Part shown: positions 1 to 64,000 of the stretch, piece after piece
Numbering within the stretch: the stretch's first letter is position 1
How the letters are laid out: every line of letters begins with the position of its first letter
DNA from: the human T2T-CHM13v2.0 reference genome, Homo sapiens
Assembly: GCF_009914755.1 (NCBI RefSeq)
Contig: NC_060932.1
Reading direction: 5' to 3' (one strand)
DNA length: 64,000 nucleotides
Program-made: the position numbers and the translations under genes
The notes under the pieces: generated by a model
What the model saw: only the letters and a program-made list of their open reading frames with translations
What the model was told of the DNA's origin: nothing
Database searches by the model: none

Positions 1-466
1 AGCAGAGAGCAGACTCTGTGCGGTGACTCCGAAGCTCCCCGGCTGTGGCGCTTCTGTGGATGTGGGAGCCCAGGCCAGGCAGGGAGCAGATGCAGGGACT
101 CTGCCTCATTGAATTCTGGTGAGGGACGTTGTAGTTGGCGTGGTTCTCCCGAAACGCGCCAGGAAAAGCTTCCGTGCCAGAGATTCGTTGCCTCAGAAAC
201 TGCGTGACGCGCAGGAGTCAGACTTCCGCTGGGACGTCAATAGGAAACTGGGGAATTACTGTGTATTTGCTCTCTAGATGACTGAATAAGGGAAAAGTTA
301 GGGAACCCTGAGAGGTGCAGCCCTTCCGCTGTGCCCCGCCCTGAGAGCAGAGTTTCGGACGCTGGGAAGCGTGCTGTGTGAAGCGCTCTCGGGGTCTTTC
401 CTCAGCCTCGAAAACTGGGCTCTGGAATGCCTTTGTACATATGTGTGTTTAATTGGTTTTGAAGTG

Positions 467-472
467 AATAAA
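467..472 (+). terminator. AATAAA poly(A) signal of the upstream FAM90A copy (3'UTR at 1-~500)
   Basis: AATAAA followed by a GT-rich tract. The same position recurs ~540 nt after the FAM90A stop codon at 13923-13928 and 21543-21548. Confidence 0.75.
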
Positions 473-540
473 ATTCTCAAAAAGATGACATATTGTCTTT
501 TGACTCTCATTCCGTGTTTGTGTGTAACTGATTTTCCAAG

Positions 541-1572
541 TGAAGGGGTGGCCTGCCCCTCCACACCTGTGGGTGTTTCTAGTCGGGTGGGATGAGAGAT
601 GGAGAATAGAAATAAGACACAGAGACAAAGTATAGGGAGACAACAGTGGGTCCAGGGGACCGGCACTCAGCACACCTAGGACCTGCACCGGCACCGGCCT
701 CTGAGTTCCCTCAGTTTTTATTGATTATGATTATCATTATTACAGCACAAAGGAATGCAGTAGGGGAGCAGGGTGATAATAAGGGGAAGTTCAACAGCAA
801 CAACAAAAACAAACACGTGAGCAAAAGAATCCATATCATTATTAAGTTCAAGGGAAGGTACTATGCCTGGACGTGCACGTAGGCCAGATTTATGTTTCTC
901 TCCACACAAATATCTCAGCGGAGTAAAGAATAACAAGGCAGCATTACTGCCAACATGTCTCGCCTCCCGCCACAGGGCAGCTTTTCTCCGAGCTCAGAGT
1001 TGAACAAATGTACGATCGGGCTTTACACCGAGACATTCAGTTCCCAGGGGCAAGCAGGAGACAGTGGCCTTCCTCCATCTGAACTGCAAGAGGCTTTCCT
1101 CTTTGACTAATCCACCTCAGCACAGACCCATTGCGGGTGTCAGGCTGGGGGACAGTCAGGTCTTTCCCATCCCACGAGGCCATATTTCAGACTGTCACAT
1201 GGGGAGAAACCTTGGACAATACCCTGCTTTCAAGGGCAGAGGTCCCTGTGGCTTTCCACGGTGCATTGCGCCCCTGGTTTATTGAGACTAGGGAATGGCA
1301 ATGACTCCTACCAAGTATACTGCTCGTAAACATTTGGTTAACAAGGCGCGTCCTGCACAGCCCTAGATCCCTTAAACCTCGATTTTATACAACACAGGTT
1401 TTTGTGAGCTCCAAGTTGGGTCAAAGGAAGGGGCTGCGGCAAAGCTACAAATGATCAACATCTCAGTAAAGCAATTGTTTAAAGTACAGGTCTTTTTCAA
1501 AATGGAGTCTCTTATGTCTTCCCCTTCTACATAGACACAGTGACAGTCTGATCTCTCTTTCTTTACCCTACA
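541..1572 (-). mobile_element. Solo HERV-K (HML-2 group) LTR, LTR5A-like
   Basis: Minus strand begins TGTAGGGTAAAGAAAGAGAGATCAGACTGTCACTGTG and ends CACCCACAGGTGTGGAGGGGCAGGCCACCCCTTCA. 6-bp target-site duplication TCCAAG at 535-540 and 1573-1578. Length 1032 bp. Confidence 0.93.
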
Positions 1573-3320
1573 TCCAAGGGCTTGAACATTTCTTGATTTG
1601 TTGGCAATCCAAATCGTTACGTCTCCGAAACAGAGTTGACTGAGGGGACCGCAGGGCTGGGCAGGACCTTTGACTTCCTATACATCCACAGGAGCAAGAA
1701 AACCTCAGCCCCACTCTACCAACACGCACCTAGTAAAATTCCGCCAACCGAATCTCACGCACGCTAACACGTGGGGAGCGTTGCTTGCACCACGAGTCCC
1801 CATTTGGCTCAACCGCCGATGCCAAGTGTGTGGTTCCAGTTGCGACGGCCCCCCGTGAAGTGGCTTCCGGATGTGCGAAGGAACCAGGCAGAGTTTCACT
1901 GGCCAAATAGACCCCAGCAAAGCTGAAGTTAACTCCCACATTTGGGATGTACTTCAGAGGTAAAACATTCATCCCGTCTTCTTTCCGGATGTCTGACACC
2001 ATGGTTCTCCCCCTGATCCTAAGAGTAGCTGAGGCAGAGACTCACTAAAAGATCTAGGCGGGGATATCCCATCATGCACAGGCTCTCTCCATTCTCTGAC
2101 CTGGGACCAACTCTCAGCAGGATTCCATATCTAGGAGGCCTCGGAACTCAGCGGGATTTTCTGAGACACACCAACTGGCTGCTCCCTTTCCGCCGCTGTT
2201 GAGGGTCGTTATCTTGATTATCCAGATCAACTAGAAAGTATCCGTATCCAGAATGAATAAGATCAACTCTCTGCTCCTCTGACAGCAGAAGGAGCAGGAC
2301 CATAAGGAACCAAAGAGCGTGGAAGGAAACGATGTGACAGGAAAGCTCAGAGAACGGCCACAGGGGGTCTTCAGCAGGCCTTCCAACCTGAATCATGAAT
2401 AATTAATGAAGCGCAAATCAAAGGGGACTCGAGTTTCCGCAGGAGCAATTCATCCAACGGGAGATCGCCGGAGGGCCAACAAGATTGAGTGACTGGGAGC
2501 CGGGTGCAGTGTCAAAGGGGACGCGACTGGTTCCAAAGCTCGAGAAGACCATGGGGTCACTTGGGCTACATGAGAAAACGCCCCAGTGTGCTGGTTCATC
2601 ATTCCGACTCCTGCCTGTCTCTTCCCGTCCAAGGAACATGGACCCTAAGTCGTGCAGGTGCGGATGACCATGGGCAGAATTAGGGGCCGTGGCACAAAAG
2701 TTCACCGACACGGGAGTTCCACAGAAGGTGCGGTGGATCTTCGCAAATCCAGAGACATGGCAATGGGACCCAGGGAATTAGAGCCTCACAGGCGTCCGGG
2801 AGACTTTTCAGGCATAATGCCTGGAGTCGCAAGACGAGCTGAAAAAGGAGCCAGGCACTGAAGGACAAAGCGTTGTTGACTTTCCTCATCTGTGTTTCCC
2901 AGTGCGGTCCAATTCACGGTGGTTTCCAAGCGCCTCCTGGGGGAGAAAACACATGAGGGTGCGGTCAGGGTTCTCTGCTGACAGACTTACCTTGGGGAAG
3001 AAAGAGAAGCTCTGAAGATGGATCATGGCCGTGACTGCATGTCAAGGAGAGTCTCCTTGATGACACTGAGGCCTACGTCGAGAGAGACAAAATGTGGTCC
3101 AATTAAAAGGTGTCTATTTTACCACATTTTTTAAAACGAAACAAAACAAAACAACAAAAAAGATGGAAAAGAAGACAGGGGTACAGGCACCAGTGTTACA
3201 TGTCTGACGGGGAACATCTATTGTTCAAAGCTTGCAGCTGTACAAGTAGGTTTTAGAATGTCTGTCAGCAGTGGACAGGATCTTAGAGTGGGCTGTGCAG
3301 ATAGACCTTTCCAGGTCATG

Positions 3321-3410
3321 TAATTGGATTAAGTTAATTGCAATTAAGGTACAGGTAACTGATTAGGTTAGGGTACGTTCCATGTCAGGTGACCAGAGGC
3401 AGTATAAAAG
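3321..3410 (+). promoter_or_regulatory. Putative FAM90A promoter: homeodomain/DUX4-like motifs plus TATA box
   Basis: TAATTGGATTA at 3321-3331, palindrome TTAATTGCAATTAA at 3334-3347, TGATTAGGTTA at 3360-3370 (reverse complement TAACCTAATCA), TATAAAAG at 3403-3410. A candidate first-exon donor CAG|GTTAGT lies at 3545/3546. Confidence 0.65.
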
Positions 3411-4561
3411 GCAGCCTGGAAAGCAGAGGTCCCTCTCCGCCCCTTCCTCCGTCGTTCTGGATGCTGCATCGCTTCCAGCGGGGCTGCTGCAGCACCTGCC
3501 CATCTCAGCGCCAGCCTGGGAAAGAAAGTAGACGTGTAATTTCAGGTTAGTTTCGCTGAACAATTGTTTCTTTCACGCAATCCCTGAGGGGTTTTTGCGG
3601 GGGGTGTGGGGGAGGAAGAGACAAAGGAGGCCGAAAGAAACCGATCACACTGGGGCTTGCTGGTGGGGTAGGATGTGTTCTCGTTACTAGTAATTCTTGG
3701 AACAGAAAACGAGAAAACATATCCGTCTCCACGTGTGGGAGAAGACCAAGATGGGAATGCGAAAAGAAATGTACTGCAGCATGCTGAATTGGTGGGTAAA
3801 CGGCAAAAGGACTTTGGAAAAAAGGGTGGTTGGCCCTTGAGCCGTGTAAGACGTCGATACGATATGGCACTTCTTCCCCGTTTGTTCAGATGAATTCGTG
3901 TGGTATGCGTAAAATACCAGGAAAATAAATAAAGAGGGGCTGGAGCTAAAGCCAAAAGATAGAACAGGAAAGACCATCACCTGCTAGTGCGGTAGAGAGG
4001 AAGGTAACTTCTCTGTATGAATTTGTGTTTGGAAGTTGCCTAATGAAATGGCAAGAGTAGCGATTCAAGTTGTCACAGGAAGCATCCCTTATCCCTGACT
4101 TCAAGCAGACCTGCCAAAGGGTGGCACACGCCATGCCCTGTGTCTTCGATCATTCTGTCCGTCAAGGGAGATAGAATCACCGTGTCTTCTACCGGAGTGA
4201 ATCGTGAGAGACCTAAGTCCAGTCTCCAGAATCAGTTGTTTGTTTGGGGTTGAAAGCTCAACCCCCCATACCTAGGCCACGGGCCCTGTGGCAGGTGGGG
4301 TTTACTCTTGGACTAGGTAGTCATGGCAGAGGAACACACAATATCCGAGGATGCGCGCAGCACATTGTGTTCTACAGATTTGACCGACTGGTGGTGAGGT
4401 CTCCTCATGACCACACAGGCAGGGAGTTAGCAGGTGGCTTCCTGTGGGTGTGTGAATATCCAACGTGCTTAACCATCGACATGTGTGTGTTTGTGTGTGT
4501 TTCAGGTGGCCCAACAGTCCACCCCTGAAAAAGGCGGTCATAAAACCCCCAGGAGACGAAG

Positions 4562-7500
4562 ATGATGGCACGTCGGGACCCCAAATCTTGGGCCAAGAGA
4601 CTGGTGAGAGCCCAGACCCTCCAGAAGCAGCGGAGGGCCCCAGTTGGGCCAAGGGCTCCCCCGCCCGATGAAGAAGATCCCAGGGTAAGTCTAGCCCTGG
4701 ATCTCTTGGGTATCGGGGTGGGGGTGGGGACGGGGGGAGGGGGTGTCCCACGGTCCTCAGAGACTGGGTTGGATTCCAAAGAGTTCTGTCACCACCAGCC
4801 AGGTTGCTTTTCCCATCCAAGGTGGGCGTGGCTTGGGACCTTCTCCCCGACCCGATAGGTCCCTTGAGAGACTCTTGGGGGCAACCTCCCTTTCTACTTA
4901 GAGTCCTGTGTAGCCACGTTTGGCTGCGTTGTTGACATCGGCTTCACCATCGTGCCCCTTGGAACCTTGAGTCCTTCCTTTCAGAGTTCCTCCGTCACAC
5001 GGGCTTTGCGAGGGAACATCGTATCCGAACTCTCCCAGCACTTAACGGCCCCCATGCCGGTGTCCCCTCTTTGGAATCCTTATTCAGCTCTGAATTCACA
5101 ATCCGTCCCAATGTTGACGTGGGATCGCTGCCTGTGGCTTCAGCTCACTCACTGACATCACTTCCTTTCCACCCACAGCTCAAGTGCAAAAACTGCGGGG
5201 CCTTTGGCCACACGGCCAGAAGTACCAGGTGCCCCATGAAGTGCTGGAAGGCAGCCCTGGTTCCAGCGACCTTGGGGAAAAAGGAAGGGAAGGAAAACCT
5301 GAAACCATGGAAGCCCCGGGTTGAAGCCAACCCGGGGCCCTTGAACAAGGATAAGGGAGAGAAGGAAGAGAGACCAAGGTGAGCAGTGGGAGGGGTTTTC
5401 ACCACTCTTGGGGTACTGCCTCCTAAGGACATGGTGTCTCTGCACCTGCACACCGTGTGCCTTTCCGTCTCCGGGCCAGGGAAGGAACGCTGCAGAGAAA
5501 TAGGCCGGAGCTCCGTGTCCTCCGGGGTTCCACACCCAGGAGCTCCTTGGGCTCTGGGAGATTCAGGGACGGGGAGAGGCGGGGGCGCTTCGTGCAGGTT
5601 CCCCGCCACAGCGGGAAAAGCGATGGAATCCAAATCACAGTCCTTAGTTGGGGAGCCTAGAGGGCCACCTGGAGGATGGGAAGGTTGGCACGTGAGGGAA
5701 GGTGCAGAGGCGGAAAGGGCACCAGATGTCCATTTCTGTATCACAAGACACGGAATGGGGCTGGGCCCCAGACGGGGTTCTCCCTGTCTCCTGGGGAAAA
5801 CCAGGGGGCACGGCCTGACCTTTTTCTGTTCTGCAGGCAACAAGACCCGCAGAGGAAGGCTCTCCTCCACATGTTTTCCGGGAAACCTCCAGAGAAGCCG
5901 CTGCCGAATGGAAAAGGATCCACGGAACCTTCTGATTATCTGAGGGCGAGTGTCACCCCGGGCCCCTGGTCTTTTTCTCCTCTAGGTCACCCTGGTTGAT
6001 TTCCTTTCAGCTTCCCGTCTGCGGGAGGAAATCGGGGAACCCCTCTTTCTTGCCTTCTTGGGGTCAGGGACTCCACGATCCTTCCAGGTCAATTGGATTC
6101 CAGGCGAAGGCATCTGAACATGCCGTATTTCCTGTTGCTTTCTTTCTGTCCAATTATGGCAAGCCTGCCAACAACACGTTCCTAGCGGCATGAGGAAATT
6201 AGTCCCTCAGAGGCCCCAAACGTGGAGAAGGCGAAACCCAGGAACATGCATGTGTTCAGAGAAGACGTCCCGAGTACCCTTGAGCCAGCAACCTGCCTTG
6301 GGAAGGGCATTAGTCCGTTCCACTTCATGGAAGGCTGAGTGGAGGCGCTTTGATCCAGTTAATGCCCAAGACGCGATCTTTTGAACAATGGTGTGCTTAG
6401 ATCAGCTACACATAGCTCGAGAGCGCATCTTTCATGTGTCTTGTCCTGATCAGCACTCAGGTGGAGGGTCTGTCCCTACTTCCAAGGACCGCCTGTCGAT
6501 ACTGTACTAAGAATTTCATGGCGTGTGCACCTTGTCTTTGGATGTGCTTGATTTTCACGTTGGCTCCATGCTGAGGAACTTCTAACCTGTGTTGTTTCCT
6601 CTCTTTCAGGTTGCAAGCGGGCCAATGCCGGTCCACACAACCAGTAAGAGGCCGCGCGTGGACCCTGTCCTCGCTGATGGCTCAGCTACCGAAATGTCTG
6701 GCAGGGGCTCCGTCTTGGCTTCACTGTCTCCCCTCAGAAAAGCCAGCCTGAGCTCCTCCTCAAGTCTTGGACCAAAGGAAAGACAGACAGGGGCTGCGGC
6801 CGACATGCCTCAGCCTGCAGTCAGGCACCAGGGCCGCGAGCCTCTCCTCGTGGTGAAGCCGACACACAGCAGCCCTGAGGGTGGCTGCCGAGAAGTTCCC
6901 CAGGCTGCCTCCAAAACCCACGGCCTGCTCCAGGCCGCCAGACCCCAGGCACAAGACAAACGTCCTGCGGTGACCTCACAGCCCTGCCCGCCAGCCGCCA
7001 CACACAGCTTGGGCCTCGGCTCCAATCTCAGCTTCGGGCCAGGAGCCAAGAGACCTGCCCAGGCTCCGATTCAGGCTTGCCTGAACTTCCCCAAGAAACC
7101 GAGACTGGGTCCCTTCCAGATCCCCGAAAGCGCCATCCAGGGAGGTGAGCTGGGGGCCCCGGAGAATCTCCAACCTCCGCCAGCCGCAACCGAACTTGGA
7201 CCAAGTACGTCGCCCCAGATGGGCAGGAGGACACCGGCCCAGGTGCCCAGCGTCGAACGGCAGCCTCCGCACAGCAGACCTTGCCTGCCTACTGCCCAGG
7301 CCTGCACCATGTCCCATCACTCAGCGGCCAGCCATGATGGGGCCCAGCCTCTCAGAGTGCTCTTCCGGAGACTGGAAAACGGACGCTGGAGCTCCAGCCT
7401 CCTGGCGGCCCCCTCATTTCACTCTCCTGAGAAGCCGGGAGCCTTTCTCGCTCAGAGCCCTCATGTGTCAGAGAAGTCTGAGGCTCCCTGTGTTCGTGTC

Positions 7501-7572
7501 CCACCGAGCGTCCTCTATGAGGACCTTCAGGTTTCCTCCTCCTCAGAGGACAGCGATTCTGACCTGGAGTGA
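4562..7572 (+). CDS. FAM90A: FAM90A family protein, copy 1 (464 aa, N-terminal CCHC zinc knuckle)
   Basis: Coding exons 4562-4684, 5179-5378, 5837-5945 and 6610-7572 total 1395 nt with an open frame. Starts MMARRDPKSWAKRLVRAQ, contains CKNCGAFGHTARSTRC (C-x2-C-x4-H-x6-C), ends SSSSEDSDSDLE. Introns are GT-AG, GT-AG and GC-AG. The paralogue number cannot be assigned from sequence alone. Confidence 0.93.
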
Positions 7573-9130
7573 GACTGCACGTGGGGAGCGTTGCTTGCAC
7601 CACGAGTCCCCATTTGGCTCAACCGCCGATGCCAAGTGTGTGGTTCCAGTTGCGACGTCCCCCCGTGAAGTGGCTTCCGGATGTGCGAAGGAACCAGGCA
7701 GAGTTTCACTGGCCAAATAGACCCCAGCAAAGCTGAAGTTAACTCCCACATTTGGGATGTACTTCAGAGGTAAAACATTCATCCCGTCTTCTTTCCGGAT
7801 GTCTGACACCATGGTTCTCCCCCTGATCCTAAGAGTAGCTGAGGCAGAGACTCACTGAAAGATCTAGGCGGGGATATCCCATCATGCACAGGCTCTCTCC
7901 ATTCTCTGACCTGGGAACAACTCTCAGCATGATTCCACATCTTGGAGGCCTCGGAACTCAGCGGGATTTTCTGAGACACACCAACTGGCTGCTCCCTTTC
8001 CGCCGCTGTTGAGGGTCGTTATCTTGATTATCCAGATCAACTAGAAAGTATCCGTATCCAGAATGAATAAGATCAACTCTCTGCTCCTCTGACAGCAGAA
8101 GGAGCAGGACCGTAAGGAACCAAAGAGCGTGGAAGGAAACGATGTGACAGGAAAGCTCAGAGAACGGCCACAGGGGGTCGTCAGCAGGCCTTCCAACCTG
8201 AATCATGAATAATTAATGAAGCGCAAATCAAAGTGGACTCGAGTTTCAGCAGGAGCAATTCATCCAACGGGAGATCGCCGGAGGGCCAACAAGATTGAGT
8301 GACTGGGAGCCGGGTGCAGTGTCAAAGGGGACGCGACTGGTTCCAAAGCTCGAGAAGACCATGGGGTCACTTGGGCTACATGAGAAAACGCCCCAGTGTG
8401 CTGGTTCATCATTCCGACTCCTGCCTGTCTCTTCCCGTCCAAGGAACATGGACCCTAAGTCGTGCAGGTGCGGATGACCATGGGCAGAATTAGGGGCCGT
8501 GGCACAAAAGTTCACCGACACGGGAGTTCCACAGAAGGTGCGGTGGATCTTCGCAAATCCAGAGACATGGCAATGGGACCCAGGGAATTAGAGCCTCACA
8601 GGCGTCCGGGAGACTTTTCAGGCATAATGCCTGGAGTCGCAAGACGAGCTGAAAAAGGAGCCAGGCACTGAAGGACAAAGCGTTGTTGACTTTCCTCATC
8701 TGTGTTTCCCAGTGCGGTCCAATTCACGGTGGTTTCCAAGCGCCTCCTGGGGGAGAAAACACATGAGGGTGCGGTCAGGGTTCTCTGCTGACAGACTTAC
8801 CTTGGGGAAGAAAGAGAAGCTCTGAAGATGGATCATGGCCGTGACTGCATGTCAAGGAGAGTCTCCTTGATGACAGTGAGGCCTACGTCGAGATAGACAA
8901 AATGTGGTCCAATTAAAAGGTGTCTATTTTACCACATTTTTTAAAACAAAACAAAAGAAAACAACAAAAAAGATGGAAAAGAAGACAGGGGTACAGGCAC
9001 CAGTGTTACATGTCTGACGGGGAACATCTATTGTTCAAAGCTTGCAGCTGTACAAGTAGGTTTTAGAATGTCTGTCAGCAGTGGACATGATCTTAGAGTG
9101 GGCTGTGCAGATAGACCTTTCCAGGTCATG

Positions 9131-9220
9131 TAATTGGATTAAGTTAATTGCAATTAAGGTACAGGTAACTGATTAGGTTAGGGTACGTTCCATGTCAGGT
9201 GACCAGAGGCAGTATAAAAG
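9131..9220 (+). promoter_or_regulatory. Putative FAM90A promoter copy 2 (DUX4-like motifs plus TATA)
   Basis: Same motif block as 3321-3410 at offset 5810. Confidence 0.65.
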
Positions 9221-10371
9221 GCAGCCTGGAAAGTGGAGGTCCCTCTCTGCCCCTTCCTCCGTCGTCCTGGATGCTGCATCGCTTCCAGCCGGGCTGCTGC
9301 AGCACCTGCCCATCTCAGCGCCAGCCTGGGAAAGAAAGTAGACGTGTAATTTCAGGTTAGTTTCGCTGAACAATTGTTTGTTTCACGCAATCCCTGAGGG
9401 GTTTTTGCGGGGGGTGTGGGGGAGGAAGAGACAAAGGAGGCCGAAAGAAACCGATCACACTGGGGCTTGCTGGTGGGGTAGGATGTGTTCTCGTTACTAG
9501 TAATTCTTGGAACAGAAAACGAGAAAACATACCCGTCTCCACGTGTGGGATAAGACCAAGATGGGAATGCGAAAAGAAATGTACTGCAGCATGCTGAATT
9601 GGTGGGTAAATGGAAAAAGGACTTTGGAAAAAAGGGGGTTTTGCCCTTCAGCCGTGTAAGACGTCGATACGATACGGCACTTCTTCCCCGTTTGTTCAGA
9701 TGAATTCGTGTGGTGTGCGTAAAATACCAGGAAAATAAATAAAGAGGGGCTGGAGCTAAAGCCAAAAGATAGAACAAGAAAGACCATCACCTGCTAGTGC
9801 GGTAGAGAGGAAGGTAACTTCTCTGTATGAATTTGTGTTTGGAAGTTGCCTAATGAAACGGCAAGAGTGGCGATTCAAGTTGTCACAGGAAGCTTTCCTT
9901 ATCCCTGACTTCAAGCAGACCTGCCAAAGGGTGGCACACGCCATGCCCTGTGTCTTCGATCATTCTGTCCGTCAAGGGAGATAGAATCACCGTGTCTTCT
10001 ACCGGAGTGAATCGTGAGAGACCTAAGTCCAGTCTCCAGAATCAGTTGTTTGTTTGGGGTTGAAAGCTCAACCCCCCATACCTAGGCCACGGGCCCTGTG
10101 GCAGGTGGGGTTTACTCTTGGACTAGGTAGTCATGGCAGAGGAACACACAATATCCGAGGATGCGCGCAGCACATTGTGTTCTACAGATTTGACCGACTG
10201 GTGGTGAGGTCTCCTCATGACCACACAGGCAGGGAGTTAGCAGGTGGCTTCCTGTGGGTGTGTGAATATCCAACGTGCTTAACCATCGACATGTGTGTGT
10301 TTGTGTGTGTTTCAGGTGGCCCAACAGTCCACCCCTGAAAAAGGCGGTCATAAAACCCCCAGGAGACGAAG

Positions 10372-13300
10372 ATGATGGCACGTCGGGACCCCACATCTTG
10401 GGCCAAGAGACTGGTGAGAGCCCAGACCCTCCAGAAGCAGCGGAGGGCCCCAGTTGGGCCAAGGGCTCCCCCGCCCGATGAAGAAGATCCCAGGGTAAGT
10501 CTAGCCCTGGATCTCTTGGGTATCGGGGTGGGGGTGGGGACGGGGGGAGGGGGTGTCCCACGGTCCTCAGAGACTGGGTTGGATTCCAAAGAGTTCTGTC
10601 ACCACCAGCCAGGTTGCTTTTCCCATCCAAGGTGGGCGTGCCTTGGGACCTTCTCCCCGGCCCGATAGGTCCCTTGAGAGACTCTTGGGGGCAACCTCCC
10701 TTTCTACTTAGAGTCCTGTGTAGCCACGTTTGGCTGCGTTGTTGACATCGGCTTCACCATCGTGCCCCTTGGAACCTTGAGTCCTTCCTTTCAGAGTTCC
10801 TCCGTCACACGGGCTTTGCGAGGGAACATCGTATCCGAACTCTCCCAGCACTTAACGGCCCCCATGCCGGTGTCCCCTCTTTGGAATCCTTATTCAGCTC
10901 TGAATTCACAATCCGTCCCAATGTTGACGTGGGATCGCTGCCTGTGGCTTCAGCTCACTCACTGACATCACTTCCTTTCCACCCACAGCTCAAGTGCAAA
11001 AACTGCGGGGCCTTTGGCCACACGGCCAGAAGTACCAGGTGCCCCATGAAGTGCTGGAAGGCAGCCCTGGTTCCAGCGACCTTGGGGAAAAAGGAAGGGA
11101 AGGAAAACCTGAAACCATGGAAGCCCCGGGTTGAAGCCAACCCGGGGCCCTTGAACAAGGATAAGGGAGAGAAGGAAGAGAGACCAAGGTGAGCAGTGGG
11201 AGGGGTTTTCACCACTCTTGGGGTACTGCCTCCTAAGGACATGGTGTCTCTGCACCTGCACACCGTGTGCCTTTCCGTCTCCGGGCCAGGGAAGGAACGC
11301 TGCAGAGAAATAGGCCGGAGCTCCGTGTCCTCCGGGGTTCCACACCCAGGAGCTCCTTGGGCTCTGGGAGATTCAGGGACGGGGAGAGGCGGGGGCGCTT
11401 CGTGCAGGTTCCCCGCCACAGCGGGAAAAGCGATGGAATCCAAATCACAGTCCTTAGTTGGGGAGCCTAGAGGGCCACCTGGAGGATGGGAAGGTTGGCA
11501 CGTGAGGGAAGGTGCAGAGGCGGAAAGGGCACCAGATGTCCATTTCTGTATCACAAGACACGGAATGGGGCTGGGCCCCAGACGGGGTTCTCCCTGTCTC
11601 CTGGGGAAAACCAGGGGGCACGGCCTGACCTTTTTCTGTTCTGCAGGCAACAAGACCCGCAGAGGAAGGCTCTCCTCCACATGTTTTCCGGGAAACCTCC
11701 AGAGAAGCCGCTGCCGAATGGAAAAGGATCCACGGAACCTTCTGATTATCTGAGGGCGAGTGTCACCCCGGGCCCCTGGTCTTTTTCTCCTCTAGGTCAC
11801 CCTGGTTGATTTCCTTTCAGCTTCCCGTCTGCGGGAGGAAATCGGGGAACCCCTCTTTCTTGCCTTCTTGGGGTCAGGGACTCCACGATCCTTCCAGGTC
11901 AATTGGATTCCAGGCGAAGGCATCTGAACATGCCGTATTTCCTGTTGCTTTCTTTCTGTCCAATTATGGCAAGCCTGCCAACAACACGTTCCTAGCGGCA
12001 TGAGGAAATTAGTCCCTCAGAGGCCCCAAACGTGGAGAAGGCGAAACCCAGGAACATGCATGTGTTCAGAGAAGACGTCCCGAGTACCCTTGAGCCAGCA
12101 ACCTGCCTTGGGAAGGGCATTAGTCCGTTCCACTTCATGGAAGGCTGAGTGGAGGCGCTTTGATCCAGTTAATGCCCAAGACGCGATCTTTTGAACAATG
12201 GTGTGCTTAGATCAGCTACACATAGCTCGAGAGCGCATCTTTCATGTGTCTTGTCCTGATCAGCACTCAGGTGGAGGGTCTGTCCCTACTTCCAAGGACC
12301 GCCTGTCGATACTGTACTAAGAATTTCATGGCGTGTGCACCTTGTCTTTGGATGTGCTTGATTTTCACGTTGGCTCCATGCTGAGGAACTTCTAACCTGT
12401 GTTGTTTCCTCTCTTTCAGGTTGCAAGCGGGCCAATGCCGGTCCACACAACCAGTAAGAGGCCGCGCGTGGACCCTGTCCTCGCTGATGGCTCAGCTACC
12501 GAAATGTCTGGCAGGGGCTCCGTCTTGGCTTCACTGTCTCCCCTCAGAAAAGCCAGCCTGAGCACCTCCTCAAGTCTTGGACCAAAGGAAAGACAGACAG
12601 GGGCTGCGGCCGACATGCCTCAGCCTGCAGTCAGGCACCAGGGCCGCGAGCCTCTCCTCGTGGTGAAGCCGACACACAGCAGCCCTGAGGGTGGCTGCCG
12701 AGAAGTTCCCCAGGCTGCCTCCAAAACCCACGGCCTGCTCCAGGCCGCCAGACCCCAGGCACAAGACAAACGTCCTGCGGTGACCTCACAGCCCTGCCCG
12801 CCAGCCGCCACACACAGCTTGGGCCTAGGCTCCAATCTCAGCTTCGGGCCAGGAGCCAAGAGACCTGCCCAGGCTCCGATTCAGGCTTGCCTGAACTTCC
12901 CCAAGAAACCGAGACTGGGTCCCTTCCAGATCCCCGAAAGCGCCATCCAGGGAGGTGAGCTGGGGGCCCCGGAGAATCTCCAACCTCCGCCAGCCGCAAC
13001 CGAACTTGGACCAAGTACGTCGCCCCAGATGGGCAGGAGGACACCGGCCCAGGTGCCCAGCGTCGAACGGCAGCCTCCGCACAGCACACCTTGCCTGCCT
13101 ACTGCCCAGGCCTGCACCATGTCCCATCACTCAGCGGCCAGCCATGATGGGGCCCAGCCTCTCAGAGTGCTCTTCCGGAGACTGGAAAACGGACGCTGGA
13201 GCTCCAGCCTCCTGGCGGCCCCCTCATTTCACTCTCCTGAGAAGCCGGGAGCCTTCCTCGCTCAGAGCCCTCATGTGTCAGAGAAGTCTGAGGCTCCCTG

Positions 13301-13382
13301 TGTTCGTGTCCCACCGAGCGTCCTCTATGAGGACCTTCAGGTTTCCTCCTCCTCAGAGGACAGCGATTCTGACCTGGAGTGA
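10372..13382 (+). CDS. FAM90A: FAM90A family protein, copy 2 (464 aa)
   Basis: Exons 10372-10494, 10989-11188, 11647-11755 and 12420-13382. Differs from copy 1 by K8T and two substitutions to Thr in the last exon. Confidence 0.93.
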
Positions 13383-13922
13383 GACTGCAGGTGGCAGGGG
13401 CTCCTTGGCCTCCAGCTCCCGTGACTTGGAGGGGACTGTGGGACTGAGGAGCGCAGAGCAGAGAGCAGACTCTGTGCGGTGACTCCGAAGCTCCCCGGCT
13501 GTGGCGCTTCTGTGGATGTGGGAGCCCAGGCCAGGCAGGGAGCAGATGCAGGGACTCTGCCTCATTGAATTCTGGTGAGGGACGTTGTAGTTGGCGTGGT
13601 TCTCCCGAAACGCGCCAGGAAAAGCTTCCGTGCCAGAGATTCGTTGCCTCAGAAACTGCGTGACGCGCAGGAGTCAGACTTCCGCTGGGACGTCAATAGG
13701 AAACTGGGGAATTACTGTGTATTTGCTCTCTAGATGACTGAATAAGGGAAAAGTTAGGGAACCCTGAGAGGTGCAGCCCTTCCGCTGTGCCCCGCCCTGA
13801 GAGCAGAGTTTCGGACGCTGGGAAGCGTGCTGTGCGAAGCGCTCTCGGGGTCTTTCCTCAGCCTCGAAAACTGGGCTCTGGAATGCCTTTGTACATATGT
13901 GTGTTTAATTGGTTTTGAAGTG

Positions 13923-13928
13923 AATAAA
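13923..13928 (+). terminator. AATAAA poly(A) signal of FAM90A copy 2
   Basis: Canonical hexamer ~540 nt after the stop codon, with a GT-rich downstream element. Confidence 0.75.
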
Positions 13929-13996
13929 ATTCTCAAAAAGATGACATATTGTCTTTTGACTCTCATTCCGTGTTTGTGTGTAACTGATTTTCCAAG

Positions 13997-15028
13997 TGAA
14001 GGGGTGGCCTGCCCCTCCACACCTGTGGGTGTTTCTAGTCGGGTGGGATGAGAGATGGAGAATAGAAATAAGACACAGAGACAAAGTATAGGGAGACAAC
14101 AGTGGGTCCAGGGGACCGGCACTCAGCACACCTAGGACCTGCACCGGCACCGGCCTCTGAGTTCCCTCAGTTTTTATTGATTATGATTATCATTATTACA
14201 GCACAAAGGAATGCAGTAGGGGAGCAGGGTGATAATAAGGGGAAGTTCAACAGCAACAACAAAAACAAACACGTGAGCAAAAGAATCCATATCATTATTA
14301 AGTTCAAGGGAAGGTACTATGCCTGGACGTGCACGTAGGCCAGATTTATGTTTCTCTCCACACAAATATCTCAGCGGAGTAAAGAATAACAAGGCAGCAT
14401 TACTGCCAACATGTCTCGCCTCCCGCCACAGGGCAGCTTTTCTCCGAGCTCAGAGTTGAACAAATGTACGATCGGGCTTTACACCGAGACATTCAGTTCC
14501 CAGGGGCAAGCAGGAGACAGTGGCCTTCCTCCATCTGAACTGCAAGAGGCTTTCCTCTTTGACTAATCCACCTCAGCACAGACCCATTGCGGGTGTCAGG
14601 CTGGGGGACAGTCAGGTCTTTCCCATCCCACGAGGCCATATTTCAGACGGTCACATGGGGAGAAACCTTGGACAATACCCTGCTTTCAAGGGCAGAGGTC
14701 CCTGTGGCTTTCCACGGTGCATTGCGCCCCTGGTTTATTGAGACTAGGGAATGGCAATGACTCCTACCAAGTATACTGCTCGTAAACATTTGGTTAACAA
14801 GGCGCGTCCTGCACAGCCCTAGATCCCTTAAACCTCGATTTTATACAACACAGGTTTTTGTGAGCTCCAAGTTGGGTCAAAGGAAGGGGCTGCGGCAAAG
14901 CTACAAATGATCAACATCTCAGCAAAGCAATTGTTTAAACTACAGGTCTTTTTCAAAATGGAGTCTCTTATGTCTTCCCCTTCTACATAGACACAGTGAC
15001 AGTCTGATCTCTCTTTCTTTACCCTACA
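13997..15028 (-). mobile_element. Solo HERV-K LTR5A-like LTR (array copy)
   Basis: Near-identical to 541-1572. TSD TCCAAG on both sides. Confidence 0.93.
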
Positions 15029-16752
15029 TCCAAGGGCTTGAACATTTCTTGACTTGTTGGCAATCCAAATCGTTACGTCTCCGAAACAGAGTTGACTGAG
15101 GGGACCGCAGGGCTGGGCAGGACCTTTGACTTGCTATACATCCACAGGAGCAAGAAAACCTCAGCCCCACTCTACCAACACGCACCTAGTAAAATTCCGC
15201 CAACGGCATCTCACGCACGCTAACACGTGGGGAGCGTTGCTTGCACCACGAGTCCCCATTTGGCTCAACCGCCGATGCCAAGTGTGTGGTTCCAGTTGCG
15301 ACGGCCCCCCGTGAAGTGGCTTCCGGATGTGCGAAGGAACCAGGCAGAGTTTCACTGGCCAAATAGACCCCAGCAAAGCTGAAGTTAACTCCCACATTTG
15401 GGATGTACTTCAGAGGTAAAACATTCATCCCGTCTTCTTTCCGGATGTCTGACACCATGGTTCTCCCCCTGATCCTAAGAGTAGCTGAGGTAGAGACTCA
15501 CTGAAAGATCTAGGCAGGGATATCCCATCATGCACAGGCTCTCTCCATTCTCTGACCTGGGAACAACTCTCAGCAGGATTCCACATCTAGGAGGCCTCGG
15601 AACTCAGTGGGATTTTCTGAGACACACCAACTGGCTGCTCCCTCTCCGCCGCTGTTGAGGGTCGTTATCTTGATTATCCAGATCACCTAGAAAGTATCCG
15701 TATCCAGAATGAATAAGATCAACTCTCTGCTCCTCTGACAGCAGAGGGAGCAGGACCATAAGGAACCAAAGAGCGTGGAAGGAAACGATGTGACAGGAAA
15801 GCTCAGAGAACGGCCACAGGGGGTCGTCAGCAGGCCTTCCAACCTGAATCATGAATAATTAATGAAGCGCAAATCAAAGGGGACTGGAGTTTCAGCAGGA
15901 GCAATTCATCCAACGGGAGATCGCCGGAGGGCCAACAAGATTGAGAGACTGGGAGCCGGGTGCAGTGTCAAAGGGGACGCGACTGGTTCCAAAGCTCGAG
16001 AAGACCATGGGGTCACTTGGGCTACATGAGAAAACGCCCCAGTGTGCTGGTTCATCATTCCGACTCCTGCCTGTCTCTTCCCGTCCAAGGAACATGGACC
16101 CTAAGTCGTGCAGGTGCGGATGACCATGGGCAGAATTAGGGGCCGTGGCACAAAAGTTCACCGACACGGGAGTTCCACAGAAGGTGCGGTGGATCTTCGC
16201 AAATCCAGAGACATGGCAATGGGACCCAGGGAATTAGAGCCTCACAGGCGTCCGGGAGTCGCAAGACGAGCTGAAAAAGGAGCCAGGCACTGAAGGACAA
16301 AGCGTTGTTGACTTTCCTCATCTGTGTTTCCCAGTGCGGCCCAATTCACGGTGGTTTCCAAGCGCCTCCTGGGGGAGAAAACACATGAGGGTGCGGTCAG
16401 GGTTCTCTGCTGACAGACTTACCTTGGGGAAGAAAGAGAAGCTCTGAAGATGGATCATGGCCGTGACTGCATGTCAAGGAGAGTCTCCTTGATGACACTG
16501 AGGCCTACGTCGAGAGAGACAAAATGTGGTCCAATTAAAAGGTGTCTATTTTACCACATTTTTTAAAACGAAACAAAACAAAACAACAAAAAAGATGGAA
16601 AAGAAGACAGGGGTACAGGCACCAGTGTTACATGTCTGACGGGGAACATCTATTGTTCAAAGCTTGCAGCTGTACAAGTAGGTTTTAGAATGTCTGTCAG
16701 CAGTGGACAGGATCTTAGAGTGGGCTGTGCAGATAGACCTTTCCAGGTCATG

Positions 16753-16842
16753 TAATTGGATTAAGTTAATTGCAATTAAGGTACAGGTAACTGATTAGGT
16801 TAGGGTACGTTCCATGTCAGGTGACCAGAGGCAGTATAAAAG
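16753..16842 (+). promoter_or_regulatory. Putative FAM90A promoter copy 3 (DUX4-like motifs plus TATA)
   Basis: Same motif block as 3321-3410 at offset 13432. Confidence 0.65.
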
Positions 16843-17993
16843 GCAGCCTGGAAAGTGGAGGTCCCTCTCCGCCCCTTCCTCCGTCGTTCTGGATGCTGCA
16901 TCGCTTCCAGCGGGGCTGCTGCAGCACCTGCCCATCTCAGCGCCAGCCTGGGAAAGAAAGTAGACGTGTAATTTCAGGTTAGTTTCGCTGAACAATTGTT
17001 TCTTTCACGCAATCCCTGAGGGGTATTTGCGGGGGGTGTGGGGGAGGAAGAGACAAAGGAGGCCGAAAGAAACCGATCACACTGGGGCTTGCTGGTGGGG
17101 TAGGATGTGTTCTCGTTACTAGTAATTCTTGGAACAGAAAACGAGAAAACATATCCGTCTCCACGTGTGGGAGAAGACCAAGATGGGAATGGGAAAAGAA
17201 ATGTACTGCAGCATGCTGAGTTGGTGGGTAAATGGAAAAAGGACTTTGGAAAAAAGGGTGGTTGGCCCTTGAGCCGTGTAAGACGTCGATACGATATGGC
17301 ACTTCTTCCCCGTTTGTTCAGATGAATTCGTGTGGTGTGCGTAAAATACCAGGAAAATAAATAAAGAGGGGCTGGAGCTAAAGCCAAAAGATAGAACAGG
17401 AAAGACCATCACCTGCTAGTGCGGTAGAGAGGAAGGTAACTTCTCTGTATGAATTTGTGTTTGGAAGTTGCCTAATGAAATGGCAAGAGTAGCGATTCAA
17501 GTTGTCACAGGAAGCATCCCTTATCCCTGACTTCAAGCAGACCTGCCAAAGGGTGGCACACGCCATGCCCTGTGTCTTCGATCATTCTGTCCGTCAAGGG
17601 AGATAGAATCACCGTGTCTTCTACCGGAGTGAATCGTGAGAGACCTAAGTCCAGTCTCCAGAATCAGTTGTTTGTTTGGGGTTGAAAGCTCAACCCCCCA
17701 TACCTAGGCCACGGGCCCTGTGGCAGGTGGGGTTTACTCTTGGACTAGGTAGTCATGGCAGAGGAACACACAATATCCGAGGATGCGCGCAGCACATTGT
17801 GTTCTACAGATTTGACCGACTGGTGGTGAGGTCTCCTCATGACCACACAGGCAGGGAGTTAGCAGGTGGCTTCCTGTGGGTGTGTGAATATCCAACGTGC
17901 TTAACCATCGACATGTGTGTGTTTGTGTGTGTTTCAGGTGGCCCAACAGTCCACCCCTGAAAAAGGCGGTCATAAAACCCCCAGGAGACGAAG

Positions 17994-20900
17994 ATGATGG
18001 CACGTCGGGACCCCACATCTTGGGCCAAGAGACTGGTGAGAGCCCAGACCCTCCAGAAGCAGCGGAGGGCCCCAGTTGGGCCAAGGGCTCCCCCGCCCGA
18101 TGAAGAAGATCCCAGGGTAAGTCTAGCCCTGGATCTCTTGGGTATCGGGGTGGGGGTGGGGACGGGGGGAGGGGGTGTCCCACGGTCCTCAGAGACTGGG
18201 TTGGATTCCAAAGAGTTCTGTCACCACCAGCCAGGTTGCTTTTCCCATCCAAGGTGGGCGTGGCTTGGGACCTTCTCCCCGGCCCGATAGGTCCCTTGAG
18301 AGACTCTTGGGGGCAACCTCCCTTTCTACTTAGAGTCCTGTGTAGCCACGTTTGGCTGCGTTGTTGACATCGGCTTCACCATCGTGCCCCTTGGAACCTT
18401 GAGTCCTTCCTTTCAGAGTTCCTCCGTCACACGGGCTTTGCGAGGGAACATCGTATCCCAACTCTCCCAGCACTTAACGGCCCCCATGCCGGTGTCCCCT
18501 CTTTGGAATCCTTATTCAGCTCTGAATTCACAATCCGTCCCAATGTTGACGTGGGATCGCTGCCTGTGGCTTCAGCTCACTCACTGACATCACTTCCTTT
18601 CCACCCACAGCTCAAGTGCAAAAACTGCGGGGCCTTTGGCCACACGGCCAGAAGTACCAGGTGCCCCATGAAGTGCTGGAAGGCAGCCCTGGTTCCAGCG
18701 ACCTTGGGGAAAAAGGAAGGGAAGGAAAACCTGAAACCATGGAAGCCCCGGGTTGAAGCCAACCCGGGGCCCTTGAACAAGGATAAGGGAGAGAAGGAAG
18801 AGAGACCAAGGTGAGCAGTGGGAGGGGTTTTCACCACTCTTGGGGTACTGCCTCCTAAGGACATGGTGTCTCTGCACCTGCACACCGTGTGCCTTTCCGT
18901 CTCCGGGCCAGGGAAGGAACGCTGCAGAGAAATAGGCCGGAGCTCCGTGTCCTCCGGGGTTCCACACCCAGGAGCTCCTTGGGCTCTGGGAGATTCAGGG
19001 ACGGGGAGAGGCGGGGGCGCTTCGTGCAGGTTCCCCGCCACAGCGGGAAAAGCGATGGAATCCAAATCACAGTCCTTAGTTGGGAAGCCTAGAGGGCCAC
19101 CTGGAGGATGGGAAGGTTGGCACGTGAGGGAAGGTGCAGAGGCGGAAAGGGCACCAGATGTCCATTTCTGTATCACAAGACACGGAATGGGGCTGGGCCC
19201 CAGACGGGGTTCTCCCTGTCTCCTGGGGAAAACCAGGGGGCACGGCCTGACCTTTTTCTGTTCTGCAGGCAACAAGACCCGCAGAGGAAGGCTCTCCTCC
19301 ACATGTTTTCCGGGAAACCTCCAGAGAAGCCGCTGCCGAATGGAAAAGGATCCACGGAACCTTCTGATTATCTGAGGGCGAGTGTCACCCCGGGCCCCTG
19401 GTCTTTTTCTCCTCTAGGTCACCCTGGTTGATTTCCTTTCAGCTTCCCGTCTGCGGGAGGAAATCGGGGAACCCCTCTTTCTTGCCTTCTTGGGGTCAGG
19501 GACTCCACGATCCTTCCAGGTCAATTGGATTCCAGGCGAAGGCATCTGAACATGCCGTATTTCCTGTTGCTTTCTTTCTGTCCAATTATGGCAAGCCTGC
19601 CAACAACACGTTCCTAGCGGCATGAGGAAATTAGTCCCTCAGAGGCCCCAAACGTGGAGAAGGCGAAACCCAGGAACATGCATGTGTTCAGAGAAGACGT
19701 CCCGAGTACCCTTGAGCCAGCAACCTGCCTTGGGAAGGGCATTAGTCCGTTCCACTTCATGGAAGGCTGAGTGGAGGCGCTTTGATCCAGTTAATGCCCA
19801 AGACGCGATCTTTTGAACAATGGTGTGCTTAGATGAGCTACACATAGCTCGAGAGCGCATCTTTCATGTGTCTTGTCCTGATCAGCACTCAGGTGGAGGG
19901 TCTGTCCCTACTTCCAAGGACCGCCTGTCGATACTGTACTAAGAATTTCATGGCGTGTGCACCTTGTCTTTGGATGTGCTTGATTTTCACGTTGGCTCCA
20001 TGCTGAGGAACTTCTAACCTGTGTTGTTTCCTCTCTTTCAGGTTGCAAGCGGGCCAATGCCGGTCCACACAACCAGTAAGAGGCCGCGCGTGGACCCTGT
20101 CCTCGCTGATGGCTCAGCTACCGAAATGTCTGGCAGGGGCTCCGTCTTGGCTTCACTGTCTCCCCTCAGAAAAGCCAGCCTGAGCTCCTCCTCAAGTCTT
20201 GGACCAAAGGAAAGACAGACAGGGGCTGCGGCCGACATGCCTCAGCCTGCAGTCAGGCACCAGGGCCGCGAGCCTCTCCTCGTGGTGAAGCCGACACACA
20301 GCAGCCCTGAGGGTGGCTGCCGAGAAGTTCCCCAGGCTGCCTCCAAAACCCACGGCCTGCTCCAGGCCGCCAGACCCCAGGCACAAGACAAACGTCCTGC
20401 GGTGACCTCACAGCCCTGCCCGCCAGCCGCCACACACAGCTTGGGCCTAGGCTCCAATCTCAGCTTCGGGCCAGGAGCCAAGAGACCTGCCCAGGCTCCG
20501 ATTCAGGCTTGCCTGAACTTCCCCAAGAAACCGAGACTGGGTCCCTTCCAGATCCCCGAAAGCGCCATCCAGGGAGGTGAGCTGGGGGCCCCGGAGAATC
20601 TCCAACCTCCGCCAGCCGCAACCGAACTTGGACCAAGTACGTCGCCCCAGATGGGCAGGAGGACACCGGCCCAGGTGCCCAGCGTCGAACGGCAGCCTCC
20701 GCACAGCAGACCTTGCCTGCCTACTGCCCAGGCCTGCACCATGTCCCATCACTCAGCGGCCAGCCATGATGGGGCCCAGCCTCTCAGAGTGCTCTTCCGG
20801 AGACTGGAAAACGGACGCTGGAGCTCCAGCCTCCTGGCGGCCCCCTCATTTCACTCTCCTGAGAAGCCGGGAGCCTTCCTCGCTCAGAGCCCTCATGTGT

Positions 20901-21004
20901 CAGAGAAGTCTGAGGCTCCCTGTGTTCGTGTCCCACCGAGCGTCCTCTATGAGGACCTTCAGGTTTCCTCCTCCTCAGAGGACAGCGATTCTGACCTGGA
21001 GTGA
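17994..21004 (+). CDS. FAM90A: FAM90A family protein, copy 3 (464 aa)
   Basis: Exons 17994-18116, 18611-18810, 19269-19377 and 20042-21004. Frame and splice sites intact. Confidence 0.93.
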
Positions 21005-21542
21005 GACTGCAGGTGGCAGGGGCTCCTTGGCCTCCAGCTCCCGTGACTTGGAGGGGACTGTGGGACTGAGGAGCGCAGAGCAGAGAGCACACTCTGCGCT
21101 GACTTCGATGCTCCCCGGCTGTGGCGCTTCTGTGGATGTGGGAGCCCAGGCCAGGCAGAGAACAGATGCAGGGACTCTGCCTCATTGAATTCTGGTGAGG
21201 GACATTGTATTTCGCATGGGTCTCCGGAAACGCACCAGGAAAAGCTTCCGCGTCAGTGATTCTTTGCGTCAGAAACTGCGTGATGCGCTGGAGTCAGACT
21301 TCCGCTGGGACGTCAATAGGAAACTGGGGAATTACTGTGTATTTGCTCTCTAGATGACTGAATAAGGGAAAAGTTAGGGAACCCTGAGAGGTGCAGCCCT
21401 TCCTCTGTGCTCCGCCCTGAGAGCAGTGTTTCGGACGCTGGGAAGCGTGCTGTGCAAAGTGCTCTCGGGGTCTTTCCTCAGCCTCGAAAACTGGGCTCTG
21501 GAATGCCTTTGTAAATATGTGTGTTGAATTTGTTTTGAAGTG

Positions 21543-21548
21543 AATAAA
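21543..21548 (+). terminator. AATAAA poly(A) signal of FAM90A copy 3
   Basis: Same position as in the other units. Confidence 0.72.
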
Positions 21549-21616
21549 ATTCTCAAAAAGATGACATATTGTCTTTTGACTCTCATTCCGTGTTTGTGTT
21601 TAACTGATTTTCCAAG

Positions 21617-22648
21617 TGAAGGGGTGGCCTGCCCCTCCACACCTGTGGGTGTTTCTAGTCGGGTGGGATGAGAGACGGAGAAAAGAAATAAGACACAGAG
21701 ACAAAGTATAGGGAGACAAAAGTGGGTCCAGGGGACCGGCACTCAGCACACCTAGGACCTGCACCGGCACCGGCCTCTGAGTTCCCTCATTTTTAATTGA
21801 TTATGATTTTCATTATTTCAGCAAAAAGGAATGTAGTAGGAGAGCAGGGTGATAATAAAGAGAAGGTCAACCAAAAAAACATGTGAGCAAAGCAATCTAT
21901 ATCATAATTAAGTTCAAGGGAAGGTACTATGCCTGGACGTGCACGTAGGCCAGATTTATGTTTCTCTCCACACAAACATCTCAGCGGAGTAAAGAATAAC
22001 AAGGCAGCATTACTGCCAACATGTCTCGCCTCGCGCCACAGGGCAGCTTTTCTCCTAGCTCAGAGTTGAACAAATGTACGATCGGATTTTACACCGAGAC
22101 ATTCAGCTCCCAGGGGCGAGCAGGAGACAGTGGCCTTCCTCCATCTCAACTACAAGAGGCTTTCCTCTTTGACTAATCCACCTCAGCACAGACGCTTTAC
22201 CGGTGTCAGGCTAGGGGACAGTCAGGTCTTTTTTATCCCACAAGGCCATATTTCAGAGTATCGCATCGAGAGAAACCTTGGACAATGCCCTACTTTCAAG
22301 GGCAGACGTCCCTGCAGCTTTCCACGGTGCATTGTGCCCCTGGTTTATTGAGACTAGAGAATGGCCACGACTTTTACCAAGTATACGGCTTGTAAACATT
22401 TGGTTAACAAGGCACGTCCTGCACAGCCCTAGATCCCTTAAGCCTTGATTTTATACAACACAGGTTTTTGTGAGCTCCAAGTTGGGTCAAAGCGGCTGGG
22501 GCAAAGTGCCTGGGGCAAAGCTACAAATGAACAACATCTCAGCAAAGCAATTGTTTAAAGTACAGGTCTTTTCCAAAATGGAGTCTCTTATGTCTTCCCT
22601 TTCGACATAGACACAGTGACAGTCTGATCTCTCTTTCTTTTCCCTACA
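21617..22648 (-). mobile_element. Solo HERV-K LTR5A-like LTR (diverged terminal copy)
   Basis: Same termini and TCCAAG TSD as the other two copies, so the same ancestral insertion. It carries many more substitutions and indels than those copies. Confidence 0.92.
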
Positions 22649-25600
22649 TCCAAGGGCTTGAACATTTCTTGACTTGTTAGCAATCCAAATCGTTATGTCT
22701 CCGAAACAGAGTTGACTGAGGGGACCGCACGGCTGGGCAGGACCTTTGACTTCGTATACATCCACAGGAGAAAGAGAACCTCAGCCCCACTCTACCAACA
22801 CGCACCTAGTAAAATTCCGCCAACTGAATCTCACGCACGCTAACACGTGGGGAGCGTTGCTTGCACCGCGAGTCCCCATTTGGCTCAACCGCCGATGCCA
22901 AGTGTGTGGTTCCGGTTGCGACGGCCCCCCGTGAAGTGGCTTCCGGATGTGCGAATGAACCAGGCAGAGTTTCACTGACCAAATAGTCCCCAGCAAAGCT
23001 GTAGTTAACTCCCAGATTTGGGATGTACTTCAGAGGTAAAACATTCATCCCATCTTCTTTCCGGATGTCTGACACCGGGCCTTTCCATGGTTCTCCCACT
23101 GATCCTAAGAGTAGCTGAGGTAGAGACTCACTGAAAGATCTAGGCAGGGATATCTCATCATGCACAGACTCTCTCTATTCTCTGACCTGGGAACAACTCT
23201 GAGCAGGATTCCACATCTAGGAGGCCTCGGAACTGAGCGGTATTTTCTGAGACACACTGAATGGCTGCTCCCTTTCCGCCGCTGTTGAGGGTCGTTATCT
23301 TGATTATCCAGATCACCTAGAAAGTATCCGTATCCAGAATCAATAAGATCTACTCTCTGCTCCTCTGACAGCAGAAGCAGCAGGACCACAATGAACCAAA
23401 GAGCGTGGAAGGAAACGATGTGACCGGAAAGCTCAGAGAACGGCCACAGGGAGTCGTAAGCAGGCCTTCCAAACTGAATCATGAATAATTAATGAAGCGC
23501 AAATCAAAGGGGACTCGAGTTTCAGCAGGTGCAATTCATCCAAAGGGAGATCGCCGGAGGGCCAACAAGATTGAGAAACTGGGAGTCGGGTGCAGTGTCA
23601 AGGGGGACGCGACTGGTTCCAAAGCTCGAGAAGACCATGGGGTCACTTGGGCTACATGAGAAAATGCCCCAGTGTGCTGGTTCATCATTCCGACTCCTGC
23701 CTGTCTCTTCCCGTCCAAGGAACATGGACCCTAACTCGTGCAGTTCCAGATGACTATGGGCAGAATTAGGGGCCGTGGCCCAAAAGTTCACCGACATGGG
23801 GGTTCCACAGAAGGTGAGGTGGATCTTTGCAAATCCAGAGAAATGACAATAGGACCCAGGGAATTAGAGCCTCACGGCGTCCGGGAGACTTTTCAGGTAT
23901 AATGTCTGGTGTCGCAAGACGAGCTGAAAAGGGAGCCAGGCACTGAAAGACAAAGCGGTGTTGACTTTCTTCATCTGTGTTTCCCAAAGCAGTCCAATTC
24001 ACTTTGGTAGAATTCATGTATTTATTTTCCGTTGGCTTGTAGTTGCAAACTTTTGATGTTATTGATTTTTGGTTGGAGAGTTTCGGTTTGAAAAAGTAGA
24101 TATTCTGAATATGGAGGTTGTCCAAGATTGTATCTCAAGGTGAGTCTACTTGATTCCAGCGAACCATACTTTGACATATAATACATATGTTTTAATTATA
24201 TTTTGTCTGTTTTAAAACAGCTTAAAAAATCACTTCGTGGAAAATGTCAGTTAGATACACCAATGTTAACTTTCTCATCACATGTCCAGAGGCACTGTAA
24301 AATTCATTCTAGAATGCAAAATTCCCAGCCACTTCTACGTGGAACTTTCTGCAGAATGGGATTGTATCCAGTTTTCAGGGGGCGCAGGTGTGGTACGAGC
24401 TGGTCCTTGGTTTCCTGCTGAAGTTGGAATCCTGCAGATTGCTTAGGGGCGGTTTCCACCTGTCCCTTCTTTCCAGGTCATCACTAACCTTTCCTGATCC
24501 CCCATGGGGACTCAGAACTTATCTAGAGTCACAGGCCCACCTGGGATGCTGCCCTTGAGCCTCTGTGCTGTCCATGATGGTTCCATGCCACTGATCTGCT
24601 GGGACACATTCTGCAGAGGGATGGGCTTGCATGAGCTGTCCCTGCCTTTCTGAAAATCACAGAGATTTCTGGTGTCTGAAGCCACATAGAAATATCTGTG
24701 GAGTCTCGGGAAGGCCAGGGATGCCATTCACAGGCTGCTGTTCTTCCTCTTAATGGCAGCAAGAGTGATTTCTGAGTTTCCTAATTGACTTCGAAATAAT
24801 TTTGTTGATTTTGTTGTGACAAAGACCACTCCTCTTTCTGTGGCATCCAGTTCACCTGTAGGGTTTTTTGGGATTATGTGGAAACTCTTGCATTTTTCCA
24901 GAGCCTCAATTCATCCTGGATGTTCTCAGGAATGCACTAGCTGATCCCTGCCTTGGTGGCATCTTGAAACATTGAGGGAGGCCCCTTAGGTCCATGAGGC
25001 ACAAGGAGGTCCATCAGGAATTGAGGGGGCATGTGTCTGCCCATCTGTAGCTGGAACTTCCATTTGCCTTCAGAATGCAGGTTCTTCCTGAACTAATAAA
25101 TTATCTTCATCTTGGTGTAAGTAGCCACAATATAATAATTCATAGTAACTCTATTAATAAAAATAACTGAATATCAACAATGAAGGTAATAATGACAATG
25201 TTAATTATTATAATATTAATAGTAAAAATAAAACAAAGGCAATATAGATTACGGATTCCCCTAAGTGAAGGACAATGTCCAGATATAGGGACACATGTGT
25301 CGTTTGCACTCAGAGTCAAATGAAACGTGTTCCTCAAAGGCAAAGGACAAGCAGCATAAGGAAAACACAACGTTCATGGATGATCACATGGGCTACCTTG
25401 GAACTCATGTGGAAAGACTGCAGGCAAAGTGTATCTGGTACTGGGACTGCTCACCAGCCAGCCCCCACCCACCTTCATGAGGTAGGACAGCAGGATAATG
25501 GGGAAGGGGTCCATGCAAGGGATGCAAGGCTCGTGTCACACCTGATTCAAAGAAGCACTGCTTCTGACAGATGTTTATCTCCTAACACTGTGTCACCTCT

Positions 25601-26582
25601 AACTGCCTGGCTGCATGTCTGCCATCTGTTCTTCTTAGGTCACAGGAGGGACAGACATTACTGTCCACCTATCTGCATACAGAGCCATTGGAGGCTATTA
25701 CCCTTGTTGCTTCCTCTTTGGAAAGGGGCAACATACATGGCAGATGCCATTCTCTGTCTCTTTGGAAAACTTTGTCAGCACATTTAAGGTTTTCTTCAGC
25801 CACAGAAAGCCACCTGCTTCAAAGTCTCATCCTCCACAAGTGGCAAGCACACAATCATTAATGGAGGCAAGGGGTACATAGGCTTTGCCATTTGATTCAG
25901 TTGGGACAATAGGGGAGGACTTCTTAGCTCTACAGCTCTGTCCGTGTGGCCAGCTGACAATGTCAGGCTGCACTGCGATTAGACTTGTCCCTTTGCACAT
26001 AAGGCTTCCCTCCAATCCTTTCCACAGATGTGGATCCTCACATCACTTCCTAATATACATCCTGCACACTAAACTTCATCTATATCCAGTTCCCTGGGAA
26101 CCAAACCTGTGACAAAAGTGAAAAGTTTCTAGGGAAAATAGGGTTTCCTCATCAGACAGGAATCAAATGCTGCTGAGCTAGAAAATAAAGTAAAGTCTGA
26201 TGCCATCTCCTGATTTTTTTAATTAGGACATTAGCACTGCCAGCAAGAATTATGTGCATCAATTTGTGGGGACAAACATCATGTTGGAGTGGGATGAGGT
26301 TGCTGTGAGTTGAGGAGAAATGCTGGTGAATGGACTTTACCCTCAACTTGGATTCAGGAGAGGACATAAAAACAGCTGGAAATAAAAGGTGTCCGAAAAC
26401 ATTTTTCTGGTTTTTCAAAACTTCCAATTTCAGGTTGGGAGACACTATGTTTAAATTCTAAAGGGATGTAGCATGCTGAGAAGAAATAACTATAAACAAG
26501 GTGTCCATTTTATGAATAATACAATTTATGGTATGACAGAAGACCAAGGGACATAACACAAATTTGGAGTTAAAGAAATTAA

Positions 26583-26957
<375 letters not shown>

Positions 26958-27356
26958 CTTGTAGCAGTACTTTTGAACTTAATGGCTGAAAGTATCCACC
27001 TCCAAACTTACATATTATATCTGCAAAAGAGTACAAACCATGTGATGAATTTCAAAGGGAAGACAAGCCTGTGGGAATTCAACAGCCATGGCAATGCTTT
27101 GAACTTCTTTTTCTTAAACATGTAAGAAGTAAGTGAAGTTCAAGACCTAACAGAATTGCCAGGAATTATTTGAGGAATTACCAAGATGACCATAGACACT
27201 ATGAAATCCTTACGATGCCCTCTGCTGGAGTTTCCTCCTACAGCCAGCGATTTTAAGCCAGAAGAAAATGTCTCTGCAGGCATAAGAGTTCAACCCAAAT
27301 GTACTATTCAATTTTAAATGTGATGACAATAAAATTATGTGCTATATAGCAACAAC

Positions 27357-27556
27357 TTTTTTTTTCTTTCAGACAGAGTCTTTCTCTGTTGCCTAGGCTG
27401 GAATGCAGTGGGGCACTCTTGGCTCACTGCAATCTCTGCCTCCTGTGTTCAAGTGATTTTCCCACCTTTTTCACAATGTATCCTTATCCTCAAACTCATC
27501 CTCCTAAGTAGCTGGGATTATAGGCATGTGCCACCATGTCTGGCTGATTTTTGTAT
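27357..27556 (-). mobile_element. Truncated Alu (right arm) with a ~30-nt foreign insert
   Basis: T-tract, AGACAGAGTC...GGCTCACTGC...TAGCTGGGATTATAGGCATGTGCCACCATG...TTTTGTAT. Confidence 0.85.
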
Positions 27557-27863
27557 CAGCAAAATTATTTCTGGGGTGGAGAGTTAGGAATCTTTTTTCT
27601 CCCACACCCAAAAACATGTTGTCCAAATGATCTGTCAATAGAAATAATTGATACCTATATTTGCTAACCTACCTTTTTCTTTCTTTAAATTCAGAACTAG
27701 AGTATAGAAAAGGATATTAAGAAGGTTCTCTTAATTTTCAACACAAGTTATGGGCTAGGCACTGTGCTAGGTGCTACAGATACGCACTAATATACCCACA
27801 ATAGTTTTGCCTTATTGCCTTCTATGTTCTAATAATACACCAAAAGAAAAGTATAGATTAGCT

Positions 27864-28156
27864 TTTTATTTTTTTGAGATGGAGGTTAATTCTCTCACCC
27901 AGGATGGAATGCAGAGGTGGGATCTTGGCTCACTGCACTTTCTGCCTCCTGGGTTCAAGTGATTCTCCTGCCTCAGCCTCCTGAGTAGCTGGGATTACAG
28001 GCACGTGCCACGATACCCAGAAAATTTTTGTATTTTTCAGAAAGACAGCTTTCATCATGTTGGCCAGGCAGGTCTCAAACCCCTGGCCTCAAGTGATCCA
28101 CCCATCTTGGCCTTCCAAACTGCTGGGATTACAGGCATGAGCCATAGTGCCCAGCC
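27864..28156 (-). mobile_element. Alu (old, AluJ/Sx-like)
   Basis: TTTTTGAGATGGAG...CTCAGCCTCCTGAGTAGCTGGGATTACAGG...GCTGGGATTACAGGCATGAGCC. Confidence 0.92.
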
Positions 28157-28917
28157 ACAGAGAATAGCTTTAAATAGAATGTATGAAACCAAAAGAAACG
28201 TATGCTCATCAATTTTATACTGTATTTGGCCAGGTGCAGAAGATCGACTTGTAGTAATGTAAGGGAATAAGGTCAATTCACATCTAATTGTTTGGACAAG
28301 TCACCAGAAATCAAAAGTTGGAGGAGTTGTATCTTTTGAGGTGGGTTGCACAGGCAAGCAGCAAGTTGCTATCTCTCCAAAGTCCTAAACTGTTCTATTT
28401 GTCCTACTGTGGAAAAATGAGTCTTCAACTTGATTTCAATTTATATAGGAAAATGCTTAAAAAAACTAATAAGGGCTACATTCCAGGACACAGCCAGACC
28501 ACACATATACTGAAACTTGATTCTAGAGACACCTCCTCTTCAATGTAATTGGATTTTCAAGACAACAAAAATATAACTCTGACACAATATTGGAGAGCCA
28601 AAAGGAAAGGACAATTTGGGTTGAAATTTTTTCTTTTAAAAATGTGTCCTTGAGTTCTATTAACAATAGCTAAAGCCTAGGAACAGCTCAAATGTCTATT
28701 GAGAGGAAATTGATAAATTATATGCATATTATAGAGTAATATTTAGCAATAAAGGGGAAAAATCAACTCTATGAATCAACATCATGATCATGGATCAATA
28801 TAATCTTTCTAACCCCGATTGGGGAAAGCTAAGCTAAAAAGTGTCCTATAATATAAATAAATGTATACAAAATTCTAGAACAGACAAACCTAATATAAGC
28901 TAAAAAAGTTCAGGAAA

Positions 28918-29062
28918 GTCAGGTGCAGTGGCTCATGCCTGTTATGTCAGCACTTTGTGAGGTGGGTGGATCGCATGAACCCAGGAGTTCAAGACCAGCC
29001 TGGCCAACATGTTGAAGCTACCCCATCTTTACCAAAAATACAAAAGTTAGCCCAGTATGGTG
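28918..29062 (+). mobile_element. Alu left-arm fragment
   Basis: GGTGCAGTGGCTCATGCCTG...CCAGGAGTTCAAGACCAGCCTGGCCAACATG...AAAAATACAAAA. Confidence 0.85.
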
Positions 29063-29065
29063 TGG

Positions 29066-30420
29066 TACACAGGAACAGAAAACCAAATACTACATATTCT
29101 CATGTATAAGTGAGAGCTAAACATTGGGTTATACACTGTTTAGCTCTCACTTATATGGAAACAACAGACACTGGAGATTCTTAGAGAGAGGAGGGAGGGT
29201 TGGGTGCAAGGCCTGAAAAACTAACTATTGGGTATTATGTTCACTAAGTGTGTGATGAGATCATTCATACTGTAAACCTCAGCAGCACACAATACATCCA
29301 TGTAACAAACCTGCACATGTATCCTCTGTGTCTAAAATAAAAATTAAAAAAGTAAAAAATGAACAAAGATATATGAGCAGGCATTTCTCGAAAAAGGAGA
29401 TACAAATGGACAACATATATATAAACAATTCTTACCCTCTCTAGTCATCACGGGAATGCAAATGAAAACTACCAAGAAATATCACCTCACACCTGTTAGA
29501 ATAGCTATTATCAAAAAGATGGATGATAACAAGTGTTGGTAAGGATGTGGAGAAAAGGGAACCTTTGTATACTGGTGGTGGGAATGTAAATTAGTATGGC
29601 CACCTTGGAAAACAGTATGGACGTTTCTCAAAAAATTAACAATAAAAATACCATTTTGTTCCAGCAATCCCACTTATTTTATATATAATATATATATCTA
29701 TATATATACATATATAGATATATAGATATATATATATGAAGTCACGAAATCAGTATGTGAAAGAGTTATCTGCGCTCCTATGCTCCTTTCAGCACTGCTC
29801 ACAATAGTCAAGATCTATGAAGAAGACATACATGTTATCATTCATTCATGGACGGCTGAATTATTGTTTTATATATATATATATATATATATATGTACAA
29901 TGGAATATTATTCAGTATTATATAATAATGAAACCCTGTCATTTGTGACAACATTGATGGATCTGAAAGGCATGAAGTCATGTGAAATAAACCAAACACA
30001 GAATGACAAATACTGTATGATTCCCCTTGTATTTGAAATCTCAAAAAAACAAACTCAGAAGCAGAGGGTAGACTGACCAAGAACTGTGGTGCAGGTAAGT
30101 GTGTAGGTGTGATTACAGTACAAAGTTTTAGATATATCACATAAATAAGTTCAGGAGGTCTAATTTATAGCATAGGGCTTATAGCTATGAATACTGCATT
30201 GCATACTTAAAATATAATAGGAGGGTGAATTTTATGTTAATTATTCTTACCAATAAAAATAATAATTAGAATGGGAGGGAGAACTTTGGGAGGTGATGAA
30301 TATGTTTATAATCTTGATGGTAGTGATGCTTTCACAATGTATCCTTATTCTCAAACTCACTGAGATATACACATTAAATAGGTACAGCTTTTTGAATGTA
30401 ATCATGTCTCAACAAAGTGT
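29066..30420 (+). mobile_element. Nested old L1 3'-end fragments (L1PB/L1MA/L1MB-like) with TA microsatellites
   Basis: L1 3' hallmarks CCATGTAACAAACCTGCACATGTA, GGATGTGGAGAAAAGGGAACC, CCAGCAATCCCACTT and GACAAATACTGTATGATT. (TA)n at ~29680-29740 and ~29870-29894. Boundaries and subfamilies approximate. Confidence 0.8.
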
Positions 30421-31872
30421 TTTTAAGGGGGGTTGGTTAAAAAATTTAAAAAGGAAGGGTAGATGTTCCTTTGCCCTTCTCTCATGGATTTTTCTCCCTG
30501 CTGTCTAGAGTTCAGGAATAATAGGTGGGAATTTAGCAGCCAAACTAGGACCTTTTCTAAAGTATAGCAGAGCAGAGAGCCGGAAGGGACCTGCATCCCT
30601 AATGATATTAGAAAGTATCTGTACTAGCCCTGAATGGTATAACTACAGGTTAATTTTAAGTGAAAAAGAAATCAACTTCTGCTTTGCTTAAGCAAACTTA
30701 TTCAGGCATTAATTTTATAAACATGTAGAGAATATATACTCCTTATGAGCAGAAACAATGTTTGTGCCATATGGTACATGATGGGTGTTCAATAATGTGT
30801 GATGATGATAATAATGAACACAATAGTGATACATAAAAGAAAATAAAAAGCAGTGAAACAAAGTGGTTTAATAAAGATACATAGTTATTTTGTTGAAAGA
30901 TTCTGCTGCTAATATTATTCAATACTTTTGTATGCTGGTGCAAGTAAGGAAATTTACATTGTCTAATAAAAATTATTTATCAATTTATAAAACAGTAAAT
31001 ATTTCATAGAATGGGGCTATGAATCTGCATTGCAAACTAACACTTTCAGTTGATTTTATGCACAGTAATTATTGAGAATCCCCTTATCTAGATCCAACGG
31101 ATCTGGACCTACATAGGTGCTACCAAAACTTAAGGAAGAAAATTTTCCTGACTCTATCCATACCTCCAGTTAGTAATACATCTAGAGATTTAGAACTGAA
31201 ATCCAGACATCCTGCTTCCATGTGCAGTGACCTTTCACTGTCCTGTTTTGCTTCACTTGATGAAGAGGATTTGAGAATAAATGACCACATGATTCAACTC
31301 CTCCTCAGCTCTGAGGAATATAGCCCTGTCCTGGCAAACAAGAAGCTCCTGCAGTAGTAGAGGGGGCAAATATATGTTCACTAATCTAACATACAAGGCA
31401 GTAGGCACTGTACCATAAACAAGGCACTGTGGGGATTCAGACCAGGGGCAAAGTGGGGATTAATAGGGCAAGTAAAGTCTGGGAAGTGTTCACTAACAAA
31501 ATGTCTAATCATTAAACTAAACGGTTTCTCAACATGGCCTAATTAATTGTAACAATATAAATGGTTGTTTGTTCATAAACCTTAATCTTTTGCCAAAATA
31601 TTTGTAGCTTATGTTCCCATTTAACAAGGTTTTCTGGTCAAAACTGTGCACCCACATCATTCTAATGAACTTAGTGTCCAATAAAACATGGACTCTCAGT
31701 CGTCTCATGAAGGTCATTTTGTGTGCATAGTACATCTCTGTGAATATGCCTAATGAGGTATGGAAGGACACTTATTATCCAAACAAAGACATTCCACTGG
31801 TGCTAGAGAGCCACAGACGGAAGTTTTCTCTGCCTACTGGAAATAAAGCCAAGCTTTCTTCTTTCCTCAGCC

Positions 31873-31940
31873 ATGAGGATTGCTGTCTTCCTCTTTATCA
31901 TTCTGTCTTTTTTTTTTTTTTATGAGCCAAGCTCCACCAA
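31873..31940 (+). pseudogene. DEFB108-like signal-peptide exon, frameshifted and lacking its splice donor
   Basis: GCCATGAGGATTGCTGTCTTCCTCTTT...ATGAGCCAAGCTCCACCA reads MRIAVFLF...MSQAPP, against recalled DEFB108 MRIAVLLF...MSQVLP. A T14 run shifts the frame. The expected CAG|GTAAC reads CAA|ATAAC. Confidence 0.7.
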
Positions 31941-33557
31941 ATAACAGGATAAACTTTGTGTAAGGCTTGGTAAGAGTAGAGTGTCTGACACATTATGGTG
32001 CTATAATACTCAAAGCAAAAGCAAAATCGCCTATGACCAGAAAAGGGAGTCACATAGGAAATCTAGAAGACCTATTGGCTGAGAGACCTGCAGCCTCATA
32101 GTTCATTAGCTCTCCATAGCAACTCTCACATGAAATGAAGTCAGTGGTGTTTCAAGTGCTTGAAACCCTCTTTACTCTACTTCTAAATGTGAATTAATTA
32201 GGCAAGTTTACTAGCAGTTACTAGACCTCAAAAGCAAAATAATCAGGCATTATTCTACTAAATATTGGTCTCCATAACTCCTCTATTTTCTTTTGGAAAA
32301 GTTAGTTAGTCTAAGACATTTGGCATAAAGGCTATGCCAAAGCTTTGGTGGGGTCAGCCAGGAAGGATTCGTGGGGCCTCCTTGAAAATATTGCAATTAT
32401 CTAAGAAATTTTCAACCTATTGCCCCTCAGTACTGTTGGTCCCCTGTACTTGACTTTTCCCCTTAAGTTTGATTCCATTTCCTAACATTATCCTTCCCTC
32501 TTCCTCCTCAGCAACTAGTCTTCTAAATTAGAACTTAAACACAATGACCAGATATGACCCTGCAACAGAGCATGCCCTTCTGCATTGAGCATGCAATCAT
32601 GAATCACAGGTATAAGACCCCTTGAACAGACATGGTTTTGGTGATTCTGTGTAGGACTTATTGCTTTTACCCAAGAAGATGATCAGGCATCCTAAGTAGA
32701 TCAGAAAATTTTCTGGAGCTCTTGAACTTGTATAGGCAAGAAAGATTAAGCAACATGTTGCCTTATATGAGGCAAACTATCTTCTCATATTTTCTTTTGA
32801 ATTCAGGATTTCAAGGTTGGGGAAGGAGTGGGAAAGTAGCCATGGACGTGTAAGAATGCGGATCGTCCTTTTACATTGTCAGGGATGGTCAAATTCTATG
32901 CTTTATGTTGTTTGCTAAAAGACACTTTCCAAAGTTTTCAACAGAAAATATGATGGCACACATGCCTATTCTTGGTGAACCCAGACTTTTCTATCTAGTC
33001 TGTGATAGTAAATTTAAAAGGACTGCTTAGGGTAAATGAATCCTTCAAGTTATAAAGATGAAGGGCAGTTTTTGGACAATTCCCATTTTGCTGTAGGAAA
33101 ACTAATCTGGAAGAAGTAAAAGGGAAAGATTGAAATGGAGATAATGGAGATGGAGAATGAGTTCAGTTGATCAAATTTTTGTTAAGCGCCCACTGTATGT
33201 GGGGCCCTTACAAGGAAACAAGCAGACAAAGAAAAAAAGCATGTGATGGCCTTGCTCCTAAGAAGCCAGAGGCCAGTCACCTGGATTGCTACATACCAGG
33301 AAGACGTCAACAAGCCCCTACAATACAGCACTTGCATAGGATGAAGAAGAGGTTTCTTTGTATGAGATAAATAGCACACAACCAAAAAAAAAAAGCCAAA
33401 AGATACACAAGGTTCGAAAACCTAAGTCACCAACCCTTAAGAGATCTGATTGTTGGTGGTGACTTTGGAAGGAAAATTATTATTAGGATTATTTTAGTAC
33501 TAAGAGTTTTGAGCTGTCTATCCAAGATTGTCATCTGCACCTCTGCCTTAGGTAATA

Positions 33558-33582
33558 CTGTGTGTGTGTGTGTGTGTGTGTG
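33558..33582 (+). repeat. (TG)n microsatellite
   Basis: Direct reading of the sequence. Confidence 0.9.
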
Positions 33583-35823
33583 CATGTGCGTGCCTTTGCA
33601 TGTGTTTGAAATATATTCTGTATCCCACACTCCACATAGGTTTGGGGCTGATCTGAAACTATACTCTTAGGGATGGGGTTAAGCTACTCTGTCACATTGT
33701 GAAGAGTTGATATGTAAGAGACTCTTAACCTTTTATAAATTACCTTTAAAATGTTTCCTTTTCTGTGAAGGGAAGAATAACAATTTGTAAACAAATGCAA
33801 AAATATCTTTAACTAAACAAAAGAACAGTTTGTTAGCCTTGTTATGATTAGCAGAGAGGATAGCTGCAGACACTGTAAAATCACTCAGCAACAAGATTTG
33901 ACAAAACCTTAAATATGGGTCTATTTTTCCTGTTTTATAGAGGAAAATATTAAGGCTCTGGGAACTGAAGTGCTTTTCCCAACAGTGGAGTAAGTGTCAG
34001 AGTCAAGGCTGTGTTTTACATCCCAGCTTTCCCTATATATTCCACCCTATGGTTCTGTTGTGCTGTTCCTTTGTGTGACTCCGTAAAGCCTGCTTAAAAG
34101 TGATATCATATCAAATTGTATTAACTCAGTAGCACATAACACCAGGGAATTGATTTATAAGATTTTTATTCTTGTGGCGTTGCTGAAGACCCATCTGATT
34201 AGTAGTTATCAAGTAGTCATCCTGGCTAAATATATGGGTTTGATTTTTAATTTTGAAAATGAAAAATATTTTAAAATATATGTCTTACATCCATATCCCA
34301 GGAAATTCTAATCAAGTTTTAAAACTTTCAAATTTAGATAAACTAATGGTTTTTTGTTTTAATTTTCTCTCAATGAAAATAGAAGAAACTAATTGGATAG
34401 AACAGCACAGCAGAAGCATTACTTATAGCCATAAATGGGATAAAACAAGACTGAAGAAGAAAATGCAAGACAGTGCTTAAAAAAGCAGTCTAATGAAAAG
34501 TGAGGTCTCCTCTGGATGTCCTTAGGTAGACACTGCAGCAGAACTGTAAAGTTTTTCTGGAAGTCTGGGGAAGAGAGGAGGAAACAGAGAAGGGGCAAGA
34601 GGAGAAAATAGAATGAGGCTCAGAATACCAAGCCTTAGTGCTGTCCCTATCGCCTTCCTCGCTAGATCACTGGGTGATCCTGGGCAAGTTTCTTCCTTTC
34701 CCTCAGCTTATTTCCTCATCTGTAATATAAGTGACTAGACAAGATAGCCTATGATGTTCATTGTAACTCTAACTTTTCCTTCCCAAAGCAAATAGCTGGA
34801 AAAGACACTGTGCTTACAATATGCAACAAATAAAAACAAAAGATTTTTAAAAACCCCTAGTGTAACTTGAATTCTTACAAATAAGCAATGGTACATCATA
34901 ATTTTACAAAGCTCTTTTGTGATTTCATTTTTAAAATCAAGTCAAGTTTTATTTTACTTCATAATAAGATAATGGAGATAAGTGTTAAATGGGTTCATGA
35001 AGGAATGTTTGTAAAAGATGCAATAATCCAAAATTGGTAATTGTTATATTAGTAGTTCCCTTTACTTGGGTGGGGGGGGGGGAACAGATAGAAGAGTGTT
35101 AGGAAAAGCTTCATAAAGTGGATTATATAGAATGTGCTTTAAAAGAGTTTGGTGTTTTACTGAGTGGGGAAAGAGCAATATGGGGAGTTATTGTTCAAGG
35201 GTTAAAGCTATAAAAAATGAATCAATTACAGAGATAGGCTCCAAACCATAGTACTTATAGTTAACAATAAGGTATTTTGTATTTAACAATTTGTTAAGAG
35301 GGTCGATCTTAGGGGTTCTGACAACAACAACAACCACAACAAAGGGACGTAGGAAACATTTGGAGGTGATGGATATATTATTACCTGGATATTGGTGTGG
35401 TAACAAGATAATACTTATGTGCAAACTTGCCAAACTATATCCATTAATTATGTACTTTTTGTGTATAACAATTTTACTTCAGTTCCTACTATATTGCCTG
35501 GCAAACAATAGATGTATAAAGTGAGATCAATGATTATTGCATATGCATGTCAAAAATAATAAAGAAAGCAGGTGACAATAAAGACATCCTGAATCTTTGG
35601 GAAATAAATAGCATTCACCTGCTTTCTCATCCATTGAGATATCACCACCTTTATGTACTTATGTGTCCCTGGAAGTTTCCCGTGGGAGATTTAGTTATTC
35701 TCTTTTCGTTAGGCTCTACTGACCAAGAACAAATCACAGACTCAGAGAGCATCATAAAAAGGCCTAGACCCACGATGCCCAGAGACTCCAGGCTCAACCC
35801 ACATTGATGCTGGCCCTTCAGCC

Positions 35824-42930
<7,107 letters not shown>

Positions 42931-43152
42931 AACTGAAACAAAATAAAAATACATCAAAAGTGAAGTTATTTGCATCTAAGAATATTAAAATATACATATT
43001 AAGTACTTCCATCTTGATAACCGTCTTGCATTTTCACTTATCAACATAAATGAATAAATACTAATTTCAAATACACCCAAGTACTATTTCTTTGTGAATC
43101 ATTAACATATCTTAACAAAACTTTTAAAAATGAGAAAACTGTTACTTTTGTT

Positions 43153-45270
43153 TTCCAAGATGGTGGATTGAAGGCATTGTTAGTCTGCCTCTTGCACTTG
43201 GAAAGAGAAATTGGTGTGTAGAGACTCACACTGTGAACTTTCTTTCAAGAAGCAACACAGGAATTTAACAGGAAAATTGAAATAATCCACAGACCATTTG
43301 AAAGAAACAGCAGGATGCAGCTTACACCATAAGCTAGGCAGAAAATTGTAAGTTTCCAGGGTGTGACAGGAGGGTAACTGACTCTAAGATATACGCTTCC
43401 ACTGGGAAACCTATCAATCCAGGCCGTGAGGGAAGGCCTTAACCCTCCTCAGCGCTGGAGCTGATTTAGGGAAGAGTGGTGAGTATATGAGGAGTGGCAT
43501 TGGGATGTGCTTTGAATCTCCAGCACATTCCCAGTTTCTGGTAGAATGGAGGGAAGCCATTGCTGATTCTACCTCAGACAGGACCTCCTAGAAGTCTGCC
43601 AGGTAACTCAGATGGTTGTCACAGGTTGAGACAACCTCCCAAATGAAATGTGTGATATAATCTTGACTGGGGACAAACTCCCCAGGCCAGAACTGAGAGG
43701 TGAGTGGGAAGTGTGCTGCAGCAGCAAGCACAGGAGCTGGGGGCCCCTGCTCTGCAGGTGGATCAGGAAGGGTGTGGCCTGAAGGTTGCAGTTGCTGTCT
43801 CCATAGGGGAGACTTATGGTATGGGTCAGTTTTGAGTTCTGAGCCCAGACTTCTTGAAGCTTAGCTAGCTACTCCCATTGGAACACTGTGGGTGTGAGAC
43901 CTGCCTTGCCAAGTGTGTGGGAGCTGGATGGGGCTTACTACCAAGCTGCTACTCCCCATTCTTCACATAGACTCTCCTTGTACAGAGGCAGTGACAGTTT
44001 CACTTCTCTCTGGAAAATTACTCCAGTGGCCCAAGAACAGCCTTCCAATTCCCACTGGAGCCACTGCTTGTCCCACACATAGACAGCCAGAGCATCACCT
44101 TACCTGACCTAGTTCCCACCTGGCTTTGCTCAACCATCTACCCTGGTAGATTAACACAAATAACTGAAGAAACTTTTAGAAGCTCTTTGGCTCCACTTAT
44201 TTCCTGAGACACCAGAGTGCCTCCCATGGGTAACATAAGGCAAGTCCAAATCTCACCACTACCACCACAGCTGGCAGTCTTTTGGAAGCACCACCTCCTG
44301 GCTGAAGGCCTACTGACAGTCCTTTACAGCATCTGCAGGTAGAATAACATAGCACCCAGGAAGGAGAAAAGTTGTGAGTGACCACAACTGTTACCATTGC
44401 TTGCATCATTCTGGCTAAGCAGGAGGCCCTGAGTCTGTCCATGTGATGAGTTCATTACTACTACAACTGGCATTTGAGAAATCCAATACACAACACACTA
44501 GGACTATTTATAACCAAGGAATCGTTCAGAGTCTACAACACTCCCCTGCCATCCCCATCTGATCAGCTGCTGATACACACTGCTGTGAGACGTGAGGACA
44601 AATTATATCACTGGATCCATTGCAGACATTCTTGAGCACCAGCCTGGTGTGCGGCATCCCCACTGGGTAGCTAGACCCAGAGAAGCAGCAGCAGCATATG
44701 CAGTAATCTGAATTTCATGGCCTCCTACTCTGAGGAAAGAGGAAGCACACCACATCAAGGGAGCACCCTGGGGACAAAATAATCTAGATGGCCTTGAGTC
44801 CCAGAACATTCCACTTGTGGGAAGTTGTTTGGTGGTTTGTTTGTTTTTGTTTTTATTTCCAGCAGAGGAACATGTGCATGCTAGGCTCAGCGAGGAAAGT
44901 CTGTAGCTATATCTCAACAATCAGGCAGCCTTGATGCTCAAGAAGAGTCTTGGAGAATGGGGACTTATTTTCCATCTCATACACTACTGCAGACACAATA
45001 GTACTGTACTCAGAGCCAGTGTACTGAGGTGAGTGGCCATAAAACCTACTGAGACACCAGCCAGGAGAGCTAAAGGAGTACTTGCATTACCACTCCCCCA
45101 ACCCCAGGCAGCACAGCTTGCAGCTCCAAAAAAGACCGCTTCCTTCTGCTAGAGGAGATTAGAGGAAAGAGTAAAAAGGACTTTGTCTTGCATCTTGGAT
45201 ATCAGTTGAGCCACAGTAGGATAGGGCCCTGGTCAGGGTCATGAGGTCCCCACTGTGGATGTAACTAACT
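43153..45270 (+). mobile_element. Old L1 5'UTR-type sequence
   Basis: Starts TTCCAAGATGGTGGATTGAAGGCATTGTTAG...CACTTGGAAAGA, which is typical of L1PB/L1M 5' ends. Subfamily and end point uncertain. Confidence 0.55.
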
Positions 45271-45279
45271 TTTTTTTTT

Positions 45280-45818
45280 TAATTTTATAGGCTGATAGGC
45301 AGAAGGGACTTGTCTCAAATAAGACTTTGGACTTGGAGTTTTGAGTTATGCTGGAAACAGTTAAGACTTTGGGGGACTGTTGGGAAAGCATGATTGGTTT
45401 TGAAATATATATAAAATACATGAGATTTGGGAGGTGCCAGGAGCAGAATAATATGGTTTGGCTCTGTGTCCCCACCCAAACCTCATCTCAAATTATTATC
45501 CCCACACATCGACAGAGGGACTTGTAATCGCCATGTGTCAAAGAAGTTTACTTCATGCTATACTCATGATAGTGAGTGAATTCTTAGGAGATCTGATGGT
45601 TTTAAAAGTAGGAGGTTTTTTTTTTCTGTGCACTCACTTCTCTCTCCTGCCACCTTGTGAAAAAAGGTGCCTGCTTCTGTCTTGCCTTCCACCATGACTG
45701 TAAGTTTCCTGAGGCCTCCCCAGCGATGCAGAACTGTGAATTAATTAAACACCTTCCCTTTGTAAATTACCCAGTGTGGGGTAGTGTCTTTACAACAGTG
45801 TAAAAATGGACTAATACA
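45280..45818 (+). mobile_element. MaLR THE1/MST element: internal 3' fragment plus LTR (45449-45818)
   Basis: Internal motif GTTAAGACTTTGGGGGACTGTTGGGAA. LTR runs TAATATGGTTTGGCTCTGTGTCCCCACCCAAA...GTAAGTTTCCTGAGGCCTCCCCAGC...AAATGGACTAATACA. Confidence 0.88.
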
Positions 45819-47180
45819 GGTTCCCTGAAATATTCTGAGTCCCTTTGGAGGCAAGAATCTCTTTATACCAGCATGGTATACTGATGAAGTACATCCTGAT
45901 CTCATGGGCTAAGAAAGAATTTATACATACCCTTTATGTGTCAGCAACTCTATGTGCAGGCTTTTGAGACCCAGAATGGGCTTTCTTGCCCCATCTAGTC
46001 TATGTAACATTTTTCTAAGCCAACTCAATGTCTTTCATCCACACTGGGATAGGTCCTAAATTGCTGTCTGTTGCCCACCTGAGATAATGACATGTTGTTA
46101 AATCAGGTGTGTGTGACCCTGATACGTCTATCTGAGTGGCAGGAGAGGGTCTATCTGTTCACAAGAGTCTCTGCAACATTTTCTAAGTCAGTTCAGAAGC
46201 TTATTGATTCACCTTTGCAGGCAATGTAGCCATGAGAAAGGTCTCCAAAAATTCCTGATCTTCTGGAAATTTTTAAAGTCTCCGCAGGTTTCCAGAGGTG
46301 ACTGTAGCTGCACTGAAAGTCACTGCCTGGATAACTGGCCTGTTAAAGCAAAGGCAAAATATGTCAAGCCCACTAAGAATACCCAGAAGCCATGGTATTC
46401 AATTAATTTTTGTCTTTCTTGCAGGTGGGAGAATACTGAGGATTATGCCCTCCTATAGCCAGTGAAGGTTACTCCAGTGCCTAGATGTACCAGTCAAGAG
46501 AGGTCATGGGAGAGCAGATGGCAGAAAGGGCAGCCAGGTCCTTTCGCTGGGGTTTACTGCTTGTCATGAGCTCTGCTGCTGGGCAGCATGTGTGATTTCT
46601 GACTCCTGCCATGTCCTCAAGAAGCCTTGCCCCATCAGCCAGCTGTCCTACCTCCTGAAAGCTGGTGCATGTTTGTTAACATGGAGATCCAGAACAAGAG
46701 TCACTTTAGTATTTATCCATAGAGTCCCCATGTGTGCACACGCTTACCTGCAGGTTGTTTTTCCTATTTTTCTGAATGTTAATCCTTGCCTTCTGGAACT
46801 CGATATTACCCCCTGTGGCCAAATATGGGATAATTGTAAGGGGAAACTGCTCTTTAGGTCCCAAGTCCACAGGGTTAGTACTATTATCAATATTAAAATT
46901 ATTAATTATGGATATTAGTATCATAATAATCATCATCATTCCTGTTAATACTCATCAATATGTTTATTATTATTATCATTAAGATGGTTTATTAATGTTA
47001 TTATTCAGTAATAAATGTTTAGTTTCTCCATTCACTCAGTCAAACTGGAGTCTGACTCCCGATATGACTATGGATATGACTGCATATGACTATGAGTGTT
47101 ACCCTGCAGATATAGACATGAACCGCTGTCCCAGAGACAGCTCTTGCAGGCACTAATTGCTCTTTCATAGGATGAGTTCC

Positions 47181-48177
47181 TTACAGGAGAGAAGGACTGA
47201 TCTCCATGATGTGGTTTCCTCAGGGTCTCATTAAGGGCTGGTGATACAGGAGCACTGCCTACCCCTCTTACTCACGTGAGAGTGGTACATTCTCTGTTGT
47301 CATGGCTGGGATGGCTTCATGTTGAACATATAAATTCCAGGTTCTAGAAGCAAAAAAGCAAAAGATGCATTGGATCTGCATAGGGAACTGCAAGCCATCC
47401 AGCAACCACAGGACACAGTCAGAAACAACCACGTGGACCACATCGCCCAAGCTCAGCTGCATGGCTCTCCATTGGGTTAGGACGAGGACCTATTCCACCA
47501 GGCTCAACTGGAGTCCTATCCCTGGTCCCAGGACCACAAGGAGCATCTCTTTTTTTGGAATCACACTGCTCCATTCGAAGGACAGCCCTCAGTTCTCTAT
47601 CTTCAAAAGAGGCTGCAAATGGTGCTGATTGGGAGGGAGCCGCCAGCAGCATCACCCTCTACAACTATAAAATAAAACTGTCTGCCAGGGTGGGATATTA
47701 TGCTGACCCTACCTAAAAGCACATTTCCTAGATGTTGCTTGTTGCCTGGAGTTTGAACAGCATTGTCCAAACTTTGCCATTGAAGAACAAGGAAACTTAC
47801 CTGGGGTAGTTGCAGGAGTAGGCCTAAATCCAGGTGTGAAGATCCTTGAACTGGGGGTGTTTCTGTACCTGTAGAGATTGCAGACTGGGAAAGGTAAGGC
47901 TCTGGTCCTGCCAGGCTCTCTAGAGGTTAAGAATGTGATCTGCAGAAAGACATGAACTAGCACAGGCTACTGTAGAACATCTGCCCCCAAGAATCATAAA
48001 TGCCTTTTCACTCATCCTGCAGAATGCACTCTCTACTTTAATGATCGTGTGGGATGTGACTTTAATTTTTAGGCATGGGGATTGATCTTAAGAAAAAGCA
48101 GGCAAAGTGCCTTACCTGTCCTGGGACTCTGCTCCACTTGCCAACATTTGAGTGGATTCATTTGTGTGGTAGTCAAG
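47181..48177 (-). pseudogene. PRR23D-like unprocessed pseudogene (three recognisable exons)
   Basis: Exon 48177-48116 reads LTTTQMNPLKCWQVEQSPRTG. Exon 47868-47801 reads [23 protein letters not shown]. Both have AG/GTAAG borders in compatible phases. The large exon ~47572-47181 reads EMLLVVLGPGIGLQLSLVE*VLVL...DGLQFPMQIQCI...ENVPLSRE*EG*AVLLYHQPLMRP*GNHIMEISPSLL. This is colinear with PRR23D1 as recalled. Confidence 0.8.
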
Positions 48178-48957
48178 CTACAGGAAATAAAGGGACCAGT
48201 CAGTCTTCCACACAATGACACAGAGGCCAATTATCACAAGTCCAAATCTCCATTTGTCATCCAGCTCACATTCCCGCTGTGGCACAAGGTCACATGCACT
48301 CGTGTCCAACTCCAAATAGTAGCTTCACATAGTATGCCAGCACTCTCCCACCCATCACCTCTTCTAGAAGGTCTTCCGCTGGATTGGAAATGGCCTGGGA
48401 TAAAAGATAATGACCACAGGAAGCAGTTGTTTTTTTAGGATCTGATCCACATGAGAAGGTAGGACATCTAATTTGGTCTGAGGACTTTAGCTATGCTAAT
48501 ATTTCAGGTAACTGTCCCCTGTGTCTATAGATTTACAATGGGAATGGAGTGAGAGATGATGAAAACTGTTTTCTTTCCTAGTGAGTATGAGGTAGAACCC
48601 TTACATCATGCTCTCTGTTGCCTGTTCTCCATACAGAGCCATCTCCCATTTAGAGAGAAGACATGGATTGTCAGTGGGAGCAAGCCTGAGATATGCCCAC
48701 TGGCAGCTCCCAGAAACCCCTGAAACCTGGCCACATCATGAAGTTTCAACTGTGGGTCTCATGCCTCTCTTGGTATCTTGAATTCAGAACATTTAATGTC
48801 ATGGCAGGCCAGGGAACTTCCTCTGCTCTAGTTTGGCTCTCTATCGCACATTCACCGCCCCCCCACCCCCCGCCACACACACACAAAGTCACACACACTC
48901 ACACATCAACCTACTGGCAAACCAAGGTAGAAACACACACACACACACACCTGCTCA

Positions 48958-51195
48958 ATCCAGGCCAATATCCCTGATGAACATTAATGCAAAAATTCTT
49001 AATAAAATACTAGCAAACAGAATCCAGCAGCACATCAAAAAGCTTATCCACCACAATCAAGTCGGCTGCATCTTTGGGATGAAATGCTGGTTCAACATAC
49101 ACAAATGAATAAATGTAATTGATCACATAAACAGAACCAAAGACAAAAACCAGACAATTATTTCAATAGATGCAAAAATGCCTTTGATAAAATTCACCAT
49201 CCCTTCATGTTAAAAACTCTCAATAGACTAGGTACTGATGGAACATATTGCAAAATAATAAGAGCTGTTTATAACAAACCCACAGCCCACATCATATTGA
49301 ATAGGCAAAAGCTGGAAACATTCCCTTTGAAAACTGGTACAAGACAAGGATGTCCTCTGTAACCTCTTCTATTCAACATAGTATTGGAAGTTATCACCAG
49401 GGCTATCAGGCAAGAGAAGGAAATAAAGGGTATTCAAATAGGAAGAGAGTAAGTGAAGTTGTCTCTGTTTGCAGATGACATGACTTTATATTTAGAAAAC
49501 CCCATCATCTCAATTCAAAAACTTCTTGAACTGGTAAGCAAGTTCACCAAGTTCTCAAGATATTAAATCATTGTGCAAAAATCACAAGCATTCCTTTACA
49601 TCAACAATAGTCAAGCAGAGAGCCAGATCAAGAATGAACTCCCATTCACAATTGCTACAAAGAGAATAAAATACCTAGGGATACAGCTAGGAGTACAAGG
49701 GATGTGAAGGACCTCTTCAAGGACAACTGCAAACCACTGCTCAAGGAAATAAGAGAGGACACAAATGAATGGAAAAACATTTCATCCTCATGAATAGGAA
49801 GAATCAATATTGTGAAAATGGCCATACTGCCCAAACTAATTTATAGATTCAATGCTGTACCCATCAAGCTACCATTGACATTTTTCACAGAATTAGAAAG
49901 AACTATTTTAAATTTCATATGAAATCAAAGAATACCCCGTATACCCAAGACAATTGTAAGCAAAAACAACAAAGCTGGAGGCATGACGCTACCTAACTTC
50001 AAACCACACTAGAAGGCTACAGTAACCAAAACAGCATGCTACTGCTGCCAAAACAGACATATAGACCAATGGAGCAGAACAAAGCCCTCAGAAGTAACAC
50101 CACACATCTACGACCATCTGATCTTTGACAAACCTGACAAAAACAGGCAAGGGAGAAAGGATCTCCTATTCAGTAAATGCTGCTGGGAAAACTGGCTTGC
50201 CATAGGCAGAAAACCAAAACTGGACCCCTTCCTTACATCTTATACAAAAATTAACTCAAGATGGATTAAAGACTTAAATGTAAAATCCAAAACCATAAAA
50301 ACCCTAGAAGAAAACTTAAGCAATACCATTCAGGACATAGGCATGGGCAAAGACTTCATGACAAAAATGCCAAAAGCAATTGCAACAAAAGCCAAAATTG
50401 ACAAATTGGATCTAATTAAACTAAAGACCTTCTGCACAGCAAAGAAACTATCATCAGCATGAAAAAGCAACCTACAGAATGGGAGAAAATTGTTGCAATC
50501 TGCCCATCTGACAAAGGTCTAATAACCAAAGTTGACAAGGAACTTAAACATATTTACAAGCAAAAAAACAAACAACCCCATCAAAAGTGAGCAAAAGATA
50601 TGAACAGAAACTTATCAAAAGAAGACATTTATGCAACCAACAAATATATTTTTAAAAAGCTCAACAACACTGATCATCAGAGAAATGAAAATCAAAATTA
50701 CAGTGAGATACCATCTCACACCCGTCAGAATGGCGATTATTAAAAAATTAAGAAACAATAGATGCTGGTGAGGCTGAGAAGAAAGAGGAAGGTTTTTACA
50801 CTGTTGGTGAAACTGTAAATTAGTTCAACCATTGTGGAAGACAGTATGGCTATTCCTCAAGGATCTAGAACCAGAAATACCATTTGACCCAGCAATCCCA
50901 TTACTGGCTATGTACCCAAAGGAATATAAATCATTCCACTATAAAGACACATGCACACGTATGTTTACTGCAGCACTATATACAATAGGAAAGACATGAA
51001 ACCAACCCAAATGCCCTTCAGTGCTAGACTGGATAGGAACAACACACAACACAGCCCGTTGGGGGCTGGGGGTGAGGGAAGGAAACTTACAGGATAAGTC
51101 AATAGGTGCAACGAACCACCATAGCAAAGGATACCTATATAACAAATCTGCTCGTTCTGCACATGTATCCTGTATTTTTTAAATTTAAAAAGAGG
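48958..51195 (+). mobile_element. 5'-truncated L1PA (ORF2 RT/C-terminus plus 3'UTR), inactivated
   Basis: Reads [35 protein letters not shown] and TTTGCAGATGACATG (FADD). Contains stops and frameshifts, and an internal 3'UTR deletion near 51035. Followed by (TACA)n at ~51198-51244. Confidence 0.95.
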
Positions 51196-54100
51196 AAATA
51201 CATACATACATACATACATGCATACATACATACGTATGTACATACTTTTGAAAAACGTCTATACAGCTTGGATCTTCATTCCTGATAAGCCAAGGAACCT
51301 GGAGAAACACCAGAATTCTGTCCCTCTGAGAATGCCGGACAGGTTTACCTTCATCACCATAAAATTTTGGAACAAATGTGGTAACTGCAGGTTCTCTCCA
51401 CAATGAGTAACTGAAAATTGAGGCAGTATTTCAGATCCTAAAAAACTGATGAAGTAATTCGCCACACATTTGGGTTGTTTTTGCCTTTTCCTACTATGAA
51501 GATTGCTAATAGGAAGAATAGTGTACAAGTATCTGTTTGATTCCCTGCTTTTAGAATCCTTTGCTTGTTTGTGTGTTTGTCTGTTCCTTCTTGAGACAGG
51601 ATGTCACTCCAGTCAGCCAGGATTTTCCAGTGTGTAATTTTTGTTGTTTCCTTTTGTCAAGTTTTAGAAGTTGTTATTTTATTTCTATTGAATTTTAAGG
51701 CATTTTTAGATATGTATTAAAACATTATCACACAGGCCGTGTGTTACATTGCAATTATTTTCATCATTCCTTTAAGAAACAAAAGATTTAGCTTAGATAT
51801 CTTCCAATTTGTGAATCTTTTCTGATTTTGACTTTTTTAAAAATGCTGTCATATACAAGAAACCCTTGGATTAAAAATGCCATGAATATTTCTCTTTTCT
51901 TGCAGTCATAACTTCGGTGTATGTCATCAATTAGTCTCTGGTTTATAGCATGTTTTCTTGAAAGTGTTTCACAATGTATTTTGGGCATTGAGAATTTCAT
52001 CAAACTTAAGTGAAGGTTTCGACATTCACTATTGAAGGGAATAGTCCTATTTGATGCCTTATTATTTGCATATCTTGCTTCCACAAGAACATTTCACGCA
52101 AAGACTTGTCTTCTCCCCAATGCCAGATCATTACAACATGACATGGAATCAACTGGCCAAAAATGGGAAGGTTATCTCTGGAATGTCTATTTGACTCCAT
52201 TGATCACTTCATCTTAATTAAGACAAAAAATATGCTGTGTTAATTACCTCACATTGTTGCAAATTCTCAAGTCAGAAAATGTAGTTATAACTTCTTGGCA
52301 TTTAGTCACTGAAAGAATGATCTTATCTCACAGATGCACATGCTTGGAAGTACTTCTCAAGGCATACACACACATCCAGAAACAAACACACAAATACACT
52401 CATACACACAAACTGTTTAATATGTACACAATTGTTAAATAGCATTGTTATACATGAAATAAGGCAAATGTTTAGCTACTATCCTAACCTGGTTCCACTC
52501 CTAACATATTTGCTCATAATACTGACAAGTAAATCTGCTTCAACCCTTCCATAGTCACAATGTAAGCAGTGTCCATTAAATTCTCTGAGGAATGCAAGAG
52601 GATACAACCTAAGACAAAAAACTTAATTGAATCCTGATATTTCATTAGTAAATAGGGTAATTGATGGATAAATGTAATGGTCTCGGTGGGTGGACAGTAG
52701 TTAAATAAGGGCTGATGCAGCAAGATAATTATTTAAAGGCGTTTGAAAGAAATTGAAACAGGAGAGTGGATGTATTCAGCTAAAATAAAATCCGGAAGCC
52801 CTGAAATAAATCTCATTTTGCGGGTAAAAAAATGGCATTGGAGGAGATTCTGGGTCAATCATGAAGCTGTGAAAGTTGCATCTTGGAAGCAGGATCCCTG
52901 TAATGAAACGAGACTTGTTTATCAGAGGTGGTCTTTCAGAGGAAAAGATTTTGAAGAATGGCCCCTTCCTTTTGTGTATTTGACGATTAGATTTCATGCC
53001 AAATTTCGGGTTTTAAACTCTATTTAAACGTTAAAAGAATTAACTAAAATGGCAAAAAAACAAGAAATTTTTTGATTAGGAATCGTCAAATATTCATTTC
53101 TTGTTAGATACAGTTACCAAACACGACCTACCGGAGAGAAACAATTGTGGAGAATGGCCCCTTATTTTTGTATATTTGCTGATTAGATTTCATAGTCCAT
53201 TTCTCATTAGGTACAGAGATCAAAGTTGAACTACCCAAGAGTAGAGATATCCAGGACAGAACTCAGGGCACGGTAGAACCACAGAATCTTGGGTGAAATA
53301 TTGCTCAAGAACAAAAATGTGCTTATTCAGCGTGTTTCTGTGTGACATGTGTGGAAACTAAAGTGCAATGAGCATGACACGAAGACAGAATATCAATTCG
53401 GCTCACCTCAAATCAGTTGTGAGCATTAAAGAAAACCAATTCCTAGGTCCCGCTTAAAGAGATAAGACCATCCAACAACCTGTGTGAAGCCACCGCATCT
53501 GGCTTGCTCATGATTCTGGGGATCATTCTCCAGAAAATGGTGGCTCCTTTCTCCCTGTGGAGCATCTTTCTAAGCAGTGCCCTTTCTTCCCCCAGGACAC
53601 TTTACATGAGGTGCAGGAAGCCTTCTGATGGAGCACACCTGGCCCATGAAAAGACAAGGGAAAGAAAAAGGGCCAAAGGTCACAGTCCTCTCATTACATC
53701 ATCATCCTTAAAATCATCCTAATTTCATGAGCCCTGAAGACAGGGCTGTTTCTTTACACCTAGAGGCCTTGGCGCCGGGCCTCAATTCTTCCCTGTTCCT
53801 TACTGTCTAAGACATTTTGGGAAAATCACTAGAGCCAGGACCTTCATTCCTGGTAAGCCAGAGAGCCGAAAGACACACCCAAATTCTGTCCCTCTTAGTT
53901 CAGGGAACAGGTCTACTTTCGTCAGCATTACAATTTTTGCACCAAATGTGCTAACTGCAATTCCACCATACAATGCATAACTGGAAATGGAGGGAACATC
54001 TCAGATCATGAACAATCGATGAGAGAATCCAGGAGATACACGGCTTATTTTTGCCTTTTCCCTGTGAAACAAGGGCAAGTATTAAAAACTTTATGCTGTC

Positions 54101-54908
54101 TTCTATTTCACTGCCTGCTTTTAAACGTCTCCGATGTATTCTTCTTGAGAAAGGGCCTCACTACTGTCACCTGGGCTTTTCTAAGGTATAATTTTCCTTG
54201 TTTGCTTTTGTCAAAATTAGAACATTTTATTTCATATCTATGAAATGTTGAGCCATTATCACATACGTATGGAAATAGTATCACCAATGCTGTGTGATAA
54301 GTTGTTTTTATTTTGGTCAATTCTTTAATAAACAAAAGCTTATAGTTGGGATACCTTCTGATTTCTCAAGGTTTTTGTTTCATGTTTTCTTAAACTGCCG
54401 CCGCACGTCCGAAACCACTCACTATACAATGTCAGGACCATCTCTCTTTTCTGGCACACATAAATTTGGGGAATGTCATCAATTAGTCTCTCGGTGATTG
54501 CATGATTTCCCCAAAGTCTTTCACAGTCTACTTTGTGCAATGAGTATCTCTTCAAACTTCAGTGCATATTTCTACCATTTGATGCTTTATTATTTGGCAA
54601 CCTAGCTTCCACAAGAGCATGTCAGGCAAAGAGTTCTCTTGTTCTCCACTGGAAGGTAATTTCATTCGCACAGAGAATCAATAGGCTGAACGTAGAAAGG
54701 TTATCGCTGGAAGCTCTGTTTCATTCCACGGATCTCTCCTTTCTTATTAAAGAAAAAAATACGCTGTGCTAAATACCATACTTCATTGACTAATCTCAGG
54801 TCAGAAAGCACATTTCCGATTTCTTGTCCTTCTGTCGCTGAGAGGATGATGATAGCTGCCAAAAGTACATACTTGGAAGTTCATCCCAGCACGAGCACAC
54901 ACACACAT

Positions 54909-54954
<46 letters not shown>

Positions 54955-55246
54955 ACACAGGGTTTCATAGGTAAAGATTTCTTCCCTGACATTCTTTTAC
55001 CTAAAATAAGGCAACTGTGCGGCCACTGCCCAAACCCGGTTACACTCATATTATATGTGCCTATCACCCTGAGGAGTAATTTGATTCAGGTGTTCTAGAA
55101 GTCATGATGTGGGCTGTGTCTGTTGAATTCCCAGCGATGCAAGGGGACACACCCTGTGACTCATTCCTTAATTGAGTGCTGATATTTGATTGTTTTATCG
55201 CGCACCTGATGGGTGGGTGGGGTGTTCGCGGTTGGTGGGGGTGAGT

Positions 55247-55256
55247 TCTATAAGGG
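55247..55256 (+). promoter_or_regulatory. TATA-like element upstream of USP17L
   Basis: TCTATAAGGG ~115 nt upstream of the ATG, preceded by GT-boxes GGGTGGGTGGGG. Repeated at ~59975-59984. Confidence 0.45.
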
Positions 55257-55365
55257 ATGATGCGGCCAGAGAGCTCGTCATTTGAAGACTCTCTCGGAAG
55301 AGATAGCGTCTTGCTGCAACCTGCGGTCCCAGCAGAAAAACCTTGTGATCCTTGTTGCGGGCGAC

Positions 55366-56958
55366 ATGGGGGACGACTCACTCTACTTGGGAGGTGAGTG
55401 GCAGTTCAACCACTTTTCAAAACTCACATCTTCTCGGCCAGATGCAGCTTTTGCTGAAATCCAGCGGACTTCTCTCCCTGAGAAGTCACCACTCTCATCT
55501 GAGACCCGTGTCGACCTCTGTGATGATTTGGCTCCTGTGGCAAGACAGCTCGCTCCCAGGGAGAAGCTTCCTCTGAGTAGCAGGAGACCTGCTGCGGTGG
55601 GGGCTGGGCTCCAGAATATGGGAAATACCTGCTACGAGAACGCTTCCCTGCAGTGCCTGACATACACACTGCCCCTTGCCAACTACATGCTGTCCCGGGA
55701 GCACTCTCAAACATGTCAGCGTCCCAAGTGCTGCATGCTCTGTACTATGCAAGCTCACATCACATGGGCCCTCCACAGTCCTGGCCATGTCATCCAGCCC
55801 TCACAGGCATTGGCTGCTGGCTTCCATAGAGGCAAGCAGGAAGATGTCCATGAATTTCTCATGTTCACTGTGGATGCCATGAAAAAGGCATGCCTTCCCG
55901 GCCACAAGCAGGTAGATCATCACTGCAAGGACACCACCCTCATCCACCAAATATTTGGAGGCTGCTGGAGATCTCAAATCAAGTGTCTCCACTGCCACGG
56001 GATTTCAGACACTTTTGACCCTTACCTGGACATCGCCCTGGATATCCAGGCAGCTCAGAGTGTCAAGCAAGCTTTGGAACAGTTGGTGAAGCCCGAAGAA
56101 CTCAATGGAGAGAATGCCTATCATTGCGGTCTTTGTCTCCAGAGGGCGCCGGCCTCCAACACGTTAACTTTACACACTTCTGCCAAGGTCCTCATCCTTG
56201 TCTTGAAGAGATTCTCCGATGTCGCAGGCAACAAACTTGCCAAGAATGTGCAATATCCTGAGTGCCTTGACATGCAGCCATACATGTCTCAGCAGAACAC
56301 AGGACCTCTTGTCTATGTCCTCTATGCTGTGCTGGTCCACGCTGGGTGGAGTTGTCACGACGGACATTACTTCTCCTATGTCAAAGCTCAAGAAGTCCAG
56401 TGGTATAAAATGGATGATGCCGAGGTCACTGTCTGTAGCATCATTTCTGTCCTGAGTCAACAGGCCTATGTCCTCTTTTACATCCAGAAGAGTGAATGGG
56501 AAAGACACAGTGAGAGTGTGTCAAGAGGCAGGGAACCAAGAGCCCTCGGCGCTGAAGACACAGACAGGCGAGCAAAGCAAGGAGAGCTCAAGAGAGACCA
56601 CCCCTGCCTCCAGGCACCCGAGTTGGACGAGCACTTGGTGGAAAGAGCCACTCAGGAAAGCACCTTAGACCACTGGAAATTCCTGCAAGAGCAAAACAAA
56701 ACGAAGCCTGAGTTCAACGTCGGAAAAGTCGAAGGTACCCTGCCTCCCAACGCACTTGTGATTCATCAATCAAAATACAAGTGTGGGATGAAAAACCATC
56801 ATCCTGAACAGCAAAGCTCCCTGCTAAACCTCTCTTCGACGACCCGGACAGATCAGGAGTCCATGAACACTGGCACACTCGCTTCTCTGCAAGGGAGGAC
56901 CAGGAGAGCCAAAGGGAAGAACAAACACAGCAAGAGGGCTCTGCTTGTGTGCCAGTGA
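55366..56958 (+). CDS. USP17L1: Ubiquitin-specific peptidase 17-like (530 aa, intronless; catalytic C89, H334 and D350/351 present)
   Basis: Starts [19 protein letters not shown]. Cys box [10 protein letters not shown] (TGC at 55630), His box [11 protein letters not shown] (CAT at 56365), WYKMDD, C-terminus [11 protein letters not shown]. The family call is firm; the paralogue is from recalled sequence and gene order. Confidence 0.92.
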
Positions 56959-59638
56959 TCTCAGTGGAAGTGCCGACCCACACGTAGGGGTGCACGCACA
57001 CACACACACACACAAATACACCCACAAGCACGCACGCAAACACACACACACACACCCCCAAACAAACCCGAACACCGTCAATCCTACATAAAGTAATGAG
57101 GAGTCCAAGTTTCTGTCTCTACAACAGGGACAACTGGATAGTGATGGCTGTATCTCAGGATGAGCCCACACATGGGAAACATCAAGTTTTGGGGTCGTGA
57201 GTCTTCCGAACCTCTGGAGGGACTGTCTGTGTGTTTGTGTTCATGGTAGATGACATTCACTGTGTATTTCTGAATATGACCTACTGACGTGTAGGTTTGC
57301 GTGTGAGGTTATTGCAGGGGACTCGGTTTCCTATTTTCTCTTGGGGTGTGTTTCATTCGTCAGTTGTTGGGCGGCACGGGAAGGTGAAATTTTGCTCATG
57401 TGGCACATCCGTGGATCATTCTCGCCACCTTGAATAGTGGAAACTGGAATGCATTTAGAAGATAGGAACGGTGCTCTTCTTTCTTACCCTGGCTCGCCGT
57501 TTTTACATTGGTTTCTGAAGGGACCTCAGGCGCCCTGGGACTTGTGCTCTTGCTGGAACCCACATAACGCCGGAAACAGACAGACCGACTTGCCTGTTTC
57601 ACGGGGTCCACTTCCAATGAGTCGAAACGGAAAATTTTCCCACTGGCATGTCAGTCATTTGGAACTAAGTCCTATTGATAATAAAGGAAATCAAACACAG
57701 GAGTGTGTGTATTCAACTGAAATAAATTCAGAAAGCCCTGAAAAAAAATCTCATTTGGTGTGCTTACAAATGGCATTTGGGGAGATTCCGGGTCATTCGT
57801 CCAGCTGCGAAAGCTACACCTCTGAAGCACAGTCCCTGTCCTTCAATCAGACTTACGTATCCGACGTGGTGTTTCCGTGGAAATGATTGTGGGAAATGGC
57901 CCCTTCCTTGTCTGTATTTGCTGATTAGATTTCATGGTCCCTTTCTCGTTAGGTGCAGTGATCAAAGTTGACCAACCCCAGAGGAAAGCTGCCCAGGGCA
58001 CCACTCAGGGCTCCGTAGAACCACAGAATCTTGGGCGCAACCCTGCTCAAGCACCCAAATGTGCATACGAACAGGGTCTCCGTGTGACGTGTGTGAAAAC
58101 TACAGTGTGATGAGCATGACTCGCAGACAGGTTATCGATTGGGCTCCCCTCAAAATCAGTTAGGAACATGAAAGCACACCGATGCCCAGGTCCCGGCTGC
58201 AGGAATAAGACCCTCCGACGTCTTGTGTGAAGCCACGGCATCTGCGTTGCTCATGCTTCTGGGGATCATTCTCCTGAAAATGGTGGCTTCTTTCTCCCTG
58301 TGGAGCATCTTTCTAAGCAGTGCTCCTTTCTTCCCCCAGGACACTTTACATCAGGCGCACGAAGCCTTCTGATGGACCACACCTGGCCTATGAAAAGACA
58401 AGGGAAAGAAACGGGGCCAAAGGTCACAGTCCTCTCATTCCATCATCCTCCTTAAAATCATCCGAATTTCATGGGCCCTGAAGCCAGGGCTGTTTCTTTA
58501 AAACTAGAGGCCTTGGCGCCGGGCCTCAATTCTGCCCTGTTCCTTACTGTCTAAGACATTTTGGGAAAATCCCTAGAGCCAGGATCTTCATTCCTGGTAA
58601 GCCAGAGAGCCTGAAGACACACCCAAATGCTGTCCCTCTTAGTTCAGGGAACATGTCCACTTTCGTCAGCATTACAATTTTTGCACCAAATGTGCTAACT
58701 GCAATTCCACCATACAATGCATAACTGGAAATGGAGGGAACATCTCAGATCATGAACAATCGATGCGAGAATCCAGGAGACACACGGCTTATTTTTGCCT
58801 TTTCCCTGTGAAACAAGGGCCAGCAGTAAAAAGGTTATGCTATCTTCTGTTTCACTCCCTGCTTTTAAACGTCTCCGATGTTTTCTTCTTGAGACAGGGC
58901 CTCATTCCCGTCACCCGGGCTTTTCTACGGTATAATTTTCCTTGTTTGCTTTTGTCAAAATTAGAACTTTTTATTTCATCTCTATGAAATGTTGAGCCAT
59001 TATCACATACGTGTGGAAATAGTATCACCCATGCTGTGAGATACGTTGTTTTGATTTTCATCAGTTCTTTAATAAACAAAAGCTTATAGTTGGGATACCT
59101 TTGGATTTCTCAAGGTTTTTGTTTCATGTTTTCTTAAACTGCCGCCGCACGTCCGAAACCACTCACTATACAATGTCAGGACCATCTCTCTTTTCTGGCA
59201 CACATAAATTTGGGGAATGTCATCAATTAGTCTCTCGGTGATTGCATGATTTCCCCAAAGTCTTTCACAGTCTACTTTGTGCGCTGAGTATCTCTTCAAA
59301 CTTCAGTGCATGTTTCTACCATTTGATGCTTTAGTATTTGGCAGCCTAGCTTCCACAAGAGCATTTCATGCAAAGACCTGTCTTGTTCTCCACTGGCCGG
59401 TAATTTCACTCGGATAGAGAATCAATAGTCTGAACGTGGAAAGGTCATCGCTGGAAGGTCTGTTGGATTCCACGGATCTCTCCTTTATTATTAAGGAAAA
59501 ATATACGCTGTGCTAAATACTATACTTCATTGACTATTCTCAGGTCAGAAAGTGCACTTCAGACTTCTTGTGCTTCCATCGCTGAGAGGATGATGATAGC
59601 TGCCAAAAGTACATACTTGGAAGTTCATCCCAGCACAA

Positions 59639-59678
<40 letters not shown>

Positions 59679-60093
59679 ACACACACACGGTTTCATAGAT
59701 AAAGATTTCTTCCCTGACATTCTTTTACCTAAAATAAGGCAACTGTGTGGCCACTGTCCCAACCCGGTTACACTCATATTATATGTGCCTATCACCCTGA
59801 GGAGTAATTTGATTCAGGTGTTCTAGAAGTCATGATGTGGGCTGTGTCTGTTGAATTCCCAGCGATGCAAGGGGACACACCCTGTGACTCATTCCTTAAT
59901 TGAGTGCTGATATTTGATTGTTTTATCGCGCACCTGATGGGTGGGTGGGGTGTTCCCGGCTGGTGGGGGTGAGTTCTATAAGGGATGATGCGGCCAGAGA
60001 GCTCGTCATTTGAAGACTCTCTCGGAAGAGATAGCGTCTTGCTGCAACCTGCGGTCCCAGCAGAAAAACCTTGTGATCCTTGTTGCGGGCGAC

Positions 60094-61686
60094 ATGGGGG
60101 ACGACTCACTCTACTTGGGAGGTGAGTGGCAGTTCAACCACTTTTCAAAACTCACATCTTCTCGGCCAGATGCAGCTTTTGCTGAAATCCAGCGGACTTC
60201 TCTCCCTGAGAAGTCACCACTCTCATCTGAGACCCGTGTCGACCTCTGTGATGATTTGGCTCCTGTGGCAAGACAGCTCGCTCCCAGGGAGAAGCTTCCT
60301 CTGAGTAGCAGGAGACCTGCTGCGGTGGGGGCTGGGCTCCAGAATATGGGAAATACCTGCTACGAGAACGCTTCCCTGCAGTGCCTGACATACACACTGC
60401 CCCTTGCCAACTACATGCTGTCCCGGGAGCACTCTCAAACATGTCAGCGTCCCAAGTGCTGCATGCTCTGTACTATGCAAGCTCACATCACATGGGCCCT
60501 CCACAGTCCTGGCCATGTCATCCAGCCCTCACAGGCATTGGCTGCTGGCTTCCATAGAGGCAAGCAGGAAGATGTCCATGAATTTCTCATGTTCACTGTG
60601 GATGCCATGAAAAAGGCATGCCTTCCCGGCCACAAGCAGGTAGATCATCACTCTAAGGACACCACCCTCATCCACCAAATATTTGGAGGCTGCTGGAGAT
60701 CTCAAATCAAGTGTCTCCACTGCCACGGGATTTCAGACACTTTTGACCCTTACCTGGACATCGCCCTGGATATCCAGGCAGCTCAGAGTGTCAAGCAAGC
60801 TTTGGAACAGTTGGTGAAGCCCGAAGAACTCAATGGAGAGAATGCCTATCATTGCGGTCTTTGTCTCCAGAGGGCGCCGGCCTCCAACACGTTAACTTTA
60901 CACACTTCTGCCAAGGTCCTCATCCTTGTCTTGAAGAGATTCTCCGATGTCGCAGGCAACAAACTTGCCAAGAATGTGCAATATCCTGAGTGCCTTGACA
61001 TGCAGCCATACATGTCTCAGCAGAACACAGGACCTCTTGTCTATGTCCTCTATGCTGTGCTGGTCCACGCTGGGTGGAGTTGTCACGACGGATATTACTT
61101 CTCTTATGTCAAAGCTCAAGAAGGCCAGTGGTATAAAATGGATGATGCCGAGGTCACTGTCTGTAGCATCACTTCTGTCCTGAGTCAACAGGCCTATGTC
61201 CTCTTTTACATCCAGAAGAGTGAATGGGAAAGACACAGTGAGAGTGTGTCAAGAGGCAGGGAACCAAGAGCCCTTGGCGCTGAAGACACAGACAGGCCAG
61301 CAACGCAAGGAGAGCTCAAGAGAGACCACCCTTGCCTCCAGGTACCCGAGTTGGACGAGCACTTGGTGGAAAGAGCCACTGAGGAAAGCACCTTAGACCA
61401 CTGGAAATTCCCCCAAGAGCAAAACAAAATGAAGCCTGAGTTCAACGTCAGAAAAGTTGAAGGTACCCTGCCTCCCAACGTACTTGTGATTCATCAATCA
61501 AAATACAAGTGTGGGATGAAAAACCACCATCCTGAACAGCAAAGCTCCCTGCTAAACCTCTCTTCGATGAACTCGACAGATCAGGAGTCCATGAACACTG
61601 GCACACTCGCTTCTCTGCAAGGGAGGACCAGGAGATCCAAAGGGAAGAACAAACACAGCAAGAGATCTCTGCTTGTGTGCCAGTGA
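60094..61686 (+). CDS. USP17L4: USP17-like protein, predicted catalytically inactive (H334Y), 530 aa
   Basis: Full-length ORF. The His box reads HDGYY (TAT at 61093-61095). Cys89 is retained. Confidence 0.88.
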
Positions 61687-64000
61687 TCAGAGTGGAAGTA
61701 CCGACCCACACTGAGGGGTACACACACACACACACAAACACAAATACACCCACAAGCGCGCACGGAAACACACCCACACCCACACAAACACGAACACCGT
61801 GAATCCTACATAAAGTAATGAGGAGCCCCAGTTTCTGTCTCTACAACAGGGACAATTGGATAGTGATGGCTGCGTCTCAGGATGAGCCCACATATGGGAA
61901 ACATCATGTTTTGGGGTCGTGAGTCTTCCGAACCTCTGGAGGGACTGTCTGTGTGTTTGTGTTCATGGTAGATGACATTCAGTGTGTATTTCTTAATGTG
62001 ACCTATTGACCTGTAGGTTTGCGTGTGAGGTTATTGCAGGGGACATGGTTTACTATTTCCTCTTGGGGTTTGTTTCTTTCGTCAGTTGTTGGTCGTCAAG
62101 AGAAGGTGAAATTTTGCTCATGTGGTACATCCGTGGATCATTCTTGCCACCTTGAATAGTGGATACTGGAATTCAATTGGAAGATAGGAACGGTGCTCTT
62201 CTTTCTTACCCTGGCTCGCCCATTTTATTTTGGTTTCTGAATGGACCTCAGGTGCCCTGGGACTTGTGCTCTTGCTGGAACCCACATAATGCGGGAAACA
62301 GACAGACCGACTTACCTGTTTCACGGTGTCCACTTCCATTGCGTGGAAACGGAAAATTTTCCCACTGGCACGGAAGTCATTTGGAACTAATTCTCATTGA
62401 TACTAAAGGAAATCAAACACTGGAGTGTGTGTATTCATCTAAAATACATTCAGAAAGCCCTGAAATAAACCTCATTTGGTGTGTTTACAAATGGCATTTG
62501 AGGAGATTCCGGGTCATTCGTCCAGCTGCGAAAGCTGCATCTCTGAAACACAGTCCCTGTCCTGCAATCAGACTTATTTATCCGACGTGGTGTTTCTGTG
62601 GAAATTATTGTGGGAAATGGCCCCTTCCTTTTCTGTATTTGCTGATTAGATTTCATGGTCCCTTTCTTGTTAGGTGCAGTGATCAAAGTTGACCAACCCC
62701 TGAGGAAAGCTGTCCAGGTCACAACTCAGGGCTCCGTAGAACCACAGAATCTTGGGCACAACCCTGCTCAAGCACCCAAATGTGCATACGAACAGGGTCT
62801 CTGTGTGACGTGTGTGAAAACTACAGTGTGATGAGCATGACTTGCAGACAGGTTATCGATTGGGCTCCCCTCAAAATTAGTTATGAGCATTAAAGCACAC
62901 CGATGCCCAGGTCCCGGCTGCAGGAATAAGACCCTCCAACGTCTTGTGTGAAGCCACGGCATCTGGATTGCTCATGCTTCTGGGGATCATTCTCCTGAAA
63001 ATTGTGGCTCCTTCCTGCCTGTGGAGCACCTCTCTAAGCAGTGCCCTTTCTTCACCCAGGACACTTTACATCAGGCACAGAAAGCCTTCTGATGGAGCAC
63101 ACCTGGCCCATGAAAAGACAAGGGAGAAGAAACGGGGCCAAAGATCACAGTCCTCTCATTCCACCATCCTCCTTAAAATCATCCGAATTTCATGGGCCCT
63201 GAGGCCACGGCTGTTTCTTTACACCTCGAGACCTTGGCGCCGGGCCTCAATTCTGCCCCAGTGCTTACTGTCTAAGACATTTTGGGAAAATCCCTAGAGC
63301 CTGGATCTTCAATCCTGGTAAGCCAGAGAGCCTGGAGACACACCCAAATTATGTCCCTCTTAGTTCAGGGAACATGTCCATTTTCGACAGCATTAAAATT
63401 TTGGCACCAAATGTGCTAACTGCAATTCCACCATACAATGCGTAACTGGAAATGGAGGCAACATCTCATATCCTGAACAATTCATGCGAGAATCTAGGAG
63501 ACACACGGCTTACTTTTGCCTTTTCCCACTGAAACAAGGGCCAGTATTAACAATGTTATGCTATCCTTGGTTTCACTCCCCACTTTTAAATCTCTCGGAT
63601 GTTTACTTCTTGAGACAGGGCGTCACTGCCGTCACCCACGCTTTTCTACGGTGTAATTTTTGTTGTTTGCTTTTGTCAAATTTAGAAATTTTCATTCATC
63701 TCTATCAAATGTTGCTCCATTATCACATACGTATGAAAATATTATCACGCGTGCTGTGAGATACGTTGTTTTTATTTTCATCAATTCTTTTGTAAAACAA
63801 AGGTTATAGTTGGGATACCTTCTGATTTCTCAAGTTTTTTGTTTCATATTTTCTTAAACTGCCGTCGCACGTCCAAAACCACTCACTATACAATGTCTTG
63901 ACCATCTCTCTTTTCTGGCAAATATAAATTTTCGGAATGTCATCAGTTAGTCTCTCGGTGATTCCATTATTTCCCCAAAGTCTTTTACAGTCTAGTTTGT

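What the first reader, a model, noticed from the sequence alone, without database searches (positions are those of the whole stretch)
7570..7590. FAM90A unit missing 1836 bp: 3'UTR, poly(A) signal and LTR removed 7 nt after the stop codon
Seen: copy 1 reads TGAGACTGCA|CGTGGGGAGCG. Normal units read TGAGACTGCA-GGTGGCAGG (13380-) and TAACA-CGTGGGGAGCG (15221-). The absent segment equals 13390-15225 (1836 bp), which gives a 5810-bp period. The junction has a CA microhomology inside the imperfect repeat CAGGTGG/CACGTGG. The CDS is untouched, but the AATAAA and the whole LTR are gone. Inference: this is a microhomology-mediated deletion or a 5810-bp tandem duplication. It would give this copy a new 3'UTR reading to ATTAAA at 8912 or AATAAA at 9734, the latter lying past the next unit's promoter.
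Basis: partly seen in the sequence, partly recalled or inferred. Interest (0 to 1): 0.72.

Follow-up and report, generated by a model that had tools for sequence, protein, structure and literature searches.

The report
Short FAM90A repeat unit, tail deleted
One of about 50 tandem FAM90A gene copies in the CHM13 human genome lacks a 1,836-base piece holding its normal RNA end signal and a retroviral remnant; this is most likely an ordinary small deletion that would leave that one copy poorly expressed, with probably little effect beside dozens of intact copies.

Summary
The FAM90A3 unit lacks 1,836 bp (13390-15225 in the next unit) starting 5-7 nt after the stop codon, at a CA microhomology. 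The junction occurs once in CHM13; 1 of 49 tandem periods is short. A 5,810-bp duplication is rejected: the two units share no exclusive variant and an AU test gives p=0.0005, so deletion is favoured. The lost piece holds the 562-nt 3'UTR with its AATAAA, a 1,032-bp solo ERVK LTR (6-bp target duplication) and the annotated 3' end of antisense RNAs. The published length of the matching hg18 array fits six full units, so the short unit is probably not fixed in humans. Likeliest outcome (inferred, untested): read-through into the next unit, splicing, nonsense-mediated decay. All 33 tandem ORFs tested are open, so the dosage effect should be small. An ordinary structural variant in a known copy-number-variable array; not found in my searches; raw reads and expression untested.

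The parts
4562..7572 (+). FAM90A3 coding sequence (unit A1), 4 exons, open 464-aa frame, GC-AG third intron
   Evidence: RefSeq row in the finding
7570..7590 (+). Junction: stop codon, 7 nt of the old 3'UTR ending in the CA microhomology (7578-7579), then sequence that normally lies 1,836 bp further on
   Evidence: single match in CHM13
13390..15225 (+). The 1,836-bp segment as it stands in the next unit (A2); absent from unit A1
13383..13944 (+). Normal 3'UTR, 562 nt, AATAAA at 13923-13928 with U/GU-rich downstream element; end inferred from the 1,525-nt last exon listed for FAM90A7P
13997..15028 (-). Solo ERVK (HML-2 type, LTR5A by published label) LTR, 1,032 bp, TG...CA ends, 6-bp target duplication at 13991-13996 and 15029-15034
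   Evidence: label
14087..14087 (-). Annotated 3' end of antisense RNAs inside the LTR (ZNF705G alternative transcript; LINC00965 end at 631 is the same position one unit type over; FAM66B end maps to 14104)
   Evidence: RefSeq rows
8912..8917 (+). ATTAAA, candidate replacement signal, weak downstream context
9734..9743 (+). Two overlapping AATAAA, candidate replacement signal, inside the predicted first intron region of the next unit
9170..9219 (+). Predicted promoter of the next unit: DUX4-like 11-mer (9170-9180, 37 of 37 copies) and TATAAAA (9213-9219, 33 of 37)
   Evidence: motif recalled, binding not tested
9356..10315 (+). Predicted first intron of a tandem unit: GT donor at 9356 and AG acceptor ending at 10315, both kept in 37 of 37 copies
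10372..13382 (+). Unit A2: open 464-aa FAM90A frame with no RefSeq row
8746..8746 (-). Acceptor equivalent to the annotated antisense terminal exon start (16368); here it has lost its LTR end

Best explanation
One FAM90A repeat unit in CHM13 lacks 1,836 bp that in all other copies examined hold the 3'UTR, the poly(A) signal and a solo ERVK LTR; it most likely arose by a single microhomology-mediated deletion, and its transcript would probably run on into the next unit and be degraded. Shown: the junction, its uniqueness in CHM13, the contents of the lost piece, the non-sister relation of the two flanking units, the weak context of the substitute hexamers. Inferred origin: end joining or a replication template switch between the imperfect 7-nt repeats; the event may also have removed whole units (hg18 fits six units, CHM13 has four). 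Inferred effect: RNA from the A1 promoter passes the stop at 7572, meets no strong signal, uses the donor at 9356 and the exons of A2, and ends at A2's signal near 13944. That puts exon junctions 1.8 kb or more behind the stop, the textbook trigger of nonsense-mediated decay. Antisense RNAs that normally end in the LTR would find no AATAAA/ATTAAA before 1283 and would cross FAM90A3. Net: one of 53 tandem copies is weakened.
For: Unique junction with microhomology. 48 of 49 periods full length. A1 is nearest A0 (24 differences) and A3 (29), not A2 (43); clade A0+A1+A3 has support 100/99 and no site is exclusive to A1+A2; p-AU 0.0005 against A1+A2. The singletons including FAM90A1 keep the segment, so presence is ancestral. 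hg18 array chr8:7,098,335-7,146,182 (PMC2588610 Table 2) leaves residuals of 9-221 bp with six full units and 1,701-2,057 bp with five full plus one short. Normal signal ranks 3-6 of 86 for downstream U content, substitutes rank 81 and 85. Donor 9356 and acceptor 10315 kept in 37 of 37. No antisense hexamer from 8746 down to 1283.
Against: No raw reads and no second haplotype sequence were seen. The hg18 argument rests on published array ends defined by another method, and that table gives the unit as 7.1 kb, at odds with its own 47.8 kb / 6.2 copies. The A1-A2 differences sit mostly upstream (36 of 43); over the coding half A1 is 7 differences from each of A0, A2 and A3, and conversion is reported here (PMC13216315), so the tree could be distorted. 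The promoter and 5' exons are predicted; two further predicted donors are not kept in the singletons. ATTAAA 8912 is followed by a CA and a run of six T, so some use is possible. The U-content ranking is a crude measure. No expression data.
Confidence: 0.62

Rival explanations
1. Same deletion, but the copy gains a stable new 3'UTR (about 1.36 kb to ATTAAA 8912, or 2.2 kb to AATAAA 9734) and makes normal protein under different control.
For: The frame is open; ATTAAA 8912 precedes any strong predicted donor, and has a CA 18-19 nt behind it and a T6 run; loss of a strong signal often unmasks weaker ones (established knowledge).
Against: Downstream U fraction 0.15 and 0.13 against 0.48 at the normal site; no upstream UGUA for 8912; the 9734 site lies where normal transcripts are predicted to pass.
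Confidence: 0.15
2. A 5,810-bp tandem duplication made A1 and A2 from one unit; later gene conversion erased their sister relation.
For: The junction sequence alone is equally compatible; conversion is reported in this region (PMC13216315); the coding halves do not discriminate.
Against: 0 sites exclusive to A1+A2, 13 private to A2, p-AU 0.0005.
Confidence: 0.07
3. Assembly error or a change that arose in the CHM13 cell line.
For: Seen once, in one assembly, inside a high-identity repeat; hg18 appears to lack it.
Against: Collapses usually drop whole units, not a sub-unit piece with microhomology (inference); A1 and A2 differ at 43 sites, enough to anchor long reads; PMC8099727 reports largely uniform ONT and HiFi coverage and BAC support across the locus (figure legend only, not this site).
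Confidence: 0.08
4. The deletion is real but has no effect because this copy is never transcribed (methylated array).
For: PMC8099727 describes 151-163-kb methylated LTR-rich blocks in the 8p23.1 duplications (whether this array is inside one was not checked); RefSeq gives the copy no UTRs.
Against: A1 keeps the DUX4-like motif and TATA box (3360, 3403); FAM90A1 probes rise 5.5- and 11.8-fold in the DUX4 over-expression tables of PMC5323140.
Confidence: 0.08

Closest known systems
FAM90A tandem arrays of 8p23.1 (7.6-7.7-kb LTR5A-containing macrosatellite)
   Same: Same unit, same arrays (PMC2588610 Table 2); copy number varies widely, 32 and 20 copies on two HG002 haplotypes against 16 in GRCh38 (PMC9668749).
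   Different: Described variation is in whole units or an exon-1 deletion of FAM90A23 (PMC12882164); this is a sub-unit loss of the tail with the frame intact.
Microhomology-mediated deletions (MMEJ, FoSTeS/MMBIR class)
   Same: Non-homologous breakpoints with 2 nt flush identity inside a 6-of-7 imperfect repeat, no inserted bases.
   Different: Nothing in kind; it sits in an array where unequal crossover of whole units is the usual change.
HERV-K(HML-2) solo LTRs (LTR5A)
   Same: About 1 kb, TG...CA, 6-bp target duplication, same 3' end found before a primer-binding-like motif at 21 places in CHM13.
   Different: Here the LTR is lost by a deletion that begins 607 bp before it and ends 197 bp after it, not by LTR-LTR recombination or precise excision, and no empty site is restored.
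Poly(A)-signal loss alleles with read-through (e.g. EPCAM 3' deletions reading into MSH2; recalled, not looked up)
   Same: Loss of a gene's 3' end signal predicted to send transcription into the downstream gene.
   Different: The frame is whole, the downstream gene is a near-identical paralogue among more than 50, and no effect has been shown.

Membership tests
Microhomology-mediated deletion | Short identity at non-homologous breakpoints, no insertion | tested here: met
   chance rates
Microhomology-mediated deletion | Lost segment is the ancestral state and flanks are not sister copies | tested here: met
   36 of 36 other copies keep it; AU test
Microhomology-mediated deletion | Junction present in raw reads / other genomes | not testable with these tools
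   only the CHM13 assembly is held
5,810-bp tandem duplication | The two copies are each other's closest relatives | tested here: not met
HML-2 solo LTR | About 1 kb with TG...CA ends and a short target-site duplication | tested here: met
   1,032 bp, 6-bp duplication
HML-2 solo LTR | Same LTR end flanks proviruses at a primer-binding site; dispersed family | tested here: met
   21 matches, control 0 (motif recalled); 1,371 first-look candidates, 40 scored
LTR5A subgroup | Subgroup-specific insertions / RepeatMasker label | not tested
   label taken from PMC2588610 (array B equivalent) and PMC4255768
Nonsense-mediated decay target | Exon junction more than 50-55 nt behind the stop in the real transcript | tested here: inconclusive
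   predicted junction 1,783 nt behind the stop; no RNA data
Polymorphic structural variant | Other haplotypes lack it | tested here: inconclusive
   hg18 array length fits six full units; indirect

The most novel reading that the evidence does not exclude
The short unit segregates in people and is a natural LTR knock-out inside the array: in DUX4-positive 8-cell-stage cells it yields a junction-tagged two-gene FAM90A read-through RNA and an 8-kb antisense RNA across FAM90A3, and changes the activity of the next copy, showing that the LTR5A in every unit acts as the terminator and insulator that keeps the array's transcription units apart.
Probability: 0.15. Interest if true: 0.55.

Novelty: new member of a known kind. 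Interest (0 to 1): 0.3.

Why it matters
If transcribed, the junction is a unique tag in a family whose copies are otherwise almost indistinguishable, and the unit is a ready-made test of what the LTR5A in each FAM90A repeat does (antisense terminator, promoter or silencer). It also warns that RefSeq's protein-coding FAM90A3 model on CHM13 rests on a copy without its own 3' end. With 33 of 33 tested tandem frames open and haplotype copy numbers ranging from 16 to over 50, an effect on the organism is unlikely.

Tried and rejected
5,810-bp duplication: rejected by distances, shared variants and AU test. LTR-LTR recombination or precise LTR excision: rejected, the breakpoints lie 607 bp and 197 bp outside the LTR. 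G-quadruplex at the breakpoints: no four-run G3 motif on either strand within about 70 nt of either break. A three-exon 5'UTR model (9700-9813, 9919-10104): not kept, its donors are lost in the 4 singletons. The annotated antisense exon 16858-16947 has a canonical acceptor but no GT at its donor end, so I do not lean on it. Bosch et al. 2007, the family's founding paper, is not held, so I could not check whether it lists a short unit. Nine paper searches turned up no description of this junction; one search returned nothing on FAM90A in embryos. A search of PMC13216315 supplements for the junction coordinate gave only donor/acceptor rows that break at chr8:7,013,577 (2 of 8 rows seen), which I cannot read as carrier counts. 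No protein structure or family searches were run, as the frame is unchanged.

Full report
Observation. The window holds the end of one FAM90A array: units A0 (FAM90A15, mostly upstream), A1 (FAM90A3), A2 (unannotated) and A3 (FAM90A11). Self-comparison shows offsets of 5,810, 7,646 and 13,456. After the A1 stop (7570-7572) come 7 nt matching 13383-13389 and then sequence matching 15226 onward, so 13390-15225 (1,836 bp) is missing, with a 2-nt CA microhomology inside a 6-of-7 imperfect repeat. The junction 24-mer has one match in CHM13. Motif searches give 53 tandem units in four arrays (4, 10, 28, 11) and four singletons including FAM90A1 on chr12; 48 of 49 periods are 7,622-7,654 bp and one is 5,810. 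I held 37 of the 57 copies as sequence (3 in the window, 34 fetched; 14 units of array C and 6 of array D were not obtained). All 36 other than A1 keep the segment and its AATAAA. Two bases of microhomology arise in 16% of random joins, a 6-of-7 window in 0.9%.

What was lost. First, the 3'UTR: the last exon of FAM90A7P is listed as 1,525 nt (PMC5088589 Supplemental Table 12, 2 of 8 FAM90A rows seen), which in A2 ends at 13944, 16 nt behind AATAAA 13923-13928 and before a U/GU-rich tract. Second, a 1,032-bp LTR on the minus strand (13997-15028) with TG...CA ends and a 6-bp target duplication. It belongs to a large dispersed family (1,371 candidates, 40 scored) and its 3' end stands before a primer-binding-like motif at 21 places, control 0 (motif recalled). 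Papers label the LTR of these arrays LTR5A (PMC2588610 table passage; PMC4255768 section 19); PMC3228705 gives about 1,004 bp for LTR5A (passages). Third, the annotated ends of antisense RNAs: LINC00965 and a ZNF705G transcript end at the position 14087, 90 nt inside the LTR's 3' end, and FAM66B at the equivalent of 14104.

Deletion or duplication. Over the shared 5,810 bp, A1 differs from A0 at 24 sites, A3 at 29 and A2 at 43. In 33 of 53 tandem units no site is exclusive to A1+A2, 13 are private to A2, 6 are exclusive to A0+A1+A3, and that clade has support 100/99; forcing A1+A2 together is rejected (p-AU 0.0005). Against this, the signal is mostly upstream: over the coding half A1 is 7 differences from each neighbour, and gene conversion is reported for the region (PMC13216315 passages). 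Deletion remains the simplest reading, and could include whole units.

Real and fixed? Raw reads were not available. The matching hg18 array (chr8:7,098,335-7,146,182, identified by its 28.9-kb distance to the 4.7-kb USP17L array against 29.1 kb here) fits six full units within 9-221 bp, and five full plus one short only with 1.7-2.1 kb left over; the table's unit size of 7.1 kb conflicts with its own length and copy number. Two CHM1 rows start 7,646 bp apart, which does not test the A1-A2 interval. One supplement file of PMC5088589 and two of PMC13216315 could not be read and may bear on this. So the short unit is probably a variant rather than a fixed human trait. PMC5088589 places an inversion breakpoint in this distal array in GRCh37 (passages).

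Likely consequence (inferred). Every copy carries a DUX4-like 11-mer (37 of 37; motif recalled; 77 of 2,000 shuffled units contain one) 43 nt before TATAAAA (33 of 37), a GT donor at 9356 and an acceptor at 10315 (both 37 of 37); FAM90A1 is listed as induced 5.5- and 11.8-fold in DUX4 over-expression tables (PMC5323140 passages). I therefore expect RNA from A1 to run into A2, splice and end at A2's signal, with junctions 1.8 kb or more behind the stop: by the established 50-55-nt rule a decay substrate. ATTAAA 8912 has a CA and a T6 run behind it, so partial use is not excluded. On the minus strand the acceptor at 8746 is intact and no AATAAA/ATTAAA occurs until 1283, so antisense RNA entering there would cross FAM90A3. 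None of this was tested with RNA data.

Comparison and novelty. The arrays, their LTR5A content and large copy-number range are known. All 33 tandem frames tested are open. Nine searches of the held library (listings and abstracts only unless cited above) found no account of this junction, but Bosch et al. 2007 is not held and SV databases could not be searched. PMC12882164, PMC3942070 and PMC2790694 were seen as passages and add only context. Verdict: a real, cleanly described, probably undescribed member of an ordinary class of structural variant, of modest interest as a copy-specific tag and natural LTR knock-out.

Noticed in passing
window 10372-13382: Unit A2 has an open 464-aa FAM90A frame with intact splice sites but no RefSeq row; its upstream half carries most of 13 private variants.
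   Followed up: partly
window 8626-8733 (and 2816-2923): Natural boundary of the tandem unit: singleton homology starts at 8626 and the array's tail ends at the equivalent of 8733, a 108-bp overlap that may mark how the array first formed; a 24-bp deletion in A0 and A3 lies at this spot.
   Followed up: partly
window 21012-24008: The tail of the last unit is about 7% diverged from the other tandem units and nearer the singletons (81-86 differences) than the tandem copies (103 or more): the array end escapes homogenisation.
   Followed up: partly
L002:1617-2348 (chr8:6,999,416-7,000,147): The array begins inside a truncated, 7%-diverged copy of the LTR, in line with the LTR5A section reported at the beta-defensin CNV boundary.
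   Followed up: partly
window 5946 and equivalents: Third coding intron has a GC donor in all three window copies.
   Followed up: no
L022-L035 (array C) and singletons: 4 of 37 copies have TATGAAA in place of TATAAAA and 8 of 37 a weaker first donor, so promoter strength may differ between copies; three ATG-ATG starts are ATG-ACG.
   Followed up: no
window 16858-16947: Annotated minus-strand ZNF705G exon overlaps the predicted first FAM90A exon on the other strand; its acceptor is canonical but its donor end is not GT.
   Followed up: partly
window 51262-64000: USP17L 4.74-kb array (93% between units) with an older, about 68%-identical internal repeat at offsets 2,568, 7,312 and 12,033.
   Followed up: no

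What the first reader, a model, noticed from the sequence alone, without database searches (positions are those of the whole stretch)
47181..48177. Hidden multi-exon PRR23D-like fossil gene on the minus strand
Seen: two small exons with intact splice sites (TAG|48177-48116|GTAAG and CAG|47868-47801|GTAAG) in matching phases. The large exon has a decayed acceptor, a +1 frameshift in an A7 run (~47550-47556), and stops at 47492-47490, 47270-47268 and beyond. Recalled PRR23D1 segments align in order: LATTQMNPPKRRQVEQGPSTG with LTTTQMNPLKCWQVEQSPRTG; GAKKPSISGAPHLNSYQSLELPQ with [35 protein letters not shown] with DGLQFPMQIQCI; ENVPFSPAEEGKAAPLYQQPLMIPQANH with ENVPLSRE*EG*AVLLYHQPLMRP*GNH. Inference: this is an old unprocessed paralogue, far more diverged than a recent duplicate. 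It puts the PRR23D family between DEFB109 and USP17L in this duplicon. The surviving splice sites could be reused by a minus-strand lncRNA (FAM66 family transcripts are recalled to overlap this region). I cannot tell whether it is already annotated.
Basis: partly seen in the sequence, partly recalled or inferred. Interest (0 to 1): 0.8.

Follow-up and report, generated by a model that had tools for sequence, protein, structure and literature searches.

The report
Old PRR23D-like pseudogene fragment, partly exonised
This is a decayed, truncated relic of an old copy of the PRR23D gene inside the chromosome 8 defensin duplications; some of its surviving splice sites now serve annotated ZNF705G transcripts, and it is otherwise an ordinary kind of genomic fossil.

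Summary
On the minus strand, window 48956-47181 is a 1.78-kb unprocessed fragment of a PRR23D-type gene (Pfam DUF2476). It holds the exon 1 donor, intron 1, exon 2 (48177-48116), intron 2, exon 3 (47868-47801), intron 3 and the first 391 nt of exon 4 (47571-47181).

It aligns end to end, introns included, with an intact four-exon, 279-codon paralogue at chr8:11.925 Mb (72% DNA identity; tblastn E 3e-20).

- **Lesions:** exon 4 has lost its acceptor (AG to TG), carries a +1 shift near the A7 run, and has five in-frame stops.
- **Missing parts:** exon 1 with the ATG and the last ~80 codons. A 5'-truncated reverse-transcriptase element abuts one end and an unrelated low-copy segment the other.
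- **Copies:** four siblings (96-97% identical; chr8 x3, chr12 x1) share the junctions and most lesions.
- **Age:** intron divergence (K2P 0.33) puts the split far before the duplicon spread.
- **Annotation:** RefSeq lists no pseudogene here. Fossil exon 3 and its splice sites are nevertheless exons of non-selected ZNF705G transcripts. Another annotated exon (47276-47343) uses an acceptor that only this copy has.

GENCODE and other species could not be checked.

The parts
48951..48960 (-). Possible last ~10 nt of exon 1, followed by a retained GT donor at 48950-48949. Everything 5' of it, including the ATG and promoter, is gone.
   Evidence: Alignment with the intact gene starts here (blastn boundary 48956). 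The intact gene has ...gagaccag|gtatgt at the matching place. The junction with the retroelement is ambiguous within about 48957-48964.
48178..48950 (-). Intron 1 homologue, holding a (GT)n run near its 5' end.
   Evidence: 561 of 758 aligned bases identical to intron 1 of the intact paralogue, K2P 0.32.
48116..48177 (-). Exon 2 (62 nt), with acceptor TAG| and donor |GTAAGG intact.
   Evidence: 54 of 62 nt and 14 of 20 residues identical to exon 2 of the intact gene. The splice dinucleotides do not vary among the 5 copies.
47869..48115 (-). Intron 2 homologue. It holds the alternative acceptors used by RefSeq ZNF705G models, whose exons start at 47956, 47939 and 47884.
   Evidence: 173 of 243 aligned bases identical. 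An AG precedes each listed exon start.
47801..47868 (-). Exon 3 (68 nt), with acceptor CAG| and donor |GTAAGT intact. It is identical in extent to a RefSeq exon of non-selected ZNF705G transcripts.
   Evidence: 49 of 68 nt and 8 of 22 residues identical to exon 3 of the intact gene. The hub table lists exon 47801-47868.
47572..47800 (-). Intron 3 homologue, ending in a destroyed acceptor (cgaatg where the intact gene has ccacag).
   Evidence: 169 of 227 aligned bases identical. Acceptor hexamers are given. TG at 47573-47572 does not vary among the 5 copies.
47181..47571 (-). First 391 nt of exon 4: 7 codons in the original frame, a +1 shift, then 122 codons in the shifted frame with 5 stops. 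Homology stops at 47181, about 240 nt before the stop codon of the intact gene.
   Evidence: tblastn 47549-47184, 53 of 122 identical, E 3e-20. A search of the whole genome gives E 7.3e-17. 259 of 386 nt identical.
47550..47556 (-). A7 run at or near the +1 frameshift.
   Evidence: It is shared by all 5 copies, and one sibling (L005) has A8.
47276..47343 (-). RefSeq exon of a ZNF705G transcript, carved out of fossil exon 4 by new splice sites (...cttctag| and |gtgagtaag).
   Evidence: Hub table. The acceptor G at 47344 is present in this copy only, and all 4 siblings have C. The donor G at 47275 is present in 4 of 5 copies.
48957..51190 (+). 5'-truncated reverse-transcriptase retroelement that forms the 5' boundary of the fossil. 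I recognise it as L1 from memory. An (ACAT)n tail follows at about 51200-51245.
   Evidence: Pfam RVT_1 on plus-strand frames starting at about 48950 (E 2.3e-7 and 1.2e-6). Plus-strand ORFs. The 3' end was read. The junction is shared by all 5 copies.
45824..47180 (.). Unrelated low-copy segment S, which forms the 3' boundary of the fossil. It holds the FAM66B exon 46748-46812 and the ZNF705G exon 46251-46339.
   Evidence: From 47180 downward the matches switch to another set of places: window coordinates 75050-76722, and chr4, chr11 and chr12, at 70-78% identity.

Best explanation
Window 48956-47181 (minus strand) is a non-functional, unprocessed and doubly truncated pseudogene fragment of the PRR23D lineage of the PRR23/DUF2476 family.

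**Origin (inferred).** A genomic, intron-containing copy of a four-exon PRR23D-type gene split from the lineage of today's PRR23D genes long before the 8p23.1/12p13 duplicon spread.

**What is left (shown).** It has lost exon 1 with the start codon and the last ~80 codons. It has also lost the exon 4 acceptor, gained a +1 frameshift and accumulated stops. It cannot encode a PRR23-type protein.

**Later history.** The fragment, with both junctions, was then copied with the DEFB109/FAM66/ZNF705/USP17L duplicon to five places (shown).

**Present role.** Its only visible present-day role is passive. The intact exon 2/3 splice sites, and new sites created by its decay, are available to minus-strand read-through transcription. 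RefSeq models of ZNF705G use them as alternative internal and terminal exons (annotation shown; transcription and any function not tested here).
For: 1. **DNA homology to an intact gene.** Blastn gives 1802 aligned columns at 71.9% identity and 884 bits, from 48956 to 47181, against chr8:11925353-11927115. In the whole genome the only other matches are 4 near-identical siblings and the PRR23D-cluster copies.
2. **The target gene is intact.** It has exons of 77+62+68+633 nt, 279 codons, ATG to stop, GT-AG introns. It matches Pfam PF10630 at 54 bits against a cut-off of 27, E 3.5e-14.
3. **The target gene lies where PRR23D1 is reported.** The paper places PRR23D1 in the 8p23.1 beta-defensin repeat unit (PMC4255768, passages read).
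4. **Same intron positions and phases, and the introns are homologous.** 903 of 1228 intron bases are identical.
5. **Protein level.** tblastn E 3e-20. The fossil's translation hits PRR23D best (43% over 122 aa, E 4e-24), then the chr19 copies (29%, E 1.5e-11), then chrX. The chr3 copies are not significant.
6. **Lesions.** Acceptor AG to TG, a +1 shift and five stops.
7. **No trace of the missing ends.** No exon 1 or promoter homology was found beyond the retroelement. No orphan 3' piece was found in the window or the genome.
8. **No sign of constraint.** dN/dS is 0.73 over 118 codons, and exon 4 is more diverged (K2P 0.445) than the introns (0.33).
9. **Lesions predate the duplicon spread.** Five copies, 96.0-97.4% alike (one pair 99.84%), share both junctions, the frameshift, the acceptor loss and 3 stops.
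10. **Splice-site reuse.** The boundaries of the RefSeq ZNF705G exons coincide with fossil splice sites (hub table; dinucleotides checked).
Against: - The fossil's own translation gives no Pfam hit: 0 families at E up to 10. It is not among the 32 genome matches to PF10630. Family membership therefore rests on pairwise similarity to a member.
- A protein tree of 123 columns puts the fossils beside the chr19/chrX copies (support 89/92, below the starred level) rather than beside PRR23D. An AU test does not reject a fossil+PRR23D clade (p 0.17). DNA identity favours PRR23D: 72% against 56.5% to a chr19 copy.
It is only indirectly supported by location, length and family. No tool returned that name.
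- Transcript use rests on annotated models only. No RNA data were seen.
- The age is an inference from divergence and recalled substitution rates.
Confidence: 0.93

Rival explanations
1. History variant A. The locus once held a complete gene, possibly a working one. That gene was truncated later, at the 5' end by a deletion tied to the retroelement insertion and at the 3' end by the junction with segment S.
For: - The 5' break coincides with the 5'-truncated end of a plus-strand RVT_1 element.
- The exon 1 donor is still there.
- Exon 2 is better kept than the introns: 54 of 62 against 73.5%, binomial P 0.008 before correcting for six segments.
- Amino-acid changes unique to the fossil are not significantly more numerous than those unique to intact PRR23D: 14-17 against 9-12.
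Against: - Beyond the element's 3' tail there is no PRR23D upstream homology, so a simple insertion is excluded and a deletion has to be assumed.
- dN/dS of 0.73 and an exon 4 more diverged than the introns give no sign of past constraint.
- The relative-rate counts are too small to decide.
Confidence: 0.45
2. History variant B. The fragment was dead on arrival. A partial genomic duplication carried only intron 1 to mid exon 4 of a PRR23D-type gene to this place.
For: - Both ends are abrupt switches to unrelated sequence.
- The missing parts were not found anywhere in the genome.
- Divergence looks neutral throughout.
Against: - A break exactly at the exon 1 donor that also coincides with a retroelement end looks more like a secondary event.
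- Old missing pieces could simply have decayed or been deleted.
Confidence: 0.45
3. The fossil exons have been taken over for a selected function, for example regulating ZNF705G through alternative 3' exons or a lncRNA. On this view they are not mere splicing noise.
For: - RefSeq lists at least 10 exon forms of non-selected ZNF705G transcripts that overlap the fossil (hub table).
- All four exon 2/3 splice sites are intact in 5 of 5 copies.
- Exon 2 is unusually conserved.
Against: - Keeping 8 splice-site bases at this divergence is not unlikely by chance (my estimate, about 0.2-0.3).
- The models ending at 47314 show no AATAAA or ATTAAA upstream, so they may rest on partial evidence.
- The acceptor of exon 47276-47343 exists in only 1 of 5 copies.
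- No expression or conservation data were available.
Confidence: 0.08
4. The object is not a PRR23D relic. The alternatives are a chance similarity, a processed retrocopy or a recent duplicate.
For: No Pfam hit for the fossil translation.
Against: - Chance is excluded by E 3e-20 (protein) and 884 bits (DNA).
- A retrocopy is excluded because introns are present and homologous.
- A recent duplicate is excluded by about 72% identity, against 96-97% among the duplicon copies.
Confidence: 0.01

Closest known systems
PRR23D1/PRR23D2. In this genome these are the intact four-exon genes at chr8:7.261, 11.925 and 12.466 Mb. The name is recalled, not returned by a tool.
   Same: - Same exon-intron plan, with identical positions and phases for introns 1-3.
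- Homologous introns (73.5% identity).
- Same strand logic.
- Same chromosome band, in the beta-defensin region.
- 43% amino-acid identity over 122 residues of exon 4.
   Different: - No exon 1, and no last ~80 codons.
- Lost exon 4 acceptor, a +1 shift and five stops.
- K2P 0.40 from every PRR23D-cluster copy, against 0.145-0.29 among those copies.
- It sits in the DEFB109/FAM66/ZNF705/USP17L core duplicon, not in the 322-kb DEFB4-DEFB107 repeat unit, which is where PMC4255768 places PRR23D1 (passages).
The two decayed PRR23D-like copies beside each intact PRR23D gene: chr8:11939696-11941776 (L009 type) and chr8:11921694-11922645 (type 3), each present three times.
   Same: They are also unprocessed, damaged relatives of PRR23D on chr8.
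   Different: - They are younger: K2P 0.145 and 0.25 to the intact gene, and 84% and 52% amino-acid identity.
- They lie within 15 kb of the intact gene.
- They keep the 3' end of exon 4.
Other human DUF2476 loci: chr3 x3 (recalled as PRR23A-C), the chr19:8.74-8.90 Mb tandem array, and chrX:126.47 Mb.
   Same: They share the conserved core of exon 4, visible in the anchored alignment. The chr19 units also align through intron regions at about 57% identity.
   Different: They are much more distant. The fossil's translation is 29% identical to chr19, matches only 50 residues of chrX, and has no significant match to chr3.
Exonised pseudogene or duplicon fragments in segmental duplications (a general class, from established knowledge).
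   Same: Surviving and newly created splice sites in a dead gene are used by neighbouring transcription units (hub table).
   Different: Nothing unusual was seen. Use is known here only from predicted or curated RefSeq models.

Membership tests
PRR23 / DUF2476 (Pfam PF10630) | Match to the family HMM above the gathering score | tested here: not met
   Fossil fragments and the read-through translation P0001 give 0 families at E up to 10. The fossil is absent from the 32 genome matches. The intact chr8 paralogue scores 54 bits against a cut-off of 27. A miss is expected for a decayed fragment of 130 codons.
PRR23 / DUF2476 (Pfam PF10630) | Significant pairwise similarity to a member that passes the HMM | tested here: met
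   tblastn E 3e-20. E 4e-24 in the reverse direction. HMMER-scored genome search E 7.3e-17.
PRR23D lineage (unprocessed paralogue) | Same intron positions and phases as the intact four-exon gene | tested here: met
   Exon 2 is 62 nt and exon 3 is 68 nt in both, with boundaries in the same alignment columns.
PRR23D lineage (unprocessed paralogue) | Intron sequence homologous, so not a retrocopy | tested here: met
   903 of 1228 intron bases identical, and all three introns are alignable.
PRR23D lineage (unprocessed paralogue) | Closer to PRR23D than to any other human DUF2476 locus | tested here: inconclusive
   DNA says yes: 72% against 56.5% to chr19, and the genome DNA search found no matches outside chr8 and chr12. 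The protein tree places it beside chr19/chrX (89/92). The AU test does not reject the PRR23D grouping, p 0.17.
Pseudogene | Lesions that rule out the ancestral protein | tested here: met
   No ATG exon. Acceptor AG to TG. A +1 shift. Five in-frame stops. The last ~80 codons are missing.
Pseudogene | Already catalogued as such | not testable with these tools
   The RefSeq table supplied by the hub has no pseudogene row at 47181-48956. GENCODE could not be consulted. No paper in the library holds PRR23D3P or PRR23D4P (0 papers).
Exonised pseudogene | Fossil splice sites used in real transcripts | not testable with these tools
   Annotated ZNF705G exons 47801-47868, 47801-47884, 47314-47868 and 47276-47343 fit the sites (hub table). 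No RNA-seq data were on hand.

The most novel reading that the evidence does not exclude
The fossil is the last trace of a separate PRR23D-lineage gene that predates the primates and sat next to DEFB109. That would show PRR23D-type genes and beta-defensins to have been neighbours since before the duplicon era. Its decay products have since been recruited as alternative exons of the testis-expressed ZNF705 genes. This includes the birth of one exon in one copy only: G at 47344 creates the acceptor of exon 47276-47343 in the ZNF705G locus.
Probability: 0.25. Interest if true: 0.35.

Novelty: new member of a known kind. Interest (0 to 1): 0.22.

Why it matters
- **Gene family history.** It adds an old, extinct branch to the small and poorly studied PRR23/DUF2476 family. 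This genome holds five copies of the relic.
- **Annotation.** It explains where several annotated ZNF705G alternative exons come from, which helps in judging those transcript models in a region that is hard to annotate.
- **A marker for duplicon history.** Its two fixed junctions and its lesions, some shared and some private, give a handy marker for ordering the duplications of the 8p23.1/12p13.31 core duplicon.
- **Limits.** It does not change what is known about how such regions evolve.

Tried and rejected
- **Pfam on the fossil.** Seven separate fossil frames and the read-through translation gave no PRR23 hit. One weak chance hit appeared, SMN_G2-BD at E 0.11.
- **Rfam.** A scan of 45000-50000 on both strands gave 0 matches.
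- **Exon 1 and promoter.** A search beyond the retroelement (window 48801-56000, word size 7) gave only chance matches of 21 nt or less.
- **Missing 3' third of exon 4.** Nothing in the window. Nothing in the genome apart from the known copies.
- **Flank homology.** A test between the window (30001-64000) and the next 30 kb found only segment S and repeats. It gave no clue to the pre-insertion arrangement.
- **Protein tree and AU test.** They could not settle whether the fossil is sister to PRR23D or to the chr19/chrX group.
- **Relative-rate counts.** Three-taxon counts (14-17 against 9-12 unique changes) were too small to say when the gene died.
- **Literature.**
  - PRR23D3P and PRR23D4P: 0 papers.
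  - PRR23 + pseudogene + 8p23.1: 4 papers. I read passages of one only (PMC4255768), and it does not mention this relic.
  - DUF2476, "PRR23 family" or PRR23D as whole words: 3 papers, seen as a listing only.
- **Supplements.** None were opened.

Full report
**1. What is in the sequence**

I read window 46900-48500 on the minus strand.
- A 62-nt exon, 48177-48116, is preceded by cctgtag and followed by gtaagg.
- A 68-nt exon, 47868-47801, is preceded by ctacag and followed by gtaagt.
- The first exon leaves one base over. The second supplies the other two and ends in phase 0.
- Further down there is an A7 run at 47556-47550.
- In the frame that starts at 47588 there are five stops: 47492-47490, 47270-47268, 47261-47259, 47222-47220 and 47183-47181.

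**2. Is it a PRR23D relative?**

I could not use remembered protein sequence, so I searched the window's own genome with the 997-nt stretch. Two kinds of match came back.
- Four copies at 96-97% identity: chr8:7.588, 12.131 and 12.667 Mb, and chr12:8.208 Mb.
- Matches at 70-74% to three clusters on chr8 (7.245-7.264, 11.92-11.94 and 12.46-12.48 Mb), each holding three related pieces.

One piece in each cluster carries an open 228-codon frame that matches Pfam PF10630 (DUF2476) at 54 bits against a cut-off of 27, E 3.5e-14.

I reconstructed that gene from the genome (L041, chr8:11925111-11927186, minus strand). It has coding exons of 77, 62, 68 and 633 nt, 279 codons from ATG to stop, and GT-AG introns.

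PRR23D1 is reported to lie in the 322-kb beta-defensin repeat unit at 8p23.1 (PMC4255768 and PMC4364288, passages read). No tool returned the name PRR23D. I use it on these grounds and from recall.

**3. How the fossil matches the intact gene**

| Measure | Result |
|---|---|
| tblastn of the intact exon 4 frame against the whole window | 47549-47184, 53 of 122 identical, no gap, E 3e-20 |
| First 7 codons of exon 4 | lie in another frame upstream of the A run |
| DNA homology | one block, 48956 to 47181; 1802 columns, 71.9%, 884 bits |
| Intron 1 | 561 of 758 identical |
| Exon 2 | 54 of 62 |
| Intron 2 | 173 of 243 |
| Exon 3 | 49 of 68 |
| Intron 3 | 169 of 227 |
| Exon 4 | 259 of 386 |

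Exon boundaries fall in the same alignment columns, so the intron positions match. The copy is unprocessed.

Where the intact gene has ccacag before exon 4, the fossil has cgaatg. The fossil also has one extra base between the A run and about 47543.

The fossil's own translation does not reach Pfam's model. Its best pairwise match among the human DUF2476 loci is the chr8 gene (43%, E 4e-24). The chr19 copies follow (29%, E 1.5e-11), then chrX. The chr3 genes do not match significantly.

**4. The two ends**

*5' end.* Homology stops at about 48956. This is at the last bases of exon 1, and a GT donor is kept at 48950.
- Upstream lies a plus-strand retroelement. Its reverse-transcriptase domain (Pfam RVT_1, E 2.3e-7 and 1.2e-6) begins at the junction.
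- Its 3' end and (ACAT)n tail lie near 51190-51245. I recognise it as a 5'-truncated L1 from memory.
- Beyond it there is no homology to exon 1 or to 900 nt of promoter of the intact gene. The ATG exon is therefore not merely displaced.

*3' end.* Homology to all PRR23D-type copies stops at 47181, about 240 nt short of the intact gene's stop codon.
- From 47180 downward the sequence matches a different low-copy family, segment S (45824-47180).
- S has 70-78% relatives at window coordinates 75050-76722 and on chr4, chr11 and chr12.
- No orphan piece encoding the last ~80 residues turned up in the window or the genome.

**5. The five copies**

The window copy and its four siblings are 96.0-97.4% identical over 1.9 kb. 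One sibling pair is 99.84% identical.
- *Shared by all five:* both junctions, the lost acceptor, the A-run shift (one sibling has A8), three of the stops, and all four exon 2/3 splice sites.
- *Private to the window copy:* two more stops, with T at 47492 and 47270 where 4 of 4 siblings have G. It is the most decayed of the five (43% against 46-49% identity).

Death and truncation therefore predate the spread of the duplicon. PMC4255768 describes this duplicon as a core low-copy repeat holding DEFB109, FAM90A, FAM66B, ZNF705 and USP17L, which also maps to 4p16.1, 11q13.4 and 12p13.31 (passage). No fossil copy was found on chr4 or chr11.

**6. Age and place in the family**

- Over the shared 0.7 kb the fossil is K2P 0.40-0.41 from each of the three PRR23D-cluster types. 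Those three are 0.145-0.29 from each other. The fossil therefore branched off before they did.
- Intron K2P is 0.33, against 0.026-0.04 raw difference among the duplicon copies. That is roughly ten times older.
- With recalled neutral rates of 1.0-2.2e-9 per site per year, this gives about 75-165 million years. This is a rough inference, and mutation rates in duplicated regions may be higher.
- A protein tree of 15 rows and 123 columns makes the fossils one clade (100/99). It places them beside the chr19/chrX copies (89/92) rather than with PRR23D.
- An AU test does not reject the PRR23D grouping, p 0.17.
- DNA identity favours PRR23D: 72% against 56.5% to a chr19 unit.

I file it as the deepest branch of the PRR23D lineage, with that caveat.

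**7. Was it ever a working gene?**

This is undecided.
- dN/dS against the intact gene is 0.73 (118 codons, dS 0.50), and exon 4 is more diverged than the introns. That fits neutral drift in the fossil and weak constraint in PRR23D.
- Changes unique to the fossil (14-17) are not clearly more numerous than those unique to PRR23D (9-12).
- Exon 2 is better kept than the introns (P 0.008 uncorrected). That may be chance.

**8. What it does now**

The hub's RefSeq table lists no pseudogene here. It does list exons of non-selected ZNF705G transcripts that coincide with the fossil.
- 47801-47868 is exactly exon 3.
- 47801-47884 uses the exon 3 donor.
- 47314-47868, 47314-47884, 47314-47939 and 47314-47956 use the exon 3 acceptor or acceptors in intron 2. 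They run on into exon 4.
- 47276-47343 is a new exon inside exon 4.

All have AG or GT at the expected places.

The selected ZNF705G transcript has no exon in the window. These forms are therefore downstream read-through variants. The forms that end at 47314 show no AATAAA or ATTAAA upstream.

The acceptor of 47276-47343 depends on G at 47344. Only the window copy has it; 4 of 4 siblings have C. The private T at 47270, which makes a stop, also turns the donor into gtgagt.

The one listed FAM66B transcript has the fossil within an intron. ZNF705G is reported as testis-specific, and PRR23D2 as epididymis-specific (PMC7436996, passages).

Whether any of this splicing matters is untested. I rate a selected function at under 0.1.

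**9. Verdict**

- It is an ordinary kind of object: an old, truncated, unprocessed pseudogene fragment carried along by a segmental duplication and partly exonised.
- Novelty is limited to its apparent absence from the RefSeq table. I also found no mention in print. PRR23D3P and PRR23D4P occur in 0 papers. Four papers hold PRR23, pseudogene and 8p23.1 together, and I read one in passages, which did not mention it.
- GENCODE, other species and RNA data could not be consulted.

Noticed in passing
Outside the window: G000 chr19:8738254-8895595 (loci L014-L035): A tandem array of at least 22 DUF2476 (PRR23-family) units, spaced about 7.46 kb apart. Each has an open frame of about 215 codons, 38% identical to PRR23D exon 4 (PF10630 E about 1e-19). 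The units also align with PRR23D through intron regions at about 57-58%. I do not know whether this array is annotated or described.
   Followed up: partly
Outside the window: chr8:11921694-11922645 and 11939696-11941776, each repeated at 7.245-7.265 and 12.462-12.482 Mb (L009, L010, L041, L043): Each beta-defensin repeat unit holds three PRR23D-type genes. One is intact, with 279 codons. A second is 84% identical in amino acids, but the first part of its exon 4 is out of frame and the exon 3 region seems locally duplicated (query 316-410 matched twice). A third is 52% identical and carries 4 stops.
   Followed up: partly
window 45824-47180 and, outside the window, window coordinates 75050-76722 (L045): The segment next to the fossil holds the FAM66B exon 46748-46812 and the ZNF705G exon 46251-46339. 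It has an old paralogue, 70-77% identical, about 29 kb away on the DEFB108C side. Further relatives lie on chr4:9.399, chr11:71.738 and chr12:8.196 Mb. Its homology starts exactly where the PRR23D homology ends.
   Followed up: partly
L002 (chr8:12130830-12131826) and L003 (chr8:7587866-7588862): These two fossil copies lie in opposite orientation about 4.5 Mb apart and are 99.84% identical over 1.9 kb. All other pairs are 96.0-97.4% identical. This suggests recent exchange between the distal and proximal 8p23.1 repeat blocks.
   Followed up: no
window 1-2654, 7578-8464, 13443-16110, 21065-23740: The left flank of the PRR23D cluster (chr8:11918001-11920676) is 93-97.6% identical to four places in the window, in the FAM90A / LINC00965 / ZNF705G 3'-exon part. 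The PRR23D cluster therefore abuts the same duplicon family.
   Followed up: no
Outside the window: chrX:126469752-126470147 (L039): A single DUF2476 locus with an open frame of 208 codons (PF10630 E 3.6e-7). In the protein tree it groups with the chr19 array (100/100).
   Followed up: no
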